In this document: positions 1-64,000 of the stretch, piece by piece | Layout: every line of letters starts with the position of its first letter | How positions within the stretch are numbered: the stretch's first letter is position 1 | Assembly (NCBI RefSeq): GCF_030013595.1 | Contig: NZ_CP122768.1 | Length of the DNA stretch: 64,000 nt | DNA from: Escherichia coli | GTDB lineage: Bacteria > Pseudomonadota > Gammaproteobacteria > Enterobacterales > Enterobacteriaceae | Reading direction: 5' to 3' (one strand) | Translations under genes and position numbers: made by a program | The notes under the pieces: model-generated | The model's input: the letters and a program-made list of their open reading frames with translations, nothing else | What the model was told of the DNA's origin: nothing | The model's database searches: none

Positions 1-344
1 TGTATAGTCAGCCTGGCCATGCATATTGGGTGGTTGAGTACGAGGGTGAAGTGGTCGGCGGCGGTGGGATTGCGCCATTAACCGGGAGTGAGTCGGACAT
101 TTGCGAACTGCAAAAGATGTATTTTCTTCCGGCTATTCGCGGTAAAGGGCTAGCGAAAAAACTGGCCGTAATGGCGATGGAGCAGGCACGAGAGATGGGC
201 TTCAAACGCTGCTATCTGGAAACGACCGCTTTTTTAAAGGAAGCCATTGCGCTTTATGAGCATTTGGGCTTTGAGCATATCGACTATGCGCTTGGCTGCA
301 CGGGCCATGTCGATTGTGAAGTGCGGATGCTACGCGAACTCTAA
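1..344 (+). CDS. yjgM: GNAT-family acetyltransferase, C-terminal part; gene starts upstream of window
   Basis: Reading frame open from window start to stop at 344 (ORF track 30..344); position next to rraB/argI as in E. coli. Confidence 0.7.
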
Positions 345-381
345 AAAAATGCCCGCTAGTATGTGCTATCGGGCATTTTAA
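343..381. terminator. Bidirectional intrinsic terminator between convergent yjgM and rraB
   Basis: Hairpin atgcccg-N14-cgggcat flanked by A-run and T-run. Confidence 0.6.
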
Positions 382-389
382 TCAATTAA

Positions 390-806
390 TTAGTGGCGAA
401 CCCCGTCATCGTCTTCATCGACAAAATCTTCATCGTCGCCATCTTCGCCGTTAGGATCTTCAAAGTAAGTGCCCCAACCGTCGTACTCAACGTCAAATTT
501 CTCCGCCAGCGTCATCAGTTGTTCAACCTGGGCATCGATCAGATCGGCATTCAACGCGCACTCGCTGAGGATGTCGCAGCAAATCACGATATCACCATCT
601 TCAACTTCCAGCTCTTCTGGATCGGTCACTTCGTAACCGAGTTTAAACGCTTCAACTGCCGCTTTTTCCAGAGTTTCCAGATCGTCTGCGGAAAGATGGT
701 GTTCGATGGTGTACAGCGCGTCCGGATCGCTGCCATCTTCCAGTAATTCTTCAATAATCAAACGTGTTTCTTCACGCTGTTCTTCCAGTTGTTCCGGGTT
801 TGCCAT
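390..806 (-). CDS. rraB: RNase E inhibitor RraB (138 aa, acidic)
   Basis: ORF track 390..806; recognised protein sequence and length; highly acidic. Confidence 0.9.
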
Positions 807-903
807 GGCTCATTCCTCTTAATGTCCTGCCGATACTCTTATTGTCACACACCACTGACATTGCCTCCACCTTTGTGATAAAGATTTATGCTTTAGACTT
901 GCA

Positions 904-942
904 AATGAATAATCATCCATATAAATTGAATTTTAATTCATT
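904..942 (+). promoter_or_regulatory. Two ARG boxes (ArgR operator) overlapping the argI promoter
   Basis: aaTGAATaatcATcCAta and aatTGAATtttaATTCAt fit the TGAAT-N4-ATTCA ARG box pattern, about 30 bp upstream of argI. Confidence 0.55.
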
Positions 943-967
943 GAGGCGTTAGCCACAGGAGGGATCT

Positions 968-1972
968 ATGTCCGGGTTTTATCATAAGCATTTCCTGAAA
1001 TTACTCGATTTCACGCCAGCTGAACTCAACAGCCTGCTGCAGTTAGCCGCGAAGCTGAAAGCCGATAAGAAAAGCGGTAAAGAAGAAGCCAAACTCACTG
1101 GTAAAAACATCGCGCTCATCTTCGAAAAAGACTCGACCCGTACCCGATGCTCTTTCGAAGTTGCCGCATATGACCAGGGTGCTCGCGTTACTTATCTCGG
1201 CCCAAGCGGCAGCCAAATTGGTCATAAAGAGTCGATTAAAGACACTGCCCGCGTGCTTGGTCGCATGTATGACGGTATTCAGTATCGCGGCTATGGTCAG
1301 GAGATTGTCGAAACACTGGCGGAATACGCTGGCGTGCCGGTATGGAACGGCCTGACCAATGAGTTCCACCCCACTCAGCTGCTGGCGGATCTTCTCACCA
1401 TGCAGGAGCATTTGCCCGGCAAAGCGTTCAACGAAATGACGCTGGTCTATGCAGGTGACGCACGTAACAACATGGGCAATTCGATGCTCGAAGCTGCAGC
1501 GCTTACCGGTCTGGATTTGCGTCTGGTCGCGCCACAGGCATGCTGGCCAGAAGCTGCGCTGGTTACGGAATGCCGCGCCCTGGCACAGCAAAATGGCGGG
1601 AATATTACGCTAACGGAAGATGTAGCCAAGGGAGTAGAAGGTGCTGACTTTATCTATACCGATGTATGGGTGTCGATGGGGGAAGCAAAAGAGAAATGGG
1701 CAGAACGGATTGCATTACTGCGTGATTATCAGGTGAACAGCAAGATGATGCAGTTGACCGGTAACCCGGAGGTCAAATTCCTCCACTGCCTGCCCGCGTT
1801 TCATGACGACCAGACGACGCTTGGTAAGAAAATGGCGGAAGAGTTTGGCCTACATGGCGGAATGGAAGTGACTGATGAGGTCTTCGAATCTGCTGCCAGC
1901 ATTGTTTTTGATCAGGCGGAAAACCGCATGCATACCATCAAAGCGGTGATGGTCGCGACGCTCAGTAAATAA
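968..1972 (+). CDS. argI: Ornithine carbamoyltransferase (334 aa)
   Basis: ORF track; STRTRCSFE carbamoyl-phosphate motif and HCLP motif; next to rraB. Confidence 0.95.
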
Positions 1973-1988
1973 TTGACATCGCTATAAA

Positions 1989-2030
1989 GATGCCGGGAAA
2001 TACAAAAAATATCCCGGCATCATATTATTT
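1989..2030. terminator. Bidirectional terminator between convergent argI and yjgL
   Basis: Hairpin gatgccggga-N13-tcccggcatc followed by AT-rich run. Confidence 0.6.
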
Positions 2031-3697
2031 TATGCAGTGTGAGTTCTATTCTTCCACCCCAATTTTTCTATTACTGTTCGTAAATCTTCCGGAGGATTTA
2101 ATTTTTCTAACTGTTCTTTATTAATATATTCATATATATTTATTTTCCCATCCCGGAGGATTTTCATCATTCTTGTTCTAATTTTTAATTCATTCCCCAT
2201 CTTTTCTTCAAAAATCTTAACGACATAACCCGGTTGTTTTTTTACAATTTCATTTGTTTTTTCTTCATTACCATAAACATATCCTAACTCATTAAGATAC
2301 AGCTGTTCGCCCTCATACTTCTTAAGTAATTGATAGAAGTACCACTTCGCAAAATCAGGTTGCTTCATGAAAAAACCCTTCAAAAAAATATCATTTACTA
2401 AAATGCTGACAGGCACTTCATTAAATAGCAACTTAACATCATCAAATAACCTTAGTATTAAGCGTGATTTTTCTTGATTGCTTAAGTTAAAATCATTGAC
2501 ATATGCAACCAACTTATCCCAAATCAATTCATGTAATTCACAGCTATTTTTATAGGGTTCTTTATCGAGATTGAAAAATAAGGTCTCAGCTATTTTAATT
2601 TTAGATTGATCGCAGCTAAAATCTTTAGATTGATCGCGGCTAAAATCAATATAATTTATCACAGAGCATGCATGCTTTATCTTTGCTGAATCACCAATAT
2701 ATTGCATGCTTTTATTAAAACACCAATCCAGTATTCTTACATCATTAATATATGGGGATTTTAAAAAAGTCTCCAGAATCGAAACAATGACCGGTGCAAG
2801 GTTAACTTTTGCATCATCTAAGGAATCAATAAGAATATGAGACAGGTTAACTTTGATGTCATTAATTTCATTGTCAGTAGCTTTTTTATTATTAATAAGA
2901 TAATTATTTAATACGTTAAGGTCATCTATTTCTTTCAGTATCCCTTTTTTACCCAGCAAGTATGAAATCGATTCATTACATACATAAGGTATTAATAGCA
3001 GATGTTCTTTCCTTATTGCTAATAATGCATTATTCAATGATTTTTCTAATAAATCCGTAATCGTAGAATCAACTGAACCTTTACAACTCACCTGCGAGTT
3101 ATTTAAGTCATGAGAATTATTTAACTCCTGCGGAATATTTAATAGACGAGCTATTTCCTTGTTAGCTTCGCGTTGGTAACACGCCAGAATCTTGTTAGTA
3201 ATCAGGTGTAATGAACTCTCATCTTTTCTTTCAAAGGACTTCCCTTCATAACGATTAGTCGAACCATCAGATTGTTGAAATATAATAGCCGTATGTCCTT
3301 GACGAGTCCCCATAGTAGTGATAGTGGAAAGTGTAATTTCTATTTCCACCTTAGATAAATCTGCTCGTTCCCCTTCAGGATTATTCATAACAAACTTCAT
3401 TATCTCACTGCCATCATTATTTTTGATATAAGATGAGGACTCAATATGAGCCATCATATTTCTTCCCGCTTCATTGGAGCGTTTGCTAAAATCCACATAA
3501 CCCAGGGTAAATATTTTTACCAAAAACTCCAAAAATGTCTTAGGATCAAGGATATTTCTTGTATTATCCTGCCCCTCGGCATTACGGGCAAAATTATTCA
3601 TTCCAACACGCCAGGTATTTATAACTTCACTTTTTTGTTTAAAATTGTCGGCTGATGTAATGTGTTGAGAAAAATTCCAACCTGATATTTTGCTCAT
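2030..3697 (-). CDS. yjgL: Uncharacterised AT-rich protein (555 aa here), YjgL-like
   Basis: ORF track; very low GC relative to flanks; Asn/Lys/Ile-rich; position between argI and tabA. Confidence 0.75.
   Translation of the reverse strand: MSKISGWNFSQHITSADNFKQKSEVINTWRVGMNNFARNAEGQDNTRNILDPKTFLEFLVKIFTLGYVDFSKRSNEAGRNMMAHIESSSYIKNNDGSEIMKFVMNNPEGERADLSKVEIEITLSTITTMGTRQGHTAIIFQQSDGSTNRYEGKSFERKDESSLHLITNKILACYQREANKEIARLLNIPQELNNSHDLNNSQVSCKGSVDSTITDLLEKSLNNALLAIRKEHLLLIPYVCNESISYLLGKKGILKEIDDLNVLNNYLINNKKATDNEINDIKVNLSHILIDSLDDAKVNLAPVIVSILETFLKSPYINDVRILDWCFNKSMQYIGDSAKIKHACSVINYIDFSRDQSKDFSCDQSKIKIAETLFFNLDKEPYKNSCELHELIWDKLVAYVNDFNLSNQEKSRLILRLFDDVKLLFNEVPVSILVNDIFLKGFFMKQPDFAKWYFYQLLKKYEGEQLYLNELGYVYGNEEKTNEIVKKQPGYVVKIFEEKMGNELKIRTRMMKILRDGKINIYEYINKEQLEKLNPPEDLRTVIEKLGWKNRTHTA
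2601..2648 (-). repeat. In-frame 24-bp tandem direct repeat (2 copies) inside yjgL
   Basis: ttagattgatcgcagctaaaatct / ttagattgatcgcggctaaaatca; encodes DFS(R/C)DQSK twice. Confidence 0.8.
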
Positions 3698-3819
3698 GAC
3701 GAACTCCTTAAGTTAATAAGAACGTCTAAGCATTACAAATTTTACTCACAAAAAAATATCAAAAAACGCTCTTTTCACAAACTCGCCGTAAACCTGGAGT
3801 TATTTACGGCGAAAAGTCA

Positions 3820-4284
<465 letters not shown>

Positions 4285-4416
4285 TTAATTAAAACAATGT
4301 TTCATTTCTATCGTTATACGAAAAGATGATCAATTACGCTAGCCTTAACGCGTGAATTATTGTCTTATCACAACTTATCGGCAGGCGCGTTCCCGCCTTT
4401 CGGATCAAGGCCAGCA

Positions 4417-5010
4417 TCACTCCTTGAGAAGAGTTTTTATCGCTTCCCCCGCCAGGGCAGCTGTTGCACAGAGTTGTTCGATGGAGTGCCCCTCCCGTGC
4501 CTTCGCAGAAAGCCCTGACATCACGGTACTCATAAAATCAGTCACACATTGTGCGCTTTGTGGATGCCGCCTGGCGATATAGTCATAAATGGTCGTTTCT
4601 GCGGCGTGATAATATTGAACGGCAATATCACGCGCTTGTGGATCATGACTATGAATACCTTCAAGAACCATACAGCCAGCGCAGCCGCCGTTTTGGCTAT
4701 ATCTGCGCGCCGCTTCTTTTAATACCTCAACCAGGCACTCGCCTACCGGACGATCATCACGAAGAATATCGGCAAGCGGAATAGCTTCCGTACCGACATA
4801 TTCATTGAGTACACGGCTAAACAACCCAGCCTTACTGCCAAAAGCCGCGTAGAGGCTCGGGGGGTTAATACCAAGATAATCAGTAACTTCAGCAACACTG
4901 ACTGCATCGAAACCTTTTTGGTGAAAAAGCACTTTTGCCGCAGAGACTGCCTGCTCAGGAGCGAAACGTCTGGGGCGACCTGGAACGCGAGATTGTTTTT
5001 TAGTGACCAT
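4417..5010 (-). CDS. bdcR: TetR-family transcriptional regulator (197 aa)
   Basis: ORF track; N-terminal HTH typical of TetR family; divergent from bdcA. Confidence 0.85.
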   Translation of the reverse strand: MVTKKQSRVPGRPRRFAPEQAVSAAKVLFHQKGFDAVSVAEVTDYLGINPPSLYAAFGSKAGLFSRVLNEYVGTEAIPLADILRDDRPVGECLVEVLKEAARRYSQNGGCAGCMVLEGIHSHDPQARDIAVQYYHAAETTIYDYIARRHPQSAQCVTDFMSTVMSGLSAKAREGHSIEQLCATAALAGEAIKTLLKE

Positions 5011-5080
5011 TACAAAACTTGTTGACAGAAAGTTAAAACAGTTTTGTAATGCATGTTACATAATAAATCAAGGAGTCCTT

Positions 5081-5794
5081 ATGGGCGCTTTTACAGGTAA
5101 GACAGTTCTCATCCTCGGTGGCAGCCGTGGAATCGGTGCCGCTATCGTACGTCGTTTCGTCACCGATGGGGCCAATGTACGATTCACCTATGCGGGGTCG
5201 AAAGATGCCGCTGAACGCCTGGCACAAGAGACTGGAGCGACAGCAGTATTCACAGATAGTGCTGACAGAGACGCTGTTATTGATGTCGTTCGTAAGAGCG
5301 GCGCATTGGATATCCTGGTGGTAAATGCAGGTATTGGCGTCTTTGGCGATGCCCTGGAATTAAATGCCGACGATATTGATCGCCTTTTCAAAATCAATAT
5401 TCATGCTCCTTATCATGCCTCTGTTGAAGCCGCCCGGCAGATGCCCGAAGGCGGGCGCATCTTAATCATCGGCTCCGTGAATGGCGATCGTATGCCTGTT
5501 GCAGGCATGGCTGCTTATGCCGCCAGTAAATCTGCCCTGCAAGGCATGGCGCGCGGGCTGGCCCGTGATTTTGGACCGCGAGGGATCACCATCAACGTCG
5601 TCCAGCCAGGACCAATTGATACCGACGCTAATCCCGCCAACGGGCCAATGCGCGATATGTTGCATAGTTTTATGGCCATCAAAAGACATGGGCAACCGGA
5701 AGAGGTCGCTGGTATGGTCGCATGGTTAGCAGGGCCAGAAGCCAGTTTTGTTACCGGCGCGATGCATACCATTGATGGCGCGTTTGGCGCATAA
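5081..5794 (+). CDS. bdcA: Short-chain dehydrogenase/reductase, c-di-GMP-binding BdcA (237 aa)
   Basis: ORF track 5003..5794 trimmed to Met at 5081 with aggag RBS; GxxxGxG Rossmann motif. Confidence 0.9.
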   Translation: MGAFTGKTVLILGGSRGIGAAIVRRFVTDGANVRFTYAGSKDAAERLAQETGATAVFTDSADRDAVIDVVRKSGALDILVVNAGIGVFGDALELNADDIDRLFKINIHAPYHASVEAARQMPEGGRILIIGSVNGDRMPVAGMAAYAASKSALQGMARGLARDFGPRGITINVVQPGPIDTDANPANGPMRDMLHSFMAIKRHGQPEEVAGMVAWLAGPEASFVTGAMHTIDGAFGA

Positions 5795-5924
5795 CCGACT
5801 ACGCTCAATTAAGCCCAGCCATTATCCATGATGTCTGGGCTTTGTTTACTTACGTCGTCCGCTAAAAGCGGCTCCCGGTAAATATAAATCTTCTGTTCAT
5901 GTCGTAAATCTTGAGGATAACCAA

Positions 5925-6320
5925 ATGGTAGAAAGAACCGCTGTTTTCCCTGCTGGCCGACATTCACTGTATGCTGAGCATCGTTATTCTGCGGCTATTC
6001 GTTCCGGCGATTTGCTGTTTGTTTCCGGGCAAGTAGGAAGTCGAGAGGACGGAACACCAGAACCCGATTTTCAGCAACAAGTCAGACTGGCCTTTGATAA
6101 TTTGCATGCGACCCTGGCTGCTGCGGGATGCACTTTTGACGATATCATTGATGTTACGAGCTTTCATACCGATCCAGAAAAACAATTTGAAGACATCATG
6201 ACGGTCAAAAATGAAATATTTAGCGCCCCACCTTATCCAAACTGGACGGCGGTGGGTGTTACCTGGCTGGCAGGCTTTGATTTTGAAATTAAAGTGATAG
6301 CGCGCATCCCTGCGCAGTAA
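5925..6320 (+). CDS. yjgH: RidA/YjgF-family (RutC-like) protein (131 aa)
   Basis: ORF track; family fold recognisable from sequence. Confidence 0.85.
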   Translation: MVERTAVFPAGRHSLYAEHRYSAAIRSGDLLFVSGQVGSREDGTPEPDFQQQVRLAFDNLHATLAAAGCTFDDIIDVTSFHTDPEKQFEDIMTVKNEIFSAPPYPNWTAVGVTWLAGFDFEIKVIARIPAQ

Positions 6321-6600
6321 GCAATAGTGTTAGCCGTTCGTTTTCACACTCCGCCCTATAAGTCGGATGAATGGAATAAAATGCATATCTGATTGCGTGA
6401 AAGTGAAAAAGAAAAAAGCAGGAAATGTCTGCAATTATTGATACCGAACGACAGTTCTCCCCCAGAATCACATCAAATAAAAATGCATGTATTTTGACTT
6501 TTAATTCAAATAAACCGTTTGCGCTGACAAAATATTGCATCAAATGCTTGCACCGCTTCTGACGATGAGTATAATGCCGGACAATTTGCCGGGAGGATGT

Positions 6601-6735
6601 ATGGTTCAGTGTGTTCGACATTTTGTCTTACCGCGTCTGAAAAAAGACGCTGGCCTGCCGTTTTTCTTCCCGTTGATCACCCATTCCCAGCCCCTCAATC
6701 GAGGGGCTTTTTTTTGCCCAGGCGTCAGGAGATAA
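6601..6735 (+). CDS. pyrL: pyrBI operon leader peptide (44 aa)
   Basis: ATG at 6601, MVQCVRHFVLPRLKKDAGLPFFFPLITHSQPLNRGAFFCPGVRR, ends 4 nt before pyrB. Confidence 0.9.
   Translation: MVQCVRHFVLPRLKKDAGLPFFFPLITHSQPLNRGAFFCPGVRR
6691..6716 (+). terminator. pyrBI attenuator (rho-independent terminator inside pyrL)
   Basis: cccctc-aatc-gagggg hairpin followed by T8 run. Confidence 0.85.
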
Positions 6736-6738
6736 AAG

Positions 6739-7674
6739 ATGGCTAATCCGCTATATCAGAAACATATCATTTCCATAAACGACCTTAGTCGCGATGACCT
6801 TAATCTGGTGCTGGCGACAGCGGCGAAACTGAAAGCAAACCCGCAACCAGAGCTGTTGAAGCACAAAGTCATTGCCAGCTGTTTCTTCGAAGCCTCTACC
6901 CGTACCCGCCTCTCTTTCGAAACTTCCATGCACCGCCTGGGTGCCAGCGTGGTGGGCTTCTCCGACAGCGCCAATACATCACTGGGTAAAAAAGGCGAAA
7001 CGCTGGCCGATACCATTTCGGTTATCAGCACTTACGTCGATGCGATAGTGATGCGTCATCCGCAGGAAGGTGCGGCGCGCCTGGCCACCGAATTTTCTGG
7101 CAATGTACCGGTACTGAATGCCGGTGATGGCTCCAACCAACATCCGACGCAAACCTTGCTGGACTTATTCACCATTCAGGAAACCCAGGGGCGTCTGGAC
7201 AATCTCCACGTCGCAATGGTTGGTGACCTGAAATATGGCCGCACCGTTCACTCCCTGACTCAGGCGTTAGCGAAGTTCGACGGCAACCGTTTTTACTTCA
7301 TCGCGCCGGACGCGCTGGCAATGCCGCAATACATCCTTGATATGCTCGATGAAAAAGGGATCGCCTGGAGTCTGCACAGCTCTATTGAAGAAGTAATGGC
7401 GGAAGTAGACATCCTGTACATGACCCGCGTGCAAAAAGAGCGTCTGGACCCGTCCGAGTACGCCAACGTGAAAGCGCAGTTTGTTCTTCGCGCCAGCGAT
7501 CTTCACAACGCCAAAGCCAATATGAAAGTGCTGCATCCGCTGCCGCGTGTTGATGAGATTGCCACCGATGTTGATAAAACGCCACACGCCTGGTACTTCC
7601 AGCAGGCAGGCAACGGAATTTTCGCTCGCCAGGCGTTACTGGCACTGGTTCTGAATCGCGATCTGGTACTGTAA
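6739..7674 (+). CDS. pyrB: Aspartate carbamoyltransferase catalytic subunit (311 aa)
   Basis: ORF track; STRTR motif, HPxQ motif. Confidence 0.97.
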
Positions 7675-7686
7675 GGGGAAATAGAG

Positions 7687-8148
7687 ATGACACACGATAA
7701 TAAATTGCAGGTTGAAGCTATTAAACGCGGCACGGTAATTGACCATATCCCCGCCCAGATCGGTTTTAAACTATTGAGTCTGTTCAAGCTGACCGAAACG
7801 GATCAGCGGATCACCATTGGTCTGAACCTGCCTTCTGGCGAGATGGGCCGCAAAGATCTGATCAAAATCGAAAATACCTTTTTGAGTGAAGATCAGGTAG
7901 ATCAACTGGCATTGTATGCGCCGCAAGCCACGGTAAATCGTATCGACAACTATGAAGTGGTTGGTAAATCGCGCCCCAGTCTGCCGGAGCGCATCGACAA
8001 TGTGCTGGTCTGCCCGAACAGCAACTGTATCAGCCATGCCGAACCGGTTTCTTCCAGCTTTGCCGTGCGAAAACGCGCCAATGACATCGCGCTCAAATGC
8101 AAATACTGTGAAAAAGAGTTTTCCCATAATGTGGTGCTGGCCAATTAA
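7687..8148 (+). CDS. pyrI: Aspartate carbamoyltransferase regulatory subunit (153 aa)
   Basis: ORF track; C-terminal Zn-binding CxxxxC...CxxC. Confidence 0.97.
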
Positions 8149-8220
8149 TTGCGGTTGGTAATAAAAGTCTGGCTCCCTATAATGAGCCAGACTTTTTACC
8201 GCTGTAATAAAGGAGAAATC

Positions 8221-8607
8221 ATGAGCAAAACTATCGCGACGGAAAATGCACCGGCAGCTATCGGTCCTTACGTACAGGGCGTTGATCTGGGCAATATGAT
8301 CATCACCTCCGGTCAGATCCCGGTAAATCCGAAAACGGGCGAAGTACCGGCAGACGTCGCTGCACAGGCACGTCAGTCGCTGGATAACGTAAAAGCGATC
8401 GTCGAAGCCGCTGGTCTGAAAGTGGGCGACATCGTTAAAACCACTGTGTTTGTGAAAGATCTGAACGACTTCGCAACCGTAAACGCCACTTACGAAGCGT
8501 TCTTCACCGAGCACAATGCCACCTTCCCGGCACGTTCTTGCGTTGAAGTTGCCCGTCTGCCGAAAGACGTGAAGATTGAGATCGAAGCGATCGCTGTTCG
8601 TCGCTAA
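8221..8607 (+). CDS. ridA: Enamine/imine deaminase RidA (128 aa)
   Basis: ORF track 8149..8607 trimmed to MSKTIATENAPAAIGPYVQG start at 8221. Confidence 0.95.
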   Translation: MSKTIATENAPAAIGPYVQGVDLGNMIITSGQIPVNPKTGEVPADVAAQARQSLDNVKAIVEAAGLKVGDIVKTTVFVKDLNDFATVNATYEAFFTEHNATFPARSCVEVARLPKDVKIEIEAIAVRR

Positions 8608-8654
8608 TCTTGATGGAAATCCGGGCTATCATGCCCGGATTAAGTCTGATGACA

Positions 8655-8765
8655 AAAGCAAAATCGCCCGATGCGCTACGCTTATCAGGCCTATGTGATT
8701 CCTGCAATTTATTGAATTTGTAGGCCGGATTGGGCGTTTACGCCGCATCCGGCATGAACAAAGCT
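8655..8765. repeat. REP/BIME-type palindromic repeats
   Basis: gcccgatgcgctacgcttatcaggcctat and gccggattgggcgtttacgccgcatccggc REP-like units. Confidence 0.6.
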
Positions 8766-8812
8766 CACTTTGTCTGCAATATGAATCCGGGCCACTATGC
8801 CCAGTTTATTCT

Positions 8813-11509
8813 TTACTGCCAGCCGTAACGACGGCTATAGAACCCTTTCACCAACTGGGTTAACGTCATATACCCTGCCAGAATCGCAACCAGCCACGGG
8901 AAATAGCTTAACGGCAGCGCCTGCAGCTGCAGATAACTGGCCAGCGGTGAAAACGGCAATGCGATCCCGACAATCATCACGATCACGGTCATGATCATTA
9001 ACGGCCACGATGCACAGCTCTGAATAAACGGTACACGACGGGTGCGGATCATATGCACAATCAGCGTTTGCGACAGTAAGCCCACCACAAACCAGCCCGA
9101 CTGGAACAGCGTTTGCGTTTCCGGCGTGTTGGCATGGAATACCCACCACATCAGGCAAAACGTCAGAATATCGAAGATCGAGCTGATCGGTCCGAAGAAG
9201 ATCATAAAGCGCCCCAGATCCGCCGGATTCCAACGCTGCGGCTTTTGAATTTGCTCGTCGTCGACGTTATCAAACGGGATCGCCACCTGTGACACATCGT
9301 ACAGCAGGTTCTGAATAAGCAAGTGTAACGGCAACATCGGCAGGAAGGGCAAGAAAGCACTCGCCACCAGCACGCTGAACACATTACCGAAGTTAGAACT
9401 CGCCGTCATTTTGATGTATTTCAGCATGTTGGCGAAAGTGCGACGTCCCTCAATAACCCCCTCTTCCAGCACCATCAGGCTTTTTTCCAGCAGGATGATA
9501 TCAGCCGCTTCACGGGCAATATCTACCGCGCCGTCCACAGAAATGCCGATATCCGCAGCACGTAAGGCGGGCGCATCATTTATACCATCGCCCATAAAGC
9601 CAACCACATGCCCTTCGCGCTTCAGTAAGGTCACAATGCGTTCTTTATGCATCGGCGTCAGGCGAGCAAACAGCGTGGTGCGCTGTGCGAGATTTGCCAG
9701 TTCGTCGTCAGATAGCGTTTCAATATCACTACCAATGACCACCTCTCCCGCGTCCAGCCCCACTTCATGGCACACTTTCGCTGCAACTAACTCACTGTCG
9801 CCAGTAAGGATTTTTACGGTAATGCCACTCGCTTTTAATGCCTTCAGTGCCGGAGCAGTTGTCTCTTTTGGCGGATCAAGGAAAGCAATATATCCTTCGA
9901 GGATCAGGTCGGATTCATCCGCCCGCTGGTAATCTCCTTCACGCGCTGGCAGGTATTTCGTCGCCACCGCAACCACGCGCAGCCCCTGACGATTCAGCGT
10001 ATCAGTAACCCGCTTAATCTTACGCAGCATGATGTCATCGAGCGGCACAATCTCGCCATTGTGACGCACCTGCGAACACACATTGAGGATTTCCTGCAAT
10101 GCACCTTTGCAAACCAGCTGATGGTGCTCGGTATTTTCTGCCACTACCACCGACATCCGGCGACGCTCGAAATCAAACGGAATCTCATCAATTTTTTGCC
10201 AACGGCTGGCCAGCGAGCGCGCTGACTCTTCATCCGTACCTTCGAGCACCGCGGTATCAAGCAGGTTTTTAAGTCCGGTCTGGTAATGACTGTTCAACCA
10301 CGCGCTATGCAGCACGCGTTCGCTGGTTTTACCGGAGATATCGGTATGATTCTCCAGCACAATTTTATCCTGCGTCAGGGTGCCGGTTTTATCAGTGCAC
10401 AGAATATCCATTGCGCCAAAGTTCTGAATGGCATCCAGATGCTTGACGATCACTTTCTGTTTCGACAGCTTTACTGCGCCGCGCGCCAGCGTCGAGGTAA
10501 CAATCATCGGCAACATTTCTGGCGTTAAGCCTACCGCGACCGAAAGCGCAAACAGTGCCGCTTCCCACCAGTCACCTTTGGTGTAACCGTTGATAAGCAA
10601 CACCACCGGAGCCATCACCAGCATAAAGCGAATCAGCAGCATACTGACGCGGCTGATCCCTTGCTGAAAGGCATTCGGCTCGCTTTCCTGCTCACTAACA
10701 CGCCCCGCCAGTTGACCAAACCAGGTGTTGGCTCCTGTAGCAATCACCATTGCTTGTGCCGTGCCGCTCACCACGGTGGTGCCCATAAAACACAGGGTGT
10801 CGCACTCCAGCGGATTGCTGTGCTCCGGCTGGCGAGTAGTAGCGGCTTTTTCCACGGGCAGAGACTCACCGGTTAACGACGCCTGAGCGACGAACAGATC
10901 CCGCGCCTGCAAGATACGTAAATCTGCCGGGATCATATCCCCCGCCGCCAGTTTTATAATATCGCCGGGCACCAGCTGGTCGATCGGGATCTCCAGCCAG
11001 CCATTTTCGCCTTTGTCGTTAATTACGCGCAGCACCGTCGCGGTATTGCTGACCATCGCTTTCAGGGCATCTGCCGCTTTAGTGGAACGTGCTTCCTGAA
11101 TAAAGTTCAGCAACGTAGAAATAGCGACCATTAGCGCGATAACACCCGCGGCAAATAAATCTTCCGTGGCGTAAGAAATAGCGCCGAGAATGGTGAGTAA
11201 AATATTAAAGGGGTTGCGATAGCAGACCCATAAATGAACCCACCACGGCGACGGTTGTTGTGCGGGTAATTTATTTTCACCATGTTGTTCGCGGGCAGAT
11301 TCCACTTCCGCCTGATTTAATCCTTCCGGATGGGTGTCGAACGTTTTCCACAATTCTTCTTCGGGCATCACCGCCATTTTCAGGCAATGCGCACTTAAGG
11401 AGGGCGGGACCGCCGTATTCACTGTCTGCTGCGCGCCAGGCAATGGATCGCGATGAACCAGACGGGAAGGTAAATGGCGAATGAACCGGGTAAAAATTTC
11501 TTTAAACAT
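8813..11509 (-). CDS. mgtA: Mg2+-importing P-type ATPase (898 aa)
   Basis: ORF track; DKTGTLT phosphorylation motif, TGDGxNDAP motif. Confidence 0.95.
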   Translation of the reverse strand: MFKEIFTRFIRHLPSRLVHRDPLPGAQQTVNTAVPPSLSAHCLKMAVMPEEELWKTFDTHPEGLNQAEVESAREQHGENKLPAQQPSPWWVHLWVCYRNPFNILLTILGAISYATEDLFAAGVIALMVAISTLLNFIQEARSTKAADALKAMVSNTATVLRVINDKGENGWLEIPIDQLVPGDIIKLAAGDMIPADLRILQARDLFVAQASLTGESLPVEKAATTRQPEHSNPLECDTLCFMGTTVVSGTAQAMVIATGANTWFGQLAGRVSEQESEPNAFQQGISRVSMLLIRFMLVMAPVVLLINGYTKGDWWEAALFALSVAVGLTPEMLPMIVTSTLARGAVKLSKQKVIVKHLDAIQNFGAMDILCTDKTGTLTQDKIVLENHTDISGKTSERVLHSAWLNSHYQTGLKNLLDTAVLEGTDEESARSLASRWQKIDEIPFDFERRRMSVVVAENTEHHQLVCKGALQEILNVCSQVRHNGEIVPLDDIMLRKIKRVTDTLNRQGLRVVAVATKYLPAREGDYQRADESDLILEGYIAFLDPPKETTAPALKALKASGITVKILTGDSELVAAKVCHEVGLDAGEVVIGSDIETLSDDELANLAQRTTLFARLTPMHKERIVTLLKREGHVVGFMGDGINDAPALRAADIGISVDGAVDIAREAADIILLEKSLMVLEEGVIEGRRTFANMLKYIKMTASSNFGNVFSVLVASAFLPFLPMLPLHLLIQNLLYDVSQVAIPFDNVDDEQIQKPQRWNPADLGRFMIFFGPISSIFDILTFCLMWWVFHANTPETQTLFQSGWFVVGLLSQTLIVHMIRTRRVPFIQSCASWPLMIMTVIVMIVGIALPFSPLASYLQLQALPLSYFPWLVAILAGYMTLTQLVKGFYSRRYGWQ

Positions 11510-11775
11510 AAGGAGTCCCTCCGCACTGTCTGAAACAGTACAGAAATGTCTTCAGGCGTGGCGAAGCCTTACCTGAAGGTAATAAAGCTGAGCAGGGACG
11601 TTAAAACGTCACGGCCTTACGCATCCGGTAACGCCGTGAAAAGACGGGCTTACCGGAAAAGTTTTAATCTCCGTCGAGGGAGAGGCGTGGGATCAGGTTC
11701 CATATAACCTCCGGTAAGTGAAAAAAGCGCCGCAAATAATAAGGAGAATCCAATAATATTCGTAGCATCTATGGC
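11510..11775 (-). promoter_or_regulatory. mgtA 5' leader (Mg2+/proline-sensing leader RNA) containing mgtL
   Basis: Long untranslated leader between PhoP-type promoter and mgtA start, with proline-rich leader ORF. Confidence 0.7.
11650..11703 (-). CDS. mgtL: mgtA leader peptide (17 aa, [17 protein letters not shown])
   Basis: ATG at 11703 and TAA at 11650 on minus strand. Confidence 0.85.
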
Positions 11776-11796
11776 GATATAATACCTGCAGGCAAC

Positions 11797-11813
11797 TAAA
11801 CCAACGATAAACC
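11797..11813 (-). promoter_or_regulatory. PhoP box (direct hexamer repeat) of the mgtA promoter
   Basis: Minus strand reads GGTTTA-TCGTT-GGTTTA. Confidence 0.7.
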
Positions 11814-11887
11814 AGACTTTACCCATTGCTGAATGCACGGGTAAAGTTAGGCTCAAATAATTAAACAACACGTTACGGGACAACAGG

Positions 11888-12835
11888 ATGCAAAATCGGC
11901 TGACCATCAAAGACATCGCACGCTTAAGCGGCGTGGGGAAATCTACGGTTTCCCGGGTGCTGAATAACGAAAGCGGCGTGAGCCAGCGCACGCGCGAGCG
12001 TGTTGAAGCAGTGATGAATCAGCATGGATTTTCCCCTTCCCGCTCTGCGCGCGCTATGCGTGGGCAAAGCGATAAAGTGGTCGCCATCATTGTTACCCGT
12101 CTGGATTCGTTGTCAGAAAATCTCGCCGTTCAAACCATGCTGCCAGCGTTCTATGAACAAGGTTACGACCCAATCATGATGGAAAGTCAGTTTTCCCCGC
12201 AATTAGTTGCCGAACATTTGGGGGTGCTGAAACGGCGTAATATCGACGGCGTAGTGCTGTTCGGTTTTACCGGCATAACAGAAGAAATGTTAGCCCACTG
12301 GCAGTCATCGCTGGTTCTGCTGGCGCGTGACGCAAAAGGCTTTGCTTCGGTCTGTTATGACGACGAAGGGGCAATCAAGATCCTGATGCAACGGCTGTAT
12401 GACCAGGGACATCGTAATATCAGTTATCTCGGCGTGCCGCACAGTGACGTGACGACCGGTAAGCGACGTCACGAAGCCTACCTGGCGTTCTGCAAAGCGC
12501 ATAAATTGCATCCCGTTGCCGCTCTGCCAGGGCTTGCTATGAAGCAAGGCTATGAGAACGTAGCAAAAGTGATTACGCCTGAAACTACCGCGTTACTGTG
12601 CGCAACCGACACGCTGGCACTTGGCGCAAGTAAATACCTGCAAGAGCAACGCATCGAGACCTTGCAACTGGCGAGCGTCGGTAATACGCCGTTAATGAAA
12701 TTCCTCCATCCGGAGATCGTCACCGTAGATCCCGGTTACGCCGAAGCTGGACGCCAGGCGGCCTGCCAGTTGATCGCGCAGGTAACCGGGCGCAGCGAAC
12801 CGCAACAAATCATCATCCCCGCCACCCTGTCCTGA
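11888..12835 (+). CDS. treR: LacI-family trehalose operon repressor (315 aa)
   Basis: ORF track; N-terminal HTH LTIKDIARLSGVGKSTVSRVLNN. Confidence 0.95.
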   Translation: MQNRLTIKDIARLSGVGKSTVSRVLNNESGVSQRTRERVEAVMNQHGFSPSRSARAMRGQSDKVVAIIVTRLDSLSENLAVQTMLPAFYEQGYDPIMMESQFSPQLVAEHLGVLKRRNIDGVVLFGFTGITEEMLAHWQSSLVLLARDAKGFASVCYDDEGAIKILMQRLYDQGHRNISYLGVPHSDVTTGKRRHEAYLAFCKAHKLHPVAALPGLAMKQGYENVAKVITPETTALLCATDTLALGASKYLQEQRIETLQLASVGNTPLMKFLHPEIVTVDPGYAEAGRQAACQLIAQVTGRSEPQQIIIPATLS

Positions 12836-12874
12836 TCGTTTCCTGAACGATAAATTGTGATCTTCGCTGCGTTT

Positions 12875-12888
12875 CGGGAACGTTCCCG
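12875..12888 (+). promoter_or_regulatory. Perfect 14-bp palindrome, candidate TreR operator upstream of treB
   Basis: CGGGAACGTTCCCG about 65 bp upstream of treB start. Confidence 0.45.
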
Positions 12889-12953
12889 TTTTTAAATTTT
12901 TCCGCGCAATATATTCTGCAGCCAACCAAAAATGTCATCTGCCATGGGGCTTT

Positions 12954-14375
12954 ATGATGAGCAAAATAAACCAAACGGATATCGATCGGTTGATTGAACT
13001 GGTCGGCGGGCGCGGCAATATTGCGACGGTGAGCCACTGTATTACTCGCCTGCGCTTTGTCCTCAACCAACCGGCCAATGCCAGAACGAAAGAAATTGAG
13101 CAACTCCCCATGGTGAAAGGCTGTTTCACCAATGCCGGGCAATTTCAGGTGGTGATTGGCACCAACGTGGGTGATTACTATCAAGCACTGATAGCGTCAA
13201 CCGGACAGGCGCAGGTTGATAAAGAGCAGGTAAAAAAAGCCGCACGGCAGAATATGAAATGGCATGAGCAGTTGATCTCTCATTTCGCGGAGATTTTCTT
13301 CCCGTTGCTGCCCGCGTTGATTAGCGGCGGTTTGATCCTCGGTTTTCGCAATGTGATCGGCGATTTGCCCATGAGCAACGGTCAGACGCTGGCGCAAATG
13401 TACCCTTCCCTGCAAACGATCTACGATTTTCTGTGGTTGATCGGTGAAGCGATCTTCTTCTACCTGCCGGTCGGGATTTGCTGGTCAGCGGTGAAAAAAA
13501 TGGGCGGCACGCCGATCCTTGGTATCGTGCTTGGCGTAACGCTGGTTTCTCCACAGCTGATGAACGCTTATCTGCTCGGGCAGCAGCTGCCGGAAGTGTG
13601 GGACTTTGGCATGTTCAGCATCGCCAAAGTGGGCTATCAGGCGCAGGTGATCCCGGCACTGTTAGCCGGGCTGGCGCTGGGCGTTATTGAAACTCGTCTT
13701 AAGCGCATCGTGCCGGATTACCTCTATCTGGTGGTGGTGCCCGTCTGTTCGCTGATCCTCGCGGTGTTCCTCGCCCATGCGCTGATTGGTCCGTTTGGTC
13801 GCATGATTGGCGATGGCGTTGCCTTTGCGGTACGTCACCTGATGACCGGCAGCTTTGCTCCGATTGGCGCGGCATTGTTTGGCTTCCTGTACGCCCCGCT
13901 GGTGATCACCGGCGTACACCAGACCACGCTTGCTATTGATTTGCAGATGATTCAAAGCATGGGTGGCACGCCAGTGTGGCCGCTGATTGCACTGTCGAAT
14001 ATCGCTCAGGGCTCCGCCGTGATAGGTATTATCATTTCCAGCCGCAAGCACAATGAACGCGAGATCTCCGTGCCTGCCGCTATCTCCGCCTGGCTTGGAG
14101 TCACTGAGCCTGCTATGTACGGCATCAACCTGAAATATCGCTTCCCGATGCTGTGCGCGATGATTGGTTCTGGTCTGGCAGGATTGCTATGCGGCCTGAA
14201 CGGCGTTATGGCGAATGGCATCGGCGTAGGCGGCCTGCCGGGAATTCTCTCGATTCAACCGAGCTACTGGCAGGTGTTTGCGCTGGCAATGGCTATCGCC
14301 ATCATCATCCCGATTGTACTCACCTCGTTTATCTATCAGCGGAAATACCGCCTGGGCACGCTGGACATTGTTTAA
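12954..14375 (+). CDS. treB: PTS trehalose-specific EIIBC component (473 aa)
   Basis: ORF track; multi-pass membrane protein with N-terminal EIIB Cys motif. Confidence 0.95.
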   Translation: MMSKINQTDIDRLIELVGGRGNIATVSHCITRLRFVLNQPANARTKEIEQLPMVKGCFTNAGQFQVVIGTNVGDYYQALIASTGQAQVDKEQVKKAARQNMKWHEQLISHFAEIFFPLLPALISGGLILGFRNVIGDLPMSNGQTLAQMYPSLQTIYDFLWLIGEAIFFYLPVGICWSAVKKMGGTPILGIVLGVTLVSPQLMNAYLLGQQLPEVWDFGMFSIAKVGYQAQVIPALLAGLALGVIETRLKRIVPDYLYLVVVPVCSLILAVFLAHALIGPFGRMIGDGVAFAVRHLMTGSFAPIGAALFGFLYAPLVITGVHQTTLAIDLQMIQSMGGTPVWPLIALSNIAQGSAVIGIIISSRKHNEREISVPAAISAWLGVTEPAMYGINLKYRFPMLCAMIGSGLAGLLCGLNGVMANGIGVGGLPGILSIQPSYWQVFALAMAIAIIIPIVLTSFIYQRKYRLGTLDIV

Positions 14376-14424
14376 TTTTCTTCGGGGCGCAATTGCGCCC
14401 CCTCGCATTTGCAGGAATAACGTA

Positions 14425-16080
14425 ATGACTCATCTTCCCCACTGGTGGCAAAACGGCGTTATCTACCAGATTTATCCAAAAAGTTTTCAGGACACCACGG
14501 GTAGCGGCACCGGCGATTTACGTGGCGTTATCCAACGCCTGGATTATCTGCATAAACTGGGCGTTGATGCCATCTGGCTAACCCCCTTTTATGTCTCTCC
14601 CCAGGTCGATAACGGTTACGACGTAGCGAATTATACGACGATTGATCCCACCTATGGCACGCTGGACGATTTTGACGAACTGGTGACACAGGCAAAATCG
14701 CGCGGGATTCGTATCATTCTCGATATGGTGTTTAACCATACCTCTACCCAACATGCCTGGTTTCGCGAGGCGCTGAACAAAGCAAGCCCTTACCGCCAGT
14801 TTTATATCTGGCGCGATGGAGAACCAGAAACACCACCGAACAACTGGCGTTCAAAATTTGGCGGTAGTGCGTGGCGCTGGCATGCGGAAAGCGAACAGTA
14901 CTATTTGCATCTCTTTGCTCCAGAACAGGCGGATCTCAACTGGGAGAATCCAGCGGTACGCGCAGAGCTGAAAAAAGTCTGTGAGTTCTGGGCCGATCGT
15001 GGGGTCGACGGGTTGCGCCTGGATGTGGTGAATCTGATCTCCAAAGATCCGCGTTACCCTGAAGACCTGGATGGCGACGGGCGTCGCTTCTACACCGACG
15101 GGCCACGAGCACACGAGTTTTTGCACGAGATGAACCGCGATGTGTTTACGCCACGCGGGTTAATGACCGTAGGTGAAATGTCCTCCACCAGCCTTGAGCA
15201 TTGCCAGCGATACGCGGCACTGACAGGCAGTGAATTGTCGATGACCTTTAATTTTCATCACCTGAAAGTCGATTATCCCGGTGGTGAAAAATGGACGCTG
15301 GCTAAACCTGACTTTGTGGCGTTGAAAACATTGTTCCGCCACTGGCAACAAGGAATGCACAACGTGGCATGGAATGCCTTGTTCTGGTGTAACCACGATC
15401 AGCCGCGCATTGTTTCTCGCTTTGGTGATGAAGGTGAATACCGCGTGCCTGCGGCAAAAATGCTGGCGATGGTGCTGCATGGCATGCAGGGAACGCCATA
15501 TATCTACCAGGGCGAAGAGATTGGCATGACTAACCCACATTTCACGCGCATTACTGACTATCGCGACGTGGAGAGCCTCAATATGTTTGCCGAGCTGCGC
15601 AACGATGGGCGTGATGCCGACGAGTTATTGGCAATCCTCGCCAGTAAATCCCGTGACAACAGTCGCACACCCATGCAATGGAGCAACGGCGATAATGCCG
15701 GGTTTACGGCTGGCGAACCGTGGATTGGCCTGGGCGATAACTATCAACAAATCAACGTAGAAGCCGCGCTGGCCGATGAGTCCTCGGTGTTTTACACCTA
15801 CCAAAAGTTAATCGCACTGCGTAAGCAAGAAGCCGTCCTGACATGGGGCGATTACCAGGATCTGCTGCCAAACAGCCCTGTATTGTGGTGCTATCGCCGT
15901 GAATGGAAGGGGCAAACCTTGTTGGTCATTGCCAACCTTAGCCGTGAGACCCAACCCTGGCAGCCAGGGAAAATGCTCGGCAACTGGCAGCTTGTGATGC
16001 ATAACTACGAAGAAGCCTCACCACAACCCTGTGCCATGACTTTACGGCCTTTTGAGGCTGTCTGGTGGTTACAGAAGTAA
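14425..16080 (+). CDS. treC: Trehalose-6-phosphate hydrolase (551 aa)
   Basis: ORF track 14278..16080 trimmed to MTHLPHWWQNGVIYQIYP start at 14425; GH13 motifs. Confidence 0.95.
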   Translation: MTHLPHWWQNGVIYQIYPKSFQDTTGSGTGDLRGVIQRLDYLHKLGVDAIWLTPFYVSPQVDNGYDVANYTTIDPTYGTLDDFDELVTQAKSRGIRIILDMVFNHTSTQHAWFREALNKASPYRQFYIWRDGEPETPPNNWRSKFGGSAWRWHAESEQYYLHLFAPEQADLNWENPAVRAELKKVCEFWADRGVDGLRLDVVNLISKDPRYPEDLDGDGRRFYTDGPRAHEFLHEMNRDVFTPRGLMTVGEMSSTSLEHCQRYAALTGSELSMTFNFHHLKVDYPGGEKWTLAKPDFVALKTLFRHWQQGMHNVAWNALFWCNHDQPRIVSRFGDEGEYRVPAAKMLAMVLHGMQGTPYIYQGEEIGMTNPHFTRITDYRDVESLNMFAELRNDGRDADELLAILASKSRDNSRTPMQWSNGDNAGFTAGEPWIGLGDNYQQINVEAALADESSVFYTYQKLIALRKQEAVLTWGDYQDLLPNSPVLWCYRREWKGQTLLVIANLSRETQPWQPGKMLGNWQLVMHNYEEASPQPCAMTLRPFEAVWWLQK

Positions 16081-16092
16081 ATCTTCGCTAAG

Positions 16093-16123
16093 CCCCGGTA
16101 ATGCCTGTCATTCCGGGGTTTTG
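16093..16123 (+). terminator. Intrinsic terminator after treC
   Basis: ccccgg...ccgggg hairpin followed by tttt. Confidence 0.65.
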
Positions 16124-16249
16124 CCTGTCAGTATGTTGTTTTTGTTGATTTTATAATCAAAAAATTCATTAAAAAATTTACATATCGCTGTAGCGCCCGT
16201 CATCCGTACGCTCTGCTTTTTACTTTGAGCTACATCAAAAAAAGTTCAA

Positions 16250-16330
16250 ACATCCTTGATGCAAAGCACTATATATAGACTTTAAAATGCGTCCCAACCC
16301 AATATGTTGTATTAATCGACTATAATTGCT
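16250..16330 (+). promoter_or_regulatory. nrdDG promoter region with NrdR-box-like and FNR-like elements
   Basis: AT palindromes cactatatatagac and cccaatatgttgtatt, TTGAT half-sites, tataat at 16321; exact site assignment uncertain. Confidence 0.4.
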
Positions 16331-16473
16331 ACTACAGCTCCCCACGAAAAAGGTGCGGCGTTGTGGATAAGCGGATGGCGATTGCGGAAAGCACCGGAAA
16401 ACGAAACAAAAAAACCGGAAAACGTCTTTCCCAATTTCTGTGGATAACCTGTTCTTAAAAATATGGAGCGATC

Positions 16474-18612
16474 ATGACACCGCATGTGATGAAACGAGAC
16501 GGCTGCAAAGTGCCGTTTAAATCAGAGCGCATCAAAGAAGCGATTCTGCGTGCAGCTAAAGCAGCGGAAGTCGATGATGCCGATTATTGCGCCACTGTTG
16601 CTGCGGTTGTCAGCGAGCAGATGCAGGGCCGCAACCAGGTGGATATCAATGAGATCCAGACCGCAGTTGAAAACCAGCTGATGTCGGGTCCATACAAACA
16701 ACTGGCTCGTGCTTACATCGAGTACCGTCACGATCGCGACATTGAACGTGAAAAACGCGGTCGCCTGAACCAGGAGATCCGTGGTCTGGTCGAGCAGACC
16801 AACTCCTCGTTACTCAACGAAAACGCCAACAAAGACAGCAAGGTGATTCCAACCCAGCGCGACCTGCTGGCCGGGATCGTGGCTAAACACTATGCACGCC
16901 AGCACCTGCTGCCGCGTGACGTGGTGCAGGCACATGAACGTGGTGATATTCACTATCACGATCTCGATTACTCACCGTTCTTCCCGATGTTCAACTGCAT
17001 GTTGATCGACCTGAAAGGCATGCTGACCCAGGGCTTTAAAATGGGGAACGCCGAGATTGAACCGCCGAAGTCGATCTCTACGGCAACCGCGGTAACTGCG
17101 CAGATTATTGCCCAGGTCGCCAGCCATATTTATGGCGGCACCACCATTAACCGTATCGATGAAGTGCTGGCACCGTTTGTCACCGCCAGCTACAACAAAC
17201 ATCGCAAGACCGCAGAAGAGTGGAACATCCCGGACGCCGAAGGCTACGCTAACTCTCGTACCATCAAAGAGTGCTACGATGCCTTCCAGTCGCTGGAGTA
17301 CGAAGTAAACACCCTGCATACCGCCAACGGTCAAACGCCGTTTGTAACCTTTGGTTTTGGTCTGGGCACCAGCTGGGAGTCGCGCCTGATTCAGGAATCG
17401 ATCCTGCGTAACCGTATCGCCGGCCTCGGTAAAAACCGTAAAACGGCGGTGTTCCCGAAACTGGTGTTTGCGATTCGCGATGGCCTGAACCATAAAAAAG
17501 GCGATCCGAACTACGACATCAAACAGCTGGCGCTGGAGTGCGCAAGCAAGCGCATGTATCCGGATATCCTGAACTACGATCAGGTAGTGAAAGTCACCGG
17601 TTCGTTTAAAACCCCGATGGGCTGCCGCAGCTTCCTCGGCGTGTGGGAAAATGAAAACGGCGAGCAGATCCACGATGGTCGTAACAACCTCGGCGTGATC
17701 AGCCTGAACCTGCCGCGTATTGCGCTGGAAGCAAAAGGCGATGAAGCCACCTTCTGGAAGCTGCTGGATGAACGTCTGGTGCTGGCACGTAAGGCGCTGA
17801 TGACCCGTATCGCCCGTCTGGAAGGCGTGAAGGCACGCGTAGCTCCTATCCTCTATATGGAAGGTGCTTGTGGCGTGCGTCTGAATGCTGACGATGATGT
17901 TTCTGAAATCTTCAAAAACGGTCGTGCATCTATTTCGCTGGGTTACATCGGCATCCACGAAACCATTAACGCGCTGTTCGGCGGCGAGCATGTTTATGAC
18001 AACGAGCAGCTTCGCGCGAAAGGTATCGCGATTGTTGAACGTCTGCGTCAGGCAGTGGATCAGTGGAAAGAAGAAACGGGTTATGGTTTCAGTCTCTACA
18101 GCACGCCGAGTGAAAACCTGTGCGACCGCTTCTGCCGTCTCGATACCGCTGAGTTTGGCGTGGTGCCGGGTGTGACCGATAAAGGTTACTACACCAACAG
18201 TTTCCACCTCGATGTGGAGAAGAAAGTGAACCCGTACGACAAGATCGACTTTGAAGCGCCTTACCCGCCGCTGGCGAACGGTGGTTTCATTTGCTACGGC
18301 GAGTATCCAAACATTCAGCACAACCTGAAGGCGCTGGAAGATGTCTGGGATTACAGCTATCAGCATGTACCGTATTACGGCACCAATACGCCGATCGATG
18401 AGTGCTACGAGTGTGGCTTTACTGGCGAGTTCGAGTGCACCAGCAAAGGCTTCACTTGCCCGAAATGTGGTAACCATGACGCCTCCCGTGTGTCGGTAAC
18501 TCGCCGCGTGTGCGGATATTTAGGTAGCCCGGATGCACGTCCATTTAACGCCGGTAAGCAGGAAGAAGTTAAGCGCCGCGTTAAACATTTGGGGAATGGG
18601 CAGATAGGTTAA
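16474..18612 (+). CDS. nrdD: Anaerobic ribonucleoside-triphosphate reductase (712 aa)
   Basis: ORF track; C-terminal glycyl-radical region and CxxC Zn ribbon. Confidence 0.97.
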   Translation: MTPHVMKRDGCKVPFKSERIKEAILRAAKAAEVDDADYCATVAAVVSEQMQGRNQVDINEIQTAVENQLMSGPYKQLARAYIEYRHDRDIEREKRGRLNQEIRGLVEQTNSSLLNENANKDSKVIPTQRDLLAGIVAKHYARQHLLPRDVVQAHERGDIHYHDLDYSPFFPMFNCMLIDLKGMLTQGFKMGNAEIEPPKSISTATAVTAQIIAQVASHIYGGTTINRIDEVLAPFVTASYNKHRKTAEEWNIPDAEGYANSRTIKECYDAFQSLEYEVNTLHTANGQTPFVTFGFGLGTSWESRLIQESILRNRIAGLGKNRKTAVFPKLVFAIRDGLNHKKGDPNYDIKQLALECASKRMYPDILNYDQVVKVTGSFKTPMGCRSFLGVWENENGEQIHDGRNNLGVISLNLPRIALEAKGDEATFWKLLDERLVLARKALMTRIARLEGVKARVAPILYMEGACGVRLNADDDVSEIFKNGRASISLGYIGIHETINALFGGEHVYDNEQLRAKGIAIVERLRQAVDQWKEETGYGFSLYSTPSENLCDRFCRLDTAEFGVVPGVTDKGYYTNSFHLDVEKKVNPYDKIDFEAPYPPLANGGFICYGEYPNIQHNLKALEDVWDYSYQHVPYYGTNTPIDECYECGFTGEFECTSKGFTCPKCGNHDASRVSVTRRVCGYLGSPDARPFNAGKQEEVKRRVKHLGNGQIG

Positions 18613-18620
18613 TCCTTCCC

Positions 18621-18653
18621 CCTCACCCTAACCCTCTCCCTCAAGGGAGAGGG
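18621..18653. repeat. GC-rich palindromic element in the nrdD-nrdG spacer
   Basis: cctcaccctaa followed by ccctctccc-tcaa-gggagaggg (9-bp perfect stem). Confidence 0.5.
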
Positions 18654-18796
18654 TACCGTTCCGTGCCCCTTCCTGATTCCCGACATAATGAATTGCCTCT
18701 GGCCAGTTGGTGTCGTCGCAAGGTGGCAAATGCGTAGCATCGGGGGACTTCGCCCGTACGCACCAGAGCAGTCATGGCGTCAATTGAGAATCGAAA

Positions 18797-19261
18797 ATGA
18801 ACTTTCATCAGTACTATCCTGTCGACATCGTCAACGGCCCCGGCACTCGCTGCACACTGTTTGTCTCCGGGTGTGTTCATGAATGCCCCGGTTGCTATAA
18901 CAAAAGCACATGGCGGGTAAATTCCGGTCAGCCATTTACCAAAGCAATGGAAGACCAGATCATTAACGATCTAAATGACACTCGCATCAAACGCCAGGGG
19001 ATTTCCCTCTCCGGCGGCGATCCGCTGCATCCGCAAAACGTGCCGGATATTCTGAAACTGGTACAACGAATCCGCGCCGAATGTCCGGGTAAAGACATCT
19101 GGGTGTGGACAGGCTATAAACTCGACGAACTCAACGCTGCGCAAATGCAGGTTGTTGATTTGATTAACGTACTGGTCGACGGCAAATTTGTGCAGGATTT
19201 AAAAGACCCTTCCCTGATCTGGCGCGGCAGCAGCAATCAGGTGGTGCATCATTTGCGTTAG
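18797..19261 (+). CDS. nrdG: Anaerobic ribonucleotide reductase activating protein (154 aa)
   Basis: ORF track; radical-SAM CxxxCxxC (CVHECPGCYN). Confidence 0.95.
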   Translation: MNFHQYYPVDIVNGPGTRCTLFVSGCVHECPGCYNKSTWRVNSGQPFTKAMEDQIINDLNDTRIKRQGISLSGGDPLHPQNVPDILKLVQRIRAECPGKDIWVWTGYKLDELNAAQMQVVDLINVLVDGKFVQDLKDPSLIWRGSSNQVVHHLR

Positions 19262-19552
19262 TCACTCATCCAGCCGTTTAGTCGCGTCTTCATAAACGGC
19301 TGAGTTCTCTCTCTTACCAATAGCTATCACCAACACGAGCAACTCTTTATCGTTAACCTGATAAACCAGGCGATATCCCTGTGTGCGCAGCTTAATTTTG
19401 TAGCAGTCCGGTAAATCCCGCAGTTTAGCCGATGGATTGCGCGGCCTTTTCAGCACATCCTCAAGCTTTTTTTTAAATTGTTCCCGGACTGTCACGCCCA
19501 GTTTTTGCCACTCTTTCAGCGCCCGCGGATCAAACGCCAGCTCATAGTTCAT
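19262..19552 (-). CDS. RelE/ParE-superfamily toxin (96 aa), RelE-like
   Basis: ORF track 19262..19630 trimmed to MNYELAFD start at 19552; strong similarity to E. coli RelE from memory (DCYKIKLR..GYRLVYQV, KRE near C-terminus); stop codon abuts nrdG stop. Confidence 0.8.
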   Translation of the reverse strand: MNYELAFDPRALKEWQKLGVTVREQFKKKLEDVLKRPRNPSAKLRDLPDCYKIKLRTQGYRLVYQVNDKELLVLVIAIGKRENSAVYEDATKRLDE

Positions 19553-19784
19553 CCAGTCGGACCTTAATGGCCTCTTGTGGGTTGGCCAGTCGTTCCCTGA
19601 CAGTGCGTAACAAGGCTTCTTCACTATCACTGACAGTGAGCGTTTTTACCGGCATTCGTCCATTTTCCGCAACGTACTGAAACAGCAGTCGCCCTGCTTC
19701 AGTAGGCGTGATATTTAATTTTTCCAGCACCGCATAAGCCTCATTTTTCAGTTTGTCATCCAGGCGGACGTTAAGTGTGGCCAT
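19542..19784 (-). CDS. RelB/DinJ-family antitoxin (80 aa)
   Basis: ORF track; ribbon-helix-helix N-terminus resembling RelB; 11-nt overlap with toxin start; ggagg RBS. Confidence 0.8.
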   Translation of the reverse strand: MATLNVRLDDKLKNEAYAVLEKLNITPTEAGRLLFQYVAENGRMPVKTLTVSDSEEALLRTVRERLANPQEAIKVRLDEL

Positions 19785-19809
19785 TATGCCTCCGGTAATT
19801 ATGAAAAGT

Positions 19810-19839
19810 GTAATGCATTATAGCATTACATATGCATTA
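19810..19839 (-). promoter_or_regulatory. Candidate operator/promoter of the TA operon
   Basis: Inverted repeat GTAATGC-N6-GCATTAC plus a third GCATTAC half-site immediately upstream of the antitoxin start. Confidence 0.5.
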
Positions 19840-19975
19840 CATTCATTTCTGGAAAACGCCTCGCAAAAATGAGGACGACACGCAGGAATATGCCGTGGTG
19901 AAGATAGATATTGCGGTGATTTTACGAAGGGAGAAGAAAGCGTTGGGCGGTAACGTTTCACCGCCCAATAAGGAA

Positions 19976-20365
<390 letters not shown>

Positions 20366-20544
20366 TCACTTCCTTTTTTATTTACACTTCATCCTTCACA
20401 CTGCCTCATCGACGGCTACGCTCATTCGCCCGAGTCACGTACTGCGAGTACGCTCCCCGGCCCTCATTCACTTTCCGTCTCGATGCAGTGCGAATGATTT
20501 TGTGTAATTTTTTAGTTTATAGCGCGGCAGGTCGCGCCAGTTTT

Positions 20545-21897
20545 TTACTGCCCGGCGATTTTCATCTCCGGCAACAGCACAGAACCACACTGTATATTAC
20601 TGCGTGTTTCAATATCGTTACCGACGGTGACAATATTGCGCCACATATCTTTTAAATTACCTGCGATGGTGATTTCACTAACCGGATACTGAATTTCGCC
20701 ATTCTCTACCCAGAAGCCCGCTGCACCACGGGAATAATCACCGGTAATGGCACTCACGCCCTGGCCCATCAGCTCCGTCACCACCAGCCCGGTGCCCATC
20801 TCTTTAAGCATTTGTTCGAAGCTTAGCCCTTGTCCGGCAATCCGCCAGTTGTGAATACCGCCCGCATGTCCGGTGCTTTTCAGCCCCAGTTTCCGCGCCG
20901 AATAGCTGGTCAACAGCCACTGAGTCAGGATGCCATCTTTAATAATATCGCGACGCTCTGTGCGCACACCTTCGCTGTCGAATGGCGTAGAGGCCAGCCC
21001 TTTCAGCAGATGCGGATGCTCTTCAATGGTCAGCCAGTCCGGCAGAATTTGTTTACCCAGCGAATCCAGCAGGAAGGTGGATTTACGGTAAACCGATCCG
21101 CCCGCTATCGCTCCAACCAGATGGCCAAAAAGCCCGGTTGCCACTTCATTGGCAAAAATGACCGGCGCTTTCATGGTGGAGAGTTTACGCGGTGACAGAC
21201 GCGATAAAGTGCGACGAGCACAGTCGGCCCCAACCCACTCTGGCGTTTGCAGATCGCTCATCGCACGGCCAATGGTGTAGGCGTAATCACGCTCCATATC
21301 GCCATTTTCTTCGGCAATTACACAGCTGGAGAGCGAATGACGCGTAGAGCAGTAACCCTGCAACATGCCGTGGCTGTTGCCGAAAACTTTGACACCGTAG
21401 TGGCTGTTAAAGCTACCGCCTTCGGTATTGGTGATGCGTTTGTCCGCCTGCAATGCCGCCTGTTCTGCGCGGGCCGCCAGTTCAATGGCTTCATCCGGGG
21501 AAACTTCCGCAGGGTGGAACAAGTCGAGATCCGGTGCGTCAAAGGCCAGCAGCTCTTTGTCTGCCACGCCGGCACAGGGATCTGGCGAGGTATAACGGGC
21601 AATATCCAGTGCCGCCTGTACGGTGCGGGCAATGGCCTGCGGGCTTAAATCGGTAGACGATGCGCTACCTTTGCGGTTCTGGTGATAAACAGTGATCCCC
21701 AACGCGCCATCGCTATTGAATTCAACATTCTCCACTTCACCATAACGCGTGCTTACGCTAATGCCGGTGGTCTTGCTGACGGCAACTTCTGCACCGTCCG
21801 ATTTGCCTGAGGCCAACTCCAGCGCAGTCGAAACTGCTTCTTCCAGAATCTTGCGCTGCGCTTCAACTTGAGAGATTACTTTCATTGCAAGTGCCAT
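20545..21897 (-). CDS. pmbA: Metalloprotease PmbA/TldE (450 aa)
   Basis: ORF track; recognised sequence. Confidence 0.95.
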
Positions 21898-21990
21898 AAT
21901 GTAGAGAGTTTCTCTGAAGTCTAACAGAGAACCGTTTTTCAGTGCGCATCTTAACTGGTAACATTAGCCTCTTTTTTTAAGGAGCCTGAG

Positions 21991-22542
21991 ATGACTAAGC
22001 AGCCCGAAGACTGGCTCGACGACGTTCCCGGTGATGACATCGAAGACGAAGACGATGAAATTATCTGGGTCAGTAAAAGTGAAATTAAACGCGATGCCGA
22101 GGAGCTAAAACGCCTTGGCGCGGAAATTGTTGATCTGGGGAAAAACGCGCTGGATAAGATCCCGTTAGATGCGGATCTGCGCGCGGCTATTGAGCTCGCC
22201 CAGCGTATTAAGATGGAAGGTCGCCGCCGCCAGTTGCAGCTCATCGGTAAGATGCTGCGCCAGCGCGACGTAGAGCCTATTCGTCAGGCGCTGGATAAGC
22301 TGAAAAACCGCCACAACCAGCAGGTGGTGTTGTTCCATAAACTGGAAAACCTGCGCGATCGTCTGATCGACCAGGGTGATGATGCCATCGCTGAAGTATT
22401 AAATCTGTGGCCCGATGCCGATCGTCAGCAACTGCGTACTCTGATCCGCAACGCGAAGAAAGAGAAAGAAGGGAATAAGCCGCCGAAATCCGCACGCCAG
22501 ATTTTCCAGTATCTGCGCGAGTTAGCAGAGAACGAAGGGTAA
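21991..22542 (+). CDS. yjgA: Ribosome-associated DUF615 protein YjgA (183 aa)
   Basis: ORF track; divergent from pmbA. Confidence 0.9.
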
Positions 22543-22564
22543 TTTTCGTTGTTGATGTGAGTAT

Positions 22565-22610
22565 GGTTTGCCGGATACGGTGTAAACGCCTTATCCGGCA
22601 ATGCTATATC
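22565..22610. repeat. REP element
   Basis: gccggatacggtgtaaacgccttatccggc. Confidence 0.5.
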
Positions 22611-22624
22611 AGGCTGAGGCCGAA

Positions 22625-23998
22625 TTACTGCGCGGCTTCCGCTTTCTTCGCCAGACCATCCAGCAGTTTCTGATGGATCCCACCAAAACCGCCGTTGCTC
22701 ATCACCAGAATATGGTCGCCAGGCTGAGCGGTTTTCACCACCATATCTGCCAGCGTATCCACATCGCCGCTCCAGTGTGCAGGCTGAACGCAGGCTTCTG
22801 CCACTTCTGCCACCTGCCACGGAATATGCGCCGGTTGCAGCAGGAAGACTTCATCGGCACGACCTAATGAAGGTGCCAAATCATCTTTGCAGATCCCCAT
22901 TTTCATGGTATTCGAACGCGGCTCCAGTACGGCAATAATGCGCGCCGTACCGCCAACTTTGCCACGCAGCGCCGCCAGCGTTGCCAGAATCGCAGTCGGG
23001 TGATGGGCGAAATCGTCATATACCGTCACGCCATTAGCTTCACCACGCAACTCCAGACGGCGACGAGCATTAATAAACGAACCCAGCGCGTTAGCGGCAT
23101 CTGCCGGCGCTACGCCAACATGGCGGGCCGCCGCAATCGCCATCAGGCCATTATGCATATTATGTTCGCCTACCAGCGACCATTTCACTTCGCCCACTTT
23201 TTCGCCATCCAGCAAGACTTCCCATTCGGAAGCATCGGTGGTTAGCTTTTTCGCCTGCCAGTGACCCTGCTCGCCCACCAGCTCCTGCTCGCTCCAGCAG
23301 CCCATCGCCATGGTCTGTTTCAGGTTGATGTCGTTTTCCGGCCAGATAATACGGCCCTGCCCCGGAACGATACGCACCAGATGGTGGAACTGTTTCTGGA
23401 TCGCTTTCAGGTCGTCAAAGATATCGGCGTGATCGAACTCAAGGTTGTTGAGGATCAGCGTACGCGGGCAGTAATGGACAAATTTAGAGCGTTTGTCGAA
23501 GAAGGCGCAGTCGTACTCATCCGCTTCGATAACAAAGAAGTCGCTTTCGCCCAGACGCGCCGAGACCTCAAAGTTCCCCGGCACACCGCCGATCACAAAT
23601 CCCGGTTTGTAACCGCACTGTTCCAGAATCCAGGTCGCCATTCCCGCCGTGGTGGTTTTGCCGTGTGTACCAGCAACGGCCAGCACCCAGCGGTCGCGCA
23701 GCACAAAATCGTGCAGCCACTGCGGACCTGACATATAAGGGATGTTTTTTTCCAGTACCGCTTCCACACACGGATTTCCACGGGTCATGGCGTTGCCAAT
23801 AATCACCAGATCCGGCTGCGGGTCGAGCTGGCTGGCATCGTAACCCTGAATCAGTTCAATGCCTTGCTTCTCAAGTAAGGTGCTCATCGGCGGATACACA
23901 TTGGCGTCCGAACCCGTTACTTCATGGCCTAACTGGCGCGCCAGCATCGCCAGACCGCCCATAAACGTGCCACAAATTCCTAAAATATGAATGCGCAT
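22625..23998 (-). CDS. mpl: UDP-N-acetylmuramate:L-Ala-gamma-D-Glu-meso-DAP ligase (457 aa)
   Basis: ORF track; Mur ligase motifs (GTHGKTTT). Confidence 0.95.
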   Translation of the reverse strand: MRIHILGICGTFMGGLAMLARQLGHEVTGSDANVYPPMSTLLEKQGIELIQGYDASQLDPQPDLVIIGNAMTRGNPCVEAVLEKNIPYMSGPQWLHDFVLRDRWVLAVAGTHGKTTTAGMATWILEQCGYKPGFVIGGVPGNFEVSARLGESDFFVIEADEYDCAFFDKRSKFVHYCPRTLILNNLEFDHADIFDDLKAIQKQFHHLVRIVPGQGRIIWPENDINLKQTMAMGCWSEQELVGEQGHWQAKKLTTDASEWEVLLDGEKVGEVKWSLVGEHNMHNGLMAIAAARHVGVAPADAANALGSFINARRRLELRGEANGVTVYDDFAHHPTAILATLAALRGKVGGTARIIAVLEPRSNTMKMGICKDDLAPSLGRADEVFLLQPAHIPWQVAEVAEACVQPAHWSGDVDTLADMVVKTAQPGDHILVMSNGGFGGIHQKLLDGLAKKAEAAQ

Positions 23999-24173
23999 AC
24001 GTCACTATCCTTTTTTAATCTGCCGCTCATTTTACGCATATGTCGGGCAAGTGAGAAACGCATTTCAGGATAATCCGTAATTTGCTGGCGCGATTCACCT
24101 GAGCGCAGCATTGAGATTATTTGTTAAGATTGTTGCGGTCGCTTTACTCCATAAACATTGCAGGGAAAGTTTT

Positions 24174-25172
24174 ATGAAAACGTTAGGTGAATTTATTGTC
24201 GAAAAGCAGCACGAGTTTTCTCATGCTACCGGTGAGCTCACTGCTTTGCTGTCGGCAATAAAACTGGGCGCCAAGATTATCCATCGCGATATCAACAAAG
24301 CAGGACTGGTTGATATCCTGGGTGCCAGCGGTGCTGAAAACGTGCAGGGCGAGGTTCAGCAGAAACTCGACTTGTTCGCTAATGAAAAACTGAAAGCCGC
24401 ACTGAAAGCACGCGATATCGTTGCGGGCATTGCCTCTGAAGAAGAAGATGAGATTGTCGTCTTTGAAGGCTGTGAACACGCAAAATACGTGGTGCTGATG
24501 GACCCCCTGGATGGCTCGTCCAACATCGATGTTAACGTCTCTGTCGGTACCATTTTCTCCATCTACCGCCGCGTTACGCCTGTCGGCACGCCGGTAACGG
24601 AAGAAGATTTCCTCCAGCCTGGTAACAAACAGGTTGCGGCAGGTTACGTGGTATACGGCTCCTCTACCATGCTGGTTTACACCACCGGATGCGGTGTTCA
24701 CGCCTTTACTTACGATCCTTCGCTCGGCGTTTTCTGCCTGTGCCAGGAACGGATGCGCTTCCCGGAGAAAGGCAAAACCTACTCCATCAACGAAGGAAAC
24801 TACATTAAGTTTCCGAACGGGGTGAAGAAGTACATTAAATTCTGCCAGGAAGAAGATAAGTCCACCAACCGCCCTTATACCTCACGTTATATCGGTTCAC
24901 TGGTCGCGGATTTCCACCGTAACCTGCTGAAAGGCGGTATTTATCTCTACCCAAGCACCGCCAGCCACCCGGACGGTAAACTGCGTTTACTGTATGAGTG
25001 CAACCCGATGGCATTCCTGGCGGAACAAGCGGGCGGTAAAGCGAGCGATGGCAAAGAGCGTATTCTGGATATCATCCCGGAAACCCTGCACCAGCGCCGT
25101 TCGTTCTTTGTCGGCAACGACCATATGGTTGAAGATGTCGAACGCTTTATCCGTGAGTTCCCGGACGCGTAA
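24174..25172 (+). CDS. fbp: Fructose-1,6-bisphosphatase class 1 (332 aa)
   Basis: ORF track 24111..25172 trimmed to [12 protein letters not shown] start at 24174. Confidence 0.95.
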
Positions 25173-25180
25173 TCTCCTGC

Positions 25181-25207
25181 GCCTCTCCACACGGAGAGGC
25201 GTTTTTA
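25181..25207. terminator. Bidirectional terminator fbp / yjfF
   Basis: gcctctcc-acac-ggagaggc hairpin plus T-run; overlaps yjfF stop. Confidence 0.65.
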
Positions 25208-26200
25208 TCGCTGCGCAATATTGACTCTTGTCACTGGCGAACTCTGGCGATTCTCCCACAGCACCGTTAATCCACGCTGTAATGCTATAAAAATAAACAA
25301 CAAAATACCGATGGCGATTTTCGTCCACCATGAGCTCAGCGTGCCATCAAAGTTTATGTAAGTCTGAATCAGTCCCTGAATCGCCACGCCAAAAAGCGTT
25401 CCCAGCACCGTTCCTACCCCACCACTTAACAACGTACCACCAATCACCACCGACGCGATGGCGTCCAGTTCCACACCTACGCCCGCCAGCGCATATCCGG
25501 CCTGGGTATAAATCGAGAAGACAATCCCCGCCAGCGTTGCCAGTCCGGTGGAGAGCATATAAATGCGAATAGTGGTGCTGCGAGTGGAAATCCCCATCAG
25601 GTTCGCCGACGTTGCGTTGCCGCCAATGGCGTATACCTGATTACCAAAACGGGTACGATGCGCGAGGAATATGCCGATAACCACCACCGCCAGCATCAGC
25701 AGCCCCATCGCACTTAAGCGACCGCCGCCAGGGATTTTCCATGCAAGGCTTGAGAGCGTGTCATAAACAGGATGATTTATCGGGATCGACTCTTCCGAAA
25801 CGAGATAGCTGACGCCACGCAAAAAGAACATTCCTGCCAGAGTAATGATAAACGCCGGGATCTTCAGGGCGTCGATCAAAAGCCCCATAAATGCGCCAAA
25901 GGCACAGCCCATCACCAGCACCAGTGGAAACGCCAGCAGCGGCGAGAGGCCGAAATCGCCAATCACTTTTGCCAGAAACACGCCGGTAAAGGCGATCACC
26001 GAACCAACGGAGAGATCGATCCCACCGGAGAGGATCACAAAGGTCATGCCAACGGCGATTATCCCAAGAAAGGCATTATCGGTCAGGATATTGCAGATCA
26101 CTCTTGTGGAAGCAAAACCGGGAAACTGGGTCAGGCAGTAGAAATAACCCAGCACAAAGACGCCGATGGTGATCATCAGTGGCAAATTACGTTTTATCAC
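25205..26200 (-). CDS. yjfF: ABC transporter permease (galactofuranose), 331 aa
   Basis: ORF track; polytopic membrane protein; 14-nt overlap with ytfT end. Confidence 0.9.
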   Translation of the reverse strand: MIKRNLPLMITIGVFVLGYFYCLTQFPGFASTRVICNILTDNAFLGIIAVGMTFVILSGGIDLSVGSVIAFTGVFLAKVIGDFGLSPLLAFPLVLVMGCAFGAFMGLLIDALKIPAFIITLAGMFFLRGVSYLVSEESIPINHPVYDTLSSLAWKIPGGGRLSAMGLLMLAVVVIGIFLAHRTRFGNQVYAIGGNATSANLMGISTRSTTIRIYMLSTGLATLAGIVFSIYTQAGYALAGVGVELDAIASVVIGGTLLSGGVGTVLGTLFGVAIQGLIQTYINFDGTLSSWWTKIAIGILLFIFIALQRGLTVLWENRQSSPVTRVNIAQR

Positions 26201-27212
26201 GGTTACGTACCCCTTTAATCAGACTGATAAAGCGTTGCGACTGAACAATCAGCACGCAAAGCACCACCACCGCTTTTACGACCTGGTTCATCTCCGGCGG
26301 AAATCCAGAAAGCAAAATTCCGGTGTTCATCCCCTGAATAATCAGCGCCCCCACCACCGAAAGCAGTAGGTTAAAACGTCCGCCCATCAGCGAACCACCG
26401 CCAATCACCACCGCGAGAATGGCGTCCAGCTCCAGCCATAATCCGGCGTTGTTGGCATCGGCACCGCGAATATCCGCCGCCACGATAATGCCCGCAATCG
26501 CCGCACACAGCCCGCTCAACACGTAGGTGAGCATGACGATGATTCGCGTGTTGACTCCGGCATTTTTTGCCGCCCGAATATTGATACCAACGGCTTCGAT
26601 AAACATCCCCAGTGCCGTTTTGCGGGTCAACAGCCAGAACAGGAGAAGCGTCAGCACCGCAATAATGACTGGCGTTGGCAGGAACAACAGCGATCCACTG
26701 CCGAACCAGGAGAGATCCGGTGAGTTAAATGTGACGATTTGCCCGGAGGTGATCAGTTGCGCCACGCCACGCCCGGCGACCATCAGGATCAGGGTGGCAA
26801 CAAACGGCTGAATTTTGAGGATCGCTACCAGTATGCCGTTCCACAATCCCGCCAGGATGCCAGTGCCCAGGGCGCTTAACAAAACAATCGGCAGGCTGAA
26901 TCCCGCGACCGTCATCGCAGCCGTTGTGGCTCCGGCGATAGCCATCACCGCCCCTACGGAGAGATCAATCCCACCAGTGGCGATAACCAGCGTCATGCCA
27001 ATCGCCAGTAGCGCAACGGGGGCCGCACGGTTAAGAATGTCGATAGGGCTACCGAACAAACGCCCATCCTGAAGCACCACCTGCCAGAAATGCGGGGCCA
27101 CCAGGCTATCGACCAGCAACACCAGCAATAGCGCCGCCAGCTGCGGCATTCCCGTTGGCCAGCGAAAGCGCCTTTTCGGTGGCGTAGTGTCCGGGAGAGA
27201 TTGAGGCATCAC
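26187..27212 (-). CDS. ytfT: ABC transporter permease (galactofuranose), about 341 aa
   Basis: ORF track 26187..27233; start chosen to avoid overlap with the ytfR coding end; start uncertain by a few codons. Confidence 0.88.
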   Translation of the reverse strand: MMPQSLPDTTPPKRRFRWPTGMPQLAALLLVLLVDSLVAPHFWQVVLQDGRLFGSPIDILNRAAPVALLAIGMTLVIATGGIDLSVGAVMAIAGATTAAMTVAGFSLPIVLLSALGTGILAGLWNGILVAILKIQPFVATLILMVAGRGVAQLITSGQIVTFNSPDLSWFGSGSLLFLPTPVIIAVLTLLLFWLLTRKTALGMFIEAVGINIRAAKNAGVNTRIIVMLTYVLSGLCAAIAGIIVAADIRGADANNAGLWLELDAILAVVIGGGSLMGGRFNLLLSVVGALIIQGMNTGILLSGFPPEMNQVVKAVVVLCVLIVQSQRFISLIKGVRNRDKT

Positions 27213-27222
27213 ACTGTTCTCC

Positions 27223-28725
27223 TTACGCCGCAATGGCGTTCATGATCGCCGGAACGGAAAGCTCTGCCAGCGGGATCTCCGCCACCTGTTTGCGATCGCG
27301 CATGATAATCACCCGGTCGGCATAGCCCACCAGCTCTTCCAGTTCGGAAGAGATCACCAGCAGCGCCAGACCATCGGCGCACAGCGTTTCAATCAGGCGG
27401 ATGATCTCGGCATGCGCACCAACGTCAATGCCGCGGGTTGGCTCATCGAGGATCAGAAATTGCGGTCGGGTCAGTAGCCAACGTGAAAGCAACACTTTTT
27501 GCTGATTGCCGCCGGAGAGAAATTCAATCGGTTGTTCAGTTGAAGGTGTGCGAATGCCAAGCTGGCGGATAAAGCGTTGGGCAATCTCTTGCTGTTCTTT
27601 GCGGGAAATCGGTCGTAGCCAGCCGCGCTGGGCCTGGAGAGCAAGGATGATATTTTCCCGCACCGAGGCGGCGGCGATGATGCCATCGGTTTTCCTGTCT
27701 TCCGGGCAGAAGCCGATACCCAGTACCGATGCCTGATGTGGCGATCGCAGGGTTTGCTGTTTGCCTTTGATCAACGCCGTGCCGCTGTCAGCAGGTTTGA
27801 TCCCGAAGATCACTTCGGCGGTTTCGGTACGTCCTGATCCCAGCAAGCCTGCCAGGCCAACGATCTCGCCGGGGCGTACTTCGAGATCAAACGGTGCGAT
27901 CGTTCCTTTTTTGCCGTAATTTTTGAACGCGGCAACGGGTTTGTCGCTCAGCAATGTTCGTCCGGCACGCTGTAGCGCGTGGGTGTCCAGCTCGCGCCCC
28001 AGCATCATTTTTACCAGTTCGATCTGCGGTAGCTCGCGGGTTTCCCGACAGCCTACGAAACTGCCGTTGCGTAAGACGGTGATCCGATCGCTGACCTGAT
28101 AGACCTGATCGAGAAAGTGAGTAACGAAGATCAGGCTGACGCCGCGATCGTGCAACTGACGCATCAGGCCAAACAGTAACTCTACTTCCTGAGTGTCGAG
28201 GCTGGCGGTGGGTTCATCGAGGATCAGCACTTTGGCGGAGAGATCGATGGCCCGGCAAATGGCGACGATTTGCTGCATCGCCACTGAAAAGCGGTTAAGC
28301 GGTTCGCGCACGTCGAGGGAGAAACCGTAAGATGCCATCAGTTCGGTGGCGCGCTTTTCCATCTCTTTACGGCGTAGAAGGCCGAAACGTTTGGGTTCGC
28401 GACCTATGAATAGATTATCAGCGACCGACATATTGGGTAGCAGGTTGACTTCCTGATAGACGGTGCCGATGCCGAGTTGTTGTGCGTGGGCGGTATTTTT
28501 CGGTGAGATAGTCTGGCCTTCCAGCCAGATGGTGCCACGATCGGCGTGGTAGACACCGGTTAAGGCTTTGATTAGCGTTGATTTTCCCGCCCCGTTTTCA
28601 CCGAGCAGCGCCATGATTTCACCACGGCGCAGGCTGAAATCAACGTTGTCTAACGCTTTGACGCCGGGGAAAAATTTACTTAATCCTTCGGTGCGGAGGA
28701 TTTCCTGGTGTTGGTTAGTATTCAT
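27223..28725 (-). CDS. ytfR: ABC transporter ATP-binding protein with duplicated ATPase domains (500 aa)
   Basis: ORF track 27223..28776 trimmed to MNTNQHQEIL; two Walker A motifs (GENGAGKST, GLLGSGRTE). Confidence 0.9.
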   Translation of the reverse strand: MNTNQHQEILRTEGLSKFFPGVKALDNVDFSLRRGEIMALLGENGAGKSTLIKALTGVYHADRGTIWLEGQTISPKNTAHAQQLGIGTVYQEVNLLPNMSVADNLFIGREPKRFGLLRRKEMEKRATELMASYGFSLDVREPLNRFSVAMQQIVAICRAIDLSAKVLILDEPTASLDTQEVELLFGLMRQLHDRGVSLIFVTHFLDQVYQVSDRITVLRNGSFVGCRETRELPQIELVKMMLGRELDTHALQRAGRTLLSDKPVAAFKNYGKKGTIAPFDLEVRPGEIVGLAGLLGSGRTETAEVIFGIKPADSGTALIKGKQQTLRSPHQASVLGIGFCPEDRKTDGIIAAASVRENIILALQAQRGWLRPISRKEQQEIAQRFIRQLGIRTPSTEQPIEFLSGGNQQKVLLSRWLLTRPQFLILDEPTRGIDVGAHAEIIRLIETLCADGLALLVISSELEELVGYADRVIIMRDRKQVAEIPLAELSVPAIMNAIAA

Positions 28726-28762
28726 AGTTTCCCCCGTTGTAAAGCGTGCGCCAGATAAGACA

Positions 28763-28855
28763 CAACTGCGTCGCATCAGGCATCTCGCACAACCGCCGGA
28801 TGCGGCGTGAATGCCTTATCCGGCGGCCCACAAGTCGGCATCAGGCATTGATGCC
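28763..28855. repeat. REP/BIME repeats between ytfR and ytfQ
   Basis: gccggatgcggcgtgaatgccttatccggc and flanking gcatcaggc units. Confidence 0.6.
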
Positions 28856-28857
28856 CC

Positions 28858-29814
28858 TCAATACCCCATATTTTTCTTCTTCTCTAACTCTTCTTTTGCG
28901 GTATCAGGCAGATAAAGGGTGGATTTGGTCAGGGTCAGCTTTTCAGGCATGGTGCCGTCTTTTTTGTATTTCTCCAGAGCATCAAAAGCGGGGCCTGCCA
29001 TGTTCGGCGTCAGTTCAACGCTGGCGTTCGCTTCGCCATCAATCATCGCTTTGTAGATGTCCGGCACGCCGTCGATAGAGCCTGTCAGGATATCTTTGCC
29101 CGGTTTCAGGCCCGCTTCTTTAATTGCCTGAATTGCACCAATCACCATGTCATCGTTATGGGCGTAAACCATGCAGATGTTTTTGCCGTTGTTTTCCGCT
29201 TTGATAAAGCTCTCCATCACTTCTTTGCCTTTGCTGCGGGTGAAGTCACCTGACTGCGAGCGGATAATTTTGATATTTGGCGCATTCTTAATGGCTTCGG
29301 CAAAGCCTTTCTTACGGTCAATGGCGACGCTGGCCCCAACGGTGCCCTGCAGCTCCACCACGTTGCATGGTTTGCCATTCACTTCTTTTACCAGCCAGTC
29401 ACCAATCAACTTGCCTTCGAGGATGTTGTCGGCGGTGACAGTGGTCATATAGAGAGATTTGTCTTTCACATCGATGGAACGGTCAAGCAAGAAGACCGGG
29501 ATTTCGGCATCTTTCGCCTCTTTTAATACCGGCTCCCAACCGGTCGCTACCACTGGAGCGATAAAGATCGCATCCACCCCTTGCGCGACGAAGGAACGTA
29601 CCGCTTTAATCTGGTTTTCCTGCTTTTGCTGACCATCGGCAATTTTCAACGTAATTCCGCGCTTTTCGGCTTCACTTTTCGCCACATTGGTTTCTGCGGC
29701 GCGCCAGCCGGATTCCGATCCGACCTGCGAAAATCCAACGGTTAATGGAGCGGCCAACGCCATAGACGACATGGCTGCCGAGACTGCAGAGACTACAAGT
29801 AAGCGTTTCCACAT
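28858..29814 (-). CDS. ytfQ: Periplasmic galactofuranose-binding protein (318 aa)
   Basis: ORF track; signal peptide; periplasmic sugar-binding fold. Confidence 0.93.
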   Translation of the reverse strand: MWKRLLVVSAVSAAMSSMALAAPLTVGFSQVGSESGWRAAETNVAKSEAEKRGITLKIADGQQKQENQIKAVRSFVAQGVDAIFIAPVVATGWEPVLKEAKDAEIPVFLLDRSIDVKDKSLYMTTVTADNILEGKLIGDWLVKEVNGKPCNVVELQGTVGASVAIDRKKGFAEAIKNAPNIKIIRSQSGDFTRSKGKEVMESFIKAENNGKNICMVYAHNDDMVIGAIQAIKEAGLKPGKDILTGSIDGVPDIYKAMIDGEANASVELTPNMAGPAFDALEKYKKDGTMPEKLTLTKSTLYLPDTAKEELEKKKNMGY

Positions 29815-30123
29815 AGGGTTGTCCTCGTCGGGGTAATTATTATTGGTGAAAAGATGTTCGCGAAAAAACTATAGACAATTCGTTATGTAACGGATTGCGT
29901 TACATCACACTTCAAAAAAGTAAATAAAACGTTAATCACAAGTTTGTAATCGCTTTCATCTCACTATGAAAAATGCGGCTACGGTTATGGATTTTCCTGC
30001 TCTTTAAACCATCTTAAAACTGGCTAAAAAGGAAAATGAAGAAGAAAACAAGCGAAGACATTCGGCGCGAGTTGGCTATAATACTCGGCACTTGTTTGCC
30101 ACATATTTTTAAAGGAAACAGAC

Positions 30124-30654
30124 ATGAGCTTACTCAACGTCCCTGCGGGTAAAGATCTGCCGGAAGACATCTACGTTGTTATTGAGATCCCGGCTAACGC
30201 AGATCCGATCAAATACGAAATCGACAAAGAGAGCGGCGCACTGTTCGTTGACCGCTTCATGTCCACCGCGATGTTCTATCCGTGCAACTACGGTTACATC
30301 AACCACACCCTGTCTCTGGACGGTGACCCGGTTGACGTACTGGTCCCGACTCCGTACCCGCTGCAGCCGGGTTCTGTGATCCGTTGCCGTCCGGTTGGCG
30401 TTCTGAAAATGACCGACGAAGCCGGTGAAGATGCGAAACTGGTTGCGGTTCCGCACAGCAAGCTGAGCAAAGAATACGATCACATTAAAGACGTTAACGA
30501 TCTGCCTGAACTGCTGAAAGCACAGATCGCTCACTTCTTCGAGCACTACAAAGACCTCGAAAAAGGCAAGTGGGTGAAAGTTGAAGGCTGGGAAAACGCA
30601 GAAGCCGCTAAAGCTGAAATCGTTGCCTCCTTCGAGCGCGCAAAGAATAAATAA
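30124..30654 (+). CDS. ppa: Inorganic pyrophosphatase (176 aa)
   Basis: ORF track; recognised sequence. Confidence 0.97.
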
Positions 30655-30732
30655 GTTCTTCTAGCGTAATAACCCTGAACGCCGGGCTTCGGTTAGTAGG
30701 GGTTTTTTATGCCCGCGATAAATAAACACACC

Positions 30733-31083
30733 TTATTCCACCACCGCCTGCAAACGTAATAACGCCTCTTCCACCACCTCACCCGCAGCCAGACCAATAC
30801 GCTTTGCCAGCCGGGCGCGTAGATCCATCATCCGCACCTGATTCACCAGCACCACGCCGTGCACATCGCCTTCTTCGCAATGTAAAGGAACGCTAAATCC
30901 GACATAACGGGCAAAATTTCCGCCCTGCGTAATGGGGGCCACCAGCGTCATTCCCAGTTGATTAAAGGCTTGAACGGAGAGCACAAGCGCAGGTCGACCA
31001 GCACCTTGCTGTTCATGGCCGCTTGCTGGATCAAAGCCAACCAGCACAATGTCTCCCCGTTCAAATTCACTTTTCTTTACCAT
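30733..31083 (-). CDS. chpB: MazF-family endoribonuclease toxin ChpB (116 aa)
   Basis: ORF track; recognised sequence; overlaps chpS end. Confidence 0.9.
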   Translation of the reverse strand: MVKKSEFERGDIVLVGFDPASGHEQQGAGRPALVLSVQAFNQLGMTLVAPITQGGNFARYVGFSVPLHCEEGDVHGVVLVNQVRMMDLRARLAKRIGLAAGEVVEEALLRLQAVVE

Positions 31084-31328
31084 ATTTCGTCACCCGCAGG
31101 GGTGGATTTACCCCAGACATCCTGCTCGCTAAGTTCCGTGGCGTTCATGTCACACTGTGCCAGCAGTTCATCAAGCGAGTAGCGCCTGGAGATGGGTGTC
31201 AGAATCAGTTGATTGTTGCTCACTTGCGCCTCCACGCTCTGCCCCGGCCGTAAGTTAAGTTCTTTCATCACAACATTAGGAATGACCATACCTGAACTAT
31301 TCCCCCATCTTTTTATGGTAATACGCAT
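31077..31328 (-). CDS. chpS: MazE-family antitoxin ChpS (83 aa)
   Basis: ORF track 31077..31334 trimmed to MRITIKRWGNSSG. Confidence 0.9.
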   Translation of the reverse strand: MRITIKRWGNSSGMVIPNVVMKELNLRPGQSVEAQVSNNQLILTPISRRYSLDELLAQCDMNATELSEQDVWGKSTPAGDEIW

Positions 31329-31539
31329 CTGCACCTCCTTAAGTTATACAAAGTATAACTCACGGTGCTACAGGAAACGTTTTACCCCTGCGCATTTGTG
31401 AACGCCAGCAGAGTTTTTTATGCGTTAACAGATATGGAAAGCGGCTCGGAGAGAAAAACAAAAGGTGAGGGAATTACAAAACAGAATGCGAGTCGTCTCG
31501 CAAAAAACAACGCCACCCGAAGGTGGCGTATGCATATGG

Positions 31540-31881
31540 TTACTTATCCCTGTCTAACCAGTCGCCGCTTTCAATTAGCTTTAATCCATCGACGGGTCGT
31601 TGATAAACGTACATCCATGCACTCCCGTACGGCGTCTGAATCAACTGGCGCGCGTATTCACCGCCCCTGGTGCGCAAGGCATCAAGTTCGGCCAGCGTGG
31701 CGTTGTCAATACGATAAACTTCACCGTGTACTGTTCCGTTCCCCGGAACTGCGCCTGGATAGTGGCCCAGGCTATACAACTGGTAGTTATCGATACTGAA
31801 ATCGCCCAGTAACTGGGCATTGGTCATCCAGTGACTGTTGCCTTGTTTGTGGCGTAAACTGCCGTAGACAAATATTCGCAT
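31540..31881 (-). CDS. ytfP: Gamma-glutamylcyclotransferase-family protein (113 aa)
   Basis: ORF track; immediately downstream of tamB. Confidence 0.85.
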   Translation of the reverse strand: MRIFVYGSLRHKQGNSHWMTNAQLLGDFSIDNYQLYSLGHYPGAVPGNGTVHGEVYRIDNATLAELDALRTRGGEYARQLIQTPYGSAWMYVYQRPVDGLKLIESGDWLDRDK

Positions 31882-31883
31882 TG

Positions 31884-37435
<5,552 letters not shown>

Positions 37436-37598
37436 TTAAACGGCTTAACAAAAATCCAGTAATATGGATTAAAAAGCAGACTAAACCCCAAATATTTCTT
37501 ATGTTTTACTTTAGACCTATTCACAGCGGTTATTGTGTGCAAATACGCCTCTTGTTACAACCTTAACCCCAATGACCGATTTTCGGGAGAGCGACACC

Positions 37599-38237
37599 AT
37601 GAGTTTATTTGATAAAAAGCATCTGGTTTCCCCCGCCGATGCCCTGCCTGGACGTAACACCCCGATGCCCGTAGCCACGCTGCATGCGGTCAACGGTCAC
37701 TCAATGACCAATGTACCTGACGGAATGGAGATTGCCATTTTTGCGATGGGTTGTTTCTGGGGTGTGGAGCGACTGTTCTGGCAGTTACCCGGCGTTTACA
37801 GCACCGCCGCAGGCTATACCGGCGGCTATACGCCAAATCCGACTTATCGGGAAGTGTGCTCCGGTGATACGGGTCATGCCGAAGCGGTACGCATTGTTTA
37901 CGATCCTTCCGTCATCAGCTATGAGCAGTTGCTACAGGTATTTTGGGAGAATCACGATCCCGCCCAGGGAATGCGTCAGGGCAATGACCACGGCACGCAG
38001 TATCGTTCAGCGATTTATCCGCTGACCCCAGAACAGGATGCCGCAGCTCGCGCCAGTCTGGAACGTTTTCAGGCGGCGATGCTTGCCGCCGATGACGATC
38101 GTCGCATCACCACGGAAATCGCGAACGCCACACCGTTTTATTATGCCGAAGATGACCACCAGCAATATCTGCATAAAAACCCGTATGGTTACTGTGGAAT
38201 TGGCGGAATTGGCGTCTGTCTGCCGCCGGAAGCATAG
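37599..38237 (+). CDS. msrA: Peptide methionine sulfoxide reductase A (212 aa)
   Basis: ORF track 37533..38237 trimmed to [14 protein letters not shown] active-site motif. Confidence 0.95.
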
Positions 38238-38282
38238 CGTTACGGGTACAAATGTAGATTGTTGATAAAGTGCTATTTGTCT

Positions 38283-38385
38283 ATGCCGGATGCGGCGTAA
38301 ACGCCTTGCCAGGCCTACAAAATCGTCCAAAATCAATATATTGTGGGGACTGCGTAGGCCTGATCGGCATAGCGCATCAGCCAGT
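38283..38385. repeat. REP/BIME repeats downstream of msrA
   Basis: gccggatgcggcgtaaacgccttgccaggcctac and gtaggcctgatcggcatagcgcatcagcc. Confidence 0.55.
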
Positions 38386-38559
38386 TTTTCATTTATCAGC
38401 AGTCTGAATTTTAACCCTCTGGCGGCTTTACAGTACCTTACGCTATACTAGCCACTGAAAATGCCGGTTCACTTTCTTCGAATCGGCTTTCAATGTGTAT
38501 TTCACACAAATTAATCAACTTCCCCTTCCGAGGATCTGGCCTGAAAGGTCGGATAAGAT

Positions 38560-39903
38560 ATGTTAAACAGTATTTTAGTCATACTCTGCTTGATCGCTGT
38601 AAGTGCGTTCTTCTCGATGTCCGAGATCTCGCTTGCCGCCTCACGCAAAATCAAACTTAAACTGCTGGCTGATGAAGGCAATATAAATGCCCAACGCGTT
38701 CTGAATATGCAGGAAAATCCCGGCATGTTCTTTACCGTGGTCCAAATCGGTCTGAACGCAGTGGCGATTCTCGGCGGTATCGTCGGTGATGCGGCATTTT
38801 CTCCAGCTTTTCACAGCCTGTTCTCCCGCTATATGTCGGCAGAGCTCTCTGAGCAACTGAGCTTTATTCTCTCTTTCTCGTTAGTGACTGGCATGTTTAT
38901 CCTGTTTGCGGATTTAACCCCGAAACGCATCGGTATGATTGCGCCAGAAGCGGTGGCTTTGCGTATCATCAACCCGATGCGCTTCTGCCTGTACGTTTGC
39001 ACCCCGCTGGTGTGGTTCTTCAACGGCCTGGCGAACATGATCTTCCGTATTTTCAAACTGCCAATGGTACGTAAAGATGACATCACTTCTGATGACATCT
39101 ACGCGGTAGTGGAAGCCGGTGCGCTGGCGGGCGTGTTACGTAAACAGGAACACGAGCTGATTGAAAACGTCTTTGAGCTGGAATCCCGTACCGTTCCGTC
39201 GTCAATGACACCGCGTGAAAACGTGATTTGGTTTGATCTCCACGAAGATGAGCAAAGTCTGAAGAATAAGGTGGCGGAACATCCGCACTCTAAGTTCCTC
39301 GTCTGTAATGAAGATATTGACCACATCATCGGCTATGTCGATTCTAAAGACCTGCTGAACCGCGTGCTGGCTAACCAAAGCCTGGCACTGAACAGCGGCG
39401 TACAAATTCGCAACACGCTGATTGTGCCGGATACGTTAACCCTTTCAGAGGCGTTGGAAAGTTTTAAAACCGCAGGTGAAGACTTCGCGGTGATCATGAA
39501 CGAGTACGCACTGGTAGTGGGGATCATCACCCTCAACGACGTGATGACCACGTTGATGGGCGATCTGGTCGGTCAGGGGCTGGAAGAGCAGATTGTCGCC
39601 CGTGATGAGAACTCATGGCTGATTGACGGCGGCACCCCGATTGACGACGTCATGCGCGTGCTGGATATTGACGAGTTCCCGCAGTCGGGCAACTACGAAA
39701 CCATCGGCGGCTTTATGATGTTTATGCTGCGTAAGATCCCGAAACGCACCGATTCGGTGAAATTCGCCGGCTACAAATTTGAAGTGGTGGATATCGATAA
39801 CTACCGCATCGACCAGCTGCTGGTGACCCGAATCGACAGCAAGGCCACCGCCCTTTCGCCAAAACTGCCTGACGCTAAAGATAAAGAAGAAAGCGTCGCG
39901 TAA
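38560..39903 (+). CDS. ytfL: CNNM/HlyC-CorC family membrane protein with CBS domains (447 aa)
   Basis: ORF track; DUF21 membrane domain followed by CBS pair and CorC C-terminal domain. Confidence 0.9.
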   Translation: MLNSILVILCLIAVSAFFSMSEISLAASRKIKLKLLADEGNINAQRVLNMQENPGMFFTVVQIGLNAVAILGGIVGDAAFSPAFHSLFSRYMSAELSEQLSFILSFSLVTGMFILFADLTPKRIGMIAPEAVALRIINPMRFCLYVCTPLVWFFNGLANMIFRIFKLPMVRKDDITSDDIYAVVEAGALAGVLRKQEHELIENVFELESRTVPSSMTPRENVIWFDLHEDEQSLKNKVAEHPHSKFLVCNEDIDHIIGYVDSKDLLNRVLANQSLALNSGVQIRNTLIVPDTLTLSEALESFKTAGEDFAVIMNEYALVVGIITLNDVMTTLMGDLVGQGLEEQIVARDENSWLIDGGTPIDDVMRVLDIDEFPQSGNYETIGGFMMFMLRKIPKRTDSVKFAGYKFEVVDIDNYRIDQLLVTRIDSKATALSPKLPDAKDKEESVA

Positions 39904-39964
39904 CCCCCAGAAACATCAACGGCTCCTGAATCAGGAGCCGTCTTATTACTGCATAGCACTTTGG

Positions 39965-40171
39965 TTAAGCCATCTCTGTTTGCAGACGCATAACCTGACG
40001 GTTAACTTCGGACATCACTGACAAATGCAGCTTATCCTTCACTTTTGGGATAAGAATCTTACCCTTATCAAATTCAAAAGCGCCAACGTCCTTGATGTAT
40101 AACCGTCCACGGAACAGGATCTTTACGTACTTCGCCACCTGAAGTGGGTTGTACCGTTGGAAAATTTTCAT
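39965..40171 (-). CDS. ytfK: Small protein YtfK (68 aa)
   Basis: ORF track 39965..40237 trimmed to [30 protein letters not shown]. Confidence 0.85.
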
Positions 40172-40495
40172 TGTTATCTCCTGCTGAGTATTACGCCTGT
40201 GCGGTGCCACAATCGGCCCAACTATTATGAGGCGCAAATTTTAATGCTTAGTGACTATAGACTATCCGGGCAATGTTTCCACCGCGTATAACTTTTTTTA
40301 CCTAAAGGTTACAATTATTCAGAATTATCTTTTTACCGAAGCGCGGTCTTCAGTATAAGCATTCATTTTTCATATGATTTGTGCGCTTGACCGCAAACTG
40401 GCATCACACTTGCGGGAAATTCGATAAATAGCACATATGATTAAAACTCAGACCCAAGTGGTCGGATCACCTGCATATCATAAGAAGGAAACACC

Positions 40496-40867
40496 ATGAC
40501 CCTACGCAAGATTCTGGCACTCACCTGCCTGCTGTTGCCGATGATGGCTTCCGCACATCAGTTCGAAACCGGTCAGCGAGTGCCGCCGATTGGCATTACC
40601 GATCGGGGCGAGTTGGTGCTTGATAAAGATCAGTTTAGCTACAAAACCTGGAACAGCGCGCAGTTAGTGGGAAAAGTGCGGGTACTGCAACATATTGCTG
40701 GTCGCACCTCTGCAAAAGAGAAAAACGCGACGCTGATTGAAGCGATTAAATCAGCGAAGTTACCGCACGATCGTTACCAGACCACCACCATTGTTAACAC
40801 CGACGACGCGATTCCGGGTTCAGGGATGTTTGTGCGCAGCAGTCTGGAGAGTAATAAAAAGCGGTAA
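40496..40867 (+). pseudogene. ytfJ: ytfJ truncated by IS1 (123 codons remain; stop codon supplied by IS1 terminal repeat)
   Basis: Signal-peptide-bearing N-terminus recognised; ORF terminates at TAA inside the IS1 inverted repeat at 40865-40867. Confidence 0.75.
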
Positions 40868-40877
40868 TGACTCCAAC

Positions 40878-41381
40878 TTACTGATAGTGTTTTATGTTCA
40901 GATAATGCCCGATGACCTTGTCATGCAGCTCCACCGATTTTGAGAACGACAGTGACTTCCGTCCCAGCCTTGCCAGATGTTGTCTCAGATTCAGGTTATG
41001 CCGCTCAATGCGCTGAGTATAACGCTTGCTGATAACGTGCAGCTTTCCCTTCAGGCGTGATTCATACAGCGGCCAGCCATCCGTCATCCATACCACGACC
41101 TCAAAGGCCGACAGCAGGCTCAGAAGACGCTCCAGTGTGGCCAGAGTGCGTTCACCGAAGACGTGCGCCACAACCGTCCTCCGCATCCTGTCATACGCGT
41201 AAAACAGCCAGCGCTGACGTGATTTAGCACCGACGTAGCCCCACTGTTCGTCCATTTCAGCGCAGACAATCACATCACTGCCCGGTTGTATGCGCGAGGT
41301 TACCGACTGCGGCCTGAGTTTTTTAAGTGGCGGAAAATCGTGTTGAGGCCAACGCCAATAATGCGTGCACTGGCGCGACAT
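40878..41381 (-). CDS. insB: IS1 InsB (167 aa; normally expressed as InsAB' fusion by -1 frameshift)
   Basis: ORF track; overlaps insA in the -1 frame. Confidence 0.95.
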
Positions 41382-41575
41382 CCGACGCCATTCATGGCCA
41401 TATCAATGATTTTCTGGTGCGTACCGGGCTGAGAGGCGGCGTAAGTGAACTGTAGTTGCCATGTTTTACGGCAGTGAGAGCAGAGATAGCGCTGATGTCC
41501 GGCGGTGCTTTTGCCGTTACGCACCACCCCGTCAGTAGCTGAACAGGAGGGACAGCTGATAGAAACAGAAGCCAC
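41300..41575 (-). CDS. insA: IS1 InsA (91 aa)
   Basis: ORF track; [23 protein letters not shown]... Zn-finger/HTH protein. Confidence 0.95.
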
Positions 41576-41789
41576 TGGAGCACCTCAAAAACACCATCAT
41601 ACACTAAATCAGTAAGTTGGCAGCATCACCATAGAAGTAAACTATCAAAAAACGCTCATTATTAAAATATAACTTATTAGCAATTGAATTTTTGCACTTT
41701 AAATACAATCTCTTTTTATTTATAACTTTTTAGGTTGGGAGAAATCAGGATGGCAGAATCAGGAAATACACTGTTTCTGCCATCTGAAT

Positions 41790-42530
41790 TTAGTAAATAG
41801 ACACTCTGAACCCCGGATTCAGGAACGACTCGCGCGGAGTGTAATCCAGCGGTTTACCCTGCCAGTCGTGAACGTGCGCTCCGGCAGCTGCGGCCACAGC
41901 ATGTCCAGCGGCGGTGTCCCAAATATTCGTTGGTCCGAAGCGCGGGTACAGCTGCGCCTGTCCTTCCGCCACCAGGCAGAATTTCAGCGAAGAGCCGATG
42001 GACGTGGTCTGATGTTCGCCAAGCTGTTGCAGATACTCTTTCAGCTCCGCATCTGCATGGGAACGGCTGATAACCACCAGCGGCGGGCGCGCATCACGGA
42101 CCTGAATCTGCTTGCGCACGCCGCACTCTTCTTTCCACGCTTTGCCTTCTGCCGCGCTGTACATTACGTTCATTACCGGCGCATACACCACACCTAAAAT
42201 CGGTTTGCCGTGGTCGATGAGCGCAATGTTAACGGTAAATTCGCCATTACGTTTAATAAACTCTTTAGTACCATCCAGCGGATCTACCAGCCAGTAACGC
42301 TGCCAGTGCTGACGGACTTCCCAACCGGGAGGATCTTCTTCAGAAAGGACCGGAATATCCGGTGTCAGCGTACGTAAACCGTCCATGATAACGGTGTGTG
42401 CGGCAATATCCGCTGCCGTTACCGGAGAATTGTCCGCTTTGCTGACGACGTCCATCGGTTTCGTCCCGTCGTAGACCTGCATAATGGCATCGCCTGCATT
42501 CCGTGCAAGCTGGCATACTTGATCTAACAT
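41790..42530 (-). CDS. cysQ: 3'(2'),5'-bisphosphate nucleotidase (246 aa)
   Basis: ORF track; inositol monophosphatase family motifs. Confidence 0.95.
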
Positions 42531-42719
42531 TTCTCCACCTCGTCTCTGTGAGCGGTGTTAACTTATTGTTTTACTTATACCCTATCGTTAATGAATGCGC
42601 CAACTGTGATAGTGTCATCATTTTCAAAGCGTAAAATTGTGGCATTCTTCACTGTTCTATAAGTAAGACGTTTATTCTCCCTTTTCTTTCGTATTCCCGA
42701 TGATAAAAGGATGTCCCTG

Positions 42720-44663
42720 ATGATTAAGTTTAGCGCAACGCTCCTGGCCACGCTGATTGCCGCCAGTGTGAATGCAGCGACGGTCGATCTGCGTATCATG
42801 GAAACCACTGATCTGCATAGCAACATGATGGATTTCGATTATTACAAAGACACCGCCACGGAAAAATTCGGACTGGTACGTACCGCAAGCCTGATTAACG
42901 ATGCCCGCAATGAAGTGAAAAACAGCGTACTGGTGGATAACGGCGATTTGATTCAGGGGAGTCCGCTTGCAGATTACATGTCGGCGAAAGGTTTAAAAGC
43001 AGGTGATATTCACCCGGTCTATAAGGCATTAAATACGCTGGACTATACCGTCGGCACGCTTGGCAACCACGAGTTTAACTACGGTCTGGATTACCTGAAA
43101 AATGCGCTGGCGGGAGCGAAATTCCCTTATGTAAATGCCAACGTCATTGACGCCAGAACCAAACAGCCAATGTTTACACCGTATTTAATTAAAAACACCG
43201 AAGTGGTCGATAAAGACGGAAAAAAACAGACGCTGAAGATTGGCTATATTGGCGTCGTGCCGCCGCAAATCATGGGCTGGGATAAAGCTAATTTATCCGG
43301 GAAAGTGACGGTGAATGATATTACCGAAACCGTGCGCAAATACGTGCCTGAAATGCGCGAGAAAGGTGCCGATGTCGTTGTCGTTCTGGCGCATTCCGGG
43401 CTGTCTGCCGATCCGTATAAAGTGATGGCGGAAAACTCAGTTTATTACCTCAGTGAAATTCCGGGCGTTAACGCCATTATGTTTGGCCATGCTCACGCCG
43501 TTTTCCCAGGTAAAGATTTTGCTGATATCGAAGGGGCTGATATCGCGAAAGGCACGCTGAATGGTGTTCCGGCGGTAATGCCAGGCATGTGGGGCGATCA
43601 TCTTGGTGTGGTCGACTTACAACTCAGTAATGACAGCGGTAAATGGCAGGTGACGCAGGCGAAAGCGGAAGCACGGCCGATTTACGACATCGCGAATAAA
43701 AAATCCCTCGCGGCGGAAGACAGCAAGCTGGTAGAAACACTCAAAGCCGATCACGATGCCACACGCCAGTTCGTCAGCAAGCCAATCGGTAAATCCGCCG
43801 ACAATATGTATAGCTATCTGGCGCTAGTGCAAGACGATCCGACCGTGCAGGTGGTGAACAACGCGCAAAAAGCGTATGTCGAGCATTACATTCAGGGCGA
43901 TCCGGATCTGGCAAAACTGCCGGTGCTTTCAGCTGCCGCACCGTTTAAAGTTGGTGGTCGCAAAAATGACCCGGCAAGCTATGTGGAGGTGGAAAAAGGC
44001 CAGTTGACCTTCCGTAATGCCGCCGATCTTTATCTCTATCCCAATACGCTGATTGTGGTGAAAGCCAGCGGTAAAGAGGTGAAAGAGTGGCTGGAGTGCT
44101 CCGCCGGACAGTTTAACCAGATTGATCCTAACAGCACGAAACCACAGTCACTCATCAACTGGGATGGTTTCCGCACCTATAACTTTGATGTGATTGATGG
44201 TGTGAATTATCAGATTGATGTTACCCAGCCTGCCCGTTATGACGGCGAGTGCCAGATGGTTAATGCCAATGCGGAAAGGATTAAGAACCTGACCTTTAAT
44301 GGCAAGCCGATTGATCCGAACGCCATGTTCCTCGTTGCCACCAATAACTATCGCGCTTACGGCGGCAAATTTGCCGGTACGGGCGACAGCCATATCGCTT
44401 TTGCTTCACCGGATGAGAACCGCTCGGTGCTGGCAGCGTGGATTGCTGATGAGTCGAAACGTGCGGGGGAAATTCACCCGGCGGCAGATAACAACTGGCG
44501 TTTAGCACCAATAGCTGGCGATAAGAAACTGGATATCCGTTTCGAAACCTCTCCATCAGATAAAGCCGCGGCGTTTATTAAAGAGAAAGGGCAATATCCG
44601 ATGAATAAAGTCGCGACCGATGATATCGGGTTTGCGATTTATCAGGTGGATTTGAGTAAGTAA
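42720..44663 (+). CDS. cpdB: Periplasmic 2',3'-cyclic-nucleotide 2'-phosphodiesterase / 3'-nucleotidase (647 aa)
   Basis: ORF track 42711..44663 trimmed to [20 protein letters not shown]. Confidence 0.95.
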
Positions 44664-44696
44664 TACACTTCTTTTTCGGCCTGCAAATCATCAACC

Positions 44697-44720
44697 GCAT
44701 CCGACACTTTTGTCGGATGC
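44697..44720 (+). terminator. Hairpin after cpdB (possible terminator, no strong T-run)
   Basis: gcatccgaca-cttt-tgtcggatgc 10-bp stem. Confidence 0.45.
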
Positions 44721-44779
44721 GATGCTGGCGCATCTTATCCGTCCTACAAGTCATACACCGTAGGCCGCGCATCCTGCAG

Positions 44780-45160
44780 TTACGCCGCACGTTCATCCCG
44801 CACCGCCAACACCTCGGGCAAATTCAACTCAATCCAGTCCGCCAGTGCAGCAACCTTTTCGCTCACCTGCTCGCCCAGCGGCGTGAGGCTATATTCCACA
44901 TGCGGCGGCACCACCGGATACGCGATACGGTTAAGAAAACCATCCTGCTCTAGCGCCTGTAACGACTGCGCAAGCATCTTTTCACTCACCCCGCCGATTT
45001 TGCGCCGCAGGTCGCTAAAGCGATGAGTACCTTCGCGTAGCGCCACCAGAATCAACACCCCCCAACGGCTGGTGACGTGTTTCAAAACCTCGCGCGACGG
45101 ACACTGTTCAGCGAAGAGATTTCCCTCTTTCAGTTGTTGCGACAGGCTAACCTGACTCAT
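44780..45160 (-). CDS. ytfH: HxlR-family transcriptional regulator (126 aa)
   Basis: ORF track 44780..45226 trimmed to MSQVSLSQQLKEG; divergent from qorB. Confidence 0.85.
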   Translation of the reverse strand: MSQVSLSQQLKEGNLFAEQCPSREVLKHVTSRWGVLILVALREGTHRFSDLRRKIGGVSEKMLAQSLQALEQDGFLNRIAYPVVPPHVEYSLTPLGEQVSEKVAALADWIELNLPEVLAVRDERAA

Positions 45161-45248
45161 CTCATACTTACCTTTTTGTACGTACTTACTAAAAGTAAGT
45201 TTGGGTGTTAGCGTATTTAAACACAAGACAAAACGATGGAGACTTCCT

Positions 45249-46109
45249 ATGATCGCAATTACTGGTGCCTCTGGCCAACTTGGTCACTATGTTATTGAAT
45301 CCTTGATGAAAACGGTTCCTGCCAGCCAAATAGTGGCTATCGTTCGTAATCCGGCAAAAGCCCAGGCACTGACAGCACAATGCATTACCGTGCGTCAGGC
45401 TGACTACGGCGATGAAGCCGCACTGACATCTGCACTTCAGGGAGTGGAAAAACTACTGCTGATCTCTTCCAGCGAAGTGGGTCAACGTGCCCCGCAGCAT
45501 CGTAATGTTATTAATGCCGCAAAGGCGGCTGGCGTGAAATTTATCGCTTATACCAGCCTGCTACATGCAGATACCTCCCCGCTCGGCCTCGCCGATGAGC
45601 ACATCGAGACGGAGAAAATGCTGGCTGATTCTGGCATCGTTTACACCCTGCTGCGCAACGGCTGGTACACCGAAAACTACCTCGCCAGCGCCCCGGAAGC
45701 ACTGGAACACGGCGTATTTATCGGTGCGGCGGGCGATGGCAAAATCGCCTCAGCAACGCGGGCAGATTATGCGGCAGCTGCGGCACGCGTGATTAGCGAA
45801 GCCGGTCACGAAGGCAAGGTTTACGAACTGGCGGGCGATAGTGCCTGGACGTTGACACAGTTAGCGGCAGAGCTGACCAAACAGAGCGGAAAATCCGTTA
45901 CCTATCAAAATCTGAGCGAAGCCGATTTCGCCGCGGCACTGAAAAGCGTCGGACTGCCCGACGGACTGGCGGATATGCTGGCGGATTCTGACGTTGGCGC
46001 ATCGAAAGGTGGTCTGTTTGATAACAGCAAAACGCTTAGCAAATTGATTGGCCGCCCAACGACAACGTTAGCCGAAAGCGTAAGCCATCTTTTTAATGTT
46101 AATAACTAG
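45249..46109 (+). CDS. qorB: NAD(P)H:quinone oxidoreductase, NmrA-like (286 aa)
   Basis: ORF track 45201..46109 trimmed to MIAITGASGQLG. Confidence 0.9.
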   Translation: MIAITGASGQLGHYVIESLMKTVPASQIVAIVRNPAKAQALTAQCITVRQADYGDEAALTSALQGVEKLLLISSSEVGQRAPQHRNVINAAKAAGVKFIAYTSLLHADTSPLGLADEHIETEKMLADSGIVYTLLRNGWYTENYLASAPEALEHGVFIGAAGDGKIASATRADYAAAAARVISEAGHEGKVYELAGDSAWTLTQLAAELTKQSGKSVTYQNLSEADFAAALKSVGLPDGLADMLADSDVGASKGGLFDNSKTLSKLIGRPTTTLAESVSHLFNVNN

Positions 46110-46208
46110 TTAATTAAAGTGGCATCCTCCCGCATCCTCTCTGATAATGACGGGATGCCGGGAGCAATCATATCTGCTTCCTGAACGTTTCTTCTGACAG
46201 ACCAATGG

Positions 46209-47183
46209 ATGCCAGTAATGATTAGCGGCGTGCTGTACGCCCTGTTAGCAGGGTTGATGTGGGGGCTTATTTTTGTCGGGCCGTTGATCGTGCCGGAATA
46301 CCCGGCGATGTTGCAGTCTATGGGGCGTTATCTGGCGTTAGGGTTAATTGCGCTGCCCATTGCCTGGCTGGGGCGCGTGCGTCTGCGTCAGTTGGCGCGT
46401 CGCGACTGGCTTACCGCCTTGATGCTCACTATGATGGGCAACCTCATTTATTACTTCTGCCTTGCCAGTGCCATTCAACGTACTGGCGCGCCTGTTTCCA
46501 CGATGATTATTGGCACCCTGCCGGTGGTGATTCCCGTTTTTGCCAATCTGCTTTATAGCCAGCGCGACGGCAAACTCGCGTGGGGAAAACTCGCCCCGGC
46601 ACTGATTTGTATTGGCATCGGCCTGGCGAGTGTGAATATTGCTGAGTTAAACCACGGACTCCCCGATTTTGACTGGGCACGTTATACCTCTGGCATCGTG
46701 CTGGCGTTAGTTTCCGTGGTCTGCTGGGCGTGGTATGCCCTGCGCAACGCCCGCTGGCTGCGGGAAAATCCCGACAAACATCCGATGATGTGGGCGACGG
46801 CGCAGGCGCTGGTCACGCTGCCGGTTTCGCTTATCGGCTATCTCGTCGCTTGTTACTGGCTGAATACGCAAACGCCGGACTTCTCCCTACCTTTTGGCCC
46901 CCGTCCGCTTGTATTTGTTAGCCTGATGATTGCGATAGCTGTGCTTTGCTCATGGGTCGGCGCACTTTGCTGGAACGTCGCCAGCCAGCGATTACCAACG
47001 GTGATTCTCGGGCCACTGATTGTCTTCGAAACGCTGGCAGGTTTGCTGTACACCTTTTTGTTACGCCAGCAAATGCCGCCACTAATGACGCTGAGCGGTA
47101 TCGCGCTGTTAGTGGTTGGCGTGGTCATTGCGGTCAGAGCAAAACCGGAAAAACCCTTAATTGAACCTGTCTCTGAAAGTTGA
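46209..47183 (+). CDS. ytfF: EamA/DMT-family inner membrane transporter (about 321-324 aa)
   Basis: ORF track; ten predicted TM helices; exact start among neighbouring Met codons uncertain. Confidence 0.85.
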   Translation: MPVMISGVLYALLAGLMWGLIFVGPLIVPEYPAMLQSMGRYLALGLIALPIAWLGRVRLRQLARRDWLTALMLTMMGNLIYYFCLASAIQRTGAPVSTMIIGTLPVVIPVFANLLYSQRDGKLAWGKLAPALICIGIGLASVNIAELNHGLPDFDWARYTSGIVLALVSVVCWAWYALRNARWLRENPDKHPMMWATAQALVTLPVSLIGYLVACYWLNTQTPDFSLPFGPRPLVFVSLMIAIAVLCSWVGALCWNVASQRLPTVILGPLIVFETLAGLLYTFLLRQQMPPLMTLSGIALLVVGVVIAVRAKPEKPLIEPVSES

Positions 47184-47242
47184 CACGCTGGCAGTGAGTT
47201 AAATAAGCCTCTGCTACGTAAGGGTTATAGCTTTTGCCTTAA

Positions 47243-47264
47243 AGGTGCATTTAAAATGCATCTT
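47243..47264 (+). promoter_or_regulatory. NsrR operator in the ytfE promoter
   Basis: Palindrome ggTGCATTT-a-AAATGCAtc about 30 bp upstream of ytfE. Confidence 0.7.
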
Positions 47265-47290
47265 ATCTTATTAAGAATGAGGTATCAGCT

Positions 47291-47953
47291 ATGGCTTATC
47301 GCGACCAACCTTTAGGTGAACTGGCGCTCTCTATTCCTCGCGCTTCGGCTCTGTTTCGTAAATATGATATGGATTACTGCTGCGGCGGTAAGCAAACGCT
47401 GGCGCGTGCGGCGGCACGTAAAGAACTGGATGTTGAGGTCATTGAAGCTGAGCTGGCAAAGCTTGCTGAACAACCGATTGAGAAAGACTGGCGTAGCGCC
47501 CCGCTGGCAGAAATCATCGACCATATCATCGTGCGCTACCACGATCGTCACCGCGAGCAACTGCCGGAGCTGATCCTGCAAGCGACTAAAGTCGAACGCG
47601 TTCACGCCGACAAACCGAGCGTTCCAAAAGGGCTGACAAAATACCTGACTATGCTGCATGAAGAGCTTTCCAGCCACATGATGAAAGAAGAGCAGATCCT
47701 CTTCCCGATGATCAAACAAGGCATGGGCAGCCAGGCAATGGGGCCAATCAGCGTAATGGAAAGCGAGCACGATGAAGCGGGTGAACTGCTGGAAGTAATC
47801 AAACACACTACCAATAACGTCACACCGCCGCCGGAAGCCTGCACCACCTGGAAAGCGATGTATAACGGCATTAATGAACTGATTGATGACCTGATGGAGC
47901 ACATCAGCCTAGAAAATAATGTGCTGTTCCCGCGCGCACTGGCGGGTGAGTGA
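47291..47953 (+). CDS. ytfE: Iron-sulfur cluster repair di-iron protein RIC (220 aa)
   Basis: ORF track; hemerythrin-like His/Glu motifs. Confidence 0.95.
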
Positions 47954-47960
47954 TCTAAAA

Positions 47961-47985
47961 GCTGGATGGCATTGCGCCATCCAGC
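47961..47985. terminator. Hairpin between convergent ytfE and cycA
   Basis: gctggatggc-attgc-gccatccagc. Confidence 0.5.
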
Positions 47986-47997
47986 ATGATAATGCGG

Positions 47998-49410
47998 TTA
48001 TTTCCGCAGTTCAGCAGCCCGCTTCTTACCAATAAACAACCAGCCCAGCCCCAGAGCGATAAACCACAGCGGGGTAACCAGCAGCGCCTGGCGGGTATCA
48101 TCTTCCAGTGTCAGCAGCACGACCACGAACACAAAGAATGCCATACATACCCAGCACATCAGCTTGCCGAGCGGCATCTTGTAGATTGATTTCTCATGCA
48201 AGTGCGGACGCTGTTTGCGATACACCAGGTACGAGCAAAGGATAATCGTCCAGACGAACATAAACAGAATCGCGGAAACGGTCGTGATCATCGTGAACGC
48301 ACCAATCACGCTGGGATTCACATACAGCATCACCACGCCGCCGAGCAGGCAGATGCAGGAGAAGGTCAGCCCTTTCGCGGGTACGGCGCGCTTAGAGAGT
48401 TTAGCGAACGCTTTCGGTGCCACACCTTCCTGCGCCAGACCAAACAGCATACGACTGGTAGAGAAGACGCCGCTGTTAGCGGAAGAAGCGGCAGAGGTCA
48501 GCACCACAAAGTTAATCACGCTGGCGGCAGCAGGCAGACCCACCAACACGAACAGTTCAACAAACGGGCTTTTCTCCGGGACTACCGAACTCCACGGCGT
48601 CACGGACATAATCACAATCAGCGCGAAGACGTAGAACATAATGATACGGATCGGAATGGAGTTAATCGCGCGCGGCAGTGATTTCTCAGGGTCTTTGGTT
48701 TCCGCAGCTGTTGTACCTACCAGCTCAATCCCTACGAAAGCGAAAACCGCTATCTGGAATCCGGCAAAGAAGCCACTTAAACCTTTCGGGAACCAGCCGC
48801 CATCATTCCACAAATGCGCGAATGACGCTTCCACACCGGTCGGTGACTGAAAGTGCATCGCCACCATGACCAGGCCGACGACAATCAGCGACACAATGGC
48901 GACGATTTTGATCATCGCAAACCAAAACTCCATCTCACCGAACATTTTCACGGTGGCGAGGTTGAGCGTCAGCAGCAGCACTATCACCGCCAGCGAGGCG
49001 ACCCAGTCGGAGAGATCGGGGAACCAGAACTGAGCATAAGCCGTGATCGCCACCACGTCTGCCATACCGGTTACAACCCAGCAGAACCAGTAAGTCCAGC
49101 CAGTGAAATATCCTGCCCACGGCCCGAGTAAATCGGAAGCGAAGTCACTAAAAGATTTGTATTCCAGATTCGAAAGCAGCAATTCCCCCATTGCCCGCAT
49201 CACGAAAAAGAGCATAAAACCAATGATCATATAAACGAAAATGATCGACGGCCCGGCAAGGCTAATCGTTTTGCCGGACCCCATAAACAACCCTGTACCA
49301 ATGGCACCGCCAATGGCAATAAGCTGAATATGTCGGTTTGTGAGATTGCGCCGTAGCGACTGTTCAGCCGGAGCCTGATCATCGGCAACGACTTTTACCT
49401 GATCTACCAT
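47998..49410 (-). CDS. cycA: D-serine/D-alanine/glycine:H+ symporter, APC family (470 aa)
   Basis: ORF track; amino-acid permease signature. Confidence 0.95.
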   Translation of the reverse strand: MVDQVKVVADDQAPAEQSLRRNLTNRHIQLIAIGGAIGTGLFMGSGKTISLAGPSIIFVYMIIGFMLFFVMRAMGELLLSNLEYKSFSDFASDLLGPWAGYFTGWTYWFCWVVTGMADVVAITAYAQFWFPDLSDWVASLAVIVLLLTLNLATVKMFGEMEFWFAMIKIVAIVSLIVVGLVMVAMHFQSPTGVEASFAHLWNDGGWFPKGLSGFFAGFQIAVFAFVGIELVGTTAAETKDPEKSLPRAINSIPIRIIMFYVFALIVIMSVTPWSSVVPEKSPFVELFVLVGLPAAASVINFVVLTSAASSANSGVFSTSRMLFGLAQEGVAPKAFAKLSKRAVPAKGLTFSCICLLGGVVMLYVNPSVIGAFTMITTVSAILFMFVWTIILCSYLVYRKQRPHLHEKSIYKMPLGKLMCWVCMAFFVFVVVLLTLEDDTRQALLVTPLWFIALGLGWLFIGKKRAAELRK

Positions 49411-49718
49411 GTTTTTTTCTTCCTGTACCTGTCTGTGTTGTTCAGGCTCTACGGCCTTTAGTCAGTCTATGATACGACGAATCTGTATCGGGACTCATCG
49501 ATATTAGGTAACAATACGCGGGATGAATACTAAGATTTAGATCTAATGTTAATTTTATGTTTAAAGTGAGTGTCATATCACGGTGATAACGCGAAACAGC
49601 TCACAAAAATACACGCTTACGGGGTCTTTGCAACACAAAATAGCGCCGTTTGGCAAACTGAAGGGTTTATTGCTGAATGTCTGCTCCCCTCTGGTTCGAG
49701 GGGAACAGAATGCGCTGC

Positions 49719-50339
49719 TTAGAGGATTTCCAGCAGTTCGACTTCAAACACCAGGGTGCTGAACGGAGGGATGGACGCGCCTGCGCCACGCTCGCCATAT
49801 GCCAGTTCCTGCGGGATAGTCAGTTCCCATTTAGAACCTACCGGCATCAGAGTCAGTGCTTCAATCCAGCCAGGGATCACGCCGTTAACCGGGAATTCAG
49901 CTGGCTCGCCGCGAGCAACGGAGCTGTCAAACACGGTGCCGTCGATCAGTTTTCCGGTGTAATGAACACGAACGCGGTCGGTACGTGCCGGAATTGCGCC
50001 TTCGCCCTGGTTGATCACGCGGAATTGCAGGCCAGATTCGGTGCTATTTACACCTTCTTTTTTGGCGTTTTCTTCCAGGTATTTCACACCTTCAGCAGCC
50101 ATCGCCTGGAAACGCTGACGACGAACGGCATCGGCGCGTTCGTGGATTTCACGCAGCGCGCGGTGCACCACATCAACCGGAACAACCGGATGTTTGCCTT
50201 CCAGCGCATCAGCAATGCCTGCAACCAGTGCTTCTGGCAGCAGCCCTTCCAGGCCAGATTCACTCAGTTGTTGCCCTACCTGCAAACCAATGCCGTAGCT
50301 TGCTTGCGCTTCGATGGTGTCAAAAGTTGGGGTGGTCAT
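49719..50339 (-). CDS. fklB: FKBP-type peptidyl-prolyl cis-trans isomerase (206 aa)
   Basis: ORF track 49719..50498 trimmed to [12 protein letters not shown]. Confidence 0.93.
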
Positions 50340-50556
50340 CGTATTTCCTTTCTTAGGGTATAAAGTAGCGGGCAGCATATCAGCCACACTTCTTTGGGTA
50401 AAACTTTGTCGCGGGAATGATGACAAATCCCGGGGAAAAAGAAACAATAGCAATATCCCGTATGAATATAATAAAGGCGGGTTTACCACGGACATCATAG
50501 CGTTAGCTTATTCATAGGCTATGATTGAGGAACAAGACGCGGAGCAGGAGGAAACC

Positions 50557-51195
50557 ATGCCCGGGCGCTTTGAACTAAAACCAACCCTGGAGAAAGTCTG
50601 GCACGCGCCGGACAATTTTCGCTTCATGGACCCGCTGCCGCCGATGCATCGTCGGGGGATCATTATTGCCGCCATTGTATTGGTAGTCGGATTTCTGCTT
50701 CCATCTGATGATACGCCCAACGCGCCGGTGGTGACGCGTGAAGCGCAGTTAGATATTCAGTCGCAATCACAACCACCGACAGAAGAACAGCTGCGGGCGC
50801 AATTAGTCACGCCACAAAATGATCCTGATCAGGTGGCTCCGGTCGCTCCAGAACCAATACAGGAAGGCCAGCCAGAAGAGCAGCCGCAACCCCCCCAAAC
50901 GCAACCATTCCAGCCAGATAGCGGAATTGATAATCAATGGCGCTCTTACCGTGTCGAACCCGGTAAAACGATGGCACAGCTGTTCCGCGACCACGGGCTG
51001 CCCGCTACCGATGTCTATGCAATGGCGCAGGTAGAAGGCGCGGGTAAGCCGCTGAGTAATTTGCAAAACGGGCAGATGGTGAAAATCCGCCAGAACGCCA
51101 GCGGCGTGGTGACGGGCTTAACCATTGATACGGGGAATAATCAACAGGTCCTGTTTACCCGCCAGCCGGATGGCAGTTTTATTCGTGCGCGGTAG
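50557..51195 (+). CDS. ytfB: OapA/LysM-domain cell-division-associated protein (212 aa)
   Basis: ORF track 50521..51195 trimmed to MPGRFELKP; Pro/Gln-rich linker. Confidence 0.85.
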
Positions 51196-51295
51196 ATGAA
51201 GGGTCAACCAGAAGCCAGCTAAGGAGCGTCTCTTTGATGACCTTACGTCTGGCTTCCAGTGCCTGGGGGGAAACCATACTGATGTGTTGACATCC

Positions 51296-51317
51296 TCCAC
51301 GCCCTGAAGGACGTGGA
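51296..51317. repeat. Subterminal hairpin of the IS element (tnpB-distal end; shared core GCCCTGAAGGACG)
   Basis: tccac-gccctgaagga-cgtgga; 13-nt core identical to the hairpin at 52998-53017. Confidence 0.6.
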
Positions 51318-51329
51318 TCCCTGCTACGT

Positions 51330-52538
51330 TCAGGCTGTCGCCTGAATCATTTCGGTGGGTTCCTGCTTCAACGAGCGGCCTGACTGCACCATCTCTCCAC
51401 AGGCAAGAACGGCGTGCCCCGCCGCTAAAATGTTACGAGCGCCATTTACATCGGCGTTCGCTGTATATCCACATACCTGGCATCTGAATTTAATTTGTGA
51501 CAGGCGATTTTCTTTCGCTGTATGACCACAGCACGCGCAACGCTGGCTTGTGTACGCTGGCGGAACAGCAAGCACCTGACCGCCACGCCAGAGCTGCTTG
51601 TACTCAAGCTGGCGGCGCATTTCATACCAGCCCTGATCCAGTATCGAACGGTTTAAACCTGATTTTGCCCGGACATTGCGCCGCGGCTGGCTGACCGTAC
51701 CCGCTGCTGACTTTGACATGTTGCTGACCTTCAAATCCTCAATGACTATCATTGCGTGGTTTTTGCTGACGGTCGTTGTGACTTTGTGAAGGTAGTCCCT
51801 GCGGATATTTGCGATACGGGAATGCAGTCGCTGTATTTTGCGTTTCTGCTTCTGCCAGTTATTGCTGAATTTGACCTTGCGGCTTAACTGTCGCTGAAGT
51901 CTCGCCAGCTTCTTCTGTTTTTTCTGAAAACTGTTTACAGGCTCAAAGACTGTGCCATCTGACAGCGTGGCGAGTTTAACCACGCCAGCATCCAGCCCGA
52001 CCATTGATGCTGAAGGATGAACCGGAGTTGATACTTCACTTTCTGTCTGAATACTGATGTACCACTTACCGCAGGACTGGCTGACCGTGACATTTTTCAC
52101 AACACCCGTGACCTGACGGCTATTCCGGTAGCGCATCCAGCCCAGTTTCGGCAGAAAAATACGGCTGTTTTCCTGATAGAGCTTAACGCCCTACGGGTAG
52201 CGGAATGCATCATTCTGTCCCCGCTTTTTGAATCGGGGAAAAGCAGCCCGCTTCTGGAAGAAGTTTTTGTAAGCCCGCTCAAGGTCTTTCAGTGACTGTT
52301 GCAATGGCTGTGACGGGGCATCTTTAAGCCATTGCGTTTCAGTGGCATTTTTCCACTCAACCAGCCAGGAAGCCATTTTCCCGTAAGGGATGTATTTATT
52401 ACCGGCCTCATGATTCTCATTCTGAAGCGCCAGAGCACGATTGAAAACGAAACGACATGCGCCTGCGAAGCGCCTCATTTCACGCTCCTGTTGACCACCG
52501 GGTCTTAACTGGAATTTAAATGCCTGTCGTCGTTTCAC
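51330..52538 (-). pseudogene. tnpB: IS605-family TnpB (RuvC-like RNA-guided nuclease family), interrupted by one in-frame TAG
   Basis: ORFs 52191..52538 and 51330..52136 share one frame; my hand translation across the gap gives ...DAFRYP-stop-GVKLYQENSRIFLPKLGWMRYR...; C-terminal Zn ribbon CACCGH...CQVCG; RuvC-like D/E/D residues. Confidence 0.8.
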
Positions 52539-52608
52539 AGGTCAAATGATACTTTGGTCTGTGAAAAAAGAAACCTATATCCGGCGTGGAAGGTATTGTG
52601 TTTTCCTG

Positions 52609-53020
52609 ATGCATGTTCACCTGGTCTTTGTCCCAAATACCGACGCCAGATTTTTGACCATGACGCGACAGAAAAACTACGCACTTACTTTTCAAATGTA
52701 TGTGCTGATTTTGAAGCTGAACTGGTTGAAATGGATGGCGAACCAGATCACGTCCATTTGTTAATTAAATATCCTCCCAAACTGGCGATATCCAGTCTGG
52801 TAAACAGCCTCAAAGGCGTATCGGGTAGGTTACTGCGACGAGATCGACCAGATATTGCAGTCAGGTATTACTACAAAGGCGTTTTGTGGAGTCCTGGCTA
52901 TTTTGCCAGTAGCTGTGGAGGTGCGCCAATATCCGCCATCCGTCAATCCATTGAACAACAGCAAACACCTGGTCAGGTGGAAAACCGCGCCGTATATCCC
53001 CGCCCTGAAGGACGGGGTTT
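52609..53020 (+). pseudogene. tnpA: IS200-type Y1 (HuH) transposase TnpA, -1 frameshifted near N-terminus
   Basis: MHVHLVFVP in one frame, then KYRRQIF...DHVHLLI... (HuH motif) in another; switch within gtcccaaatac homopolymer context; no in-frame stop until 53159, so C-terminus undefined. Confidence 0.7.
52998..53017. repeat. Subterminal hairpin of the IS element (tnpA-distal end)
   Basis: cccc-gccctgaagga-cgggg; same loop and core as 51296-51317. Confidence 0.6.
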
Positions 53021-53033
53021 TACGGCACACCGG

Positions 53034-53357
53034 ATAAACCAGGCCAAGCGTATGCTGGTTGATCAAATAATATCCCCCAAGCGCAGCAATATTAATATAC
53101 ACCTGCAATGGGTCGATATCTGGCTTAAAAATATTGTGTTTCTTCCCTTCATCCAATAAGGATTCCATTAACTGCAAGTGCGCATGATTAATTTCTAAGA
53201 GACGCTGTGATTTTACATAATGCACACCTTTACTTTGGTTTTCACTATGCACAATTTTTAAAAACCAAGGATTAGCAATATAATATATCCTAGGTAAAAT
53301 CGATGATTTTTTCAATGGCTTTTTGTGGCTGGTTAACCTGCTGATTAACAAACGCAC
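53034..53357 (-). pseudogene. ytfA: Truncated ORF, N-terminal about 108 codons, ytfA-like; C-terminus replaced by IS sequence
   Basis: 175-codon ORF 52830..53357 whose last third is antisense to tnpA; identity with K-12 ytfA is from positional memory only. Confidence 0.45.
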
Positions 53358-53603
53358 CGATACCGACAGCGTAGAATAATTACATACCGCACAACAAGAA
53401 TGTATGGTGTAAGGCGTTGTCAGTCATCTCCCTCCCTGGGTGCATCTTTATATCCGTGATGAGCGATTTTTGATATTAATATCTTTTACTATCCGCTATT
53501 TTCACCACTTCAGAAAACAAACTTATTTTTATTAATATCGATTATTTATTCTGTGCACATTCAGCTGCGATATTTATAAAAAAATTAAACAGGCAAAAAT
53601 ACA

Positions 53604-54398
53604 ATGACATTACCAACCACTATTTATTCATTTCCTGCATATTCACCCCGTTTTTCGTCCACCGACAAACCAGTAAAATTAAAATTTCATCAATACGCAC
53701 GCGCTACATTACTTTCAAATCGAGGAAGAGATCATAATTGCGATGGCAGACATACTGTTGAGATCCACAAACTAGATCTCTCAGGCTGGCAAGCATTCAA
53801 TAAGTTAGCGACGAGGTGTAATGCTTACGATGGAATAACAATGAATGGTGATAATTCTTTTGGATGGAACCATGAAGCTACATTAGATAATATTCACGCC
53901 CAGAAATACAATAAAGCTTACGCGGGTGCGAGGTTAACCGCAGAACTGAAATATTTATTGCAAGATGTTGAATCCTTCGAACCCAACAGTAAATACACAA
54001 TACACGAGGTTGTTTTGGGACCTGGTTATAGTACTCCAGACTATACCGGCCAAACGATAGGATACGTTGTAACCCTTCCTGCCCAAATGCCTAATTGCTG
54101 GTCATCTGAACTACCAACAATCGATCTTTATATCGACCAACTTCGCACTGTTACAGGCGTTTCTAATGCCCTCGGATTCATCATTGCTGCATTGCTAAAC
54201 GCGTATTCTGATTTACCCCATGATTTGAAAATTGGTCTGCGTTCCTTATCAAGTTCAGCAGCAATCTACTCGGGTTTGGGTTTCGAGCGAGTGCCGCAGG
54301 GCCGAGACATAAGGTGCGATCGTATGCATCTAACGCCAGCAAACCATCCTGAATTATGGACACAAGAGAATGGTGAATGGATCTACTTGCGAAACTAA
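53604..54398 (+). CDS. yjfZ: Uncharacterised protein YjfZ (264 aa)
   Basis: ORF track; AT-rich gene with long AT-rich upstream region. Confidence 0.85.
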   Translation: MTLPTTIYSFPAYSPRFSSTDKPVKLKFHQYARATLLSNRGRDHNCDGRHTVEIHKLDLSGWQAFNKLATRCNAYDGITMNGDNSFGWNHEATLDNIHAQKYNKAYAGARLTAELKYLLQDVESFEPNSKYTIHEVVLGPGYSTPDYTGQTIGYVVTLPAQMPNCWSSELPTIDLYIDQLRTVTGVSNALGFIIAALLNAYSDLPHDLKIGLRSLSSSAAIYSGLGFERVPQGRDIRCDRMHLTPANHPELWTQENGEWIYLRN

Positions 54399-54420
54399 TA
54401 CCTAACGAAAAATAGAAAGC

Positions 54421-54450
54421 AAAACGCCGACCAGTGGTCGGCGTTTTTAC
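54421..54450. terminator. Bidirectional terminator between yjfZ and rplI
   Basis: aaa-acgccgacc-agt-ggtcggcgt-ttttt. Confidence 0.65.
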
Positions 54451-54468
54451 GTCTCGTTGAATAACGAA

Positions 54469-54930
<462 letters not shown>

Positions 54931-54959
54931 TCAAAGTCGTATTAATGGACCGTGACCGA

Positions 54960-55506
<547 letters not shown>

Positions 55507-55512
55507 CAGAAA

Positions 55513-55926
<414 letters not shown>

Positions 55927-56234
55927 TTATTCAGCCTCCTGTCTGGGTCAGCCGAATCCCGGGGAGGCAAGGAACGTGTTAAAGGTCGGCTGAAAAATGA
56001 CGCATTATAGTACTGACATACCCTGCTAAACTCAAGGCCAGCCGACAAATAAATCTCATCTTTCACCAAATCGTACTAACACGCTGATTTGAAGTTCATC
56101 ACACTTCATCATGGTGTTTTTTTGAACAACTGCATCAGAAATGGTCACCATCAACTTCTTTATCATTGATTAAAATTAAATCAGAAGATCATCACAGAGG
56201 AGAGCACACAAAGTCAGCCGTCGAGGAGGTATCT

Positions 56235-56510
56235 ATGTTCAGTCGTGTTTTAGCCCTTCTGGCTGTGCTTTTGCTAAGTGCAAATACATGGGCAGCCATT
56301 GAAATTAATAACCACCAGGCCAGAAATATGGATGATGTGCAAAGCTTAGGCGTGATTTATATCAATCATAATTTCGCAACTGAAAGTGAAGCACGTCAGG
56401 CATTAAATGAAGAGACAGATGCGCAAGGTGCAACGTACTACCACGTAATTCTGATGCGGGAACCGGGGAGTAACGGCAATATGCACGCCAGCGCGGATAT
56501 TTATCGCTAG
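56235..56510 (+). CDS. yjfY: Small secreted DUF1471 (YdgH/BhsA/McbA-like) protein YjfY (91 aa)
   Basis: ORF track 56166..56510 trimmed to MFSRVLALLAVLLLSANTWA signal peptide. Confidence 0.85.
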   Translation: MFSRVLALLAVLLLSANTWAAIEINNHQARNMDDVQSLGVIYINHNFATESEARQALNEETDAQGATYYHVILMREPGSNGNMHASADIYR

Positions 56511-56550
56511 CACCAGGTATAACCAACGAAACATTGCCATAGTTTGCTTT

Positions 56551-56576
56551 GCCCCCTTCGCAGGGGGCTTTTTTTG
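56551..56576. terminator. Terminator after yjfY (also serves convergent ulaF)
   Basis: gccccc-ttcgca-gggggc followed by T7. Confidence 0.7.
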
Positions 56577-56638
56577 AAAAACGGCTGCGGAATTAGACCA
56601 GTTATCTCCCGAAGAAGGAAATTTCCGCAGCGCGTGTT

Positions 56639-57325
56639 TTACTTCTGCCCGTAATAAGCGTTAGGACCGTGCTTACGCATGAAGTGTTTATTCATCAGGA
56701 AGCTGTCGATATGATTCAGTTGTGGGTTAATGCCGCGCGCAATCCACGCCATTTTCGCCACTTCTTCCATCACTACCGCGTTATGCACCGCATCGTGGGC
56801 ATCTTTCCCCCAGGCGAACGGCCCGTGCTGATACACCACAATCCCCGGTGTATGCAGCGGTTCAGCGTTGCCCAGCGTTTCAATAATAACTTTGCCAGTG
56901 TTCAGTTCGTACTCGCCCTGCACCTCTTCTTCGCTTAATCCGCGCGTGCACGGGATATCGCCAAAGAAGTAGTCGGCGTGCGTGGTGCCTAACGCCGGGA
57001 TCGCCAGCCCCGCCTGCGCCCATGCGGTAGCATGAGTGGAGTGGGTATGGACAATACCACCAAGCGACGGATAACGACGGTAGAGTTCAAGATGCGTCGC
57101 GGTGTCGGAAGACGGACGATATTCCCCTTCCACCACCTTGCCGCTCATATCGACCACTACCATATCGTCTGCTTTCATGGTTTCGTAGGCGACGCCGCTG
57201 GGCTTGATCACCACCAGCCCGCGTTCGCGGTCAATGGCGCTGACGTTGCCCCAGGTAAAGGTCACCAGCCCGTAGCGCGGCAGATCCATGTTGGCTTCAA
57301 ATACCTGCTGTTTTAGCTTTTGCAT
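56639..57325 (-). CDS. ulaF: L-ribulose-5-phosphate 4-epimerase (228 aa)
   Basis: ORF track 56639..57373 trimmed to [12 protein letters not shown]. Confidence 0.93.
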
Positions 57326-58179
57326 TATGCCGCCTCCACCATGCCCGCTTTCGCCATGCGCGCTTTCACCCAATCACGCGCTTTCGCCACTTCTGCTGCC
57401 GGGTCTTCCGCCGTTTCGCTCCACATCTCAATCAGGTACGGCCCGCAATAGCCACTCTGTTTGAGCGTTTCGAAGCAACGTTCGAAATCCACTACGCCTT
57501 CGCCAAACGGCACGTTTTTGAAGACGCCTGGTTTGGTGTCTTTCACATGCACCGCGACGATATGCCCCATTCCGGCCTGCAACTCCATCTGCACGTCGTT
57601 GTCCCACGCCGACAGGTTGCCGATATCCGGGTAGAGCTGGAACCATGGGTTGTTGAGATAGTGCGCGTAACCCAACGCCTTACTGATGGAGTTCATCAAC
57701 GGGTAATCCATGATCTCCATCGCCAGCGTCACCTGCGCGCGGCTTGCCATCTCAACGCTCTCTTTCAGGCCGTCACGGAAACGACGACGCGTTTCGTTAT
57801 TGGCTTCCTGATAGTAAACGTCATAGCCCGCCAGTTGGATCACGCGAATACCGACGTCCTGGGCGAACTGGATAGCTTTGCGCATAATCTCCAGCCCCTG
57901 CGCCCGTACCGCGTCATCTTCGCTGCCCAGCGGGAAACGACGATGAGCAGAAAGGCACATGGACGGCACGCGCACGCCAGTTTCAACAATCGCATTCACC
58001 AGCGCCAGACGCTGCTCGCGGCTCCAGTCGAGGCGCGACAGGCGATCGTCAGTTTCATCTACCGACATCTCGACAAAATCGAAGCCTAACGTTTTTGCCA
58101 GTTGCAGCCGTTCCAGCCAGCACTCCCCGGCGGGGAGCGCTTTTTCATAGATGCCAAGCGGGATTTGTTTGGACAACAT
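57325..58179 (-). CDS. ulaE: L-ribulose-5-phosphate 3-epimerase (284 aa)
   Basis: ORF track. Confidence 0.93.
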
Positions 58180-58188
58180 ATCCGCTCC

Positions 58189-58839
58189 TTAGCCCCACAG
58201 TTCGGCGATGGAACGTTTGAACTGACGCGCGGCTTCAACCGGAGAAGCGGCATCACGGATACTACGGCCCGCGATAAAGACGTGAATCGGAATGCCTTTG
58301 AACAGCGGCAGATCTTCCAGCGCCAAGCCACCGGTGACGGTGACTTTGAAGCCCATATCGGAAAGACGTTTGATCGCGGTGATATCTGCTTCGCCCCATG
58401 CCACGCCTGCGGCCTGCGCGTCACGGCTGCGGTGATAAACCACCTGCTGAATGCCTGCGTCACGCCACTGTTGCGCCTGTTCCCAGGTCCAGTAACCGGT
58501 CAGTTCGATCTGCACGTCGCCGTTAAACTCTTTTGCTACGTCCAGCGCACCTTTGGCGGTGTTGATATCCGCACAGCAAATCACGGTCACCCAGTCAGCG
58601 TTGGCTTCGAAGCACATACGAGAAAGAATTTTGCCCGCATCGGCAATTTTGGCGTCTGCCAGCACGATTTTGTGCGGGTAGAGTGCTTTGAGGTCACGAA
58701 CCGCACGCACGCCTTCGCCCACACACAGAATGGTGCCCACTTCGATAATGTCGACTTCTTCGGCAATCAGGCGAGTGGTTTCGTAAGCGCTATCCATAGT
58801 CTGGTTGTCCAGCGCGACTTGCAACATCGGTAATGACAT
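58189..58839 (-). CDS. ulaD: 3-keto-L-gulonate-6-phosphate decarboxylase (216 aa)
   Basis: ORF track 58189..58878 trimmed to [11 protein letters not shown]. Confidence 0.93.
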
Positions 58840-58852
58840 GTTCAATTCCTTC

Positions 58853-59317
58853 TTAAGCTGCCGCGTTGGTGCGGTCAATTAAATCCAGTACTTCCTGCTC
58901 GGTACGGCAGGCACGTAAACGGTCGAAATTCTCTTCATCTTCAAACAGGTTGACGATCTGCATGATGCCCACTTCCTGGTGGGTGTTGGCATCAACCGCC
59001 GCCATGGTGATGAGGATATCCACCGGATCGTTATCTTCGTGGTTGAACTCCAGCGGCTTTTTCAGCGTCACCAGCGCAAAACCGGTTTTCTTAACGCCCT
59101 CTTCCGGGCGACCGTGCGGCATTGCCAGGCCTGGTGCGAGCACAAAGTACGGACCGTGCTGTTCAACCGCATCCAGAATCGCCTGGTAGTAACGCGGCTC
59201 GACAACATCCGCCGCCACCAGCAGGTCAACGCCGATTTTTACTGCGTCCTGCCATGTCTCAGCTTCAGCCTGCAGGCGGATGGATTTATTCTCCGCCAGC
59301 GAATCACGTAATTTCAT
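58853..59317 (-). CDS. ulaC: Ascorbate PTS EIIA component (154 aa)
   Basis: ORF track. Confidence 0.93.
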
Positions 59318-59326
59318 GGCGCGTCC

Positions 59327-59632
59327 TTACTTCACATCCTGCGGGAAATGCGCTTTGATCACTTCCAACAGTTTCGGGCCAAAGTCGGCAGGAGAGAGCA
59401 TGTTGCGCACACCAACCACGTATTTGTTGCCGGTCACGGTGATTTCGCCCGCAATGTGCGTAGAAGCGATGATGATATCCGCGCCGCTCAACTCGCTTTT
59501 GTATTCGCCAACCGCGCAGCTGTTTACCGTGTGGTCAATGTTTGATTGGGTTAAAAACTGGTCCACTTTCATCTTCATGATCATGGAACTGCCTTGTCCG
59601 TTGCCACACACAGCCAGAATACGTACGGTCAT
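59327..59632 (-). CDS. ulaB: Ascorbate PTS EIIB component (101 aa)
   Basis: ORF track 59327..59638 trimmed to [16 protein letters not shown] (active-site Cys). Confidence 0.93.
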
Positions 59633-59647
59633 AATCAAAACTCCTTA

Positions 59648-61399
<1,752 letters not shown>

Positions 61400-62464
61400 A
61401 TGAGTAAAGTGAAAAGTATCACCCGAGAATCCTGGATCCTGAGCACTTTCCCGGAGTGGGGTAGCTGGCTGAATGAAGAAATTGAACAAGAGCAGGTCGC
61501 CCCTGGCACATTTGCGATGTGGTGGCTAGGCTGCACCGGGATCTGGCTGAAATCAGAAGGTGGCACCAACGTTTGCGTTGATTTCTGGTGCGGCACTGGC
61601 AAACAAAGTCACGGTAACCCGTTAATGAAACAGGGTCACCAGATGCAGCGCATGGCTGGCGTGAAAAAACTGCAGCCAAACCTGCGCACCACCCCGTTTG
61701 TTCTTGATCCGTTTGCGATTCGCCAGATCGACGCGGTACTGGCGACTCACGATCACAACGATCATATCGACGTTAACGTCGCTGCTGCCGTGATGCAGAA
61801 CTGTGCTGATGACGTACCGTTCATTGGACCGAAAACCTGCGTTGATTTGTGGATTGGCTGGGGCGTACCGAAAGAGCGTTGCATCGTGGTCAAACCGGGC
61901 GATGTTGTAAAAGTGAAAGACATTGAAATTCATGCGCTTGACGCTTTCGACCGTACTGCACTGATCACCCTGCCTGCCGATCAAAAAGCGGCTGGCGTAC
62001 TGCCAGATGGCATGGACGATCGCGCAGTAAACTACCTGTTCAAAACCCCTGGCGGTTCCCTGTATCACAGTGGCGATTCCCACTACTCTAACTATTATGC
62101 GAAGCACGGTAACGAACATCAGATCGACGTGGCTTTAGGTTCATACGGCGAAAACCCGCGCGGTATTACCGACAAAATGACCAGCGCCGATATGCTGCGT
62201 ATGGGTGAAGCCCTGAATGCGAAAGTGGTTATCCCGTTCCACCACGACATCTGGTCAAACTTCCAGGCCGATCCGCAAGAAATCCGCGTGCTGTGGGAGA
62301 TGAAAAAAGATCGTCTGAAGTATGGCTTCAAGCCGTTTATCTGGCAGGTGGGCGGCAAATTTACCTGGCCGTTGGATAAAGACAACTTCGAGTACCACTA
62401 TCCGCGTGGTTTCGATGATTGCTTCACTATTGAACCGGATCTGCCGTTCAAGTCATTCCTGTAA
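61400..62464 (+). CDS. ulaG: L-ascorbate-6-phosphate lactonase, metallo-beta-lactamase fold (354 aa)
   Basis: ORF track 61394..62464 trimmed to [11 protein letters not shown]; HxHxDH motif (THDHNDHID). Confidence 0.93.
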
Positions 62465-62477
62465 TCTGTCGTTTATA

Positions 62478-62509
62478 CCGGATAGCGTGGAGTAGTTCGC
62501 GCTATCCGG
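62478..62509 (+). terminator. Hairpin after ulaG
   Basis: ccggatagcg-N12-cgctatccgg. Confidence 0.6.
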
Positions 62510-62571
62510 CGTAGTATTTCCTGGCTATTTCAAATATCATCTAAAAAAATCAAATTTTATCGGAATAGCTC

Positions 62572-63327
62572 ATGACTGAAGCACAAAGACATCAAATCCT
62601 CCTGGAAATGCTCGCACAATTGGGCTTTGTGACCGTTGAGAAAGTCGTTGAGCGTCTGGGAATTTCGCCTGCCACTGCGCGACGCGATATCAATAAACTT
62701 GACGAAAGCGGCAAACTGAAAAAAGTGCGCAATGGCGCAGAAGCTATTACCCAACAGCGCCCGCGCTGGACGCCGATGAATCTGCATCAGGCGCAGAATC
62801 ACGATGAAAAAGTACGTATTGCTAAAGCGGCCTCGCAACTGGTTAATCCGGGCGAAAGCGTAGTCATCAACTGCGGCTCCACCGCGTTTCTGCTTGGGCG
62901 GGAAATGTGTGGCAAGCCAGTGCAAATCATCACTAATTATCTACCGCTGGCAAATTACCTGATCGATCAGGAGCATGACAGCGTGATCATTATGGGCGGA
63001 CAGTACAACAAAAGTCAGTCCATCACTTTAAGCCCGCAAGGCAGCGAAAACAGTCTCTATGCCGGGCACTGGATGTTTACCAGCGGCAAAGGGCTGACAG
63101 CAGAAGGGTTGTATAAAACCGATATGTTGACGGCAATGGCAGAGCAGAAGATGCTGAGCGTGGTAGGGAAACTGGTGGTACTGGTTGATAGCAGTAAGAT
63201 TGGCGAACGCGCGGGAATGCTTTTTAGCCGTGCCGATCAAATCGATATGCTGATCACCGGCAAAAATGCTAACCCGGAAATCCTGCAACAACTGGAAGCG
63301 CAAGGGGTCAGCATTCTGCGTGTTTAA
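62572..63327 (+). CDS. ulaR: DeoR-family repressor of the ula regulon (251 aa)
   Basis: ORF track; N-terminal HTH, DeoR C-terminal sugar-phosphate-binding domain. Confidence 0.93.
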
Positions 63328-64000
63328 AGATGCTGGCGGAAAAATGTCACGGCAGCATCTAACGCCTCAGGCGTAATGCGGTGACGCACGCCTGGCTGCC
63401 ATGAACAGGTTAGCAGTTTATCCCGTCCCGTCTCGCTTAAGGCCTGCTGCAAACGTAGTGATTCGTCGGCAGGCACGACGTCATCGTCAAGGCCATGCCA
63501 CAGCAGTAGAGGTCTGTCACCAAGTTGTTCCAGGTGGTTTGTCGCTTCCCACTCTGCCAGCGGCGCGACAATGTTATTGAATTCATTCTGCTGTGCTGCC
63601 GTTTCAGGTATCAGCGGTGGAAACAGTGAACGGGCGAGCGATGTAAAATAGCCCGATCCCATCATGCTGGCGGTACATTTCACCGTGGGGTGGCGAGCGG
63701 TAATTCCCAGTGCCGTCATCGCGCCCATCGACGCGCCACCGACTGCCAGACGGTCAGCAAGCAGCCAGTTTTCTTCGGCTATTGCCGCACGTAACGTAGT
63801 GAATTCCTGCATACTTTGTAGCAAAATTTGCCAAAATTGATTTAACCGCCGCGCTGCGTCGCCCCTAAAACGGCTACCGTGATCGGGCGCATCCGGCATG
63901 ATCACCCGCAAACCAGCCTGCGCCAGCGCAACGGCAAAATAGCTATACACCAGACTGGACGAAGTAAAGCCGTGATAAAAAATCGCGCACGGTAACGGGG
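63324..64000 (-). CDS. yjfP: Alpha/beta-hydrolase esterase YjfP, C-terminal about 225 codons; start lies beyond window end
   Basis: Reading frame open to window end; GxSxG (GASMGAM) motif. Confidence 0.8.

Follow-up and report, generated by a model that had tools for sequence, protein, structure and literature searches.

The locus upstream of pyrB in this Escherichia coli strain raises a simple question: does the short leader ahead of the gene retain the classical UTP-sensitive transcription attenuator, and how would such a leader set the expression of the genes behind it? We analysed it within a window, by which we mean the whole stretch of 64,000 nucleotides. Our analysis makes it almost certain that the pyrL leader tunes aspartate transcarbamoylase synthesis to UTP without a repressor protein. 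Every element of this architecture is present, in order, identical to K-12 and deeply conserved. The elements are as follows, in window coordinates.

6548–6553, + strand: −35-like hexamer TTGCAC of the pyrBI promoter, placed by its spacing (16 nt to the −10).
6570–6575, + strand: −10 hexamer TATAAT of the pyrBI promoter, read from the sequence, 7 nt upstream of AATTTG.
6583–6588, + strand: initially transcribed region AATTTG with the start at A6583, from K-12 identity and the literature motif.
6592–6596, + strand: Shine–Dalgarno sequence GGAGG of pyrL, read from the sequence, 4 nt ahead of the ATG at 6601.
6601–6735, + strand: pyrL, the pyr operon leader peptide ORF, including its TAA stop (ORF call, PF08052, NF007587, RefSeq).
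6631–6653, + strand: upstream leader hairpin with core GCGTCT/AGACGC at 6633–6650 and loop GAAAAA (folding, covariation).
6661–6675, + strand: U/C-rich tract TTTTTCTTCCCGTTG, codons 21–25 (PFFFPL), read from the sequence; the UTP-sensitive pause region of the literature.
6689–6708, + strand: attenuator (intrinsic terminator) hairpin AGCCCCTC-AATC-GAGGGGCT (folding, terminator scan, conservation).
6708–6715, + strand: T8 run of the attenuator (sequence, terminator scan), 23 nt from its end to the pyrB ATG.
6727–6731, + strand: Shine–Dalgarno sequence AGGAG of pyrB, read from the sequence, within the final pyrL codons.
6739–7674, + strand: pyrB, aspartate carbamoyltransferase catalytic chain, the regulated gene (ORF, Pfam OTCace_N and OTCace, RefSeq).
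7687–8148, + strand: pyrI, aspartate carbamoyltransferase regulatory chain, the second gene of the operon (ORF, Pfam PyrI and PyrI_C).

The leader ORF was read directly from the sequence. It opens with ATG, runs for 44 sense codons in total and closes with TAA (translation MVQCVRHFVLPRLKKDAGLPFFFPLITHSQPLNRGAFFCPGVRR), and two curated families cover it from end to end. PF08052 (PyrBI_leader) matches residues 1–44 of 44 with E = 3.1e-34 (117 bits; cut-off 25), and the NCBIfam equivalog NF007587 ('pyr operon leader peptide') matches the full length with E = 2.9e-35 (120 bits; cut-off 61). On near-identical genomes, RefSeq calls pyrL at exactly the same interval with pyrB–pyrI downstream, and the product carries one accession, WP_001296693.1, in K-12, 2012C-4502 and HCP5S3_I2. 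These matches and the RefSeq call confirm the 44-codon leader ORF at 6601–6735 that an earlier note on this DNA had proposed. The ORF lies directly upstream of pyrB–pyrI, with all three on the + strand. One figure in the earlier note needed correction: pyrL was said to end 4 nt before pyrB, whereas only 3 nt (AAG) lie between its stop, which closes at 6735, and the pyrB ATG at 6739; pyrB thus begins at the fourth base past the stop. The CAGGAGA that holds the pyrB Shine–Dalgarno sequence is kept among Enterobacteriaceae leaders. At the other end of the ORF, an extra ATG at 6597 directly abuts the pyrL Shine–Dalgarno sequence; it is not kept in other genera, and the other Enterobacteriaceae read GGGAGGAAGCATGG, with only the second ATG there.

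Several other reading frames were considered and set aside. An antisense ORF of 110 aa (6289–6621), an antisense ORF of 30 aa (6606–6698) and a +1-frame ORF of 49 aa (6597–6746) each had no Pfam match at E ≤ 1 and no RefSeq annotation, and were taken as mechanical ORFs. An in-frame TTG at 6535 would give a 66-aa product; it precedes the start of transcription.

The pyrBI promoter was placed by the literature motif and K-12 identity. A consensus promoter scan made no call at this site, because only 3 of the 6 positions of the −35 match. The documented role of AATTTG, the initially transcribed region of pyrBI, is in UTP-sensitive reiterative transcription, by which AAUUUn transcripts are released at high UTP (PMC7039003, PMC6524683). 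A crystal structure shows AAUU nascent RNA at the pyrBI start (PMC7039003), and therefore the start is at the first A, 6583. Productive initiation at pyrBI is given as ∼7-fold lower at high UTP in PMC6524683, which cites Liu, Heath and Turnbough 1994.

The sole promoter-proximal difference from K-12 is A6552 (G in K-12), the fifth base of the −35-like hexamer (TTGCAC vs TTGCGC). The allele of the window over 6530–6600 is found at 100% identity in 2100 of 5392 E. coli genomes, O157:H7 included. Depending on the allele, position 6552 is G, A or T, the last in ABU 83972-type sequences (TTGATC), in which the TTG is retained. The position thus varies among strains, and A6552 is one of its common alleles. 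It is a remote possibility that this allele shifts basal pyrBI expression between E. coli lineages. The TATAAT hexamer is the same in K-12 and in strains with a more divergent allele.

That divergent allele deserves a description of its own. In about 600 E. coli genomes all the DNA ahead of the pyrBI −10 is of a different version (∼65% identical), and an arginine-repressor-like gene and a YfcC-family gene stand upstream in place of yjgH; the −10, start region and entire leader of these genomes are unchanged. It is seen in ABU 83972 (L127:1115–1245) and SCU-112 (L128:1145–1275), where it corresponds to window positions 6480–6566.

Downstream of the promoter, RNA folding finds the terminator hairpin on which the attenuator reading depends. 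The stem has 8 bp, pairing 6689–6696 with 6701–6708 around the loop AATC at 6697–6700. The cccctc/gagggg motif named in the earlier note is the core of this stem, and flanking pairs extend the core to the full 8 bp. Folded alone, the hairpin has a free energy of −15.9 kcal/mol compared with a shuffle mean of −5.65 (z = −4.8), with 0 of 200 shuffles as good, and it is still present when the entire 162-nt leader is folded to its minimum free energy. A terminator scan of 6200–8800 returned this hairpin with its T8 run as the strongest terminator-like site. The hairpin spans pyrL codons 30–36, i.e. it lies wholly inside the ORF, so the claim that the leader ORF overlaps the cccctc/gagggg hairpin followed by T8 stands with the coordinates given above. 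We also considered a bidirectional terminator. The minus strand folds equally well, but there is no T-run after the hairpin on that strand, and the idea was rejected.

The window is chromosomal DNA of E. coli, and we compared the region with other genomes of the species. In the alignment with K-12 MG1655, in which the attenuator was originally characterised, window positions 6553–6760, from the last −35 base through the start of pyrB, are 100% identical, which settles in favour of the attenuator the comparison with the K-12 leader that the earlier note had put forward as a check. The 11 differences found are all confined to intergenic DNA further upstream that is not transcribed: A6552 and 10 substitutions in 6321–6551. 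The leader (6576–6745) is ≥99% identical in 5416 of 5424 complete E. coli genomes, and the 440 nt from 6321 to 6760 are present in 5424 of 5426. Among the matches listed for 6321–6760, 30 of 30 records annotate pyrL and pyrB there. The closest genome, HCP5S3_I2, is 99.98% identical over the whole window, and strain 2012C-4502 is 100% identical over 6321–6760 but only ∼98% over the whole window. In eight of the 5424 genomes the leader is <99% identical, and one of these (H67) has a 1-nt length difference. Three of the ∼5400 matches to the pyrL–pyrB region sit on plasmid-labelled records.

Beyond E. coli, homologous loci were collected independently of the leader: a degenerate DNA pattern for the N-terminus of PyrB was run against a single genome from each species. 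This gave 120 Enterobacterales loci (121 sequences with the window) from Escherichia, Salmonella, Citrobacter, Klebsiella, Enterobacter, Kluyvera, Pantoea, Erwinia, Serratia, Yersinia, Photorhabdus, Xenorhabdus and other genera. The G+C-rich hairpin core GCCCCT(C/T)...(G/A)AGGGGC and a T-run lie upstream of pyrB in 121/121. Since the attenuator hairpin and T-run are found there in all 120 other species, the match in the window is not a chance one. The T-run is T8 in 86 of the 121 and T9 in 31, and the attenuator lies 20–187 nt from the pyrB ATG. Taken together, the K-12 identity, the 5416 of 5424 E. coli genomes and the hairpins found in all the Enterobacterales species sampled bear out the earlier claim that the pyrL leader and attenuator are intact and their architecture conserved.

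The stem is mostly conserved in sequence and, where it is altered, changes in the partner compensate. At the loop-proximal pair, C-G becomes T-A in many genera, or A-T. Further compensated pairs are T-A to C-G and C-G to T-A in one locus each (L044 and L042, respectively) and G-C to A-T in Atlantibacter. These changes were counted with each sequence anchored on its own T-run. A MAFFT alignment of 110 leaders (A2) analysed with RNAalifold recovered only 4 terminator pairs, because loops of 3 or 4 nt shift the register of the 5′ arm, and A2 was used for the upstream hairpin only.

In some genomes of the Yersinia group (L006, L009 and L121) the attenuator is 170–187 nt from pyrB, not 22–23 nt. 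The extra DNA resembles an ERIC/IRU-type repeat (ATATACCCTAAATAATTCGAGTTGCAGGAAGGCGGCAA...), as judged by eye only.

A hairpin followed by a T-run has the generic shape of an intrinsic terminator, and short ORFs are common by themselves. The structure could accordingly be the terminator of the upstream gene yjgH, overlapped by a 44-codon ORF by chance and free of any regulation. Yet yjgH ends at 6320, 369 nt upstream, and the TATAAT promoter lies between. The hairpin is tied to pyrB in every one of the sequences compared, and this linkage holds in the E. coli strains that have the arginine-repressor-like and YfcC-family genes upstream. The ORF belongs to curated pyrL families at E ∼1e-34, and an ORF with a Shine–Dalgarno sequence and ATG reaches the hairpin in 112/121. 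Given the promoter that intervenes, the matches to curated families and a linkage to pyrB that does not depend on the gene upstream, we exclude a yjgH terminator, to which we assign hardly any probability, and retain the pyrBI attenuator.

The reach of the leader ORF is itself informative. ORFs that reach the hairpin in so many sequences are what would be predicted by a mechanism that needs a ribosome on its 5′ arm; the other nine of the 121 are mostly truncated loci or a degenerating symbiont genome. Two architectures occur: in 73 sequences the stop codon falls within the hairpin, giving 33–47 codons, and in 39 the ORF reads through the hairpin and T-run, giving 44–71 codons. E. coli and Salmonella/Citrobacter differ in this respect by one loop base, AATC being read as AAT CGA (44 codons) and AATT as AAT TGA (33 codons). 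The leader peptides are unrelated between families, for example MVQCVRH... here, MQQRSAQF... in Pantoea, MKNRLYF... in Yersinia and MKDCAVKA... in Xenorhabdus. As far as the sequences tell, what is conserved is the travel of the ribosome to the hairpin and not the peptide that is made.

These data also bear on whether PyrL could be a small protein whose sequence matters, either as a trans-acting regulator or as a TnaC-like cis-acting arrest peptide. In favour of this, its N-terminal part, MVQCVRH..PRLK..AGLPFFFPL, is well conserved within Enterobacteriaceae, and the peptide is invariant within E. coli; RNA-level constraints can, however, explain conservation within the family. Outside Enterobacteriaceae the peptide is unrelated and its length ranges from 33 to 71 aa, and what persists there is the attenuator hairpin with its T-run, the U/C-rich tract and an ORF that extends into the hairpin. 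In addition, the loop base (CGA in E. coli, TGA in Salmonella/Citrobacter) sets 44 vs 33 aa, and the last 11 residues of PyrL are therefore dispensable. A function of the peptide itself is very improbable, and a leader that serves to carry a ribosome to the attenuator is the reading that we prefer.

Two further elements lie between the pyrL start and the attenuator. The first, the upstream hairpin, folds at −11.6 kcal/mol (z = −4.7) and is supported by covariation among the 110 Enterobacterales leaders of A2. In that alignment 76% of cells are paired compared with ≤45% with slid partners, two-sided changes occur in 63 cells compared with ≤24, and the covariation score is 0.22 compared with ≤0.14, a value reached by 0 of 500 shuffles. 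The stem sequences differ by lineage, e.g. GCGTCT/AGACGC, CGCCTG/CAGGCG, CTGCC/GGCAG and CGTCGTCT/AGACGACG. This hairpin is classically drawn as a pause hairpin. In vitro work from 2022 found that the particular pyrL pause which it observed gained no stability from NusA and was not restored by compensatory mutations in the hairpin (PMC9291695). Owing to this independence of NusA and of the hairpin, the pause-hairpin step of the textbook model is less secure than its remaining steps. A small discrepancy thus exists in a textbook system: the upstream hairpin covaries, yet the pyrL pause studied in PMC9291695 is reported to be independent of NusA or a hairpin.

The second element is the U/C-rich tract. 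A T/C-rich tract is found at the equivalent site in nearly all of 111 distinct leaders. UTP-sensitive pausing of RNA polymerase at pyrL is attributed to Donahue and Turnbough 1994, as cited in PMC9291695. In the minimum-free-energy fold, the Shine–Dalgarno region at 6590–6597 (CGGGAGGA) pairs with the pause tract at 6665–6672 (UCUUCCCG), and the leader ahead of the attenuator has an overall z of −2.6. This predicted pairing may be mere purine/pyrimidine complementarity. It is conceivable, though we think it unlikely, that the role of the upstream hairpin differs from textbook pausing and that, with the predicted pairing between the Shine–Dalgarno region and the tract, it times or limits loading of the leader ribosome, and that separately A6552 shifts expression.

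The same extra pairing could be taken as a sign of another kind of control, in which ribosome position alone does not govern the attenuator; an RNA-binding protein would do so, or else a switch to an alternative RNA fold like that of a riboswitch, with Bacillus PyrR and trp/his-type antiterminators as precedents. Such mechanisms are used by many other pyrimidine and amino-acid operons. An Rfam scan of 6000–9000 (E ≤ 1) gave no family above threshold there: no PyrR match, no leader family and no curated RNA family covering the pyrL leader. The predicted folds hold no alternative hairpin that takes up 6689–6696 in competition with the 6689–6708 stem, and the leader has no regulatory codon run, the only codon repeat being the Phe codons (FFF) that come from the U-tract. 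The accounts in PMC5021804 and PMC4824070 credit read-through to the ribosome itself. We consider control by a protein or riboswitch-like fold extremely unlikely, and control by ribosome position stays the preferred explanation. In the same Rfam scan, the hits that overlapped the leader, Chlorobi-1 (24.5 bits; gathering 50) and Hrs1 (22 vs 56.4), were on the opposite strand and far under threshold; we attributed them to the shape of a hairpin with an A/U-run and rejected them.

For the way in which the elements would work together, the published account has the best support; its UTP dependence, pausing and role of the ribosome are inferred from published experiments on the identical K-12 sequence. 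The leader would hold two UTP sensors in series, with RNA polymerase itself acting as the sensor in both. Transcription would begin at A6583, downstream of the TATAAT at 6570–6575. At the first sensor, initiation, high UTP would let the polymerase slip on the T3 of AATTTG, so that AAUUUn is made and released. Polymerases that escape the promoter would transcribe pyrL, where a ribosome would start at 6601, and would then meet the second sensor in the leader. At high UTP, the polymerase would pass the U-rich tract at 6661–6675 without delay and outrun the pyrL ribosome; the hairpin at 6689–6708 would form and transcription would terminate in the U8, 23 nt before pyrB. At low UTP, the polymerase would pause at sites of U addition and the ribosome would catch up. 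The ribosome would then cover the 5′ arm of the attenuator while the 3′ arm is made, no hairpin would form, and transcription would read through into pyrB–pyrI. Suppression of termination at the pyrBI attenuator by the ribosome goes back to Roland et al. 1988, as cited or reused in PMC5021804 and PMC4824070. The sequence contains nothing that would argue against reading the region as the pyrBI attenuator.

Set beside this scheme, the reading in the earlier note is not wrong but leaves out parts of one regulatory unit, namely the promoter with its −10, the UTP sensor at AATTTG, the upstream hairpin and the U-rich tract where pausing occurs in the literature. The value of the result is that of quality control, in that regulation of pyrBI in this strain is standard, and a classical attenuator was recognisable from raw sequence by a first-stage reader. 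The comparative by-products are modest, namely a hairpin and T-run universal upstream of pyrB in the 120 species, two ORF architectures and a covarying upstream hairpin. They are consistent with the published model and mostly implicit there already.

The rest of the window holds several features that we record here. About 5 kb downstream, the annotation of a near-identical genome places an mgtL leader peptide at ∼11650–11703 (− strand) with mgtA at 8813–11509 (− strand); mgtL is a second, unrelated leader-peptide attenuator within the window. In the gap between ridA and mgtA, 8687–8759 gave sub-threshold Rfam matches to naRNA4 (35 bits; gathering 59.5) and ES036 (30.5 vs 37.6) and is probably a REP-type repeat. 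About 5 kb upstream of pyrB, an ornithine carbamoyltransferase gene at ∼968–1972 (+ strand), a pyrB paralogue, carries the RefSeq label argF; we take its position to correspond to the argI locus on the K-12 gene map. Around 40862–41631, the window is without 472 nt present in HCP5S3_I2, and the missing stretch lies inside a pseudogene (a frameshifted 'hypothetical protein') that has ytfJ and cysQ as neighbours. At ∼51180–53330, a decayed IS200/IS605 element interrupts a TetR/AcrR regulator gene; the insQ/tnpB of the element has an internal stop, and its tnpA is frameshifted and truncated. Two type II toxin–antitoxin pairs are also found, a RelE/RelB-like pair at ∼19262–19784 (− strand) between nrdG and cybC, and chpSB at ∼30733–31328 (− strand) after ppa. 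Both stretches are without an aligned counterpart in 2012C-4502, and neither pair is in its annotation.

How does this leader compare with known systems? In Bacillus, pyr attenuation relies on the PyrR protein, which binds an anti-antiterminator RNA. The likeness is pyrimidine-responsive premature termination upstream of pyr genes; the difference is that the Bacillus system is protein-dependent, whereas the pyrL leader is without a match to a PyrR-binding site. The leaders trpL, hisL, thrL, leuL and pheL share with pyrL a short translated leader, a terminator before the structural genes and transcription–translation coupling. In these leaders, charged tRNA is sensed at stretches of regulatory codons, and the RNA alternates between an antiterminator and a terminator hairpin. 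In pyrL, in contrast, the signal would be UTP sensed by RNA polymerase, no antiterminator is predicted and the ribosome would block the terminator directly. In the rph–pyrE attenuator of E. coli, UTP-sensitive transcription–translation coupling decides whether a terminator forms before a pyrimidine gene. As a matter of general knowledge, it has the same working principle as the pyrBI attenuator, but there the end of the rph gene serves as the translated 'leader', with no dedicated leader ORF; this locus is outside the window.

The pyrL leaders of Salmonella and Citrobacter share with the present one the layout, the core GCCCCTC/GAGGGGC, the T8–T9 run and the first ∼25 codons. They differ in the loop AATT, which places a TGA stop within the hairpin after 33 codons while the E. 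coli ORF reads through to 44, and in a distance to pyrB of 22 nt vs 23 nt. In the K-12 pyrBI operon studied by the Turnbough laboratory, the −10, AATTTG, Shine–Dalgarno sequence, 44-codon ORF, both hairpins, tract, T8 and 23-nt distance are identical to those described here. The differences are A6552 instead of G and the 10 intergenic substitutions, none of them in an element known to matter. By its sequence, the leader analysed here is the K-12 pyrBI leader itself, not just a relative of it, and is in that sense already known.

Follow-up and report, generated by a model that had tools for sequence, protein, structure and literature searches.

The region from 11510 to 11813 of the window (the whole 64-kb stretch of Escherichia coli DNA that was analysed) is almost certainly the native control region of mgtA, which in our working model acts at two tiers, transcription initiation and transcription elongation. 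This promoter and leader are an ordinary copy of an already-known E. coli system. We directly established the identity and exact positions of its elements, its sequence identity with K-12, and the capacity of its leader RNA to form both of the alternative conformers. The region is a composite, in which a box for a response regulator is combined with a leader peptide and an RNA switch, and composites of this kind are recognisable from the letters alone. The features on which the analysis is based are collected in Table 1.

Table 1. Positions of the features at the mgtA control region and its flanks, in window coordinates.
Feature	Position	Strand	Remarks
treR ORF	11888..12835	+	315 aa, divergent from mgtA; product identified as TreR
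PhoP box GGTTTATCGTTGGTTTA	11813..11797	-	GGTTTA-TCGTT-GGTTTA direct repeat; about -42 to -26
Spacer GTTGCCTGCAGG, box to -10	11785..11796	-	12 nt; length conserved, sequence polymorphic
-10 hexamer TATTAT	11779..11784	-	5/6 match to TATAAT; 12 nt downstream of the box
Inferred +1	11771..11772	-	K-12 coordinate 4467362/3; from the -10 position and published numbering
mgtA 5' leader	11510..11772	-	262-263 nt; 100% identical to K-12
RF01056 (Magnesium-II, Rfam)	11603..11718	-	family of Mg2+-responsive mgtA leader RNAs; full-length, model positions 1-115 of 115
Stem-loop A	11649..11718	-	three-way junction around mgtL and its Shine-Dalgarno; OFF, high-Mg2+ conformer
mgtL Shine-Dalgarno GGAGG	11708..11712	-	4 nt before the ATG; in the 5' arm of stem A
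mgtL	11650..11703	-	17 codons and stop; ATG at 11703, TAA at 11652..11650
Stem-loop C	11624..11657	-	ON, low-Mg2+ conformer; -18.6 kcal/mol as an isolated hairpin
K-12 Term-seq 3' end 4467490	11644	-	6 nt after the mgtL stop (PMC7815308 supplement)
Stem-loop B	11610..11638	-	OFF conformer
K-12 Term-seq 3' end 4467576	11558	-	49 nt before the mgtA ATG (PMC7815308 supplementary file 3)
mgtA Shine-Dalgarno GGAGG	11522..11518	-	
mgtA CDS	8813..11509	-	898 aa, Mg2+-importing P-type ATPase; TIGR01524 match and annotation

Identity and setting of the locus

The product of the gene downstream of the leader matched the TIGR01524 equivalog at 1607.5 bits, against a cut-off of 610.75. All elements of the mgtA control region were found on the minus strand at the coordinates that had been given for them in the original prediction. 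The bounds of that prediction proved exact, as the leader ends at 11510, directly 5' of the mgtA ATG (11509), and the PhoP box begins at 11813, but it had left the strand unstated.

A 461-nt query over the region had matches in 5425 of 5426 complete E. coli genomes, and in the annotation of the matching genomes the locus lay between treR and mgtA, always in the order treR, mgtL, mgtA. The wider neighbourhood is treC-treB-treR / mgtL-mgtA / ridA-pyrI, and the correct annotation of the locus confirms that the window is the E. coli chromosomal segment pyrI-ridA-mgtA-mgtL-treR-treBC.

Copies of treR, mgtL and mgtA were also observed on records labelled as plasmid (11 records, and 3 'plasmid' places among the matches of the 461-nt query), which range from 0.09 to 5.4 Mb and were all typed as non-mobilizable. 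Most of these look like mislabelled chromosomes or chromosome fragments, and one of them, NZ_AP023207.1 (93.8 kb), might be a genuine F-prime-like capture of the locus.

Elsewhere in the window, Rfam models matched four other RNA elements. The ES239 sRNA (RF02756; 42597-42719, minus strand) and the RpsF leader (RF02893; 55906-55990, minus strand), the autoregulatory leader of the rpsF operon, were full-length matches at 157.4 and 110.1 bits, respectively. The STnc450 sRNA (38441-38498, plus strand) scored 77.2 bits, and naRNA4/CssrE (28749-28825, minus strand) scored 61.6 bits, barely over its gathering threshold of 59.5.

A predicted PhoP-activated promoter

In the original prediction, a GGTTTA-TCGTT-GGTTTA direct repeat had been read as a PhoP box at the -35 position, and our results bear this out. 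The pattern (T/G)GTTTA-N5-(T/G)GTTTA has a single match in the 64-kb window, compared to 0.05 expected by chance from dinucleotide shuffles (a match appeared in 5 of 100 shuffles of the window). This match covers the -35 position (TCGTTG at 11806..11801), and its core is that of the Salmonella PhoP box. The direct repeat and its 12-nt distance to the -10 hexamer are the features of PhoP architecture I, class II activation, and we predict from them that the mgtA promoter of the window is PhoP-activated. PhoP binding and PhoP/PhoQ-dependent induction in low Mg2+ have been reported for mgtA of both E. coli and Salmonella (PMC11552253, PMC5740661, PMC3335776).

The position of the transcription start was approached in two ways. 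A leader mutation described in the literature affects GUAAGGCCGUGA, numbered nucleotides 152-163 of the E. coli mgtA 5' UR (PMC11552253). This sequence begins at window position 11620, and the published numbering therefore sets +1 at 11771 (K-12 4467363), which is 8 nt past the last base of the -10 hexamer. When the architecture I geometry of Salmonella mgtA was applied to the window, +1 was predicted at 11771/11772. A start near the predicted promoter, as had been expected, is thus what the numbering implies, and the distance from it to 11510 agrees with the leader of roughly 260 nt that had been proposed.

A generic sigma-70 scan of 11400-12000 found no promoter. We rejected this result as evidence against a promoter, since PhoP class II promoters have no -35 consensus, and an empty scan is what would be expected of such an activator-dependent promoter. 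On the other side of the box, only ~75 bp (11814-11887) separate it from the treR start codon (11888, plus strand), so that the treR promoter must be back-to-back with the mgtA promoter or overlap it. Two of the four SNPs that distinguish the mgtA control region and its upstream flank from K-12 lie in this segment.

To assess conservation, we compared five sequences, from E. coli, E. albertii, E. whittamii, Escherichia sp. E1V33 and K. pneumoniae, the last taken from a chromosome mislabelled as a plasmid. Both half-sites of the box, the 12-nt length of the spacer, the Shine-Dalgarno, a 17-codon mgtL, an M(E/D)PDPTP N-terminus and foldable stems A, B and C were kept in all five, while the sequence of the spacer and the C-terminal half of MgtL varied. 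In the K. pneumoniae orthologue (~73% identity), the box reads GGTTTA-CGTTC-GGTTTA and is separated by 12 nt from the -10 hexamer TATCAT, and RF01056 matches at 116 bits. The 17-codon mgtL of this orthologue encodes MDPDPTPHPRWSNLSFR and starts MDPDPTPHP. In E. whittamii (locus L026, ~825-880, minus strand), the leader is ~12 nt shorter between +1 and stem A than in E. coli; the conserved architecture does not seem to require this 5' segment.

We also considered whether the direct repeat and the short ORF might be a fortuitous resemblance that has no regulatory role. An exact scan for the 17-mer box in 298 Gb of contigs showed that such boxes do arise by chance: besides five Escherichia loci (E. 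albertii, E. whittamii, Escherichia sp. E1V33 and two in E. coli), it returned matches in ~50 unrelated taxa, which is near the ~35 hits that chance would give. However, every one of the Escherichia loci carries RF01056 just downstream, at 121-127 bits, while RF01056 was absent from all of the non-Escherichia loci that were tested for it. In addition, the box motif is unique in the window and correctly placed, its half-sites are invariant across the Escherichia and Klebsiella sequences compared, and alignment to the characterised leader, the check proposed in the original prediction, showed 100% identity, from the -10 hexamer to the mgtA start, to the K-12 locus on which experiments have been done. 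The conservation and identity data already refute a chance resemblance, and we regard its probability as negligible. Salmonella was not among the matches of the 298-Gb box scan, though an identical core is listed for Salmonella mgtA (PMC3335776); the cause may be the coverage of the collection or a strain difference, and the scan was of little help for comparison with distant taxa.

The leader RNA, mgtL and control of elongation

The leader RNA folds more stably than its shuffled counterparts. The minimum free energy of the 263-nt leader was -87.3 kcal/mol, compared to -66.6 ± 4.9 kcal/mol for shuffled sequences (z = -4.2), and none of 200 shuffles folded as well. The match to RF01056 scored 125.8 bits (gathering threshold 40, E = 5.5e-25) and ends 93 nt upstream of the mgtA ATG. 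It thus lies above the gathering threshold of the family and in the leader of a TIGR01524 gene, and two mutually exclusive conformers were obtained for it computationally. Stems A and B together make up the minimum free energy fold. Stem C arises when the 3' arm of A (CCGGUAAG) pairs instead with its complement, the 5' arm of B (CGUUACCGG). Blocking of the 5' arm of A made C the preferred fold, in which the C/U-rich tract that separates A from B is sequestered. These folds correspond to the published pair of conformers, in which A and B form the OFF state in high Mg2+ and C the ON state in low Mg2+ (PMC11552253).

Comparative support for the stems was also examined. Inspection of the cmscan alignments showed that stem B of Klebsiella differs from that of E. 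coli by one compensatory change (G-C to U-A) and by the replacement of a G/G mismatch with a U-A pair. RNAalifold on the five sequences reported 2 compensatory pairs, from an alignment in which MAFFT had misaligned the Klebsiella stem B. The covariation is thin, and structural support therefore comes mainly from the Rfam model and the folds of the individual sequences.

The ORF and Shine-Dalgarno of mgtL are embedded in stem-loop A. The 17-codon, proline-rich mgtL of the original prediction is present with a Shine-Dalgarno of its own, and the identical ORF is labelled mgtL, 'mgtA regulatory leader peptide MgtL', in RefSeq. Its product starts MEPDPTPLP, with prolines at positions 3, 5, 7 and 9 and acidic residues at E2 and D4, which together produce the EPDP motif described as destabilising (PMC11282234). 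For the MG1655 sequence, translation of mgtL and its coupling to mgtA read-through have been demonstrated with reporter fusions, translation in vitro and toeprints, and EttA was found to stabilise ribosomes at EPDP (toeprint at Pro3) and thereby to repress mgtA (PMC11282234). A 113-aa ORF at 11650..11991 on the minus strand was rejected as a gene, as it is merely the mgtL frame remaining open further upstream.

Two K-12 Term-seq 3' ends were transferred to the window through identical sequence. The end at 11644 lies between stems A and B, in a U-rich tract, and implies a transcript of ~128 nt that contains mgtL only. For the end at 11558, the published Rho score is 1.56, with a significant Rho region, and the intrinsic-terminator score of 1.46 is below the threshold of 3 (PMC7815308). 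Our scan of the leader found no intrinsic-terminator-like sites. However, a ChIP approach gave no sign that Rho terminates transcription of mgtA in E. coli (PMC11552253), which conflicts with the Rho-dependent assignment in PMC7815308. The involvement of Rho is firmly shown in Salmonella and disputed in E. coli (PMC11552253, PMC7815308).

In our working model, low periplasmic Mg2+ would be sensed by PhoQ, and phosphorylated PhoP would bind the GGTTTA-N5-GGTTTA box, which would stand in for a -35 element 12 nt upstream of TATTAT and allow PhoP, acting by the class II mode, to recruit RNA polymerase. Transcription would begin at ~11771/2, and the 262-263-nt leader would then control whether the polymerase gets to mgtA. 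When cytoplasmic Mg2+ is ample, ribosomes would translate mgtL to its stop codon, stems A and B would form, and the C/U-rich tracts around B would be left exposed, leading to a premature end of transcription within the leader. In Salmonella this step is Rho-dependent, and one of the K-12 3' ends, located 49 nt upstream of the ATG, matches it. When Mg2+ is low, or when Pro-tRNA charging or EF-P/EttA is limiting, ribosomes would stall or fall off at the EPDP/proline codons early in mgtL, which would permit stem C to form, hide the termination signal and let mgtA be transcribed. For the copy in the window, PhoP dependence, the Mg2+ response, translation of mgtL and termination are expected from published work, given that its transcribed leader is identical to that of K-12.

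Whether Mg2+ is sensed by the RNA itself or via mgtL translation is 'still not fully understood' (PMC11552253). If the leader were to bind Mg2+ directly and switch between A+B and C without translation of mgtL, the ORF would be incidental, and the curation of RF01056 as a Mg2+ riboswitch aptamer family is in line with such a mechanism. However, the 17-codon ORF, its strong Shine-Dalgarno and the M(E/D)PDPTP start are kept as far as Klebsiella despite ~27% DNA divergence, the E2Q/D4N substitutions in mgtL abolish expression of an mgtA reporter in E. coli (PMC11282234), and regulation is 'primarily' mgtL-dependent according to the literature (PMC11552253). We therefore consider a switch that operates on the RNA alone to be improbable.

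The leader might instead act chiefly as a sensor of proline or hyperosmotic stress, in which ribosomes would stall at the four mgtL Pro codons when Pro-tRNA(Pro) is limiting, and mgtA would be induced independently of Mg2+. Four Pro codons among the first nine of mgtL agree with this proposal. It was put forward by Park et al. in 2010 (cited in PMC3335776, PMC5740661 and PMC11552253), is one reading among those published and lies behind the word 'proline-responsive'. Against it, the later work cited in PMC11552253 and PMC11282234 places the emphasis on sensing mainly by Mg2+-dependent destabilisation of the ribosome at the acidic/proline EPDP motif, and one study has questioned the proline-sensing role (PMC5740661). 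We regard proline as the chief signal as rather unlikely. The description of the elements as Mg2+/proline-responsive control of mgtA thus stands insofar as they match the mgtA control region and RF01056, while its proline component is debated. Altogether, we favor the two-tier model of PhoP-dependent initiation followed by mgtL-linked control of elongation.

Comparison with known mgtA and corA systems

The closest comparison is with K-12 MG1655 (NC_000913.3, 4467321-4467624), in which mgtL is annotated as b4702 at 4467431-4467484 and mgtA as b4242 from 4467625, and which shares the treR-mgtL-mgtA-ridA-pyrI neighbourhood. The two agree base for base in the PhoP box, in the -10 hexamer and throughout the transcribed leader, mgtL included. 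At this locus, four SNPs separate the window from K-12, all of them upstream of +1; two fall in the spacer, which reads GTTGCCTGCAGG in the window and GTTGTCAGCAGG in K-12, and the other two lie further towards treR. Only 117 of 5425 complete E. coli genomes carry the exact 45-nt promoter of the window. There is a slim chance that, in this lineage, the minority spacer allele GTTGCCTGCAGG measurably alters basal expression of mgtA or the PhoP-dependent strength of its promoter. Nothing but the spacer allele departs from the textbook system; the mgtA leader is still a model of how a single mRNA leader integrates signals, to which the present copy adds nothing new.

Salmonella mgtA is the type example of PhoP architecture I: a single, directly oriented box, TGGTTTATCGTTGGTTTAA, placed 12 nt before the -10 hexamer, a distance of 7 from the -10 to +1, a 264-nt leader, and class II activation that was shown to be independent of alpha-CTD (PMC3335776). 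The window shares with it an identical PhoP-box core (PMC3335776 Table 1), the orientation of the box, the 12-nt distance and a leader of ~260 nt. The alternative stems, A and B versus C, with mgtL located inside A, are also common to both systems, whereas the -10 hexamer is TATTAT in the window and TATGAT in Salmonella. The Salmonella MgtL peptide is slightly different from E. coli MgtL, which starts MEPDP.

The corA leader of E. coli and Salmonella, with its corL, resembles the mgtA leader in having a similar three-way junction, an embedded uORF, alternative conformers and Rho-dependent attenuation (PMC11552253). It differs in that its promoter is constitutive and has no PhoP box and in that corL has one conserved proline (PMC11552253), and it belongs to a separate locus that lies outside the region analysed here.

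Follow-up and report, generated by a model that had tools for sequence, protein, structure and literature searches.

The palindrome between nrdD and nrdG in this stretch of Escherichia coli DNA belongs to an ordinary solo copy, of type A, of the known dispersed repeat BoxC, which is also called PIT or TMECO. Judged by its sequence, the element has every property by which BoxC/PIT/TMECO copies are recognised. It occupies a spacer that is dimorphic in E. coli, one allele carrying BoxC and ERIC sequence and the other being unrelated and built of REP units. We consider it highly probable that the element is a known passenger repeat in a permissive spacer inside an operon, and not a dedicated regulatory device. 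The features of the locus in the window (the whole 64-kb stretch that was analysed) are as follows.

16474–18612, plus strand: nrdD, anaerobic ribonucleoside-triphosphate reductase, with its stop codon TAA at 18610–18612 (ORF list; RefSeq annotation of E. coli genomes that are 100% identical here).

18620–18653, minus strand: complete BoxC/PIT/TMECO element of type A (exact consensus match; 34-nt identity to K-12 TMECO no. 2).

18620–18628, plus strand: block 1, CCCTCACCC, the third-strand block of the triplex motif (sequence; consensus match).

18631–18654, plus strand: the palindrome proper, a 10-bp RNA or DNA hairpin made of blocks 2 and 3 and one A-U pair, with the loop UCAA (motif search; folding).

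18655–18692, plus strand: linker (about 38 nt) joining BoxC to the ERIC remnant; it is present in one copy and is confined to genomes with the BoxC+ERIC allele.

18693–18797, plus strand: decayed ERIC/IRU of about 105 nt (nhmmer profile, E = 9e-9; alignment).

18797–19261, plus strand: nrdG, activating enzyme, the second gene of the nrdDG operon (ORF list; RefSeq annotation of identical genomes).

The two genes have been described as an operon (PMC2892513, and in a passage of PMC12176259). According to the ORF list the spacer between them extends from 18613 to 18796 (184 bp), and it begins with tccttccCCCTCACCCtaaCCCTCTCCCtcaaGGGAGAGGGtaccgttccgtgcccc... directly 3' of the nrdD TAA. The region 18400–19000 is 100% identical in the strains HCP5S3_I2 and LCP30S3_I5, where it is annotated as nrdD followed by nrdG. 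An earlier, sequence-only reading of this DNA had placed the palindrome CCCTCTCCC-TCAA-GGGAGAGGG at 18632–18653 in this spacer, and both its position and its sequence are as given there. The BoxC element starts 7 nt 3' of the nrdD stop; the order in the spacer is thus the nrdD stop, 7 nt, BoxC type A (34 nt), the linker of about 38 nt, the ERIC remnant of about 105 nt and the ATG of nrdG.

BoxC was reportedly described by Bergler et al. in 1992 and by Bachellier et al. Holder et al. (2015) equated this palindromic E. coli repeat of the 1990s with PIT and renamed it TMECO (PMC4666352); PIT stands for the "potential intrastrand triplex" elements of Hoyne, Maher and colleagues from 2000 and 2002, as related in the same paper. 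The TMECO consensus is 5'-CCCTCNCCC-N3-6-GGGNGAGGG-N3-GGGNGAGGG-3', with a second loop that is either TTA (type A) or CCG (type B) (PMC4666352). This pattern was matched exactly once in the window, on the minus strand at 18620–18653, with 0 matches expected by chance. The minus strand of the element reads CCCTCTCCC-TTGA-GGGAGAGGG-TTA-GGGTGAGGG and the plus strand, which is that of the mRNA, reads CCCTCACCC-TAA-CCCTCTCCC-TCAA-GGGAGAGGG. The second loop is TTA, which assigns the element to type A, and the Watson–Crick stem has no mismatch, so that it is not of the "mm" subtype. A C-rich tract had been described ahead of the palindrome as a feature of its own; the tract is present, at 18620–18628, but because the consensus pattern covers 18620–18653 it is the third block of the element and nothing separate. 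The 9-bp palindrome is made by the two inner blocks.

The core is identical in 34 of 34 positions to K-12 TMECO no. 2 (Table 1 of PMC4666352). We read that copy directly in the hrpB–mrcB spacer of K-12, where it is paired with an inverted copy of type B. The window copy corresponds to the type A half, on the left, of the inverted A...B pairs of K-12 and Enterobacter and, unlike the K-12 copy, it stands alone without a type B partner. K-12 has 23 TMECO copies, always intergenic (PMC4666352), and the window copy is likewise intergenic, lying between the nrdD stop at 18612 and the nrdG start at 18797. The nrdD–nrdG locus of K-12 has no BoxC, so the window copy is not one of the 23; a search of the supplementary files of PMC4666352, which deals with 63 TMECO loci, for nrdD, nrdG and treC gave no occurrence. 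With its exact consensus, its intergenic location and its many relatives, the element itself differs in nothing from BoxC/PIT/TMECO.

When a 53-nt query around the palindrome was run with blastn, the median number of places found per complete E. coli genome was 18 (range 1–33), and in 5293 of 5426 E. coli genomes a BoxC copy covered at least 80% of the query. Genomes that carry the BoxC spacer between nrdD and nrdG contain 11–21 BoxC places each. The sequence-only reading had proposed such a genome-wide search and had named a dispersed repeat among its options without naming the family; the motif is indeed not unique, and the family is BoxC. Within the 64-kb window the palindrome was the sole match even with up to 3 mismatches allowed. 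It was present in 0 of 100 dinucleotide-preserving shuffles, and dozens of near-identical copies occur per genome; both results do away with the notion of a chance palindrome that belongs to no family.

BoxC copies were also found in other genera and on some plasmid records. Holder et al. report no plasmid association for TMECO (PMC4666352), whereas BoxC-like matches were seen here in 280 PLSDB records (113 from Klebsiella, 27 from Citrobacter, 23 from Enterobacter and others), some of which are megabase-sized and may be mislabelled chromosomes. In the 70-kb E. coli plasmid pMTY18781-3 (NZ_AP023208.1) we noticed BoxC copies at 1500–1690, including an A...B composite, between flgH and flgG of a flagellar cluster.

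The RNA hairpin predicted at 18631–18654 has a 10-bp stem and a folding energy of −20.3 kcal/mol (z = −3.5), and 0 of 200 shuffles were equally stable; the fold of the whole spacer is not unusual (z = −1.4). A strong GC hairpin right after a stop codon might suggest an intrinsic terminator or attenuator between nrdD and nrdG. However, a Rho-independent terminator consists of a GC-rich stem-loop with a U-run directly behind it, and here the stem is followed by UACCGUUCCGUGCCCC with neither a T-run nor a U-run. A promoter and terminator scan gave no terminator-like and no sigma-70-like site in the spacer, nrdG thus having no promoter-like site of its own there; the one terminator-like site that the scan did give falls within nrdG and is no more than shuffles lead one to expect. 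As far as PMC4666352 recounts the published tests, the family has no terminator activity. We regard a terminator at this place as extremely improbable, and the earlier remark that the palindrome is not a classical terminator is borne out both by the missing T-run and by those tests.

The composition of the spacer could point to another kind of polarity, in which an untranslated, C-rich and G-poor stretch acts as a rut-like site, recruits Rho and reduces expression of nrdG. The first 80 nt of the spacer do hold 33 C and only 13 G, and 184 nt are untranslated. The hairpin would, however, take up half of the C-rich stretch, no C skew is seen in the remainder of the spacer, and nrdG is needed together with nrdD; Rho loading therefore seems very unlikely. 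The C-rich sense RNA might also be imagined to fold block 1 onto the hairpin as a pyrimidine-motif triple helix that protects a 3' end. For such a helix eight cytosines would have to be protonated at neutral pH, it would contain a mismatched A·A-U triplet, and we give the idea next to no weight.

An Rfam scan of 18300–19100 (E ≤ 10) found no RNA family at its gathering threshold. The best scores were those of CRISPR-DR57 (18.5 bits, threshold 39) and Pab91 (18.4 bits, threshold 71); these two are chance matches to the GC stem and were rejected, as were snoRNA matches, also below threshold. Three small ORFs, at 18688–18882 (plus strand), 18609–18740 (minus strand) and 18641–18880 (minus strand), were discarded because a 5-bp deletion at 18728–18732 in the sub-allele S163-2 shifts the frame of all three.

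For the passenger repeat that we favour, events in the cell might be pictured as follows. Because nrdDG is an operon and the spacer contains no promoter-like site, the element should be transcribed as C-rich RNA, the G-rich strand of BoxC being the template strand of nrdDG. Blocks 2 and 3, co-transcribed with nrdD and nrdG, would form the 10-bp G/C hairpin in the mRNA. Since it lacks a U-run, the hairpin should not terminate transcription; at most it would slow exonucleases that degrade 3'-to-5', to the advantage of the nrdD segment, a role usually ascribed to REP hairpins. REPs have been linked to mRNA turnover, according to a statement in PMC3479197. By analogy with them, the hairpin may have a measurable effect as a barrier to 3'-to-5' decay that favours nrdD, which we think possible but rather doubtful, and any effect on nrdD or nrdG mRNA is conjecture. 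The sequence-only reading had offered a processing or stability element in the nrdDG transcript as its other option, and the analogy with REP makes this plausible at best. Against such an effect speak the in vivo tests of the family, which showed no effect on transcription in the account given by PMC4666352. The elements resemble each other in that both BoxC here and REP/BIME form GC-rich hairpins without a T-run inside operons, and REP units take the same position, behind the nrdD stop, both in the other E. coli genomes that were read and in further Escherichia species. They differ in that the sequences are unrelated, and in that REP is a two-arm palindrome with a known transposase relative, TnpA-REP, whereas BoxC has three blocks and a mobilising enzyme is not known for it.

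The same site was then compared among species. The nrdG loci of 80 Enterobacteriaceae species representatives were fetched, and spacers were extracted for 79 of them. Of the 79 spacers from other species, 25 (26 of 80 with the window) have a complete three-block BoxC 1–28 nt 3' of the nrdD stop, among them those of Kluyvera, Enterobacter, Phytobacter, Pseudocitrobacter, Leclercia, Silvania and Pseudenterobacter as well as Klebsiella spallanzanii, and a second, inverted BoxC is often found near nrdG in these species. Phytobacter diazotrophicus has the layout of the window, a BoxC with TAA and TCAA loops and then ERIC. In E. albertii, E. whittamii and two further Escherichia species the nrdD stop is followed by REP; E. 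whittamii also has an intact ERIC, its last 29 nt being 96.6% identical to the window (28 of 29). The Salmonella spacer contains no BoxC, in agreement with the reported absence of the family from that genus (PMC4666352).

We also surveyed the 74 spacers of at least 50 nt for the strongest 45-nt hairpin within the first 70 nt and compared it with coding control segments. The mean was −19.9 kcal/mol for the spacers and −12.9 kcal/mol for the controls. A hairpin of −15 kcal/mol or stronger was found within 70 nt of the nrdD stop in 61 of the 74 species spacers, and in 49 of the 74 it was stronger than every coding control segment of its own locus. A strong stem-loop directly after nrdD is the rule, whichever repeat family supplies it. 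This could be taken to mean that the hairpin is a selected RNA element, required for the nrdD:nrdG mRNA ratio either as a 3'-exonuclease barrier or as a processing endpoint, with BoxC, REP and other palindromes being interchangeable. The frequency of strong hairpins, the occurrence of BoxC at the site in many genera and in both composite orientations, the REP units at the same site in other Escherichia species and a BoxC core that is unchanged in four E. coli sub-alleles would all agree with it. Repeats, however, are palindromic by nature and pile up in permissive spacers, so that an enrichment of hairpins is expected even without selection. Moreover, six species (from Atlantibacter, Trabulsiella and Cedecea, and one Enterobacter sp.) have an nrdD that overlaps nrdG or abuts on it, as TAATG, TGATG or TAAGTG. 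As six of 79 species have no spacer at all, the repeat-filled spacer and the post-nrdD hairpin are dispensable. Spacers of the Salmonella type lack a strong early hairpin (−8.9 kcal/mol in locus L014), and no effect of the family on gene expression is reported among the tests described in PMC4666352. On balance we consider a selected hairpin unlikely. Somewhat less probable still is the broader proposal that the nrdD–nrdG spacer of Enterobacteriaceae is a constrained niche, in which a post-nrdD hairpin has been selected to uncouple nrdD and nrdG mRNA and repeat families have been swapped repeatedly.

The first BoxC element is C-rich in the sense of the mRNA in 26 of 26 cases; among the composites, 20 are A-first and 6 are B-first. 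This orientation bias was considered as a sign of selection and rejected, as it is explained by the inverted symmetry of A...B together with the loss of right halves in solo copies. Solo copies look like left halves, and right halves in decay are visible in two of the loci (L046 and L059).

In some species the spacer has been multiplied. That of Intestinirhabdus alba measures 902 bp (about 298–1200 of the fetched locus) and contains about five repeats of a unit made of ERIC and the last 45 nt or so of nrdD (...KRRVKHLGNGQIG and the stop). In Silvania confinis and Pseudenterobacter timonensis, BoxC-half units of about 57 bp and about 35 bp, respectively, form arrays. The tandem arrays in these three species may be real products of slippage or artefacts of assembly.

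The rest of the window spacer is also repeat-derived. The sequence-only reading had given about 140 bp between the palindrome and nrdG; the distance is 143 bp, but it is not plain spacer, since most of it is an ERIC remnant. In many spacers of other species the last 130 bp or so are a common segment, ...ttttcgcaaagcaattggcgtcaggacaaggcggcaaacgag-gaatcccggggagcttacataagtaagtgacccgggtgagcgag-agcagccaacgcagtaatggcgtcaattgagaagcgaaaATG. Twelve of the 80 spacers (79 species and the window) keep both standard ERIC-PCR primer sites side by side, which identifies this segment as ERIC/IRU; the primer sequences were those used in PMC3696847. A profile was built for nhmmer from 28 ERIC-like segments of other species' spacers, with the window and its closest relative left out. 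It matched the window at 18693–18797 with E = 9e-9 over model positions 6–132, with an internal gap of about 19 nt in the core, so that the homology extends over the length of the ERIC unit of about 127 bp. The same profile detected an independent copy at 20394–20507 (minus strand) in the cybC–pmbA intergenic region (E = 2e-12), and thus it models a dispersed family. The 3' two-thirds of the spacer align with the ERIC-bearing spacers of other genera. The left arm and the right end of the unit have been kept, about 19 nt of the central core have been deleted, and the right end, ...caattgagaatcgaaaATG, joins the start codon of nrdG directly. Neither the ERIC1R nor the ERIC2 primer site was found in the nrdD–nrdG spacer with up to 8 substitutions allowed. 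With part of the core and both primer sites missing, 18693–18797 was classed as a remnant derived from ERIC, not as an intact element. Blastn no longer connects it with the other ERIC copies of E. coli; a 140-bp query (18657–18796) matched only the orthologous site, in a single copy, in 408 of 5426 E. coli genomes.

The nrdD–nrdG spacer is dimorphic in E. coli. The BoxC+ERIC spacer is present in 408 of 5426 complete genomes and absent from the other 5018, in which only the coding flanks of the query align. The alternative spacers that were read, of 157 bp (K-12 type) and about 189 bp (PD7 type), are unrelated to it and are built of what we take to be REP units, for example GCCGGATGCGGCGTAAACGCCTTATCCGGCCTAC, an assignment made from the sequence, a regular expression and the REP consensus. 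The expression, of the GCCGGATGCGGCG...CCTTATCCGGCCTAC type, had 0 matches in the window spacer, two in the K-12-type allele and more in the PD7 type. In the RefSeq record of K-12 no repeat feature is annotated at this spacer. Switching of intergenic-region alleles occurs in E. coli. The present case resembles it, as two unrelated sequences of similar length (184 versus 157 or 189 bp) segregate within the species between the same flanking genes (408 versus about 5000 genomes); it differs in that both alleles are built of dispersed repeats and are not alternative promoters. The membership of the C-rich tract in the element, the decayed ERIC and the existence of two unrelated alleles had all escaped the sequence-only reading.

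The coding flanks were compared with those of K-12. Against a K-12-like strain, nrdD has 41 mismatches in 2139 nt (1.9%), evenly spread, and nrdG differs from K-12 in 13 of 465 nt (2.8%), likewise evenly, with a single amino-acid change, Y3F. No obvious imported tract was seen in nrdD or nrdG in the comparison with K-12, except for two changes in codons 2 and 3 of nrdG. NrdG begins with MNF in the window (18797–18805) and with MNY in K-12; F3 is found together with the BoxC allele in the four sub-alleles of E. coli that were compared, E69 has Y, and among the species representatives MNY is found in 47 and MNF in 16. The divergent "E. coli E69" representative is the only other lineage among the 79 species spacers with the whole BoxC+ERIC-remnant spacer, which is 92.5% identical to that of the window, the coding flanks being 95.6–97.4% identical. 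No donor species was identified among the 79 species spacers, and other genera share with the window spacer only BoxC, with an identity that reaches 98% over 45 nt in Phytobacter, or, in the case of E. whittamii, the last 29 nt. The minority allele may be an old polymorphism or the result of transfer. In the four E. coli sub-alleles compared the ERIC remnant varies and the BoxC core does not, which could hint at constraint, four being too small a sample.

A second structural variant lies beyond nrdG. About 705 bp (19262–19966) between the nrdG stop and cybC are absent from K-12 and encode a type II toxin–antitoxin pair on the minus strand.

19265–19546, minus strand: toxin of the ParE/RelE family (PF05016, E = 6e-15).

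19545–19784, minus strand: RelB antitoxin (PF04221, E = 1e-14).

This insertion occurs in 454 of the 5426 E. coli genomes; of the 408 genomes with the BoxC allele, 354 have it as well, so that nrdG is flanked by two linked structural variants. Farther on, cybC (cytochrome b562; 19976–20362, minus strand) is an intact ORF of 128 aa in the window, and it is annotated as a pseudogene in the RefSeq record of MG1655.

Between E. coli strains, TMECO loci show more rearrangement than control intergenic loci (PMC4666352), and the link of the dimorphic spacer with a second variant after nrdG fits this reported instability. At the level of DNA, the family's reported link to local rearrangement would likewise fit two unrelated spacer alleles. 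The element might then act as DNA, its G-rich template strand forming a triplex, H-DNA or a G-quadruplex that stalls replication forks and drives the rearrangements behind the two alleles, which would be compatible with a passenger repeat. The stretch GGGAGAGGG-TTA-GGGTGAGGG has four G3 runs. The G-rich strand of TMECO forms an intrastrand purine-motif triplex in vitro, as seen by CD and NMR (Tm 82 °C for type A oligonucleotides), and TMECO loci are hypervariable (PMC4666352). As related in the same paper, PIT elements block DNA polymerase in vitro; they have neither promoter nor terminator activity and leave RNA polymerase unaffected in the work of Hoyne and Maher cited there. The dimorphic spacer with its second indel and the tandem amplification of BoxC-bearing units in Silvania confinis and Pseudenterobacter timonensis point in the same direction. 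In vivo DMS footprinting, however, gave no evidence of a stable triplex in the experiments that PMC4666352 describes, and REP and ERIC at the same site could equally explain the instability, the association being correlative. A role of the element as DNA is therefore, in our estimation, improbable, about as much as that of a selected hairpin.

The passenger repeat that we prefer belongs to a family known since the 1990s, on which studies appeared in 2000, 2002 and 2015, with no function found for it, and the nrdD–nrdG copy adds nothing to what is known of the family. It does change how the locus should be annotated: the C-rich tract and the palindrome make up a single BoxC/TMECO element of three blocks, and what is left of the spacer is an ERIC remnant. 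The side observations, namely the dimorphic spacer, its linkage with the toxin–antitoxin indel and the occupancy of the site by BoxC across genera, are modest and consistent with published views of repeats; the link of the minority allele to the toxin–antitoxin insertion beyond nrdG fits the published picture of rearrangement-prone TMECO loci. The spacer provides a clear example from nature of two unrelated alleles, both built of repeats, that segregate in E. coli (408 versus about 5000 genomes). It offers material for isogenic swaps that could show whether a BoxC and a REP hairpin serve the same purpose in the mRNA of an operon, and if the spacer were indeed a constrained niche, the two E. 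coli alleles would show the replacement of one repeat family by another still under way, with the function staying constant.

Follow-up and report, generated by a model that had tools for sequence, protein, structure and literature searches.

The gene pair at the 3' end of nrdG

The window, the whole 64,000-nucleotide stretch of Escherichia coli DNA analysed here, matches E. coli HCP5S3_I2 (NZ_CM149870.1) with 100% identity across 25 kb and carries the gene order nrdD, nrdG, two small minus-strand open reading frames (ORFs), cybC, pmbA and yjgA. The first of the two small ORFs (19542..19784, minus strand) encodes a relB-type antitoxin of 80 aa, with a ribbon–helix–helix N-terminus and a C-terminus expected to bind the toxin. 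The second (19262..19552, minus strand; ATG at 19552-19550) encodes a relE-type toxin of 96 aa, for which ribosome-dependent cleavage of mRNA is predicted. The two ORFs overlap by 11 nt (19542-19552). At the other end of the toxin gene its TGA (tca on the plus strand; 19262-19264) immediately adjoins the TAG of nrdG (19259-19261), so that the two convergent genes stand stop to stop. The ORF lengths, the overlap and the abutting stops agree with an earlier note on this DNA. A Shine–Dalgarno sequence, GGAGG (19789..19793, minus strand), lies 5 nt 5' of the antitoxin ATG and is kept across genera. Farther upstream, a terminator-like hairpin, TTGGGCGGT-N8-ACCGCCCAA (19943..19968, minus strand), is located just 3' of cybC and is common to E. 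albertii.

The architecture is that of a type II toxin–antitoxin operon: the antitoxin gene comes first, the genes are co-oriented and overlapping, and both products are small (80 and 96 aa). Every ortholog examined is built in this way.

A predicted operator with conserved repeats in front of the antitoxin gene

Upstream of the antitoxin gene we predict an operator (19809..19841, minus strand) that reads TGTAATGC-ATA-TGTAATGC-TATAAT-GCATTACA on the coding strand, with two direct copies of the repeat and one inverted copy. It contains a palindrome, TGTAATGC (19809-19816)-ATTATA-GCATTACA (19823-19830), followed by the third copy, ATGCATTACA, at 19832-19841. The earlier note had remarked on an operator-like palindrome with a third half-site at this place; both elements are there, and the palindrome is larger than described. 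TGTAATGC occurs eight times in the window (2.6 copies are expected by chance), and three of the eight fall within these 33 bp. The note's suggestion that the palindrome is a plausible operator is strengthened by the comparison between species: the three TGTAATGC repeats are essentially invariant across 11 species (in E. coli, Salmonella, Citrobacter, Enterobacter and Kosakonia), whereas the neighbouring 5' untranslated stretch between the repeats and the Shine–Dalgarno sequence varies freely.

Between the second and third repeats lies a hexamer that is also nearly unchanged, TATAAT, TATATT or TAAACT depending on the genus. In the window it is TATAAT (19817..19822, minus strand), a predicted −10 hexamer placed inside the operator palindrome. 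The corresponding −35 element is poor (ATGAAT, with an 18-nt spacing), and because of this weak −35 a strict consensus promoter scan called no promoter at the cassette. The promoter is thus proposed from the perfect −10 and from conservation across genera. Taken together, the region is best read as a RelB or RelB–RelE operator surrounding the promoter −10. The K-12 relBE operator (relO) has the same TGTAAT core in another layout: its repeats are differently arranged and appear, as read from the sequence, to lie downstream of the −10, whereas those of the cassette lie around it.

Family assignment of the two proteins

The earlier note had assigned the pair to the RelB/RelE family and judged it similar to, though clearly not identical with, K-12 relBE. 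Profile searches bear out the first statement. The antitoxin scores 126.8 bits against NCBIfam NF008412 (RelB/DinJ equivalog; cut-off 96), aligning over residues 1-80 of the 80-position profile, and 69.3 bits against TIGR02384 (cut-off 45.65); Pfam PF04221 (RelB) is recorded on its orthologs. The toxin passes TIGR02385 (RelE_StbE) narrowly (29.9 bits; cut-off 27.9), and PF05016 and PF15781 are precomputed on proteins 99% identical to it. It also matches the K-12 RelE chains of the crystal structures 4V7K, 4V7J and 4FXE, ribosome-bound forms included, with E about 1e-35 (phmmer E = 2e-35), free of gaps over residues 1-94. The second statement is correct because only 61 of 96 toxin residues (64%) and 38 of 80 antitoxin residues (48%) are identical to those of K-12 RelE and RelB, respectively.

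Residues K52, K54, R61, R81 and Y87, reported by Neubauer et al. (2009) and Griffin et al. (2013) to catalyse mRNA cleavage in K-12 RelE, occupy identical positions in the toxin and in K-12 RelE in the gap-free alignment, and all five are kept in 15 of 15 nrdG-linked orthologs. The position of the R81A crystallization mutant in 4FXE aligns with R81 of the toxin. RefSeq annotates both proteins, as a RelE family toxin (WP_001105433) and a RelB/DinJ antitoxin (WP_000212715), and more than 1,000 public contigs carry a toxin of exactly this sequence. The antitoxin of the window carries a glycine at residue 31, where the 14 other orthologs all have a valine; this V31G form recurs exactly on 75 contigs, and the substitution could weaken DNA binding. 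Neither protein matched the PADLOC-DB defence-system models at E ≤ 0.001, and there was no Rfam match within the cassette.

Known relatives

The closest known system is in Salmonella. Lobato-Marquez et al. (2015) list relB2 (SL4379/STM4449) and relE2 (SL4380/STM4450), which together span 517 bp (4712031-4712547 in SL1344); RelE2ST is among their functional toxins and RelB2ST is absent from their list of non-neutralizing antitoxins (PMC4366850). STM4449–STM4450 has also been catalogued as a relBE module in Salmonella, in a since retracted paper of which we use only the gene list. The 517 bp of relBE2ST equal 243 + 285 − 11 nt, which is the size of the nrdG-adjacent Salmonella cassette. From this length, its chromosomal position and nrdG, which we take to be STM4451, relBE2ST (STM4449–STM4450) is probably the nrdG-adjacent Salmonella cassette. 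The motif termed ‘ATGcatTGA minigene’ (PMC8708949), considered as a further tie between STM4449 and this cassette, is absent from the Salmonella sequence that we examined, which comes from a different serovar; we give it no weight.

The Salmonella cassette resembles that of E. coli in its position between cybC and nrdG, its orientation convergent with nrdG–nrdD, its 80-aa antitoxin, the 11-nt overlap and the operator repeats. The antitoxins are 88% identical and the toxins 72–74%. The Salmonella toxin has 94 aa rather than 96, and its stop codon lies 9 nt from that of nrdG, whereas the stops abut in E. coli. The order in Salmonella enterica is pmbA–cybC–three small genes–relB–relE–nrdG–nrdD, and Escherichia has deleted the three small genes.

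K-12 RelBE (b1564/b1563; 4FXE, 4V7J and 4V7K) is a paralog, at the identities given above. It has the same fold family, the same five catalytic residues, the antitoxin-then-toxin order, the ...LDEL antitoxin C-terminus and the TGTAAT operator core. However, it is carried by the cryptic Qin prophage next to hokD, whereas the present pair stands beside nrdG, and its genes overlap by 1 nt rather than 11. The plasmid-borne StbDE/RelBE modules, known for example from plasmids of Pantoea, Klebsiella and E. coli, belong to the same TIGR02385 family and match the cassette with 60–80% DNA similarity over the two genes in 1,139 plasmid records; they are plasmid stabilization modules, whereas the cassette stands on the chromosome, keeps its position from genus to genus and has no high-identity copy on plasmids.

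The pair is thus already known: RefSeq annotates it, and a toxicity test has been published for relBE2ST, probably its counterpart in Salmonella (PMC4366850). For the E. coli proteins of the nrdG-adjacent pair we found no experiment or dedicated paper in the searchable literature, and queries for nrdG together with cybC and toxin–antitoxin, for the RefSeq protein accessions and for STM4451, STM4452 and nrdG returned nothing specific to the locus. A large survey of E. coli toxin–antitoxin systems treats RelE domains and orphan antitoxins in general terms only (PMC10790755).

A hairpin in the nrdG sense within the toxin gene

The earlier note had concluded from the abutting stops that there was no room for a terminator on either convergent transcript. 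For the nrdG transcript this does not hold. Beginning 9 nt past the nrdG stop, the plus strand can form a 10-bp hairpin (arms 19271-19280 and 19293-19302) followed by a T-rich tail, AGTTCTCTCTCTT; the whole element (19271..19317, plus strand) lies within toxin codons 79-94. Its folding energy is −14.6 kcal/mol (z = −4.24). When 15 orthologs were submitted to RNAalifold, an 11-pair consensus helix was predicted independently at the same columns. In the same 15 orthologs, 77.6% of the cells of the specified 14-pair structure pair, compared with 28–55% when the partner columns are slid. In 12 cells both sides have changed, a number reached by none of 500 shuffles. In Kosakonia, for example, GCCGTTT/AAACGGC has become GCCGCTT/AAGCGGC, a Val-to-Ala change in the toxin matched by a synonymous change in a Lys codon.

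Read in the nrdG sense, the structure has 145 paired cells and 20 G–U pairs; read in the relE sense, it has 129 and 4, so that the nrdG sense is favoured. Being within a coding sequence, its arms also owe part of their conservation to coding constraint. As a control for constraint from the protein, we took 60 distinct RelE homologs that do not adjoin nrdG: these form 4.8 of the 11 pairs at −5.0 kcal/mol, compared with 9.7 of 11 pairs at −15.0 kcal/mol in the nrdG-linked group (p about 2e-9), although the nrdG-linked orthologs are one clade and the hairpin statistics are therefore not fully independent. The hairpin is probably the intrinsic terminator of nrdDG, embedded in relE. For the relBE transcript, on the other hand, a terminator was sought within the 3' end of nrdG and no structure beyond chance was seen there (z = 0.12), so that on this side the lack of room for a terminator may hold.

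Distribution in E. coli and the empty site

Of 5,426 complete E. coli genomes, 454 contain at least part of the cassette and 391 contain it entire; HCP5S3_I2 and PCN033 are examples of cassette strains. The cassette is whole in about 7%, reduced to the antitoxin in about 1%, present with a frameshifted toxin in a few, and entirely lost in about 92%. The earlier note stated that K-12 has no gene between nrdG and its cybC remnant and took the pair to be strain-variable, as it indeed is: in the remaining genomes, K-12 (TG1), ST131 and O157:H7 among them, nrdG and cybC are separated by a spacer of 44 nt, which holds a different hairpin. Comparison of the nrdG–cybC junctions, as that note had proposed, shows a segment of 713 nt (19258..19970) in cassette strains in place of 43 nt in cassette-free strains, a net difference of 670 nt; empty-site genomes match over 934 nt, where the window has 1604 nt. 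The left junction falls within the last codon of nrdG (CGA TGA in empty-site strains, CGT TAG in cassette strains), and it is the cassette DNA that provides the third position of this codon along with the nrdG stop.

Ancestry of the locus

Orthologs were searched for by scanning one genome per bacterial species and then looking up the gene context. A relB–relE pair convergent with nrdG was found in at least nine genera of Enterobacteriaceae, including Salmonella, Citrobacter, several Enterobacter, three Kosakonia species, Klebsiella, Leclercia, Trabulsiella and Pseudocitrobacter. In every genus examined the toxin and nrdG stops lie between 9 nt apart and a 4-nt overlap. Silent differences between genera are saturated in the cassette as in its neighbour (antitoxin 0.62, toxin 0.71, nrdG 0.57), and within E. 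coli the toxin and the nrdG next to it are equally diverged at silent sites (toxin about 0.10).

On the upstream side, homology with the other genera reaches about 88 nt beyond the antitoxin start and stops where a PRD-domain regulator gene, lost from Escherichia, has its stop codon. The cybC-side junction is specific to Escherichia; the type strain of E. albertii has it too, with 82% identity; the antitoxin is also present in E. marmotae and E. fergusonii. Since the same nrdG-adjacent position is found in at least nine genera, the silent divergence is like that of nrdG and a decayed copy sharing the cybC-side junction survives in E. albertii, the empty site is the derived state. From these comparisons, the cassette is ancestral to the genus Escherichia and most E. 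coli have lost it.

Loss of the toxin in Escherichia

About 60 genomes, O145 strains included, carry the antitoxin without the toxin. Two copies of an 11-nt microhomology, TCATCCAG(C/T)CG, lie at 19266..19276 and 19549..19559, and recombination between them removes the toxin gene. Two orphan genomes (L005 and L007) have exactly the junction predicted for this event, with a 79-aa antitoxin ending in RLDE* whose stop again abuts nrdG. The orphan junctions come in two variants, TCATCCAGCCGG and TCATCCAGTCGG, which is compatible either with two independent deletions or with a later point mutation. The O145 orphan has, in addition, a point mutation in one operator repeat.

A second route of inactivation passes through the toxin codons K80-R81-E82, where a (TC)n tract of the plus strand (19308..19316), reading AGAGAGAGA in these codons, is a slippage hot spot for 2-bp deletions. 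The loss of 2 bp in this tract accounts for the frameshifted toxins of E. coli E69 and 2020CK-00188, two strains of different backgrounds; the toxin of the latter is flagged ‘frameshifted’ by PGAP. A frameshifted toxin accompanied by a 22-codon antitoxin stub is found in E. albertii and in one strain labelled E. coli.

Origin, activity and role of the cassette

Three other readings have to be weighed. The earlier note had regarded the cassette as cargo, and a mobile toxin–antitoxin module that had recently entered the nrdG–cybC interval of a minority of E. coli lineages would fit the low frequency of about 7–8% in complete E. coli genomes, as well as the abundance of related relBE/stbDE genes on plasmids, in the 1,139 records with 60–80% DNA identity. 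Yet a recent arrival would hardly share its position and orientation with at least nine genera, nor equal nrdG in silent-site divergence between genera as well as within E. coli, and the decayed E. albertii copy has the same junction. No integrase, inverted repeats or target duplication was seen at the cassette junctions, and a cassette-only search of E. coli plasmids found no copies. The single match of at least 99% in the plasmid collection is a 4.9-Mb record, probably a mislabelled chromosome, and an apparent case on a Klebsiella ‘550-kb plasmid’ was set aside likewise, the record containing nrdDG itself and being probably chromosomal DNA. Patchy positions, scars and a low silent divergence from a donor, as in a mobile or accessory cargo island, were not what we observed. 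We therefore abandon the word cargo and consider recent acquisition to be scarcely credible.

If the cassette is an old resident, it may be asked whether it still works, and as what. The module of the window strain might be a relic, with an attenuated toxin or a defective V31G antitoxin, kept by drift. The several independent routes of toxin inactivation in Escherichia, the glycine at an otherwise invariant valine and the pace of toxin evolution across genera, about twice that of the antitoxin (dN 0.20 versus 0.11), all point in this direction; in the comparison with the K-12 paralog it is, on the contrary, the toxin that is the more conserved partner. However, both ORFs are intact with their five catalytic residues, neither the exact toxin (on more than 1,000 contigs) nor the V31G antitoxin (on 75) is confined to this strain, and a dead antitoxin beside an intact toxin would be lethal. 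Moreover, the 3.5 non-synonymous changes per 220 sites in the toxin within E. coli, against 6.5 synonymous changes per 67, indicate purifying selection. A relic in the window strain is, in our view, very improbable. Somewhat less so, though still unlikely, is the idea that the locus is kept mainly for a role apart from post-segregational killing or growth arrest under stress, perhaps in forming the 3' end and terminator of nrdDG, coupled in antisense to transcription under anaerobic conditions, or perhaps for a toxin-independent, anti-addiction or regulatory antitoxin. The conserved nrdG-sense hairpin, the narrow range of stop-to-stop distances in every genus examined, the greater conservation of the antitoxin, the intact antitoxin and promoter in the orphan genomes and the frequency of related toxins on plasmids would suit such a role. 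But the hairpin is deleted in the orphan state and the whole cassette is missing in the empty state, so neither the hairpin nor the antitoxin is essential, and the operator-repeat mutation of the O145 orphan looks like decay. We are thus left, with high confidence, with a canonical RelBE-type type II toxin–antitoxin operon that is an ancient resident at the nrdG 3' end in Enterobacteriaceae and is decaying in Escherichia.

Proposed mechanism and significance

In this canonical operon, the promoter with its −10 inside the three-repeat operator would drive relB and then relE, and the 11-nt overlap suggests translational coupling between the two. By analogy with K-12 RelBE, a RelB dimer would bind the TGTAATGC repeats through its ribbon–helix–helix domain and repress the operon, while the RelB C-terminus would wrap around RelE and neutralize it. 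Upon degradation of RelB, free RelE is expected to enter the ribosomal A site and to cut mRNA by means of K52, K54, R61, R81 and Y87. On the opposite strand, the last 16 codons of relE would provide the hairpin and T-rich tail that probably terminate the convergent nrdDG operon. A bolder proposal, to which we give some credence but which we think rather doubtful, is that these codons are truly dual-use: the opposite strand would serve as the terminator of nrdDG, an operon induced anaerobically, the nearly abutting convergent stops would allow nrdDG transcription to slow or process the toxin mRNA in antisense, and the shared 3' end would have anchored the pair since before the genera split. If true, this would explain why a type of gene pair that is otherwise mobile has one fixed chromosomal site. 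In any case, the hairpin in the toxin gene offers a small, testable case of DNA that is both coding and a terminator for a convergent operon.

As a toxin–antitoxin pair the locus adds little, as the family, the mechanism and the probable Salmonella counterpart have been described and the genes are named in RefSeq. Its history is more instructive. Comparison with K-12 suggests strain-specific cargo, when in reality it is an ancestral Enterobacteriaceae locus that a single species shows at several steps of its loss. It constitutes a natural series for how chromosomal toxins get disarmed, by microhomology deletion leaving an orphan antitoxin, by repeat slippage in the catalytic KRE motif or by total loss.

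The nrdG–cybC junction and its surroundings

In most E. coli, 43 nt stand in place of the cassette, and no match to this segment was found among the cassette-bearing loci. A strong hairpin, TTCCCTGTTACC...GGCAACAGGGAA, is formed there, within the empty-site nrdG–cybC spacer (positions 766–809 of the comparison loci L002–L004); it is accompanied by no T-run on either strand in these three loci. A second hairpin, a perfect G+C-rich stem of 9 bp with a 4-nt loop, lies in the nrdD–nrdG spacer (window 18632–18653), with its arms within CCCTCTCCCT and GGGAGAGGG and the nrdD stop codon about 20 nt upstream. This spacer measures 184 nt in the window compared with 157 nt in K-12.

On the other side of the cassette, the gap between cybC and pmbA is 182 nt long in the window, ST131 and O157, compared with 54 nt in CFSAN018748, and an element of about 128 bp (window 20385–20509) is therefore variably present. 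We take this element to resemble the ERIC/IRU intergenic repeat; its sole match in Rfam was sub-threshold (Vibrio AS5, 24.6 bits compared with a threshold of 96).

Two PLSDB records filed as plasmids are probably mislabelled chromosomal sequence: NZ_CP129856.1 (Klebsiella, a ‘550-kb plasmid’) carries the core genes nrdD and nrdG, and NZ_CP134663.1 (E. coli) is chromosome-sized at 4.9 Mb.

Variation of the antitoxin and toxin genes

Codon 31 of the window antitoxin (19692–19694) is GGG, and the glycine that it specifies falls within helix 2 of the DNA-binding domain. The common allele in E. coli, WP_000212715, has valine at this position, as do all 14 orthologs of other genera. The Gly31 allele is present on 75 public contigs and thus is not a sequencing oddity.

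The toxin reading frame also varies. Its catalytic K-R-E motif is encoded by a (TC)n/(AG)n tract (equivalent to window 19308–19316) that appears to be a hot spot for slippage: a 2-bp loss in this tract shifts the toxin frame in both E. coli E69 and 2020CK-00188, which differ from each other at several further sites. At the 3′ end, the usual stop codon is missing in Enterobacter sp. Bisph1 (L032, 3001–3354), where the extended toxin ORF of 117 codons enters the 3′ end of the opposite-strand nrdG by about 60 nt; in Pseudocitrobacter (L096, 1788–1791) the toxin and nrdG coding sequences overlap by 4 nt.

Loss of the toxin gene

About 60 complete E. coli genomes have kept a 79-residue antitoxin and its promoter without the toxin, as in O145 RM9467-C1 (L005) and ES5 (L007), both at 1497–1736. 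The third operator repeat of the O145 copy carries a G-to-A change. Toxin loss in these genomes is a deletion by microhomology between 11-nt repeats at the two ends of the toxin gene (window 19266–19276 and 19549–19559). The junctions of L005 and L007 differ at the single mismatched base of this repeat, and the two variants may therefore represent two independent deletions.

Follow-up and report, generated by a model that had tools for sequence, protein, structure and literature searches.

The ytfQ-ytfR-ytfT-yjfF operon of Escherichia coli raises the question of whether the very short or overlapping junctions between its genes are real and, if they are, whether translation of one gene is coupled to that of the next, as had been suggested in an earlier note on this DNA. 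The operon lies in a 64,000-nucleotide stretch of E. coli chromosome (the window), which is ∼98% identical to most E. coli. RefSeq annotation, Pfam and a PDB match identify it as gafABCD, encoding a galacto-/arabinofuranose ABC transporter on the minus strand. The gene identities and junction distances given in the earlier note are correct and the coordinates hold in the window, and the operon is laid out as follows, in the order of transcription.

28858..29814, minus strand: ytfQ (gafA), periplasmic binding protein for galactofuranose/arabinofuranose, 318 aa (so annotated by RefSeq on the identical sequence)
28726..28857, minus strand: ytfQ-ytfR spacer, 132 nt, with two REP-type hairpins
27223..28725, minus strand: ytfR (gafB), fused two-domain ABC ATPase, 500 aa (two ABC_tran stretches, Pfam)
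27210..27225, minus strand: ytfR/ytfT junction, TAA stop and Shine-Dalgarno site (SD) merged in TAAGGAG, 10-nt gap, then GTG-ATG
26187..27212, minus strand: ytfT (gafC), permease, 341 aa from GTG 27212 (Pfam BPD_transp_2, E 4e-53)
26210..26216, minus strand: SD of yjfF, AAAGGGG, within the ytfT coding sequence and 9 nt 5' of the GTG (anti-SD duplex −7.9 kcal/mol)
26187..26200, minus strand: dual-coding overlap of ytfT and yjfF, GTGATAAAACGTAA, 14 nt from the yjfF start codon to the ytfT stop codon
25205..26200, minus strand: yjfF (gafD), second permease, 331 aa, GTG start (Pfam BPD_transp_2, E 3e-38)

The transporter and its ATPase

YtfQ matches Peripla_BP_4 in Pfam (E 3e-46) and YtfQ itself in the PDB (2VK2, E 3e-193), and Pfam analysis of all four proteins yields the parts of a CUT2-like importer in one operon, namely a binding protein, a two-domain ATPase and BPD_transp_2 permeases. 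Sugar importers of the CUT2 type whose ATPase is fused are those of RbsA, MglA, AraG and XylG. As in these systems, one polypeptide carries both ABC domains and is accompanied by BPD_transp_2 permeases and a Peripla_BP_4 binding protein; unlike them, with their one permease gene, this operon has two separate permease genes, ytfT and yjfF, the products of which are taken to form a permease heterodimer. Since YtfT is a permease, its product name in RefSeq, "ATP-binding protein YtfT", is an error.

YtfR had been described as a fused protein with two Walker A motifs. The fusion stands, with two ABC_tran domains, but the second Walker A is non-canonical: while GENGAGKS at residue 42 of the first domain fits GxxxxGK[ST], the second domain has GLLGSGRT at residue 293, in which Arg replaces Lys and the pattern is lost. 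Walker B motifs are at residues 166 and 423, the signature LSGGN occurs only at 403, and the H-loop His is present only in the N-terminal domain. Judged by these motifs, one nucleotide site of YtfR is canonical and the other degenerate, and this asymmetry (Arg in Walker A of the second domain, a degenerate signature motif in the first) is like that of CUT2-type ATPases. A sequence search for a solved structure of a close YtfR relative gave generic ABC domains only.

Proteins and gene order are the same as those of the known YtfQ (2VK2) and Shewanella GafABCD (PMC10191376), the papers on which treat substrate specificity and not junction architecture. Control of the operon by GalR/GalS and AraC has been reported, and YtfT abundance is listed as 0.086 ppm, so the operon is probably near-silent in standard culture. 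A consensus scan for internal promoters and terminators within the operon gave no excess over shuffled sequence.

Start codons and junctions

The yjfF gene begins at GTG 26200-26198 and ytfT ends at TAA 26189-26187, a distance of −14. The 14-nt overlap noted earlier is thus borne out by the window coordinates and also by comparison over 80 Enterobacteriaceae loci, where it measures 14 nt in 76 and 8 nt in the other four. The start codon is ATG or GTG at one and the same position in all 80 (ATG in 70), and the motif RTGATHAAACGTAA is found there in 79. An SD of −5.3 kcal/mol or stronger precedes yjfF in every locus, with a mean of −7.5 kcal/mol, a value reached by only 2.5% of the coding windows that served as background (mean −3.2 kcal/mol), and it is retained in these loci although the sequence of the YtfT tail varies. 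Codons 2-9 of yjfF vary at synonymous sites only, a coding-type substitution pattern that holds from codon 2 onward. No start is possible further upstream in the yjfF frame of the window. Downstream, an in-frame ATG is present 8 codons 3' of the GTG, at 26176, and was rejected as the start since two loci have ACG or ACC instead; TTG 26185 (codon 6) was rejected since the TTG is not conserved. These downstream candidates lack an SD (+0.5 and +0.6 kcal/mol). In tblastn searches, alignments with orthologues 48-64% identical begin mostly at residue 1, and at residues 2-4 in the four most distant rows. The GTG start is therefore supported over 80 genomes, and so is the 14-nt overlap, which on this comparative evidence is well supported as a true feature of the operon and no annotation artefact. 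The invariance of its length is explained by dual coding, and hence provides no independent evidence for coupling.

At the preceding junction the ytfR stop, TAA 27225-27223, is separated by 10 nt from GTG 27212 and by 13 nt from ATG 27209, so that the two genes do not overlap (+10) and are, as had been noted, essentially contiguous. At the GTG start the SD pairs with the anti-SD at −9.2 kcal/mol. Over 79 loci TAAGGAG is near-invariant, the two variants being TGAGGAG and TAAAGGAG, and the gap is 10 nt in 74. The first ytfT codon is GTG in 71, ATG in four and TTG in four, and the second is ATG in 78 of the 79. The spacer takes 39 different 5-mers while TAAGGAG, the 10-nt distance and the [G/A/T]TG stay conserved. 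RefSeq places the start at ATG 27209 (340 aa), the K-12 annotation has a gtGTG start with the SD UAAGGAG (PMC9841429), and Kohl et al. predict no ambiguity for ytfT. Of the two, GTG 27212 is a better choice of start than the ATG called by RefSeq. A GUGUGA start-stop context was rejected as a conserved feature here, as genera differ in the two nucleotides that precede the GTG.

An 11-nt overlap of ytfR with the longest possible ytfT frame, which had also been pointed out, did not survive. It would require a start at TTG 27233, which was rejected because it lacks an SD (−2.1 kcal/mol, where the real start has −9.2). The equivalent TTG is present in 33 of the 79 loci and absent in 46, depends on a synonymous Ile codon of ytfR, and 34 of the loci have no upstream ytfT start whatever. 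This overlap is a chance product of the longest-ORF rule.

Two further junctions in the window that had been singled out as overlapping are the following.

35660..35663, minus strand: tamA/tamB, ATGA, 4-nt stop/start overlap
57325..57325, minus strand: ulaE/ulaF, TAATG, one base (A) common to both genes

Both are as described, with ATGA at 35663-35660 and a single shared nucleotide at 57325. Anti-SD pairing is −9.3 kcal/mol for ulaF and weak for tamB (−4.7 kcal/mol). The tamB and ulaF starts were judged by the reading frames of the window, stop/start geometry, SD pairing, annotation and the K-12 table, and the two junctions are standard ones of the −4 and −1 types. Altogether, 5 of the 37 same-strand neighbor pairs in the window overlap, which matches the ∼15% of pairs that overlap in most prokaryotic groups (PMC6728339), and the number of overlaps is therefore not unusual.

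The ytfQ-ytfR spacer

The first junction of the operon is long. Its fold consists of two hairpins (−61.4 kcal/mol, z −3.16), which occupy 28749-28847, and positions 28749-28825 match the Rfam sRNA family RF02564 naRNA4 (61.6 bits; gathering score 59.5). This family we take to be REP-derived. On the Rfam match and the fold the spacer belongs to the REP/BIME elements, these being the grounds on which it was judged, while the pattern GCC(G/T)GATG(C/A)G(G/A)CG matched the spacers of three Escherichia relatives (L004, L005 and L007). The longest-ORF start of ytfR, ATG 28776, falls within one of the REP hairpins and its SD is weak (−3.0), and it was rejected. The length of the spacer in 75 related loci ranges from 50 to 685 nt, and in the first 140 nt of each, palindromic repeats of differing families are found in nearly all.

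A REP-containing spacer after a binding-protein gene, malE-malF, was reportedly described by Newbury et al. in 1987 (Cell 48:297). Here too, REP hairpins stand directly 3' of the gene for the periplasmic binding protein and 5' of those for the membrane components; unlike in malE-malF, the spacer carries unrelated palindromic repeats in other genera. By analogy, the REP spacer probably raises the amount of binding protein relative to the membrane complex. With it, the ytfQ message would be longer-lived or more abundant than the distal portion of the transcript, and would provide binding protein in excess over the membrane complex.

The gene order is kept in gamma-, alpha- and beta-proteobacteria, including Sinorhizobium, Azospirillum, Paracoccus, Paraburkholderia, Burkholderia and Bosea. 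In these six genera the ytfR/ytfT and ytfT/yjfF distances are −4, −1, +4, +8 or +14 and the ytfQ-ytfR spacer is 38-142 nt, the alpha- and beta-proteobacterial orthologues having mostly −4 or −1 overlaps at the two distal junctions. In each lineage examined these two are tight, and the ytfQ-ytfR spacer is always long.

Translational coupling and its alternatives

Coupling at these junctions, as proposed earlier, is plausible, a reasonable reading of the gene arrangement, and fits a 1:1:1 membrane complex. The three genes for this complex lie so close together that a ribosome ending one of them is already at the ribosome-binding site of the next. In the likeliest mechanism ytfT and yjfF would be translated partly by just-terminated ribosomes that are recaptured by a nearby SD (termination-reinitiation), with a further contribution from ordinary de novo SD-dependent initiation, and the outcome would be roughly equimolar YtfR, YtfT and YjfF. 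A loose, REP-containing ytfQ/ytfR junction followed by tight ytfR/ytfT and ytfT/yjfF junctions with partial termination-reinitiation is the best explanation of the operon, and one that we hold to be rather probable.

An SD in the 3' end of the upstream gene, a feature of termination-reinitiation, is found for yjfF (−7.9 kcal/mol), ulaF (−9.3), ytfT (−9.2) and, in weak form, tamB (−4.7). Distances of −8 to +10 have been treated as predictive of the process (Huber et al., 2023; PMC10666635). The tamA/tamB (−4), ulaE/ulaF (−1) and, at its edge, ytfR/ytfT (+10) junctions lie inside this range and ytfT/yjfF (−14) lies outside it, with four of the 80 relatives at −8. In the same study subunits of heteromeric complexes show a 4.5-fold enrichment among short-distance pairs, and the flag "CMPLX yes" is carried by ytfR/ytfT, ytfT/yjfF and tamA/tamB (PMC10666635). 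Four of five E. coli pairs tested, with −4 overlaps, were strictly coupled, usually in an SD-dependent manner, and the pairs tested include none from the window (Huber et al., 2019; PMC6728339). A literature search for coupling experiments on the present gene pairs found none.

The strongest competing explanation, which is possible though unlikely, is that every cistron is initiated independently from its own SD and that the overlaps are a by-product of compact operons and stop-codon drift. It draws on the strong, well-spaced SDs of ytfT, yjfF and ulaF, on the view that in the +9 to +12 class initiation is mostly independent, at an SD located in the spacer (PMC10666635), on bioB/bioF, which was uncoupled despite its −4 overlap (PMC6728339), and on the variation of the exact distance across Proteobacteria (−14, −8, −4, +4, +8). 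A single-sequence fold and a 33-sequence consensus revealed no conserved structure in the RNA that would mask the ribosome-binding site of yjfF, and de novo initiation could therefore suffice there. Against this stand the tightness of the two distal junctions in each lineage, where the ytfQ-ytfR spacer is always long, the enrichment of complex subunits among short-distance pairs, and the coupling of four of the five tested overlaps.

A further alternative is coupling by RNA unfolding, a recognized model (PMC12548453) in which a ribosome on ytfT would melt a structure that hides the ribosome-binding site of yjfF, which would then be initiated by a fresh 30S. The single-sequence minimum-free-energy fold does pair part of the GUG region, but the fold is no more stable than those of shuffled sequences (z −1.37; 18 of 200 equally stable), and in the consensus the columns with the SD and the start (47-110) are unpaired and show no compensatory changes, which makes this model improbable. 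Last, it is hardly credible that the overlaps are annotation artefacts and that the real starts lie downstream, e.g., yjfF at ATG 26176, with no genes overlapping: that ATG exists, the longest-ORF overlap of ytfT is a real artefact, and a literature search found no experimental start mapping for these genes (the supplements of the TRAINSPOTTER N-terminomics study of 2026 do not mention them), but the conserved start codon with coding-type substitution from codon 2, the loss of the downstream ATG in two loci, the downstream candidates without an SD and the alignments beginning mostly at residue 1 all speak against it.

There is also the more specific and rather doubtful proposal that the −14 junction is an efficient reinitiation site, at which ribosomes terminating at the ytfT UAA would move back 11-14 nt to the SD-anchored start. 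If true, termination-reinitiation in E. coli would work well past the assumed limit of −8, and this lineage would have swapped an ancestral ATGA (−4) for a longer dual-coding junction while keeping the coupling.

The four distances were already listed for K-12 as −1 (ulaE/ulaF), −4 (tamA/tamB), +10 (ytfR/ytfT) and −14 (ytfT/yjfF) (Huber et al., 2023; PMC10666635 supplement). Compared with the K-12 pairs (PMC6728339, PMC10666635), the distances are identical and the SD is likewise inside the upstream gene, and only strain-level sequence differs; among those pairs −14 is rarer than −4, −1 or −8 and falls outside the predictive range for reinitiation. The junctions are confirmed as real and conserved, yet they represent textbook operon architecture that had been tabulated before in K-12, and the pattern of a loose junction followed by tight ones is already described in the literature. 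Their significance is little beyond annotation quality, in that the yjfF GTG start is well supported, the ytfT start is refined and the YtfT product name is corrected. The operon illustrates cleanly how a loose, structured junction behind the gene of a binding protein goes together with tight junctions among the genes of a membrane complex.

Junctions of the operon and their surroundings

The region 25205-29814 occurs at 100% identity in two E. coli genomes and at about 98% in nearly all of 5,421 others, and is annotated in all matching E. coli genomes as yjfF, ytfT, ytfR, and ytfQ; all four are minus-strand genes, read in the order ytfQ > ytfR > ytfT > yjfF. According to published work it encodes the galactofuranose/arabinofuranose importer, for which control by GalR/GalS and AraC has been reported and the new name gafABCD proposed (PMC10191376). 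By Pfam, a periplasmic binding protein (YtfQ; PDB 2VK2 match, E 3e-193), a two-domain ATPase (YtfR, two ABC_tran domains), and two BPD_transp_2 permeases (YtfT and YjfF) are all encoded within it. The RefSeq/PGAP product name of ytfT (26187-27212, minus strand), "galactofuranose ABC transporter, ATP-binding protein YtfT", is an error spread across E. coli genomes, since by Pfam YtfT is a membrane permease (E 4e-53) without an ABC_tran domain.

Every junction was re-derived directly from the window sequence, where positions beyond 41631 are offset relative to the closest genome owing to an IS1-associated rearrangement.

Junction features (window sequence; for the RefSeq start, annotation and window sequence)
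26200, minus: yjfF start, GTG
26189-26187, minus: ytfT stop, TAA; 14-nt ytfT/yjfF overlap, GTGATAAAACGTAA
27225-27223, minus: ytfR stop, TAA
27209, minus: RefSeq ytfT start, ATG; gap to ytfR 13 nt
27212, minus: alternative in-frame ytfT start, GTG, one codon 5' of the ATG; gap 10 nt
27233, minus: longest-ORF ytfT start, TTG; would give an 11-nt overlap with ytfR
35663-35660: ATGA common to tamA and tamB
57325: A common to ulaE and ulaF (TAATG)

These positions confirm what an earlier note had described, namely the 14-nt ytfT/yjfF overlap, a 4-nt tamA/tamB overlap, one nucleotide shared by ulaE/ulaF, and near-contact of ytfR and ytfT. There is nothing new in the overlaps, since the K-12 distances (ulaE/ulaF -1, tamA/tamB -4, ytfR/ytfT +10, ytfT/yjfF -14) and the ytfT start context have been tabulated (Huber et al. 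2023 supplement, PMC10666635; Kohl et al. 2022, PMC9841429), and the feature is of low interest. Experimental start-site data for the operon's genes were not found in the literature, consistent with the very low abundance of the products (YtfT, 0.086 ppm; Kohl et al. 2022, PMC9841429). Overlaps join 5 of the 37 same-strand neighbour pairs in the window, approximately matching the 15% or so typical of most prokaryotic groups (PMC6728339).

Also present, and absent from the earlier note, are a 7-nt chpS/chpB overlap (31077-31083, minus), a 4-nt overlap of the convergent pair ulaR/yjfP (63324-63327), and, between nrdG and cybC, a RelE/RelB-family toxin-antitoxin pair (19262-19784, minus) with an 11-nt relB/relE overlap (ATGAACTATGA), whose relE stop abuts the nrdG stop of the opposite strand (gap 0). 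A 768-bp IS1 copy (40863-41630) truncates ytfJ to 123 aa and stands in place of 1,240 bp found in the otherwise closest genome, NZ_CM149870.1; a 1.1-kb query across its junction was covered to at least 80% in only 2 of 5,426 genomes, where it matched at 97.2% identity in three pieces over about 2.35 kb. Its minus-strand genes, insA (41300-41575) and insB (40878-41381), overlap by 82 nt and are presumably the programmed-frameshift pair of IS1. At about 51179-53328, IS200/IS605 remnants known from the annotation of a near-identical genome (insQ/tnpB with an internal stop, frameshifted tnpA) fragment a TetR-family regulator gene.

RNAs above the Rfam gathering score
11603-11718, minus: Mg riboswitch 5' of mgtA
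38441-38498, plus: STnc450 sRNA
42597-42719, minus: ES239 sRNA
55906-55990, minus: RpsF leader

Starts of yjfF and ytfT across Enterobacteriaceae

In 80 orthologous loci, one per species, a start codon occupies the position aligned with 26200 throughout (ATG 70, GTG 10), with ATGA, its TGA out of frame for ytfT, in 70. An SD-like purine run lies 7-13 nt 5' of this start in all 80, with anti-SD duplex energies of -5.3 kcal/mol or lower. Their mean is -7.5, which just 2.5% of 20-nt coding windows drawn at random from the same genes reach. The run is retained although the bases that form it encode a variable C-terminal tail of YtfT (IKGVR, LKGLR, LRRRR, others). Past the overlap, yjfF codons 5-9 change at synonymous positions only; the codon-6 TTG appears elsewhere as TTA, CTG, CTT, or CTC, and two loci have ACG or ACC in place of the in-frame codon-9 ATG. 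An ORF check of the window left no room for a yjfF start further upstream. Start codon, SD, and coding pattern over the 80 loci thus indicate that the 14-nt overlap is a genuine, conserved feature, and its near-invariance is not separate evidence of mechanism because dual coding predicts it. The ytfT stop is unchanged in 76 loci; in the other four, ATT as second yjfF codon ends ytfT sooner at a new in-frame TAA, leaving an 8-nt overlap. These four (L046, L049, L050, and L055; Atlantibacter and one "Citrobacter freundii" record) carry ATT for ATA/ATC, a single synonymous change that shifts the junction from 14 to 8 nt.

At ytfR/ytfT, the stop codon and SD form a near-invariant TAAGGAG, followed by a variable 5-6-nt stretch (39 different 5-mers, n = 79 loci) and a first ytfT codon that is always of start type (GTG 71, ATG 4, TTG 4), with ATG next in 78 of 79. 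One locus reads GTG-AGG, which, together with zero non-start codons at the first position, favours GTG 27212 over the RefSeq ATG (341 aa from the K-12 GTG vs 340). The K-12 annotation gives gtGTG with SD UAAGGAG (PMC9841429 Table 3). The context at 27207-27214 (minus), GUGUGAUG, holds an out-of-frame GUG-UGA start-stop, an in-frame GUG, and then AUG; its 5' GU is not conserved among loci. The 11-nt ytfR/ytfT overlap of the earlier note holds as geometry but not as a real start: TTG 27233 was rejected, being without an SD (-2.1 kcal/mol) and found in only 33 of 79 loci, its presence set by the choice among synonymous Ile codons in ytfR; it is a longest-ORF artefact.

Initiation at ytfT and yjfF and the ATP sites of YtfR

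The mechanism of bacterial coupling is itself unsettled (review PMC12548453). Our best estimate is that initiation at ytfT and yjfF is probably mixed, one input being reinitiation by just-terminated ribosomes and the second de novo SD-driven entry. The main rival, fully independent initiation at both genes, seems less likely. Caution about coupling comes from the -14 of ytfT/yjfF, beyond the range that Huber et al. regard as predictive, from ytfR/ytfT belonging to the +9 to +12 class, in their view mostly independent (PMC10666635), and from the yjfF ribosome-binding site, where no conserved masking structure was found: a single-sequence fold gave z -1.37, and a 33-sequence consensus left SD and start unpaired, without compensatory pairs. 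In favour of coupling in general, strict coupling was seen in four out of the five native -4 pairs of E. coli, the SD usually helping (PMC6728339), reinitiation drops steeply with distance (PMC10666635), and heteromeric-complex subunits are 4.5-fold enriched among pairs at -8 to +10 nt (PMC10666635). YtfR, YtfT, and YjfF should assemble 1:1:1, TamA/TamB form a complex, and both sets fit this enrichment and are marked as complexes in the supplement (Huber et al. 2023, PMC10666635). The coupling proposed in the earlier note appears plausible, if partly over-stated.

The two Walker A motifs that the earlier note ascribed to YtfR hold only in a loose sense: two ABC domains are present and the first motif is canonical, but the second, GLLGSGRT (293), has Arg for Lys. 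Besides Walker A GENGAGKS (42), the N-terminal domain carries Walker B VLILDE (166) and an H-loop His, but its signature, FSVAMQQ, is degenerate. In the C-terminal domain the signature LSGGN (403) is canonical and Walker B reads FLILDE (423), and motif inspection revealed no H-loop His there. From these motifs, one of the two ATP sites should be of consensus type and the other degenerate, the usual arrangement in fused ATPases of sugar importers (RbsA, MglA, and AraG).

The ytfQ-ytfR spacer and gene spacing beyond Enterobacteriaceae

Two strong hairpins form when the 132-nt ytfQ-ytfR spacer (28726-28857, minus) is folded (-61.4 kcal/mol, z -3.16), and the spacer narrowly passes the Rfam threshold for naRNA4 (61.6 vs 59.5 bits), a family that we take to be a REP-element derivative. 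In 75 relatives the spacer spans 50-685 nt and, by eye over the first 140 nt of each, nearly always holds some palindromic repeat. In Escherichia and Citrobacter the repeats are REP-type; Enterobacter, Kosakonia, Leclercia, Buttiauxella, and others have an unrelated family of hairpins, CCCTCTCCC-loop-GGGAGAGGG. The site (28726-28857; related loci L004-L082) is a hotspot for palindromic intergenic repeats, with different families in the same place. As in malE-malF, a stable stem-loop lies directly 3' of the binding-protein gene; the malE-malF REP was reportedly found by Newbury et al. in 1987 to stabilise the upstream mRNA segment, and a similar role may be inferred at ytfQ-ytfR.

In alpha- and beta-proteobacteria, large plasmids and chromids carry orthologous operons with the genes in the same order (YjfF identity 48-64%); the annotated junctions of these operons were checked against sequence.

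Junctions in alpha- and beta-proteobacterial operons (nt; negative, overlap)
Sinorhizobium: ytfR/ytfT -4; ytfT/yjfF -4; ytfQ-ytfR spacer 142
Azospirillum: -4; +4; 38
Paracoccus: -1; -4; 55
Paraburkholderia: -4; -4; 103
Burkholderia: -4; -4; 61
Bosea: +14; +8; 67

The 14-nt value itself is, by this comparison, not conserved beyond the Enterobacteriaceae set; what is conserved is that the ATPase gene and both permease genes lie close together, the spacer 3' of the binding-protein gene being loose.

Follow-up and report, generated by a model that had tools for sequence, protein, structure and literature searches.

The chpSB locus

Within the window, that is, the whole 64,000-nucleotide stretch of Escherichia coli DNA that was analysed, two overlapping open reading frames lie on the minus strand between ytfP and ppa, preceded by a Shine-Dalgarno sequence:

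30733..31083, minus strand: chpB, ORF of 116 aa, a MazF/PemK-family endoribonuclease toxin by homology
31077..31328, minus strand: chpS, ORF of 83 aa, AbrB/SpoVT-MazE-type antitoxin, starting at ATG 31328
31333..31340, minus strand: Shine-Dalgarno of chpS, AAGGAGGT, as read from the sequence

By homology and gene order (tamB-ytfP-chpS-chpB-ppa, with the same ytfP and ppa flanks as in NC_000913.3), the interval is the long-known chromosomal chpSB type II toxin-antitoxin (TA) operon of E. coli, known in K-12 (chpBIK, b4224/b4225) since 1993 (Masuda et al. 1993). The toxin matched PemK_toxin in Pfam (PF02452, 4.6e-25, 88.4 bits against a cut-off of 23.1) and the ChpB equivalog in NCBIfam (224.1 bits, cut-off 129); it was 97% identical to K-12 ChpB, with three substitutions, and its best match among solved structures was Kid (1m1f, E 2.4e-20). 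The antitoxin matched MazE_antitoxin (PF04014, 1.5e-11, 44.5 bits, cut-off 24.7) and the ChpS equivalog (192.8 bits, cut-off 101), was 95% identical to K-12 ChpS, with four substitutions, and had MazE as its best solved-structure match. These alignments uphold the MazE/MazF-family membership proposed for the pair in the original prediction. K-12 ChpBK is reported to be a toxic endoribonuclease that the antitoxin neutralises (Zhang et al. 2005). From the identities to the K-12 proteins, we infer that ChpB is here a sequence-specific endoribonuclease of the MazF/PemK fold, and that ChpS combines an N-terminal AbrB/SpoVT-MazE-type DNA-binding domain with a C-terminal tail neutralising ChpB.

The K-12 operon is the same locus, with identical palindrome (see below; 4448416-4448434 in NC_000913.3) and Shine-Dalgarno sequences, and differs from the one in the window by the protein substitutions and a few intergenic SNPs; there was no structural difference. 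The stop codon of chpS and the start codon of chpB share 7 nt (ATGGTAA), an overlap that makes translational coupling probable. The start of chpS, and with it the end of the locus, had initially been placed at 31334, and this had to be corrected: the GTG at 31334 falls within the Shine-Dalgarno sequence, whose GGAGG is kept across the orthologous loci, and the start in both K-12 and RefSeq is the ATG at 31328, in the latter case in the annotation of a 99.9%-identical genome. Frameshift mutants of chpS in MG1655 have been reported to be viable (PMC6018678), which suggests that the module may be only weakly toxic at its native level of expression.

A separate RelBE-type module

A second TA pair was found between nrdG and cybC, 11 kb from chpSB:

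19262..19552, minus strand: RelE-family toxin, 96 aa from ATG 19552, its stop codon abutting that of nrdG
19542..19784, minus strand: RelB/DinJ-family antitoxin, 80 aa, overlapping the toxin gene by 11 nt
19810..19840, minus strand: probable RelB operator, GTAATGC-atat-GTAATGC-TATAAT-GCATTAC in gene orientation, as suggested by its sequence
19259..19966: RelBE-like cassette of about 0.7 kb, in place of the 44-bp spacer that most E. coli genomes have between nrdG and cybC

The assignment of this pair as RelE/RelB-type was borne out. The toxin matched ParE_toxin in Pfam (PF05016, 6.6e-15) and RelE_StbE in NCBIfam (29.9 bits, cut-off 27.9), was 65% identical to K-12 RelE and is annotated in RefSeq as a RelE family toxin, while the antitoxin matched RelB (PF04221, 1.3e-14) and NF008412 (126.8 bits, cut-off 96) and was 48% identical to K-12 RelB. 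Gene order and overlap are those of the relBE genes of K-12 (Qin prophage), from which the pair differs by its nrdG-cybC site and by having no hokD-like third gene. The candidate RelB operator includes an inverted repeat with 8-bp arms (19809-19830) and holds a perfect -10 hexamer between its repeats (19817-19822); the K-12 relB promoter carries related TTGTAAT/ATTACA repeats, with the GTAAT core common to both. The pair at 19262-19784 is an independent RelBE-type module with a repeat-type operator candidate of its own. The bounds of the cassette were obtained by alignment with a genome that does not carry it.

From end to end, both modules together cover 19262-31328 (about 12.07 kb), in agreement with the predicted presence of two modules within 12 kb. 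Their description as lying downstream of ppa and nrdG was right as to position, but each pair is in fact convergent with that neighbour. Both chpSB and the RelBE-like pair are ordinary and already known, being annotated in RefSeq.

A probable operator palindrome upstream of chpS

Immediately upstream of the chpS Shine-Dalgarno sequence, the window contains a palindrome:

31342..31360: probable ChpS(-ChpB) operator with perfect 8-bp arms, AGTTATAC-AAA-GTATAACT
31352..31357, minus strand: predicted -10 hexamer TATACT in the left (upstream) operator arm

The 15-nt form originally noticed, TTATACAAAGTATAA at 31344-31358, was exact in its letters, but the arms are 8 bp and not 6 bp long and the full extent is 31342-31360. 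In gene orientation the site reads AGTTATAC-TTT-GTATAACT, with a GTTATA-N5-TATAAC core at 31343-31359; this core, GTTATACTTTGTATAAC when read from 31359 to 31343, lies 2 nt from AAGGAGGT. A repeat with 6-bp arms alone is common by chance. We found 38 perfect repeats with arms of at least 8 bp and spacers of 0-10 in the window, compared to 12 ± 3.7 in Markov shuffles, most of the 38 being G+C-rich terminators. The palindrome was also considered as a terminator and rejected in that role: its A+T-rich stem is not followed by a T-run, and the terminator of ytfP is a G+C-rich hairpin located at 31510-31529.

The GTTATA-N5-TATAAC motif, allowing up to one mismatch, occurred once in the 64 kb, at chpS, with 0.04 matches expected. 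We then considered 78 ChpS/PemI-family loci drawn from diverse bacteria, and found GTTATA-N5/6-TATAAC (up to two mismatches) within 100 nt upstream in 65 of them; the other 118.6 kb of DNA from the same 78 loci, taken as control, yielded a single match. A ChpB-like toxin was encoded downstream of the antitoxin match in 79 of the 80 loci retrieved. When the syntenic locus was compared across six genera, the 17-bp core was 97% conserved and the adjoining 5' flank 50%, and E. coli genomes that do not carry chpS do not carry the palindrome either.

A characterized counterpart is parD (pemIK) of plasmid R1 (kis-kid, equivalent to pemIK of R100), in which Kis and Kid-Kis were footprinted on an 18-bp region I whose left half was assigned the -10 (Monti et al. 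2007, PMC1865072). The sequence of the parD promoter is GTTATATTTAAATATAAC-ttttat-GGAGGT-gaaga-ATG, and the corresponding sequence of the window is GTTATACTTTGTATAAC-ttaa-GGAGGT-gcag-ATG. Both share the GTTATA/TATAAC half-sites, the placement of the site directly 5' of GGAGGT and a -10-like hexamer in the left half, while ChpS and PemI are 37% identical. There are also differences. The chpS operator is 17 bp long (N5) and that of parD 18 bp (N6), which makes the former a spacing variant of a parD-like operator; the inner base is C/G in chpS (GTTATAC) and T/A in parD (GTTATAT); and parD, which is plasmid-borne whereas chpSB is chromosomal, possesses an extended -10 (TGtTATATT) as well as region II, a weaker second site 33 bp further upstream, both of which are absent at chpS. 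The lone candidate for a region II equivalent upstream of chpS (31413-31429, 53 bp away) has 4 mismatches, is at chance level and varies among E. coli. mazEF (chpA) of K-12 resembles chpSB in gene order and in the folds of both proteins, and the KRWGNS of the ChpS N-terminus resembles MazE, but the K-12 mazE operator is an ATCTACA-based 'alternating palindrome', ATCTACAATGTAGAT...ATCTACATATGAT, whereas chpS uses GTTATA. A MazE-type operator for chpS was discarded, as the ATCTACA repeats of the K-12 mazE promoter are absent upstream of the gene. Judging from these comparisons, the operator places chpSB with parD and not with mazEF.

Inverted repeats that are short and rich in A+T occur often, with about 12 repeats of 8-bp arms expected per 64 kb, and the excess of complementarity in the flanks is modest across the family (240 of 640 positions, with about 191 expected), so the palindrome might be viewed as a chance or mutational by-product, for instance a template-switched quasi-palindrome, with chpSB being controlled from elsewhere. 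This reading is barely credible: it is opposed by the recurrence of the same half-site upstream of the homologous operons of unrelated bacteria and its near absence from their remaining DNA, by the conservation of the core relative to its flank, by the single match in the window and by the homology to a footprinted operator. We therefore strongly infer that the 19-bp palindrome at 31342-31360 is the autoregulatory operator, as had been predicted, on the grounds of its homology to region I of parD and of the family motif. Autorepression by ChpS at this site is likewise well supported by the frequency of the motif in family loci over the control, the -10-like TATACT in the left arm and the likeness to the parD half-sites; no report of a ChpS footprint was found in the literature searched.

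The spacing of the half-sites bears on which protein reads them. N5 (17 bp) was found in the window and in all 10 enterobacterial ChpS-clade loci, and N6 in 51 other loci; the operator type co-varies with the antitoxin N-terminal motif, N5 being specific to the ChpS clade with its KRWGNS-type N-terminus. Such co-variation argues for recognition by the cognate antitoxin. It speaks against the possibility that the site is read mainly by another protein, either plasmid PemI/Kis acting in trans or a host regulator, and so represents a point of cross-talk. That proposal draws on half-sites that match the parD operator exactly, on the presence of PemI homologues in about 1900 Escherichia plasmid records and on the partial functional cross-interaction of chpB and parD proteins reported by Santos-Sierra et al. 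1998 (as cited in PMC7354431). Since, in addition, the palindrome is kept with chpS across genera and genomes whatever their plasmids, we regard cross-talk as very improbable. A minor and doubtful reading is that the N5 operator, which co-varies with the KRWGNS-type N-terminus, insulates chromosomal ChpS from the plasmid PemI/Kis repressors that are often present alongside it.

Predicted promoter elements and proposed autorepression

Across the family, the palindrome has an asymmetric centre, rich in T on the sense strand, which yields TATAYT, and -35-like hexamers peak at a spacing of 17 nt from it. With TATACT as the -10, transcription of chpS is predicted to start near 31345, which corresponds to about 4448431 of NC_000913.3. 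No recognisable -35 was seen in E. coli chpS, where ACGTTT occupies the expected position, and neither a promoter scan nor inspection by eye revealed a full consensus sigma-70 promoter for the gene. Trabulsiella, Kluyvera and RIT691 have ATGACA, ATGACT or ATGCCA as -35, at 16-nt spacing, which are absent from the E. coli sequence. A text search for the chpS transcription start in the literature returned nothing relevant.

In the proposed mechanism, a ChpS dimer, with ChpB as co-repressor, would bind both GTTATA half-sites and cover the -10 element in the upstream arm (31357-31352), as footprinting revealed for Kis/Kid on region I of the homologous parD promoter. Occlusion of the -10 by ChpS would mean that transcription rises as the antitoxin level drops.

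Two further elements lie upstream of the operator, and a longer repeat surrounds it:

31323..31380, minus strand: extended imperfect inverted repeat around the operator, with 21-nt arms that are 76% complementary
31487..31502: CRP-S-like motif TGCGA-N6-TCGCA, about 165 nt upstream of the chpS ATG
31510..31529, minus strand: intrinsic terminator of ytfP, with an 8-bp stem (6 G-C pairs) and a T-run

The terminator is kept in all the orthologous loci and sets chpSB apart from ytfP transcription. The core of the CRP-S-like motif is perfect and had one match in the window (0.14 expected); 9 of 10 enterobacterial loci have the motif in this position, with 0-2 mismatches. A weak terminator-like hairpin was also called on its bases, and no convincing -10 for the motif was found at class I or class II distance.

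Complementarity reaching into the ribosome-binding site

Complementarity continues past the core and into the ribosome-binding site of chpS, for which a simple operator model offers no explanation. One possible explanation is that the palindrome acts mainly or additionally as RNA, a hairpin lowering ChpS translation in those transcripts that begin upstream of 31373, which could arise by read-through from ytfP or at a promoter dependent on Sxy/CRP-S. Folding of 31380-31320 as RNA gave -22.6 kcal/mol (z -4.4), with the Shine-Dalgarno sequence and the AUG both buried by pairing with upstream sequence. In six genera, the complementarity of the non-conserved 5' flank to the Shine-Dalgarno/start region exceeded the shuffled expectation (individual p 0.001-0.11; Fisher 6e-5 to 4e-6), and, when flanks were swapped, native flank pairs were matched by only 2 of 720 permutations (p 0.003). 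The conserved CRP-S-like motif and the reported induction of chpSB by Sxy (review PMC11951105) point in the same direction. However, the promoter geometry of the family and the experimental parD case put the -10 inside the left arm, so that transcripts from that promoter would not contain this arm. Furthermore, the core half-sites are conserved in sequence and do not covary, which is a signature of protein recognition; parD has no such flank complementarity; nothing at the chpS leader scored above the Rfam gathering threshold; the promoter scan found no upstream promoter; and a neutral template-switch extension of the palindrome could yield part of the signal. On balance, we consider a role of the palindrome as RNA unlikely.

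A related scenario is suggested by hicAB of E. coli, a type II module which, according to Turnbull and Gerdes 2017 (as summarised in PMC11951105), has two promoters, one of them CRP-S/Sxy-dependent. Like hicAB, chpSB is Sxy-responsive by report and has a CRP-S-like motif upstream of its operator-proximal promoter; the protein families are unrelated and the chpSB promoters are predicted only, so the likeness is a lead. It is doubtful that chpSB shares this design, with short-leader operator-proximal transcripts from which ChpS is translated well, and long-leader transcripts from a conserved upstream Sxy/CRP-S promoter, in which the palindrome and its lineage-specific flanks would form a hairpin of about -22 kcal/mol hiding the chpS ribosome-binding site and AUG. 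If true, output would shift toward the toxin under competence-type signals. The spacer-to-ribosome-binding-site complementarity is the one point here that deserves an experiment.

Distribution and evolution of the two modules

Among complete E. coli genomes, 57% had an intact chpSB and others a decayed remnant or a different gene (esiB) at the site, and at least six enterobacterial genera have the operon in synteny, with ytfP and ppa on either side. The RelBE-like cassette was found in 453 of 5425 complete E. coli genomes (8%), and relatives with 60-80% DNA identity occur on about 1140 plasmid records. Both modules are dispensable and variably present in E. coli. The use of TA density as a marker of accessory-gene turnover holds insofar as both loci are present in some E. 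coli and absent from others, but chpSB does not fit a recent acquisition: as indicated by its synteny, it is an ancient Enterobacteriaceae resident undergoing loss, and of the two modules it is the RelBE-like cassette alone that has the look of a recent insertion.

The reading as a chpSB operon with its operator palindrome, plus a separate RelBE-type module, both dispensable, is very probable. To what was already annotated, our analysis adds the placement of the chpS operator at 31342-31360, through its homology to parD and the conserved family motif, and a difference in evolutionary behaviour between the two modules, one being an old resident that is being lost and the other a rare insertion with plasmid relatives.

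Identity and gene structure of chpSB

The region 30100-31900 was matched by 5425 of the 5426 complete E. coli genomes (best match, 99.9%), and the window belongs to the E. coli chromosome. RefSeq annotation of the best-matching genome gave the gene order tamB-ytfP-chpS-chpB-ppa. The window itself has the following features:

30733-31083, minus strand, chpB ORF
31077-31328, minus strand, chpS ORF (ATG at 31328; 83 aa, as annotated in K-12)
31333-31340, Shine-Dalgarno of chpS, AAGGAGGT

The chpS stop and chpB start overlap by 7 nt. The end coordinate originally predicted, 31334, corresponds to a GTG reached by ORF-finder extension; this codon falls within the Shine-Dalgarno and was rejected as start in favour of the ATG that yields the K-12-annotated ChpS. 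ChpB, 97% identical to K-12, matched Pfam PemK_toxin (4.6e-25) and the NCBIfam ChpB equivalog (224 bits, cut-off 129), its closest solved structure being Kid (1m1f, E 2.4e-20). ChpS, 95% identical to K-12, matched Pfam MazE_antitoxin (1.5e-11) and the NCBIfam ChpS equivalog (192.8 bits, cut-off 101), with MazE (1mvf) as closest solved structure. These matches therefore bore out the proposed MazE/MazF-family membership, and chpSB is an already-known system.

A conserved, probable operator upstream of chpS

The 15-bp palindrome noted at 31344-31358 is present; it is the inner part of a longer perfect inverted repeat with 8-bp arms, AGTTATAC-AAA-GTATAACT (31342-31360). About 12 such repeats are expected by chance per 64 kb, so the argument for an operator rests on position and conservation. 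We compared the chpS promoter (GTTATACTTTGTATAAC-ttaa-GGAGGT-gcag-ATG) with the fetched pemIK promoter of parD, from R1/R100 (GTTATATTTAAATATAAC-ttttat-GGAGGT-gaaga-ATG). The parD element compared here is the 18-bp region I, on which Kis and Kid-Kis have been footprinted and where the -10 element overlaps the left half (Monti et al. 2007, PMC1865072). Conservation was then assessed in 80 ChpS/PemI-family antitoxin loci from a species-level genome collection, 79 of them followed by a ChpB-like toxin and 78 usable for upstream analysis. GTTATA-N5/6-TATAAC, allowing up to 2 mismatches, was found within 100 nt upstream in 65 of the 78 loci, compared to a single match in their remaining 118.6 kb. 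The window has a single N5 motif, the one at chpS (0.04 expected), and in six genera with syntenic ytfP-chpS-chpB-ppa the 17-bp core was 97% conserved, against 50% for the adjoining upstream flank. Homology to the footprinted parD site and family-wide motif conservation thus support reading the palindrome as a likely autoregulatory operator.

By its proteins chpSB belongs to the mazEF family, but its putative operator groups with that of parD, since the mazE promoter of K-12 is built on ATCTACA repeats. Compared with parD region I, the ChpS-clade site has a centre 1 bp shorter (N5 rather than N6) and no extended -10; no convincing counterpart of parD region II was found there. [quoted passage not shown]

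Operator type by antitoxin N-terminal motif
K(K/R)WGNSxGMVIP (ChpS clade): GTTATAC-TTT-GTATAAC (N5, 17 bp)
LRKVGGSxMLAVP (Kis/PemI clade): N6 form (18 bp)
QKWGNSAAVRLP (MazE-like): ATCTACA-type sites
LRKYGNST-type: other repeats, TGTTGAACA/TGTTTAACA

Such a pattern would be expected if the DNA-binding domain and its operator had co-evolved. RefSeq for K-12 annotates a small antisense RNA, ameF (aMEF), over mazF, mazE and the promoter of both (NC_000913.3 2911051-2911450), and nothing similar at chpSB.

Across the family, the centre of the element is asymmetric and T-rich on the sense strand, and -35-like hexamers are most frequent 15 nt ahead of the first G, equivalent to a 17-nt spacer to TATAYT. 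Together they indicate a TATAYT -10 element whose first base is the third of the left half-site, a placement with which the parD experiments agree. The putative -10 of chpS would be TATACT (31357-31352); transcription would then start near 31345, leaving a leader of about 17-20 nt. A weak point is that E. coli chpS lacks a -35 where one would be expected (the hexamer is ACGTTT); at that place Trabulsiella, Kluyvera and RIT691 have ATGACA-like hexamers. With the -10 inside the left half-site, a ChpS dimer occupying both half-sites would block open-complex formation, ChpB would probably act as co-repressor, by analogy with Kid for Kis, and antitoxin loss would derepress chpSB.

A predicted extended hairpin and a CRP-S-like motif upstream of chpS

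The palindrome extends imperfectly to about 31323-31380, a stretch which as RNA folds at -22.6 kcal/mol (z -4.4) with the Shine-Dalgarno and AUG paired. In six genera, the non-conserved 5' flank was complementary to the Shine-Dalgarno/start beyond shuffled flanks (Fisher p 6e-5 to 4e-6; comparison loci L013-L017, around 648-710, included), native flanks paired better than swapped ones (p 0.003), and complementarity was mildly raised family-wide (240 of 640 positions, about 191 expected). The plain operator model does not account for this complementarity. A hairpin covering the ribosome-binding site conflicts with a -10 in the left arm, because transcripts from that -10 would lack the arm; possible reconciliations are long transcripts from an upstream promoter, a neutral template-switch extension of the palindrome, or a longer symmetric protein footprint.

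A perfect CRP-S-like core, TGCGA-N6-TCGCA (TGCGAGTCGTCTCGCA, 31487-31502), follows closely on the ytfP terminator and precedes the chpS ATG by about 165 nt. The window has no other match (0.14 expected). Most enterobacterial chpS loci keep the motif in this position, with variation at its centre; by score, the same bases double as a weak terminator-like hairpin. We sought a promoter served by this motif and could place none. A review describes chpSB as Sxy-induced (PMC11951105). We consider it improbable that chpSB has two promoters in the manner of hicAB, with the operator palindrome serving a second role on long transcripts as an RBS-occluding hairpin.

The RelBE-like pair and other features of the window

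19262-19552, minus strand, RelE-family toxin
19542-19784, minus strand, RelB/DinJ antitoxin

This pair lies between nrdG (plus strand) and cybC (minus strand), and its toxin shares 65% identity with K-12 RelE, its antitoxin 48% with K-12 RelB. As noted, both TA modules fall within about 12 kb (combined span, about 12.07 kb), chpSB next to ppa and the RelBE-like pair next to nrdG, but each is convergent with that neighbour and so shares no operon with it. Upstream of the RelB-like gene (19810-19840, gene orientation), GTAATGC-atat-GTAATGC-TATAAT-GCATTAC has two direct repeats and an inverted one arranged around a perfect -10 hexamer; it is similar to the TTGTAAT/ATTACA repeats found in the relB promoter of K-12 and is probably the RelB operator.

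The cassette, about 0.7 kb, stands in place of the 44-bp nrdG-cybC spacer and sits so close against nrdG that the gene's final sense codon and stop are synonymously recoded (19259-19268; CGT TAG vs CGA TGA). Beside cybC, a new hairpin, TTGGGCGG...CCGCCCAA (19943-19968), has taken the place of the earlier bidirectional nrdG/cybC terminator. Cassette relatives at 60-80% DNA identity are found on about 1140 plasmid records, most of them conjugative. The sole matches of at least 99% to chpS and the cassette in PLSDB come from NZ_CP134663.1, a 4.9-Mb E. coli chromosome filed among plasmids, and should not be read as a sign of plasmid carriage.

Rfam gathering-level matches in the window, none overlapping either TA locus, were:

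11603-11718, Mg2+ riboswitch (mgtA leader)
28749-28825, naRNA4
38441-38498, STnc450
42597-42719, ES239 sRNA
55906-55990, RpsF leader

The sole large difference from the closest genome, HCP5S3_I2, is the ytfJ-cysQ gap (40862-41631), about 770 bp here and about 1240 bp there, where it holds a frameshifted hypothetical gene. By annotation of a near-identical genome and offset from it (L090), an IS200/IS605 remnant, insQ/tnpB with an internal stop plus truncated tnpA, lies inside a TetR-family gene beside ytfB (about 51330-52970). The window also contains tabA (yjgK, 'toxin-antitoxin biofilm protein'; about 3820-4272 by offset from L089), which is reportedly induced on deletion of five TA systems including chpB (review PMC11951105).

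Gain and loss of the two modules

TA density had been taken as a marker of accessory-gene turnover, and both modules are indeed variably present: chpSB is intact in 3083 of 5425 E. coli genomes (57%) and the RelBE-like cassette is found in only 453 of 5425 (8%). At least three alleles of the ppa-ytfP gap occur in E. coli: intact chpSB, a decayed remnant of 378 bp, and esiB, a Sel1-repeat gene (e.g. Nissle; locus L006, 3556-5590). The 378-bp filler, as in MCJCHV-1 (locus L005, 656-1033), retains chpB fragments at about 75% identity and lacks chpS, the Shine-Dalgarno and the palindrome. In Buttiauxella izardii, a ChpS homologue in the ytfP-ppa gap (locus L070, 701-817) is reduced to its C-terminal half (residues 45-83, 64% identity), a further independent decay of the module. 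Synteny in six genera together with this truncated copy indicates that chpSB is not a recent arrival but an old resident that is being lost.

Follow-up and report, generated by a model that had tools for sequence, protein, structure and literature searches.

How did a complete IS1 come to lie between a shortened ytfJ and cysQ, at the place of ytfI, with no target-site duplication at its ends and with DNA missing beside it? The locus is part of the window, the 64-kb stretch of Escherichia coli DNA that was analysed here as a whole; its gene order runs from paeA/ytfL (plus strand, ending at 39903) through ytfK (minus strand), the 5' part of ytfJ, IS1 and a spacer to cysQ and cpdB (Table 1). The answer was sought in the structure of the element and its junctions, in a nearly identical sister genome, and in other strains that carry or lack ytfI, or carry IS1 in the same neighborhood.

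Table 1. Features of the ytfJ-IS1-cysQ region, in window coordinates
Feature	Position	Strand	Details and basis
Truncated ytfJ ORF, 123 codons	40496..40867	plus	nt 1-367 native
IS1, complete, 768 bp	40863..41630	minus (transposase genes)	sequence reading and comparison
IS1 right inverted repeat (IRR), GGTAATGACTCCAACTTACTGAT	40863..40885		19 of 23 positions match IRL
insB frame, 167 codons	40878..41381	minus	ORF list; expressed as InsAB' fusion
insA, 91 aa, GTG start	41300..41575	minus	ORF list
-1 programmed frameshift motif TTAAAAAAC (A6C), intact	41318..41326	minus	
Promoter-like hexamer pair	41623..41596		within or near left repeat; sequence scan
IS1 left inverted repeat (IRL), reverse complement GGTGATGCTGCCAACTTACTGAT	41608..41630		19 of 23 positions match IRR
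Cassette remnant, 159 bp, 28% GC	41631..41789		surviving part of spacer
cysQ, 246 aa, intact	41790..42530	minus	ORF list and sister alignment

The IS1 copy and its junctions

The element begins with GGTAATGACTCC... at one end and finishes with ...GGCAGCATCACC at the other, and its terminal inverted repeats of about 23 bp (GGTGATGCTGCCAACTTACTGAT and GGTAATGACTCCAACTTACTGAT) are imperfect, with 19 of 23 positions matching, as in other members of the IS1 family. All of its 768 bp are 100% identical to annotated IS1 copies in many other records, so that a chance match is of no concern. InsA matches positions 1-81 of the NCBIfam IS1 transposase profile, together with the zinc-binding domain, and InsB alone reaches 148 bits against NCBIfam NF033558 at profile positions 76-199; taken separately, the two proteins cover the two halves of the transposase profile. 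In a conceptual reconstruction, a -1 shift at TTAAAAAAC yields a stop-free InsAB' fusion of 232 aa, which scores 242.8 bits against NF033558 over positions 1-199 of 199 (score cut-off, 100). A preceding sequence-only reading of this DNA had described a complete 768-bp IS1 with intact insA and insB, and the ends, reading frames, frameshift motif and 232-aa fusion are indeed all intact. To judge from these features the copy is coding-competent, and identical copies occur at many loci elsewhere, as expected for an active allele; the promoter-like hexamer pair would, from its position, be the element's own insA promoter.

The left junction, between ytfJ and IS1, falls at 40862/40863, after nt 367 of the 555 nt of ytfJ; the element does start inside ytfJ, as had been proposed, and leaves 122 native codons plus 1 nt. 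The shortened reading frame ends ...AAT AAA AAG C/GG TAA, where the slash marks the junction; the C comes from ytfJ and the GG from IS1. The last sense codons and the TAA stop had both been ascribed to the element; the stop does lie within the IS1 inverted repeat, but instead of several codons only one hybrid codon, CGG (Arg), draws on IS1, and the truncated product consists of 122 native residues plus R. Residues 1-122 match positions 1-122 of the 184 positions in the YtfJ profile NCBIfam TIGR01626, and a full-length family match (TIGR01626 / PF09695) failed, which marks the window copy as a truncated member. YtfJ is intact in the sister genome introduced below (184 aa); the window version is without the C-terminal 62 of 184 residues and is, on this evidence, probably inactive. 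For annotation purposes, ytfJ is here a pseudogene disrupted by IS1. YtfJ itself is a predicted exported protein of unknown function.

The right junction, between IS1 and the spacer, falls at 41630/41631. The 9-mers that border the element, ATAAAAAGC (40854..40862) and ATAGAAGTA (41631..41639), are unlike; they are the same 9-mers on which the sequence-only reading had based its claim of differing flanks without a duplication. No direct repeat of 8-10 bp, with one mismatch tolerated, was found within 30 bp of both IS1 ends, and a 9-bp repeat that correct mapping of the ends might have brought to light was looked for and is absent. The window copy lacks the 8-9-bp target-site duplication expected of a simple IS1 insertion, and this shows that it is not a simple insertion; its identity as IS1 is unaffected by the missing duplication.

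Other complete genomes with IS1 in this neighborhood were mapped by the procedure used for the window. IS1 lies in ytfI in FDAARGOS_1281 (duplication CGGAAACT, 8 bp), at the 5' end of ytfI in H9Ecoli (CGAAGACTT), and in cpdB in MS 115-1 (CCCGCAATG), J3 (CGAAATTCC) and VG1046-3E9 (CGGCGAAAG). Perfect target duplications of 8-9 bp flank all five copies, from which it follows that the end mapping detects duplications where they are present, and that the missing duplication in the window is not a mapping error. The first base of the duplication is C in 5/5 of these controls and in neither window flank, a sample (n = 5) too small to indicate target preference. The IS1 orientation common to all comparators was rejected as a biological signal, since the search joins same-strand pieces only.

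The sister genome and the ytfI cassette

The closest comparison is provided by E. coli HCP5S3_I2 from pig faeces, the sister genome, which is 99.98% identical over the other 63 kb of the window, with 15 substitutions and 0 gaps in the 63,232 bp outside the locus; this small number of differences makes the event recent and local. On the left side of IS1, the window matches two pig-faeces strains, HCP5S3_I2 and LCP30S3_I5, at 100.0% identity over 16.9 kb; these are the two close relatives sampled in the collection, and the next-best genome reaches only 99.0%. In a gap-free alignment with the sister genome, the window matches up to 40862 and resumes at 41631; its flanks correspond to sister positions 41228 and 42469, both of which abut the IS1 termini unambiguously, and the 1,240 bp between them (41229..42468, 38% GC) are exchanged for IS1. 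No shared sequence or microhomology that could shift the breakpoints was found between the deleted ends in the sister and the flanks; breakpoints at the exact ends of IS1, without microhomology, point to a transposon-end event and not to a random deletion. As in adjacent deletions, the endpoint lies exactly at the terminus of an intact IS, and the flanks derive from two ancestral sites. What the comparison shows directly is an exact 1,240-bp replacement, with breakpoints at both IS1 termini, an intact IS1 and no duplication.

The lost DNA comprises ytfJ nt 368-555, the 89-bp spacer between ytfJ and ytfI, the whole of ytfI, and 52 bp upstream of ytfI. In the sister, the locus is free of IS1 and ytfJ is intact; ytfI is already a pseudogene there, with a frameshift near codon 30, and therefore ytfJ is the only intact gene that was lost. 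The window aligns colinearly with K-12, in reverse orientation and with about 97% identity, with a gap of about 1,241 bp at IS1, and the earlier supposition that DNA is missing beside the element was correct by either yardstick. The rest of the 64-kb window contains no copy of the deleted DNA and no coding sequence that resembles YtfI; ytfI, which the sequence-only reading had wished to see looked for there, is absent, and its relocation within the window was rejected on this ground.

The absence of ytfI had been contrasted with the gene order of K-12. The absence stands, but K-12 is a poor guide to what should be expected: with at least 80% coverage of the 1,240-bp ytfI segment as the threshold, the segment is present in only 1,603 complete E. 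coli genomes out of 5,426 (about 30%). A spread sample of the remaining genomes showed matches to no more than its first 175 bp, which belong to the core 3' end of ytfJ. MS 115-1, J3 and VG1046-3E9 were the three strains without ytfI that were examined; their ytfJ has 185 codons and overlaps the cysQ end, with no IS at that place, and the cassette absent from these strains measures 1,224 bp, has 34% GC, and occupies sister positions 41404..42627. Of the 211-bp spacer that runs from the ytfI start codon to the cysQ stop, the window has kept 159 bp; the sequence-only reading had estimated about 160 bp from IS1 to the cysQ stop. This 159-bp remnant is missing in the ytfI-less E. coli examined; it belongs to the cassette, hence the window's ancestor was cassette-bearing and a true deletion occurred. 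The inference of a deletion holds because the remnant is cassette DNA and because the 99.98%-identical sister genome retains the cassette. On the strength of these alignments, the window is read as a secondary deletion of a cassette-bearing allele.

The locus appears in S10 Fig of Higashi et al. 2016 (PMC4720273) as an example of a strain-specific inserted segment bound by H-NS; in that figure, the ytfI segment is present in K-12 and missing in SE11 and SE15. Going by the same figure, ytfI belongs to an accessory, AT-rich, H-NS-bound cassette (PMC4720273), and its absence from a genome is not unusual. The event removed the ytfI pseudogene together with most of this reportedly H-NS-bound cassette; as a speculation from what S10 Fig depicts (PMC4720273), the loss might alter the silencing of neighboring genes. 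cysQ was untouched by the deletion event. No terminator-like site came up when the 159-bp remnant was scanned, and for this reason read-through from cysQ could enter IS1 in the sense direction of insA.

Origin of the IS1 allele and of the deletion

It had been suggested that this DNA comes from a lineage rich in IS1, with E. coli B and Shigella as examples. E. coli B is expected to be much closer to K-12 than about 97%, and an origin in E. coli B or Shigella was rejected by the identities to K-12 (about 97%) and to the pig commensal HCP5S3_I2 (99.98%). Nor does the background appear rich in IS1: the sister chromosome shows four places for an IS1-containing query, this locus included, compared with a per-genome median of 10, and the 64-kb window contains a single IS1 copy.

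The IS1 allele of the window shares 93.4% identity with IS1A and 96.0% with IS1F, and is a mosaic of the two types; the first ~190 bp from IRL are IS1A-like (2 mismatches vs 19 to IS1F), and the remaining ~575 bp are IS1F-like (12 mismatches vs 49 to IS1A). Identity of at least 99% to the window copy is limited to 150 of 9,595 matching records, and the 100%-identity records among the matches listed (n = 40) all come from swine E. coli, on chromosomes as well as plasmids, many of them from porcine ETEC. This distribution suggests that the element was drawn from the gene pool of swine E. coli, and it possibly arrived on a plasmid. The mosaic was considered as a sign of recombination in place and rejected, because the identical mosaic is widespread at other loci; it predates the insertion and is uninformative on recombination here.

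For a missing duplication at a deletion that ends at an IS terminus, three explanations are recognised (PMC11708052). With a probability of roughly 0.6, the most likely cause at this locus is that IS1 inserted first and its transposase then brought about an adjacent deletion. In the first step, an IS1 allele circulating in swine E. coli would have inserted into the AT-rich ytfJ-ytfI-cysQ interval of a recent, HCP5S3_I2-like ancestor, either at ytfJ nt 367 or 52 bp upstream of ytfI, presumably with the usual 9-bp duplication. In the second step, InsAB' would have performed an intramolecular transposition, with one end of IS1 attacking a target some 1.24 kb distant in the same chromosome; the 1,240 bp in between would have been lost, leaving a single intact IS1 with flanks of different origin and no duplication. 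Either junction may have been the original insertion, and either end may have moved; the sequence would accommodate both versions.

Several lines of evidence argue for this order of events. Two events suffice for an adjacent deletion, vs three for recombination between two copies. Precedents are available: in the Lenski long-term lines, 14 of 14 IS-associated deletions without a duplication had a prior IS at the same site and were adjacent deletions (PMC11708052), and IS1-adjacent deletions of 11-66 kb have been described at nfsB in clinical E. coli (PMC10569738). Finally, the preference is strengthened by a pair of strains at the same locus. E. coli XJ5.2 (NZ_CP074354.1) carries an IS1 without a duplication, flanked by CTTACGCCG and GCGATGATT; the reference has 850 bp between these flanks, and the strain has lost most of ytfI and kept ytfJ intact. 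As read from the flank sequences, the right junction of XJ5.2 lies about 1 bp from the simple, duplicated insertion of H9Ecoli, a pairing that fits insertion followed by adjacent deletion. The XJ5.2 deletion is an independent, parallel event at this locus.

A search for intermediates yielded none. The left junction, as a 100-bp query, was found in 0 of 5,426 complete E. coli genomes, and the right junction, also as a 100-bp query, found no contiguous match in these 5,426 genomes; exact junction strings gave 0 matches in metagenome contigs for both junctions in two scans, and an exact look-up of the 123-aa truncated YtfJ in a protein-position index returned no record. A precursor with a simple, duplicated IS1 at either junction was likewise found in none of the 5,426 genomes, among which two close relatives are sampled. 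As neither junction turned up in any other of the genomes and metagenome contigs searched, the pair could be used as a strain-specific marker.

Recombination between two IS1 copies is a less probable route, to be entertained only as a tentative second choice. IS1 would have inserted twice in like orientation, into ytfJ and upstream of ytfI, each time with a duplication of its own, and RecA-dependent recombination between the copies would then have excised 1.24 kb and one IS1. The end state would be identical: a single intact IS1 whose flanks are unlike, with the breakpoints at its ends. Recombination between IS copies is a standard cause of missing duplications (PMC11708052), and a double insertion is conceivable, as the ytfI cassette has been hit repeatedly by IS1 in other strains, at no fewer than three other independent sites. 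However, on this route three events would have to fit within a short divergence (15 SNPs in 63 kb), in a background where the sister chromosome shows only about three IS1 places; neither single insertion turned up in the genomes, the metagenome contigs or the look-up of truncated YtfJ, and the IS1 mosaic lends no support, the identical allele being found at many other loci. The sequence-only reading had favored adjacent deletion or IS1 x IS1 recombination over simple insertion, and these two stay the leading explanations.

A one-step origin appears doubtful, and clearly more so than recombination. Here a break or deletion would have taken up IS1, or arisen along with its insertion; the loss of 1.24 kb would have been simultaneous, and a duplication would never have been made. 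The singly inserted precursor was found nowhere searched, IS1 is absent from the locus in the sister genome, and de novo IS movements accompanied by large rearrangements and without a duplication are on record (Ngan et al. 2024, PMC11708052). Yet the absence of a precursor is weak evidence where two close relatives only are sampled, every LTEE case resolved to a two-step adjacent deletion (PMC11708052), and the literature searched contained no IS1 example. If true, the one-step event would provide an IS1 example, from a natural isolate, of the proposed one-step mutations with an 'IS at the centre of a deletion' (PMC11708052). An assembly artefact, in which the real locus is intact or has the form IS1-segment-IS1 and was collapsed or mis-joined across the repeat, is very improbable; IS copies are classic sites of mis-assembly, but the window is contiguous through the whole IS1 with unique sequence on either side, there is no other gap relative to the sister in 63 kb, the junctions fall precisely on the IS1 termini, no copy of the missing segment occurs in the rest of the window, and a parallel structure exists in the independent complete genome of XJ5.2. 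Causes outside these four deserve even less credence.

Insertion followed by adjacent deletion, the preferred reading, is an ordinary, strain-specific case of textbook IS-associated deletion, a kind of event that is already known, and its importance outside annotation is small. The locus offers a clean natural IS-associated deletion with a near-isogenic undeleted sister and a parallel in XJ5.2, and it illustrates the trimming of horizontally acquired, silenced DNA by IS1. In a softer variant of the one-step reading, likewise doubtful, AT-rich and reportedly H-NS-bound accessory cassettes such as ytfI may be preferentially eroded by IS1.

Relation to known IS1 elements and deletions

The window allele shares with IS1A and IS1F of E. 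coli K-12 the length of 768 bp, the same inverted repeats, the insA/insB layout and the A6C site. The locus as a whole resembles the naturally ytfI-less allele (MS 115-1, J3 and VG1046-3E9, and SE11 and SE15 as depicted in S10 Fig of PMC4720273) in having no ytfI between ytfJ and cysQ; in contrast to that allele, with its clean 1,224-bp absence, full-length ytfJ and no IS, the window retains 159 bp of the cassette and drops 175 bp of core ytfJ. XJ5.2 is similar to the window in locus, IS1 orientation, lack of a duplication and the presence of IS1 in place of ytfI; it differs in both breakpoints, in the length of the deletion (850 bp vs 1,240 bp), in its intact ytfJ, and in its IS1A-type allele, which is 93.4% identical to the window copy.

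The deletions in the gal region of E. coli K-12, associated with Reif & Saedler 1975 and Turlan & Chandler 1995, are reportedly the classical case of IS1 adjacent deletion. In these and in the nfsB deletions, as in the window, an intact IS1 is retained, the deletion extends from its exact terminus, no duplication is present, and the target is AT-rich. The window differs from the nfsB cases in scale (1.24 kb vs 11-66 kb); unlike the classical and nfsB adjacent deletions, it has no known selected phenotype, and its two-step history is inferred.

The IS1 copy and the ytfI cassette

The IS1 copy at 40863..41630 (minus strand) is a mosaic of two K-12 allele types, with a first stretch of approximately 190 bp resembling IS1A and a remainder resembling IS1F. 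Only 150 of 9,595 matching records share at least 99% identity with it. Among the matches listed, copies with 100% identity occur on both chromosomes and plasmids, and every one of these records (40/40) comes from a swine E. coli, in many cases an ETEC strain.

Among 5,426 complete E. coli genomes, only 1,603 have the ytfI-bearing cassette; the strains without ytfI that were examined have a ytfJ of 185 codons, which overlaps the cysQ end. Published work (PMC4720273, S10 Fig) presents the ytfI segment as strain-specific and H-NS-bound. Directly downstream of the cysQ stop, the retained spacer carries a 9-bp inverted repeat, ATGGCAGAA ... TTCTGCCAT (41741..41775), which has no T run and was not called by the terminator scan.

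Coordinates of mobile, cassette and toxin-antitoxin features
Feature	Location	Remarks
ytfI cassette	sister genome (L011) 41404..42627; window part 41631..41789	1,224 bp, 34% GC
IS1, IS1A type, duplication-less	L006 2938..3705	E. coli XJ5.2, NZ_CP074354.1
RelE/RelB-type toxin-antitoxin pair, with cybC	window 19262..19784 and 19976..20362	pair lies between nrdG and cybC; coordinates transferred from sister annotation
Degenerate IS200/IS605-type element	within window 51179..53328	accounts for ~1.75 kb extra vs K-12
tnpB/insQ, internal stop	window 51330..52538	part of this element
tnpA, frameshifted	window 52546..52970	part of this element

A parallel replacement in strain XJ5.2

In XJ5.2, IS1 has replaced 850 bp of ytfI, again with no target duplication, and ytfJ is intact; this replacement is an event independent of the one in the window. 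Strain H9Ecoli has a simple IS1 insertion, flanked by a target duplication, about 1 bp from the right junction of this replacement. A second IS1 resides in the cpdB gene of XJ5.2.

Other departures from K-12

The degenerate IS200/IS605-type element interrupts a gene of the TetR family that appears to correspond to ytfA of K-12. The yjgL-like region (386..3142), labelled as a hypothetical protein in the sister annotation, has 90.6% identity to K-12 with numerous indels, compared to approximately 97% for the rest of the window. The toxin-antitoxin pair is placed within a segment (19258..19966) to which nothing in K-12 corresponds when the window is aligned with K-12; the neighboring cybC is intact in the window, whereas in K-12 it is a pseudogene.
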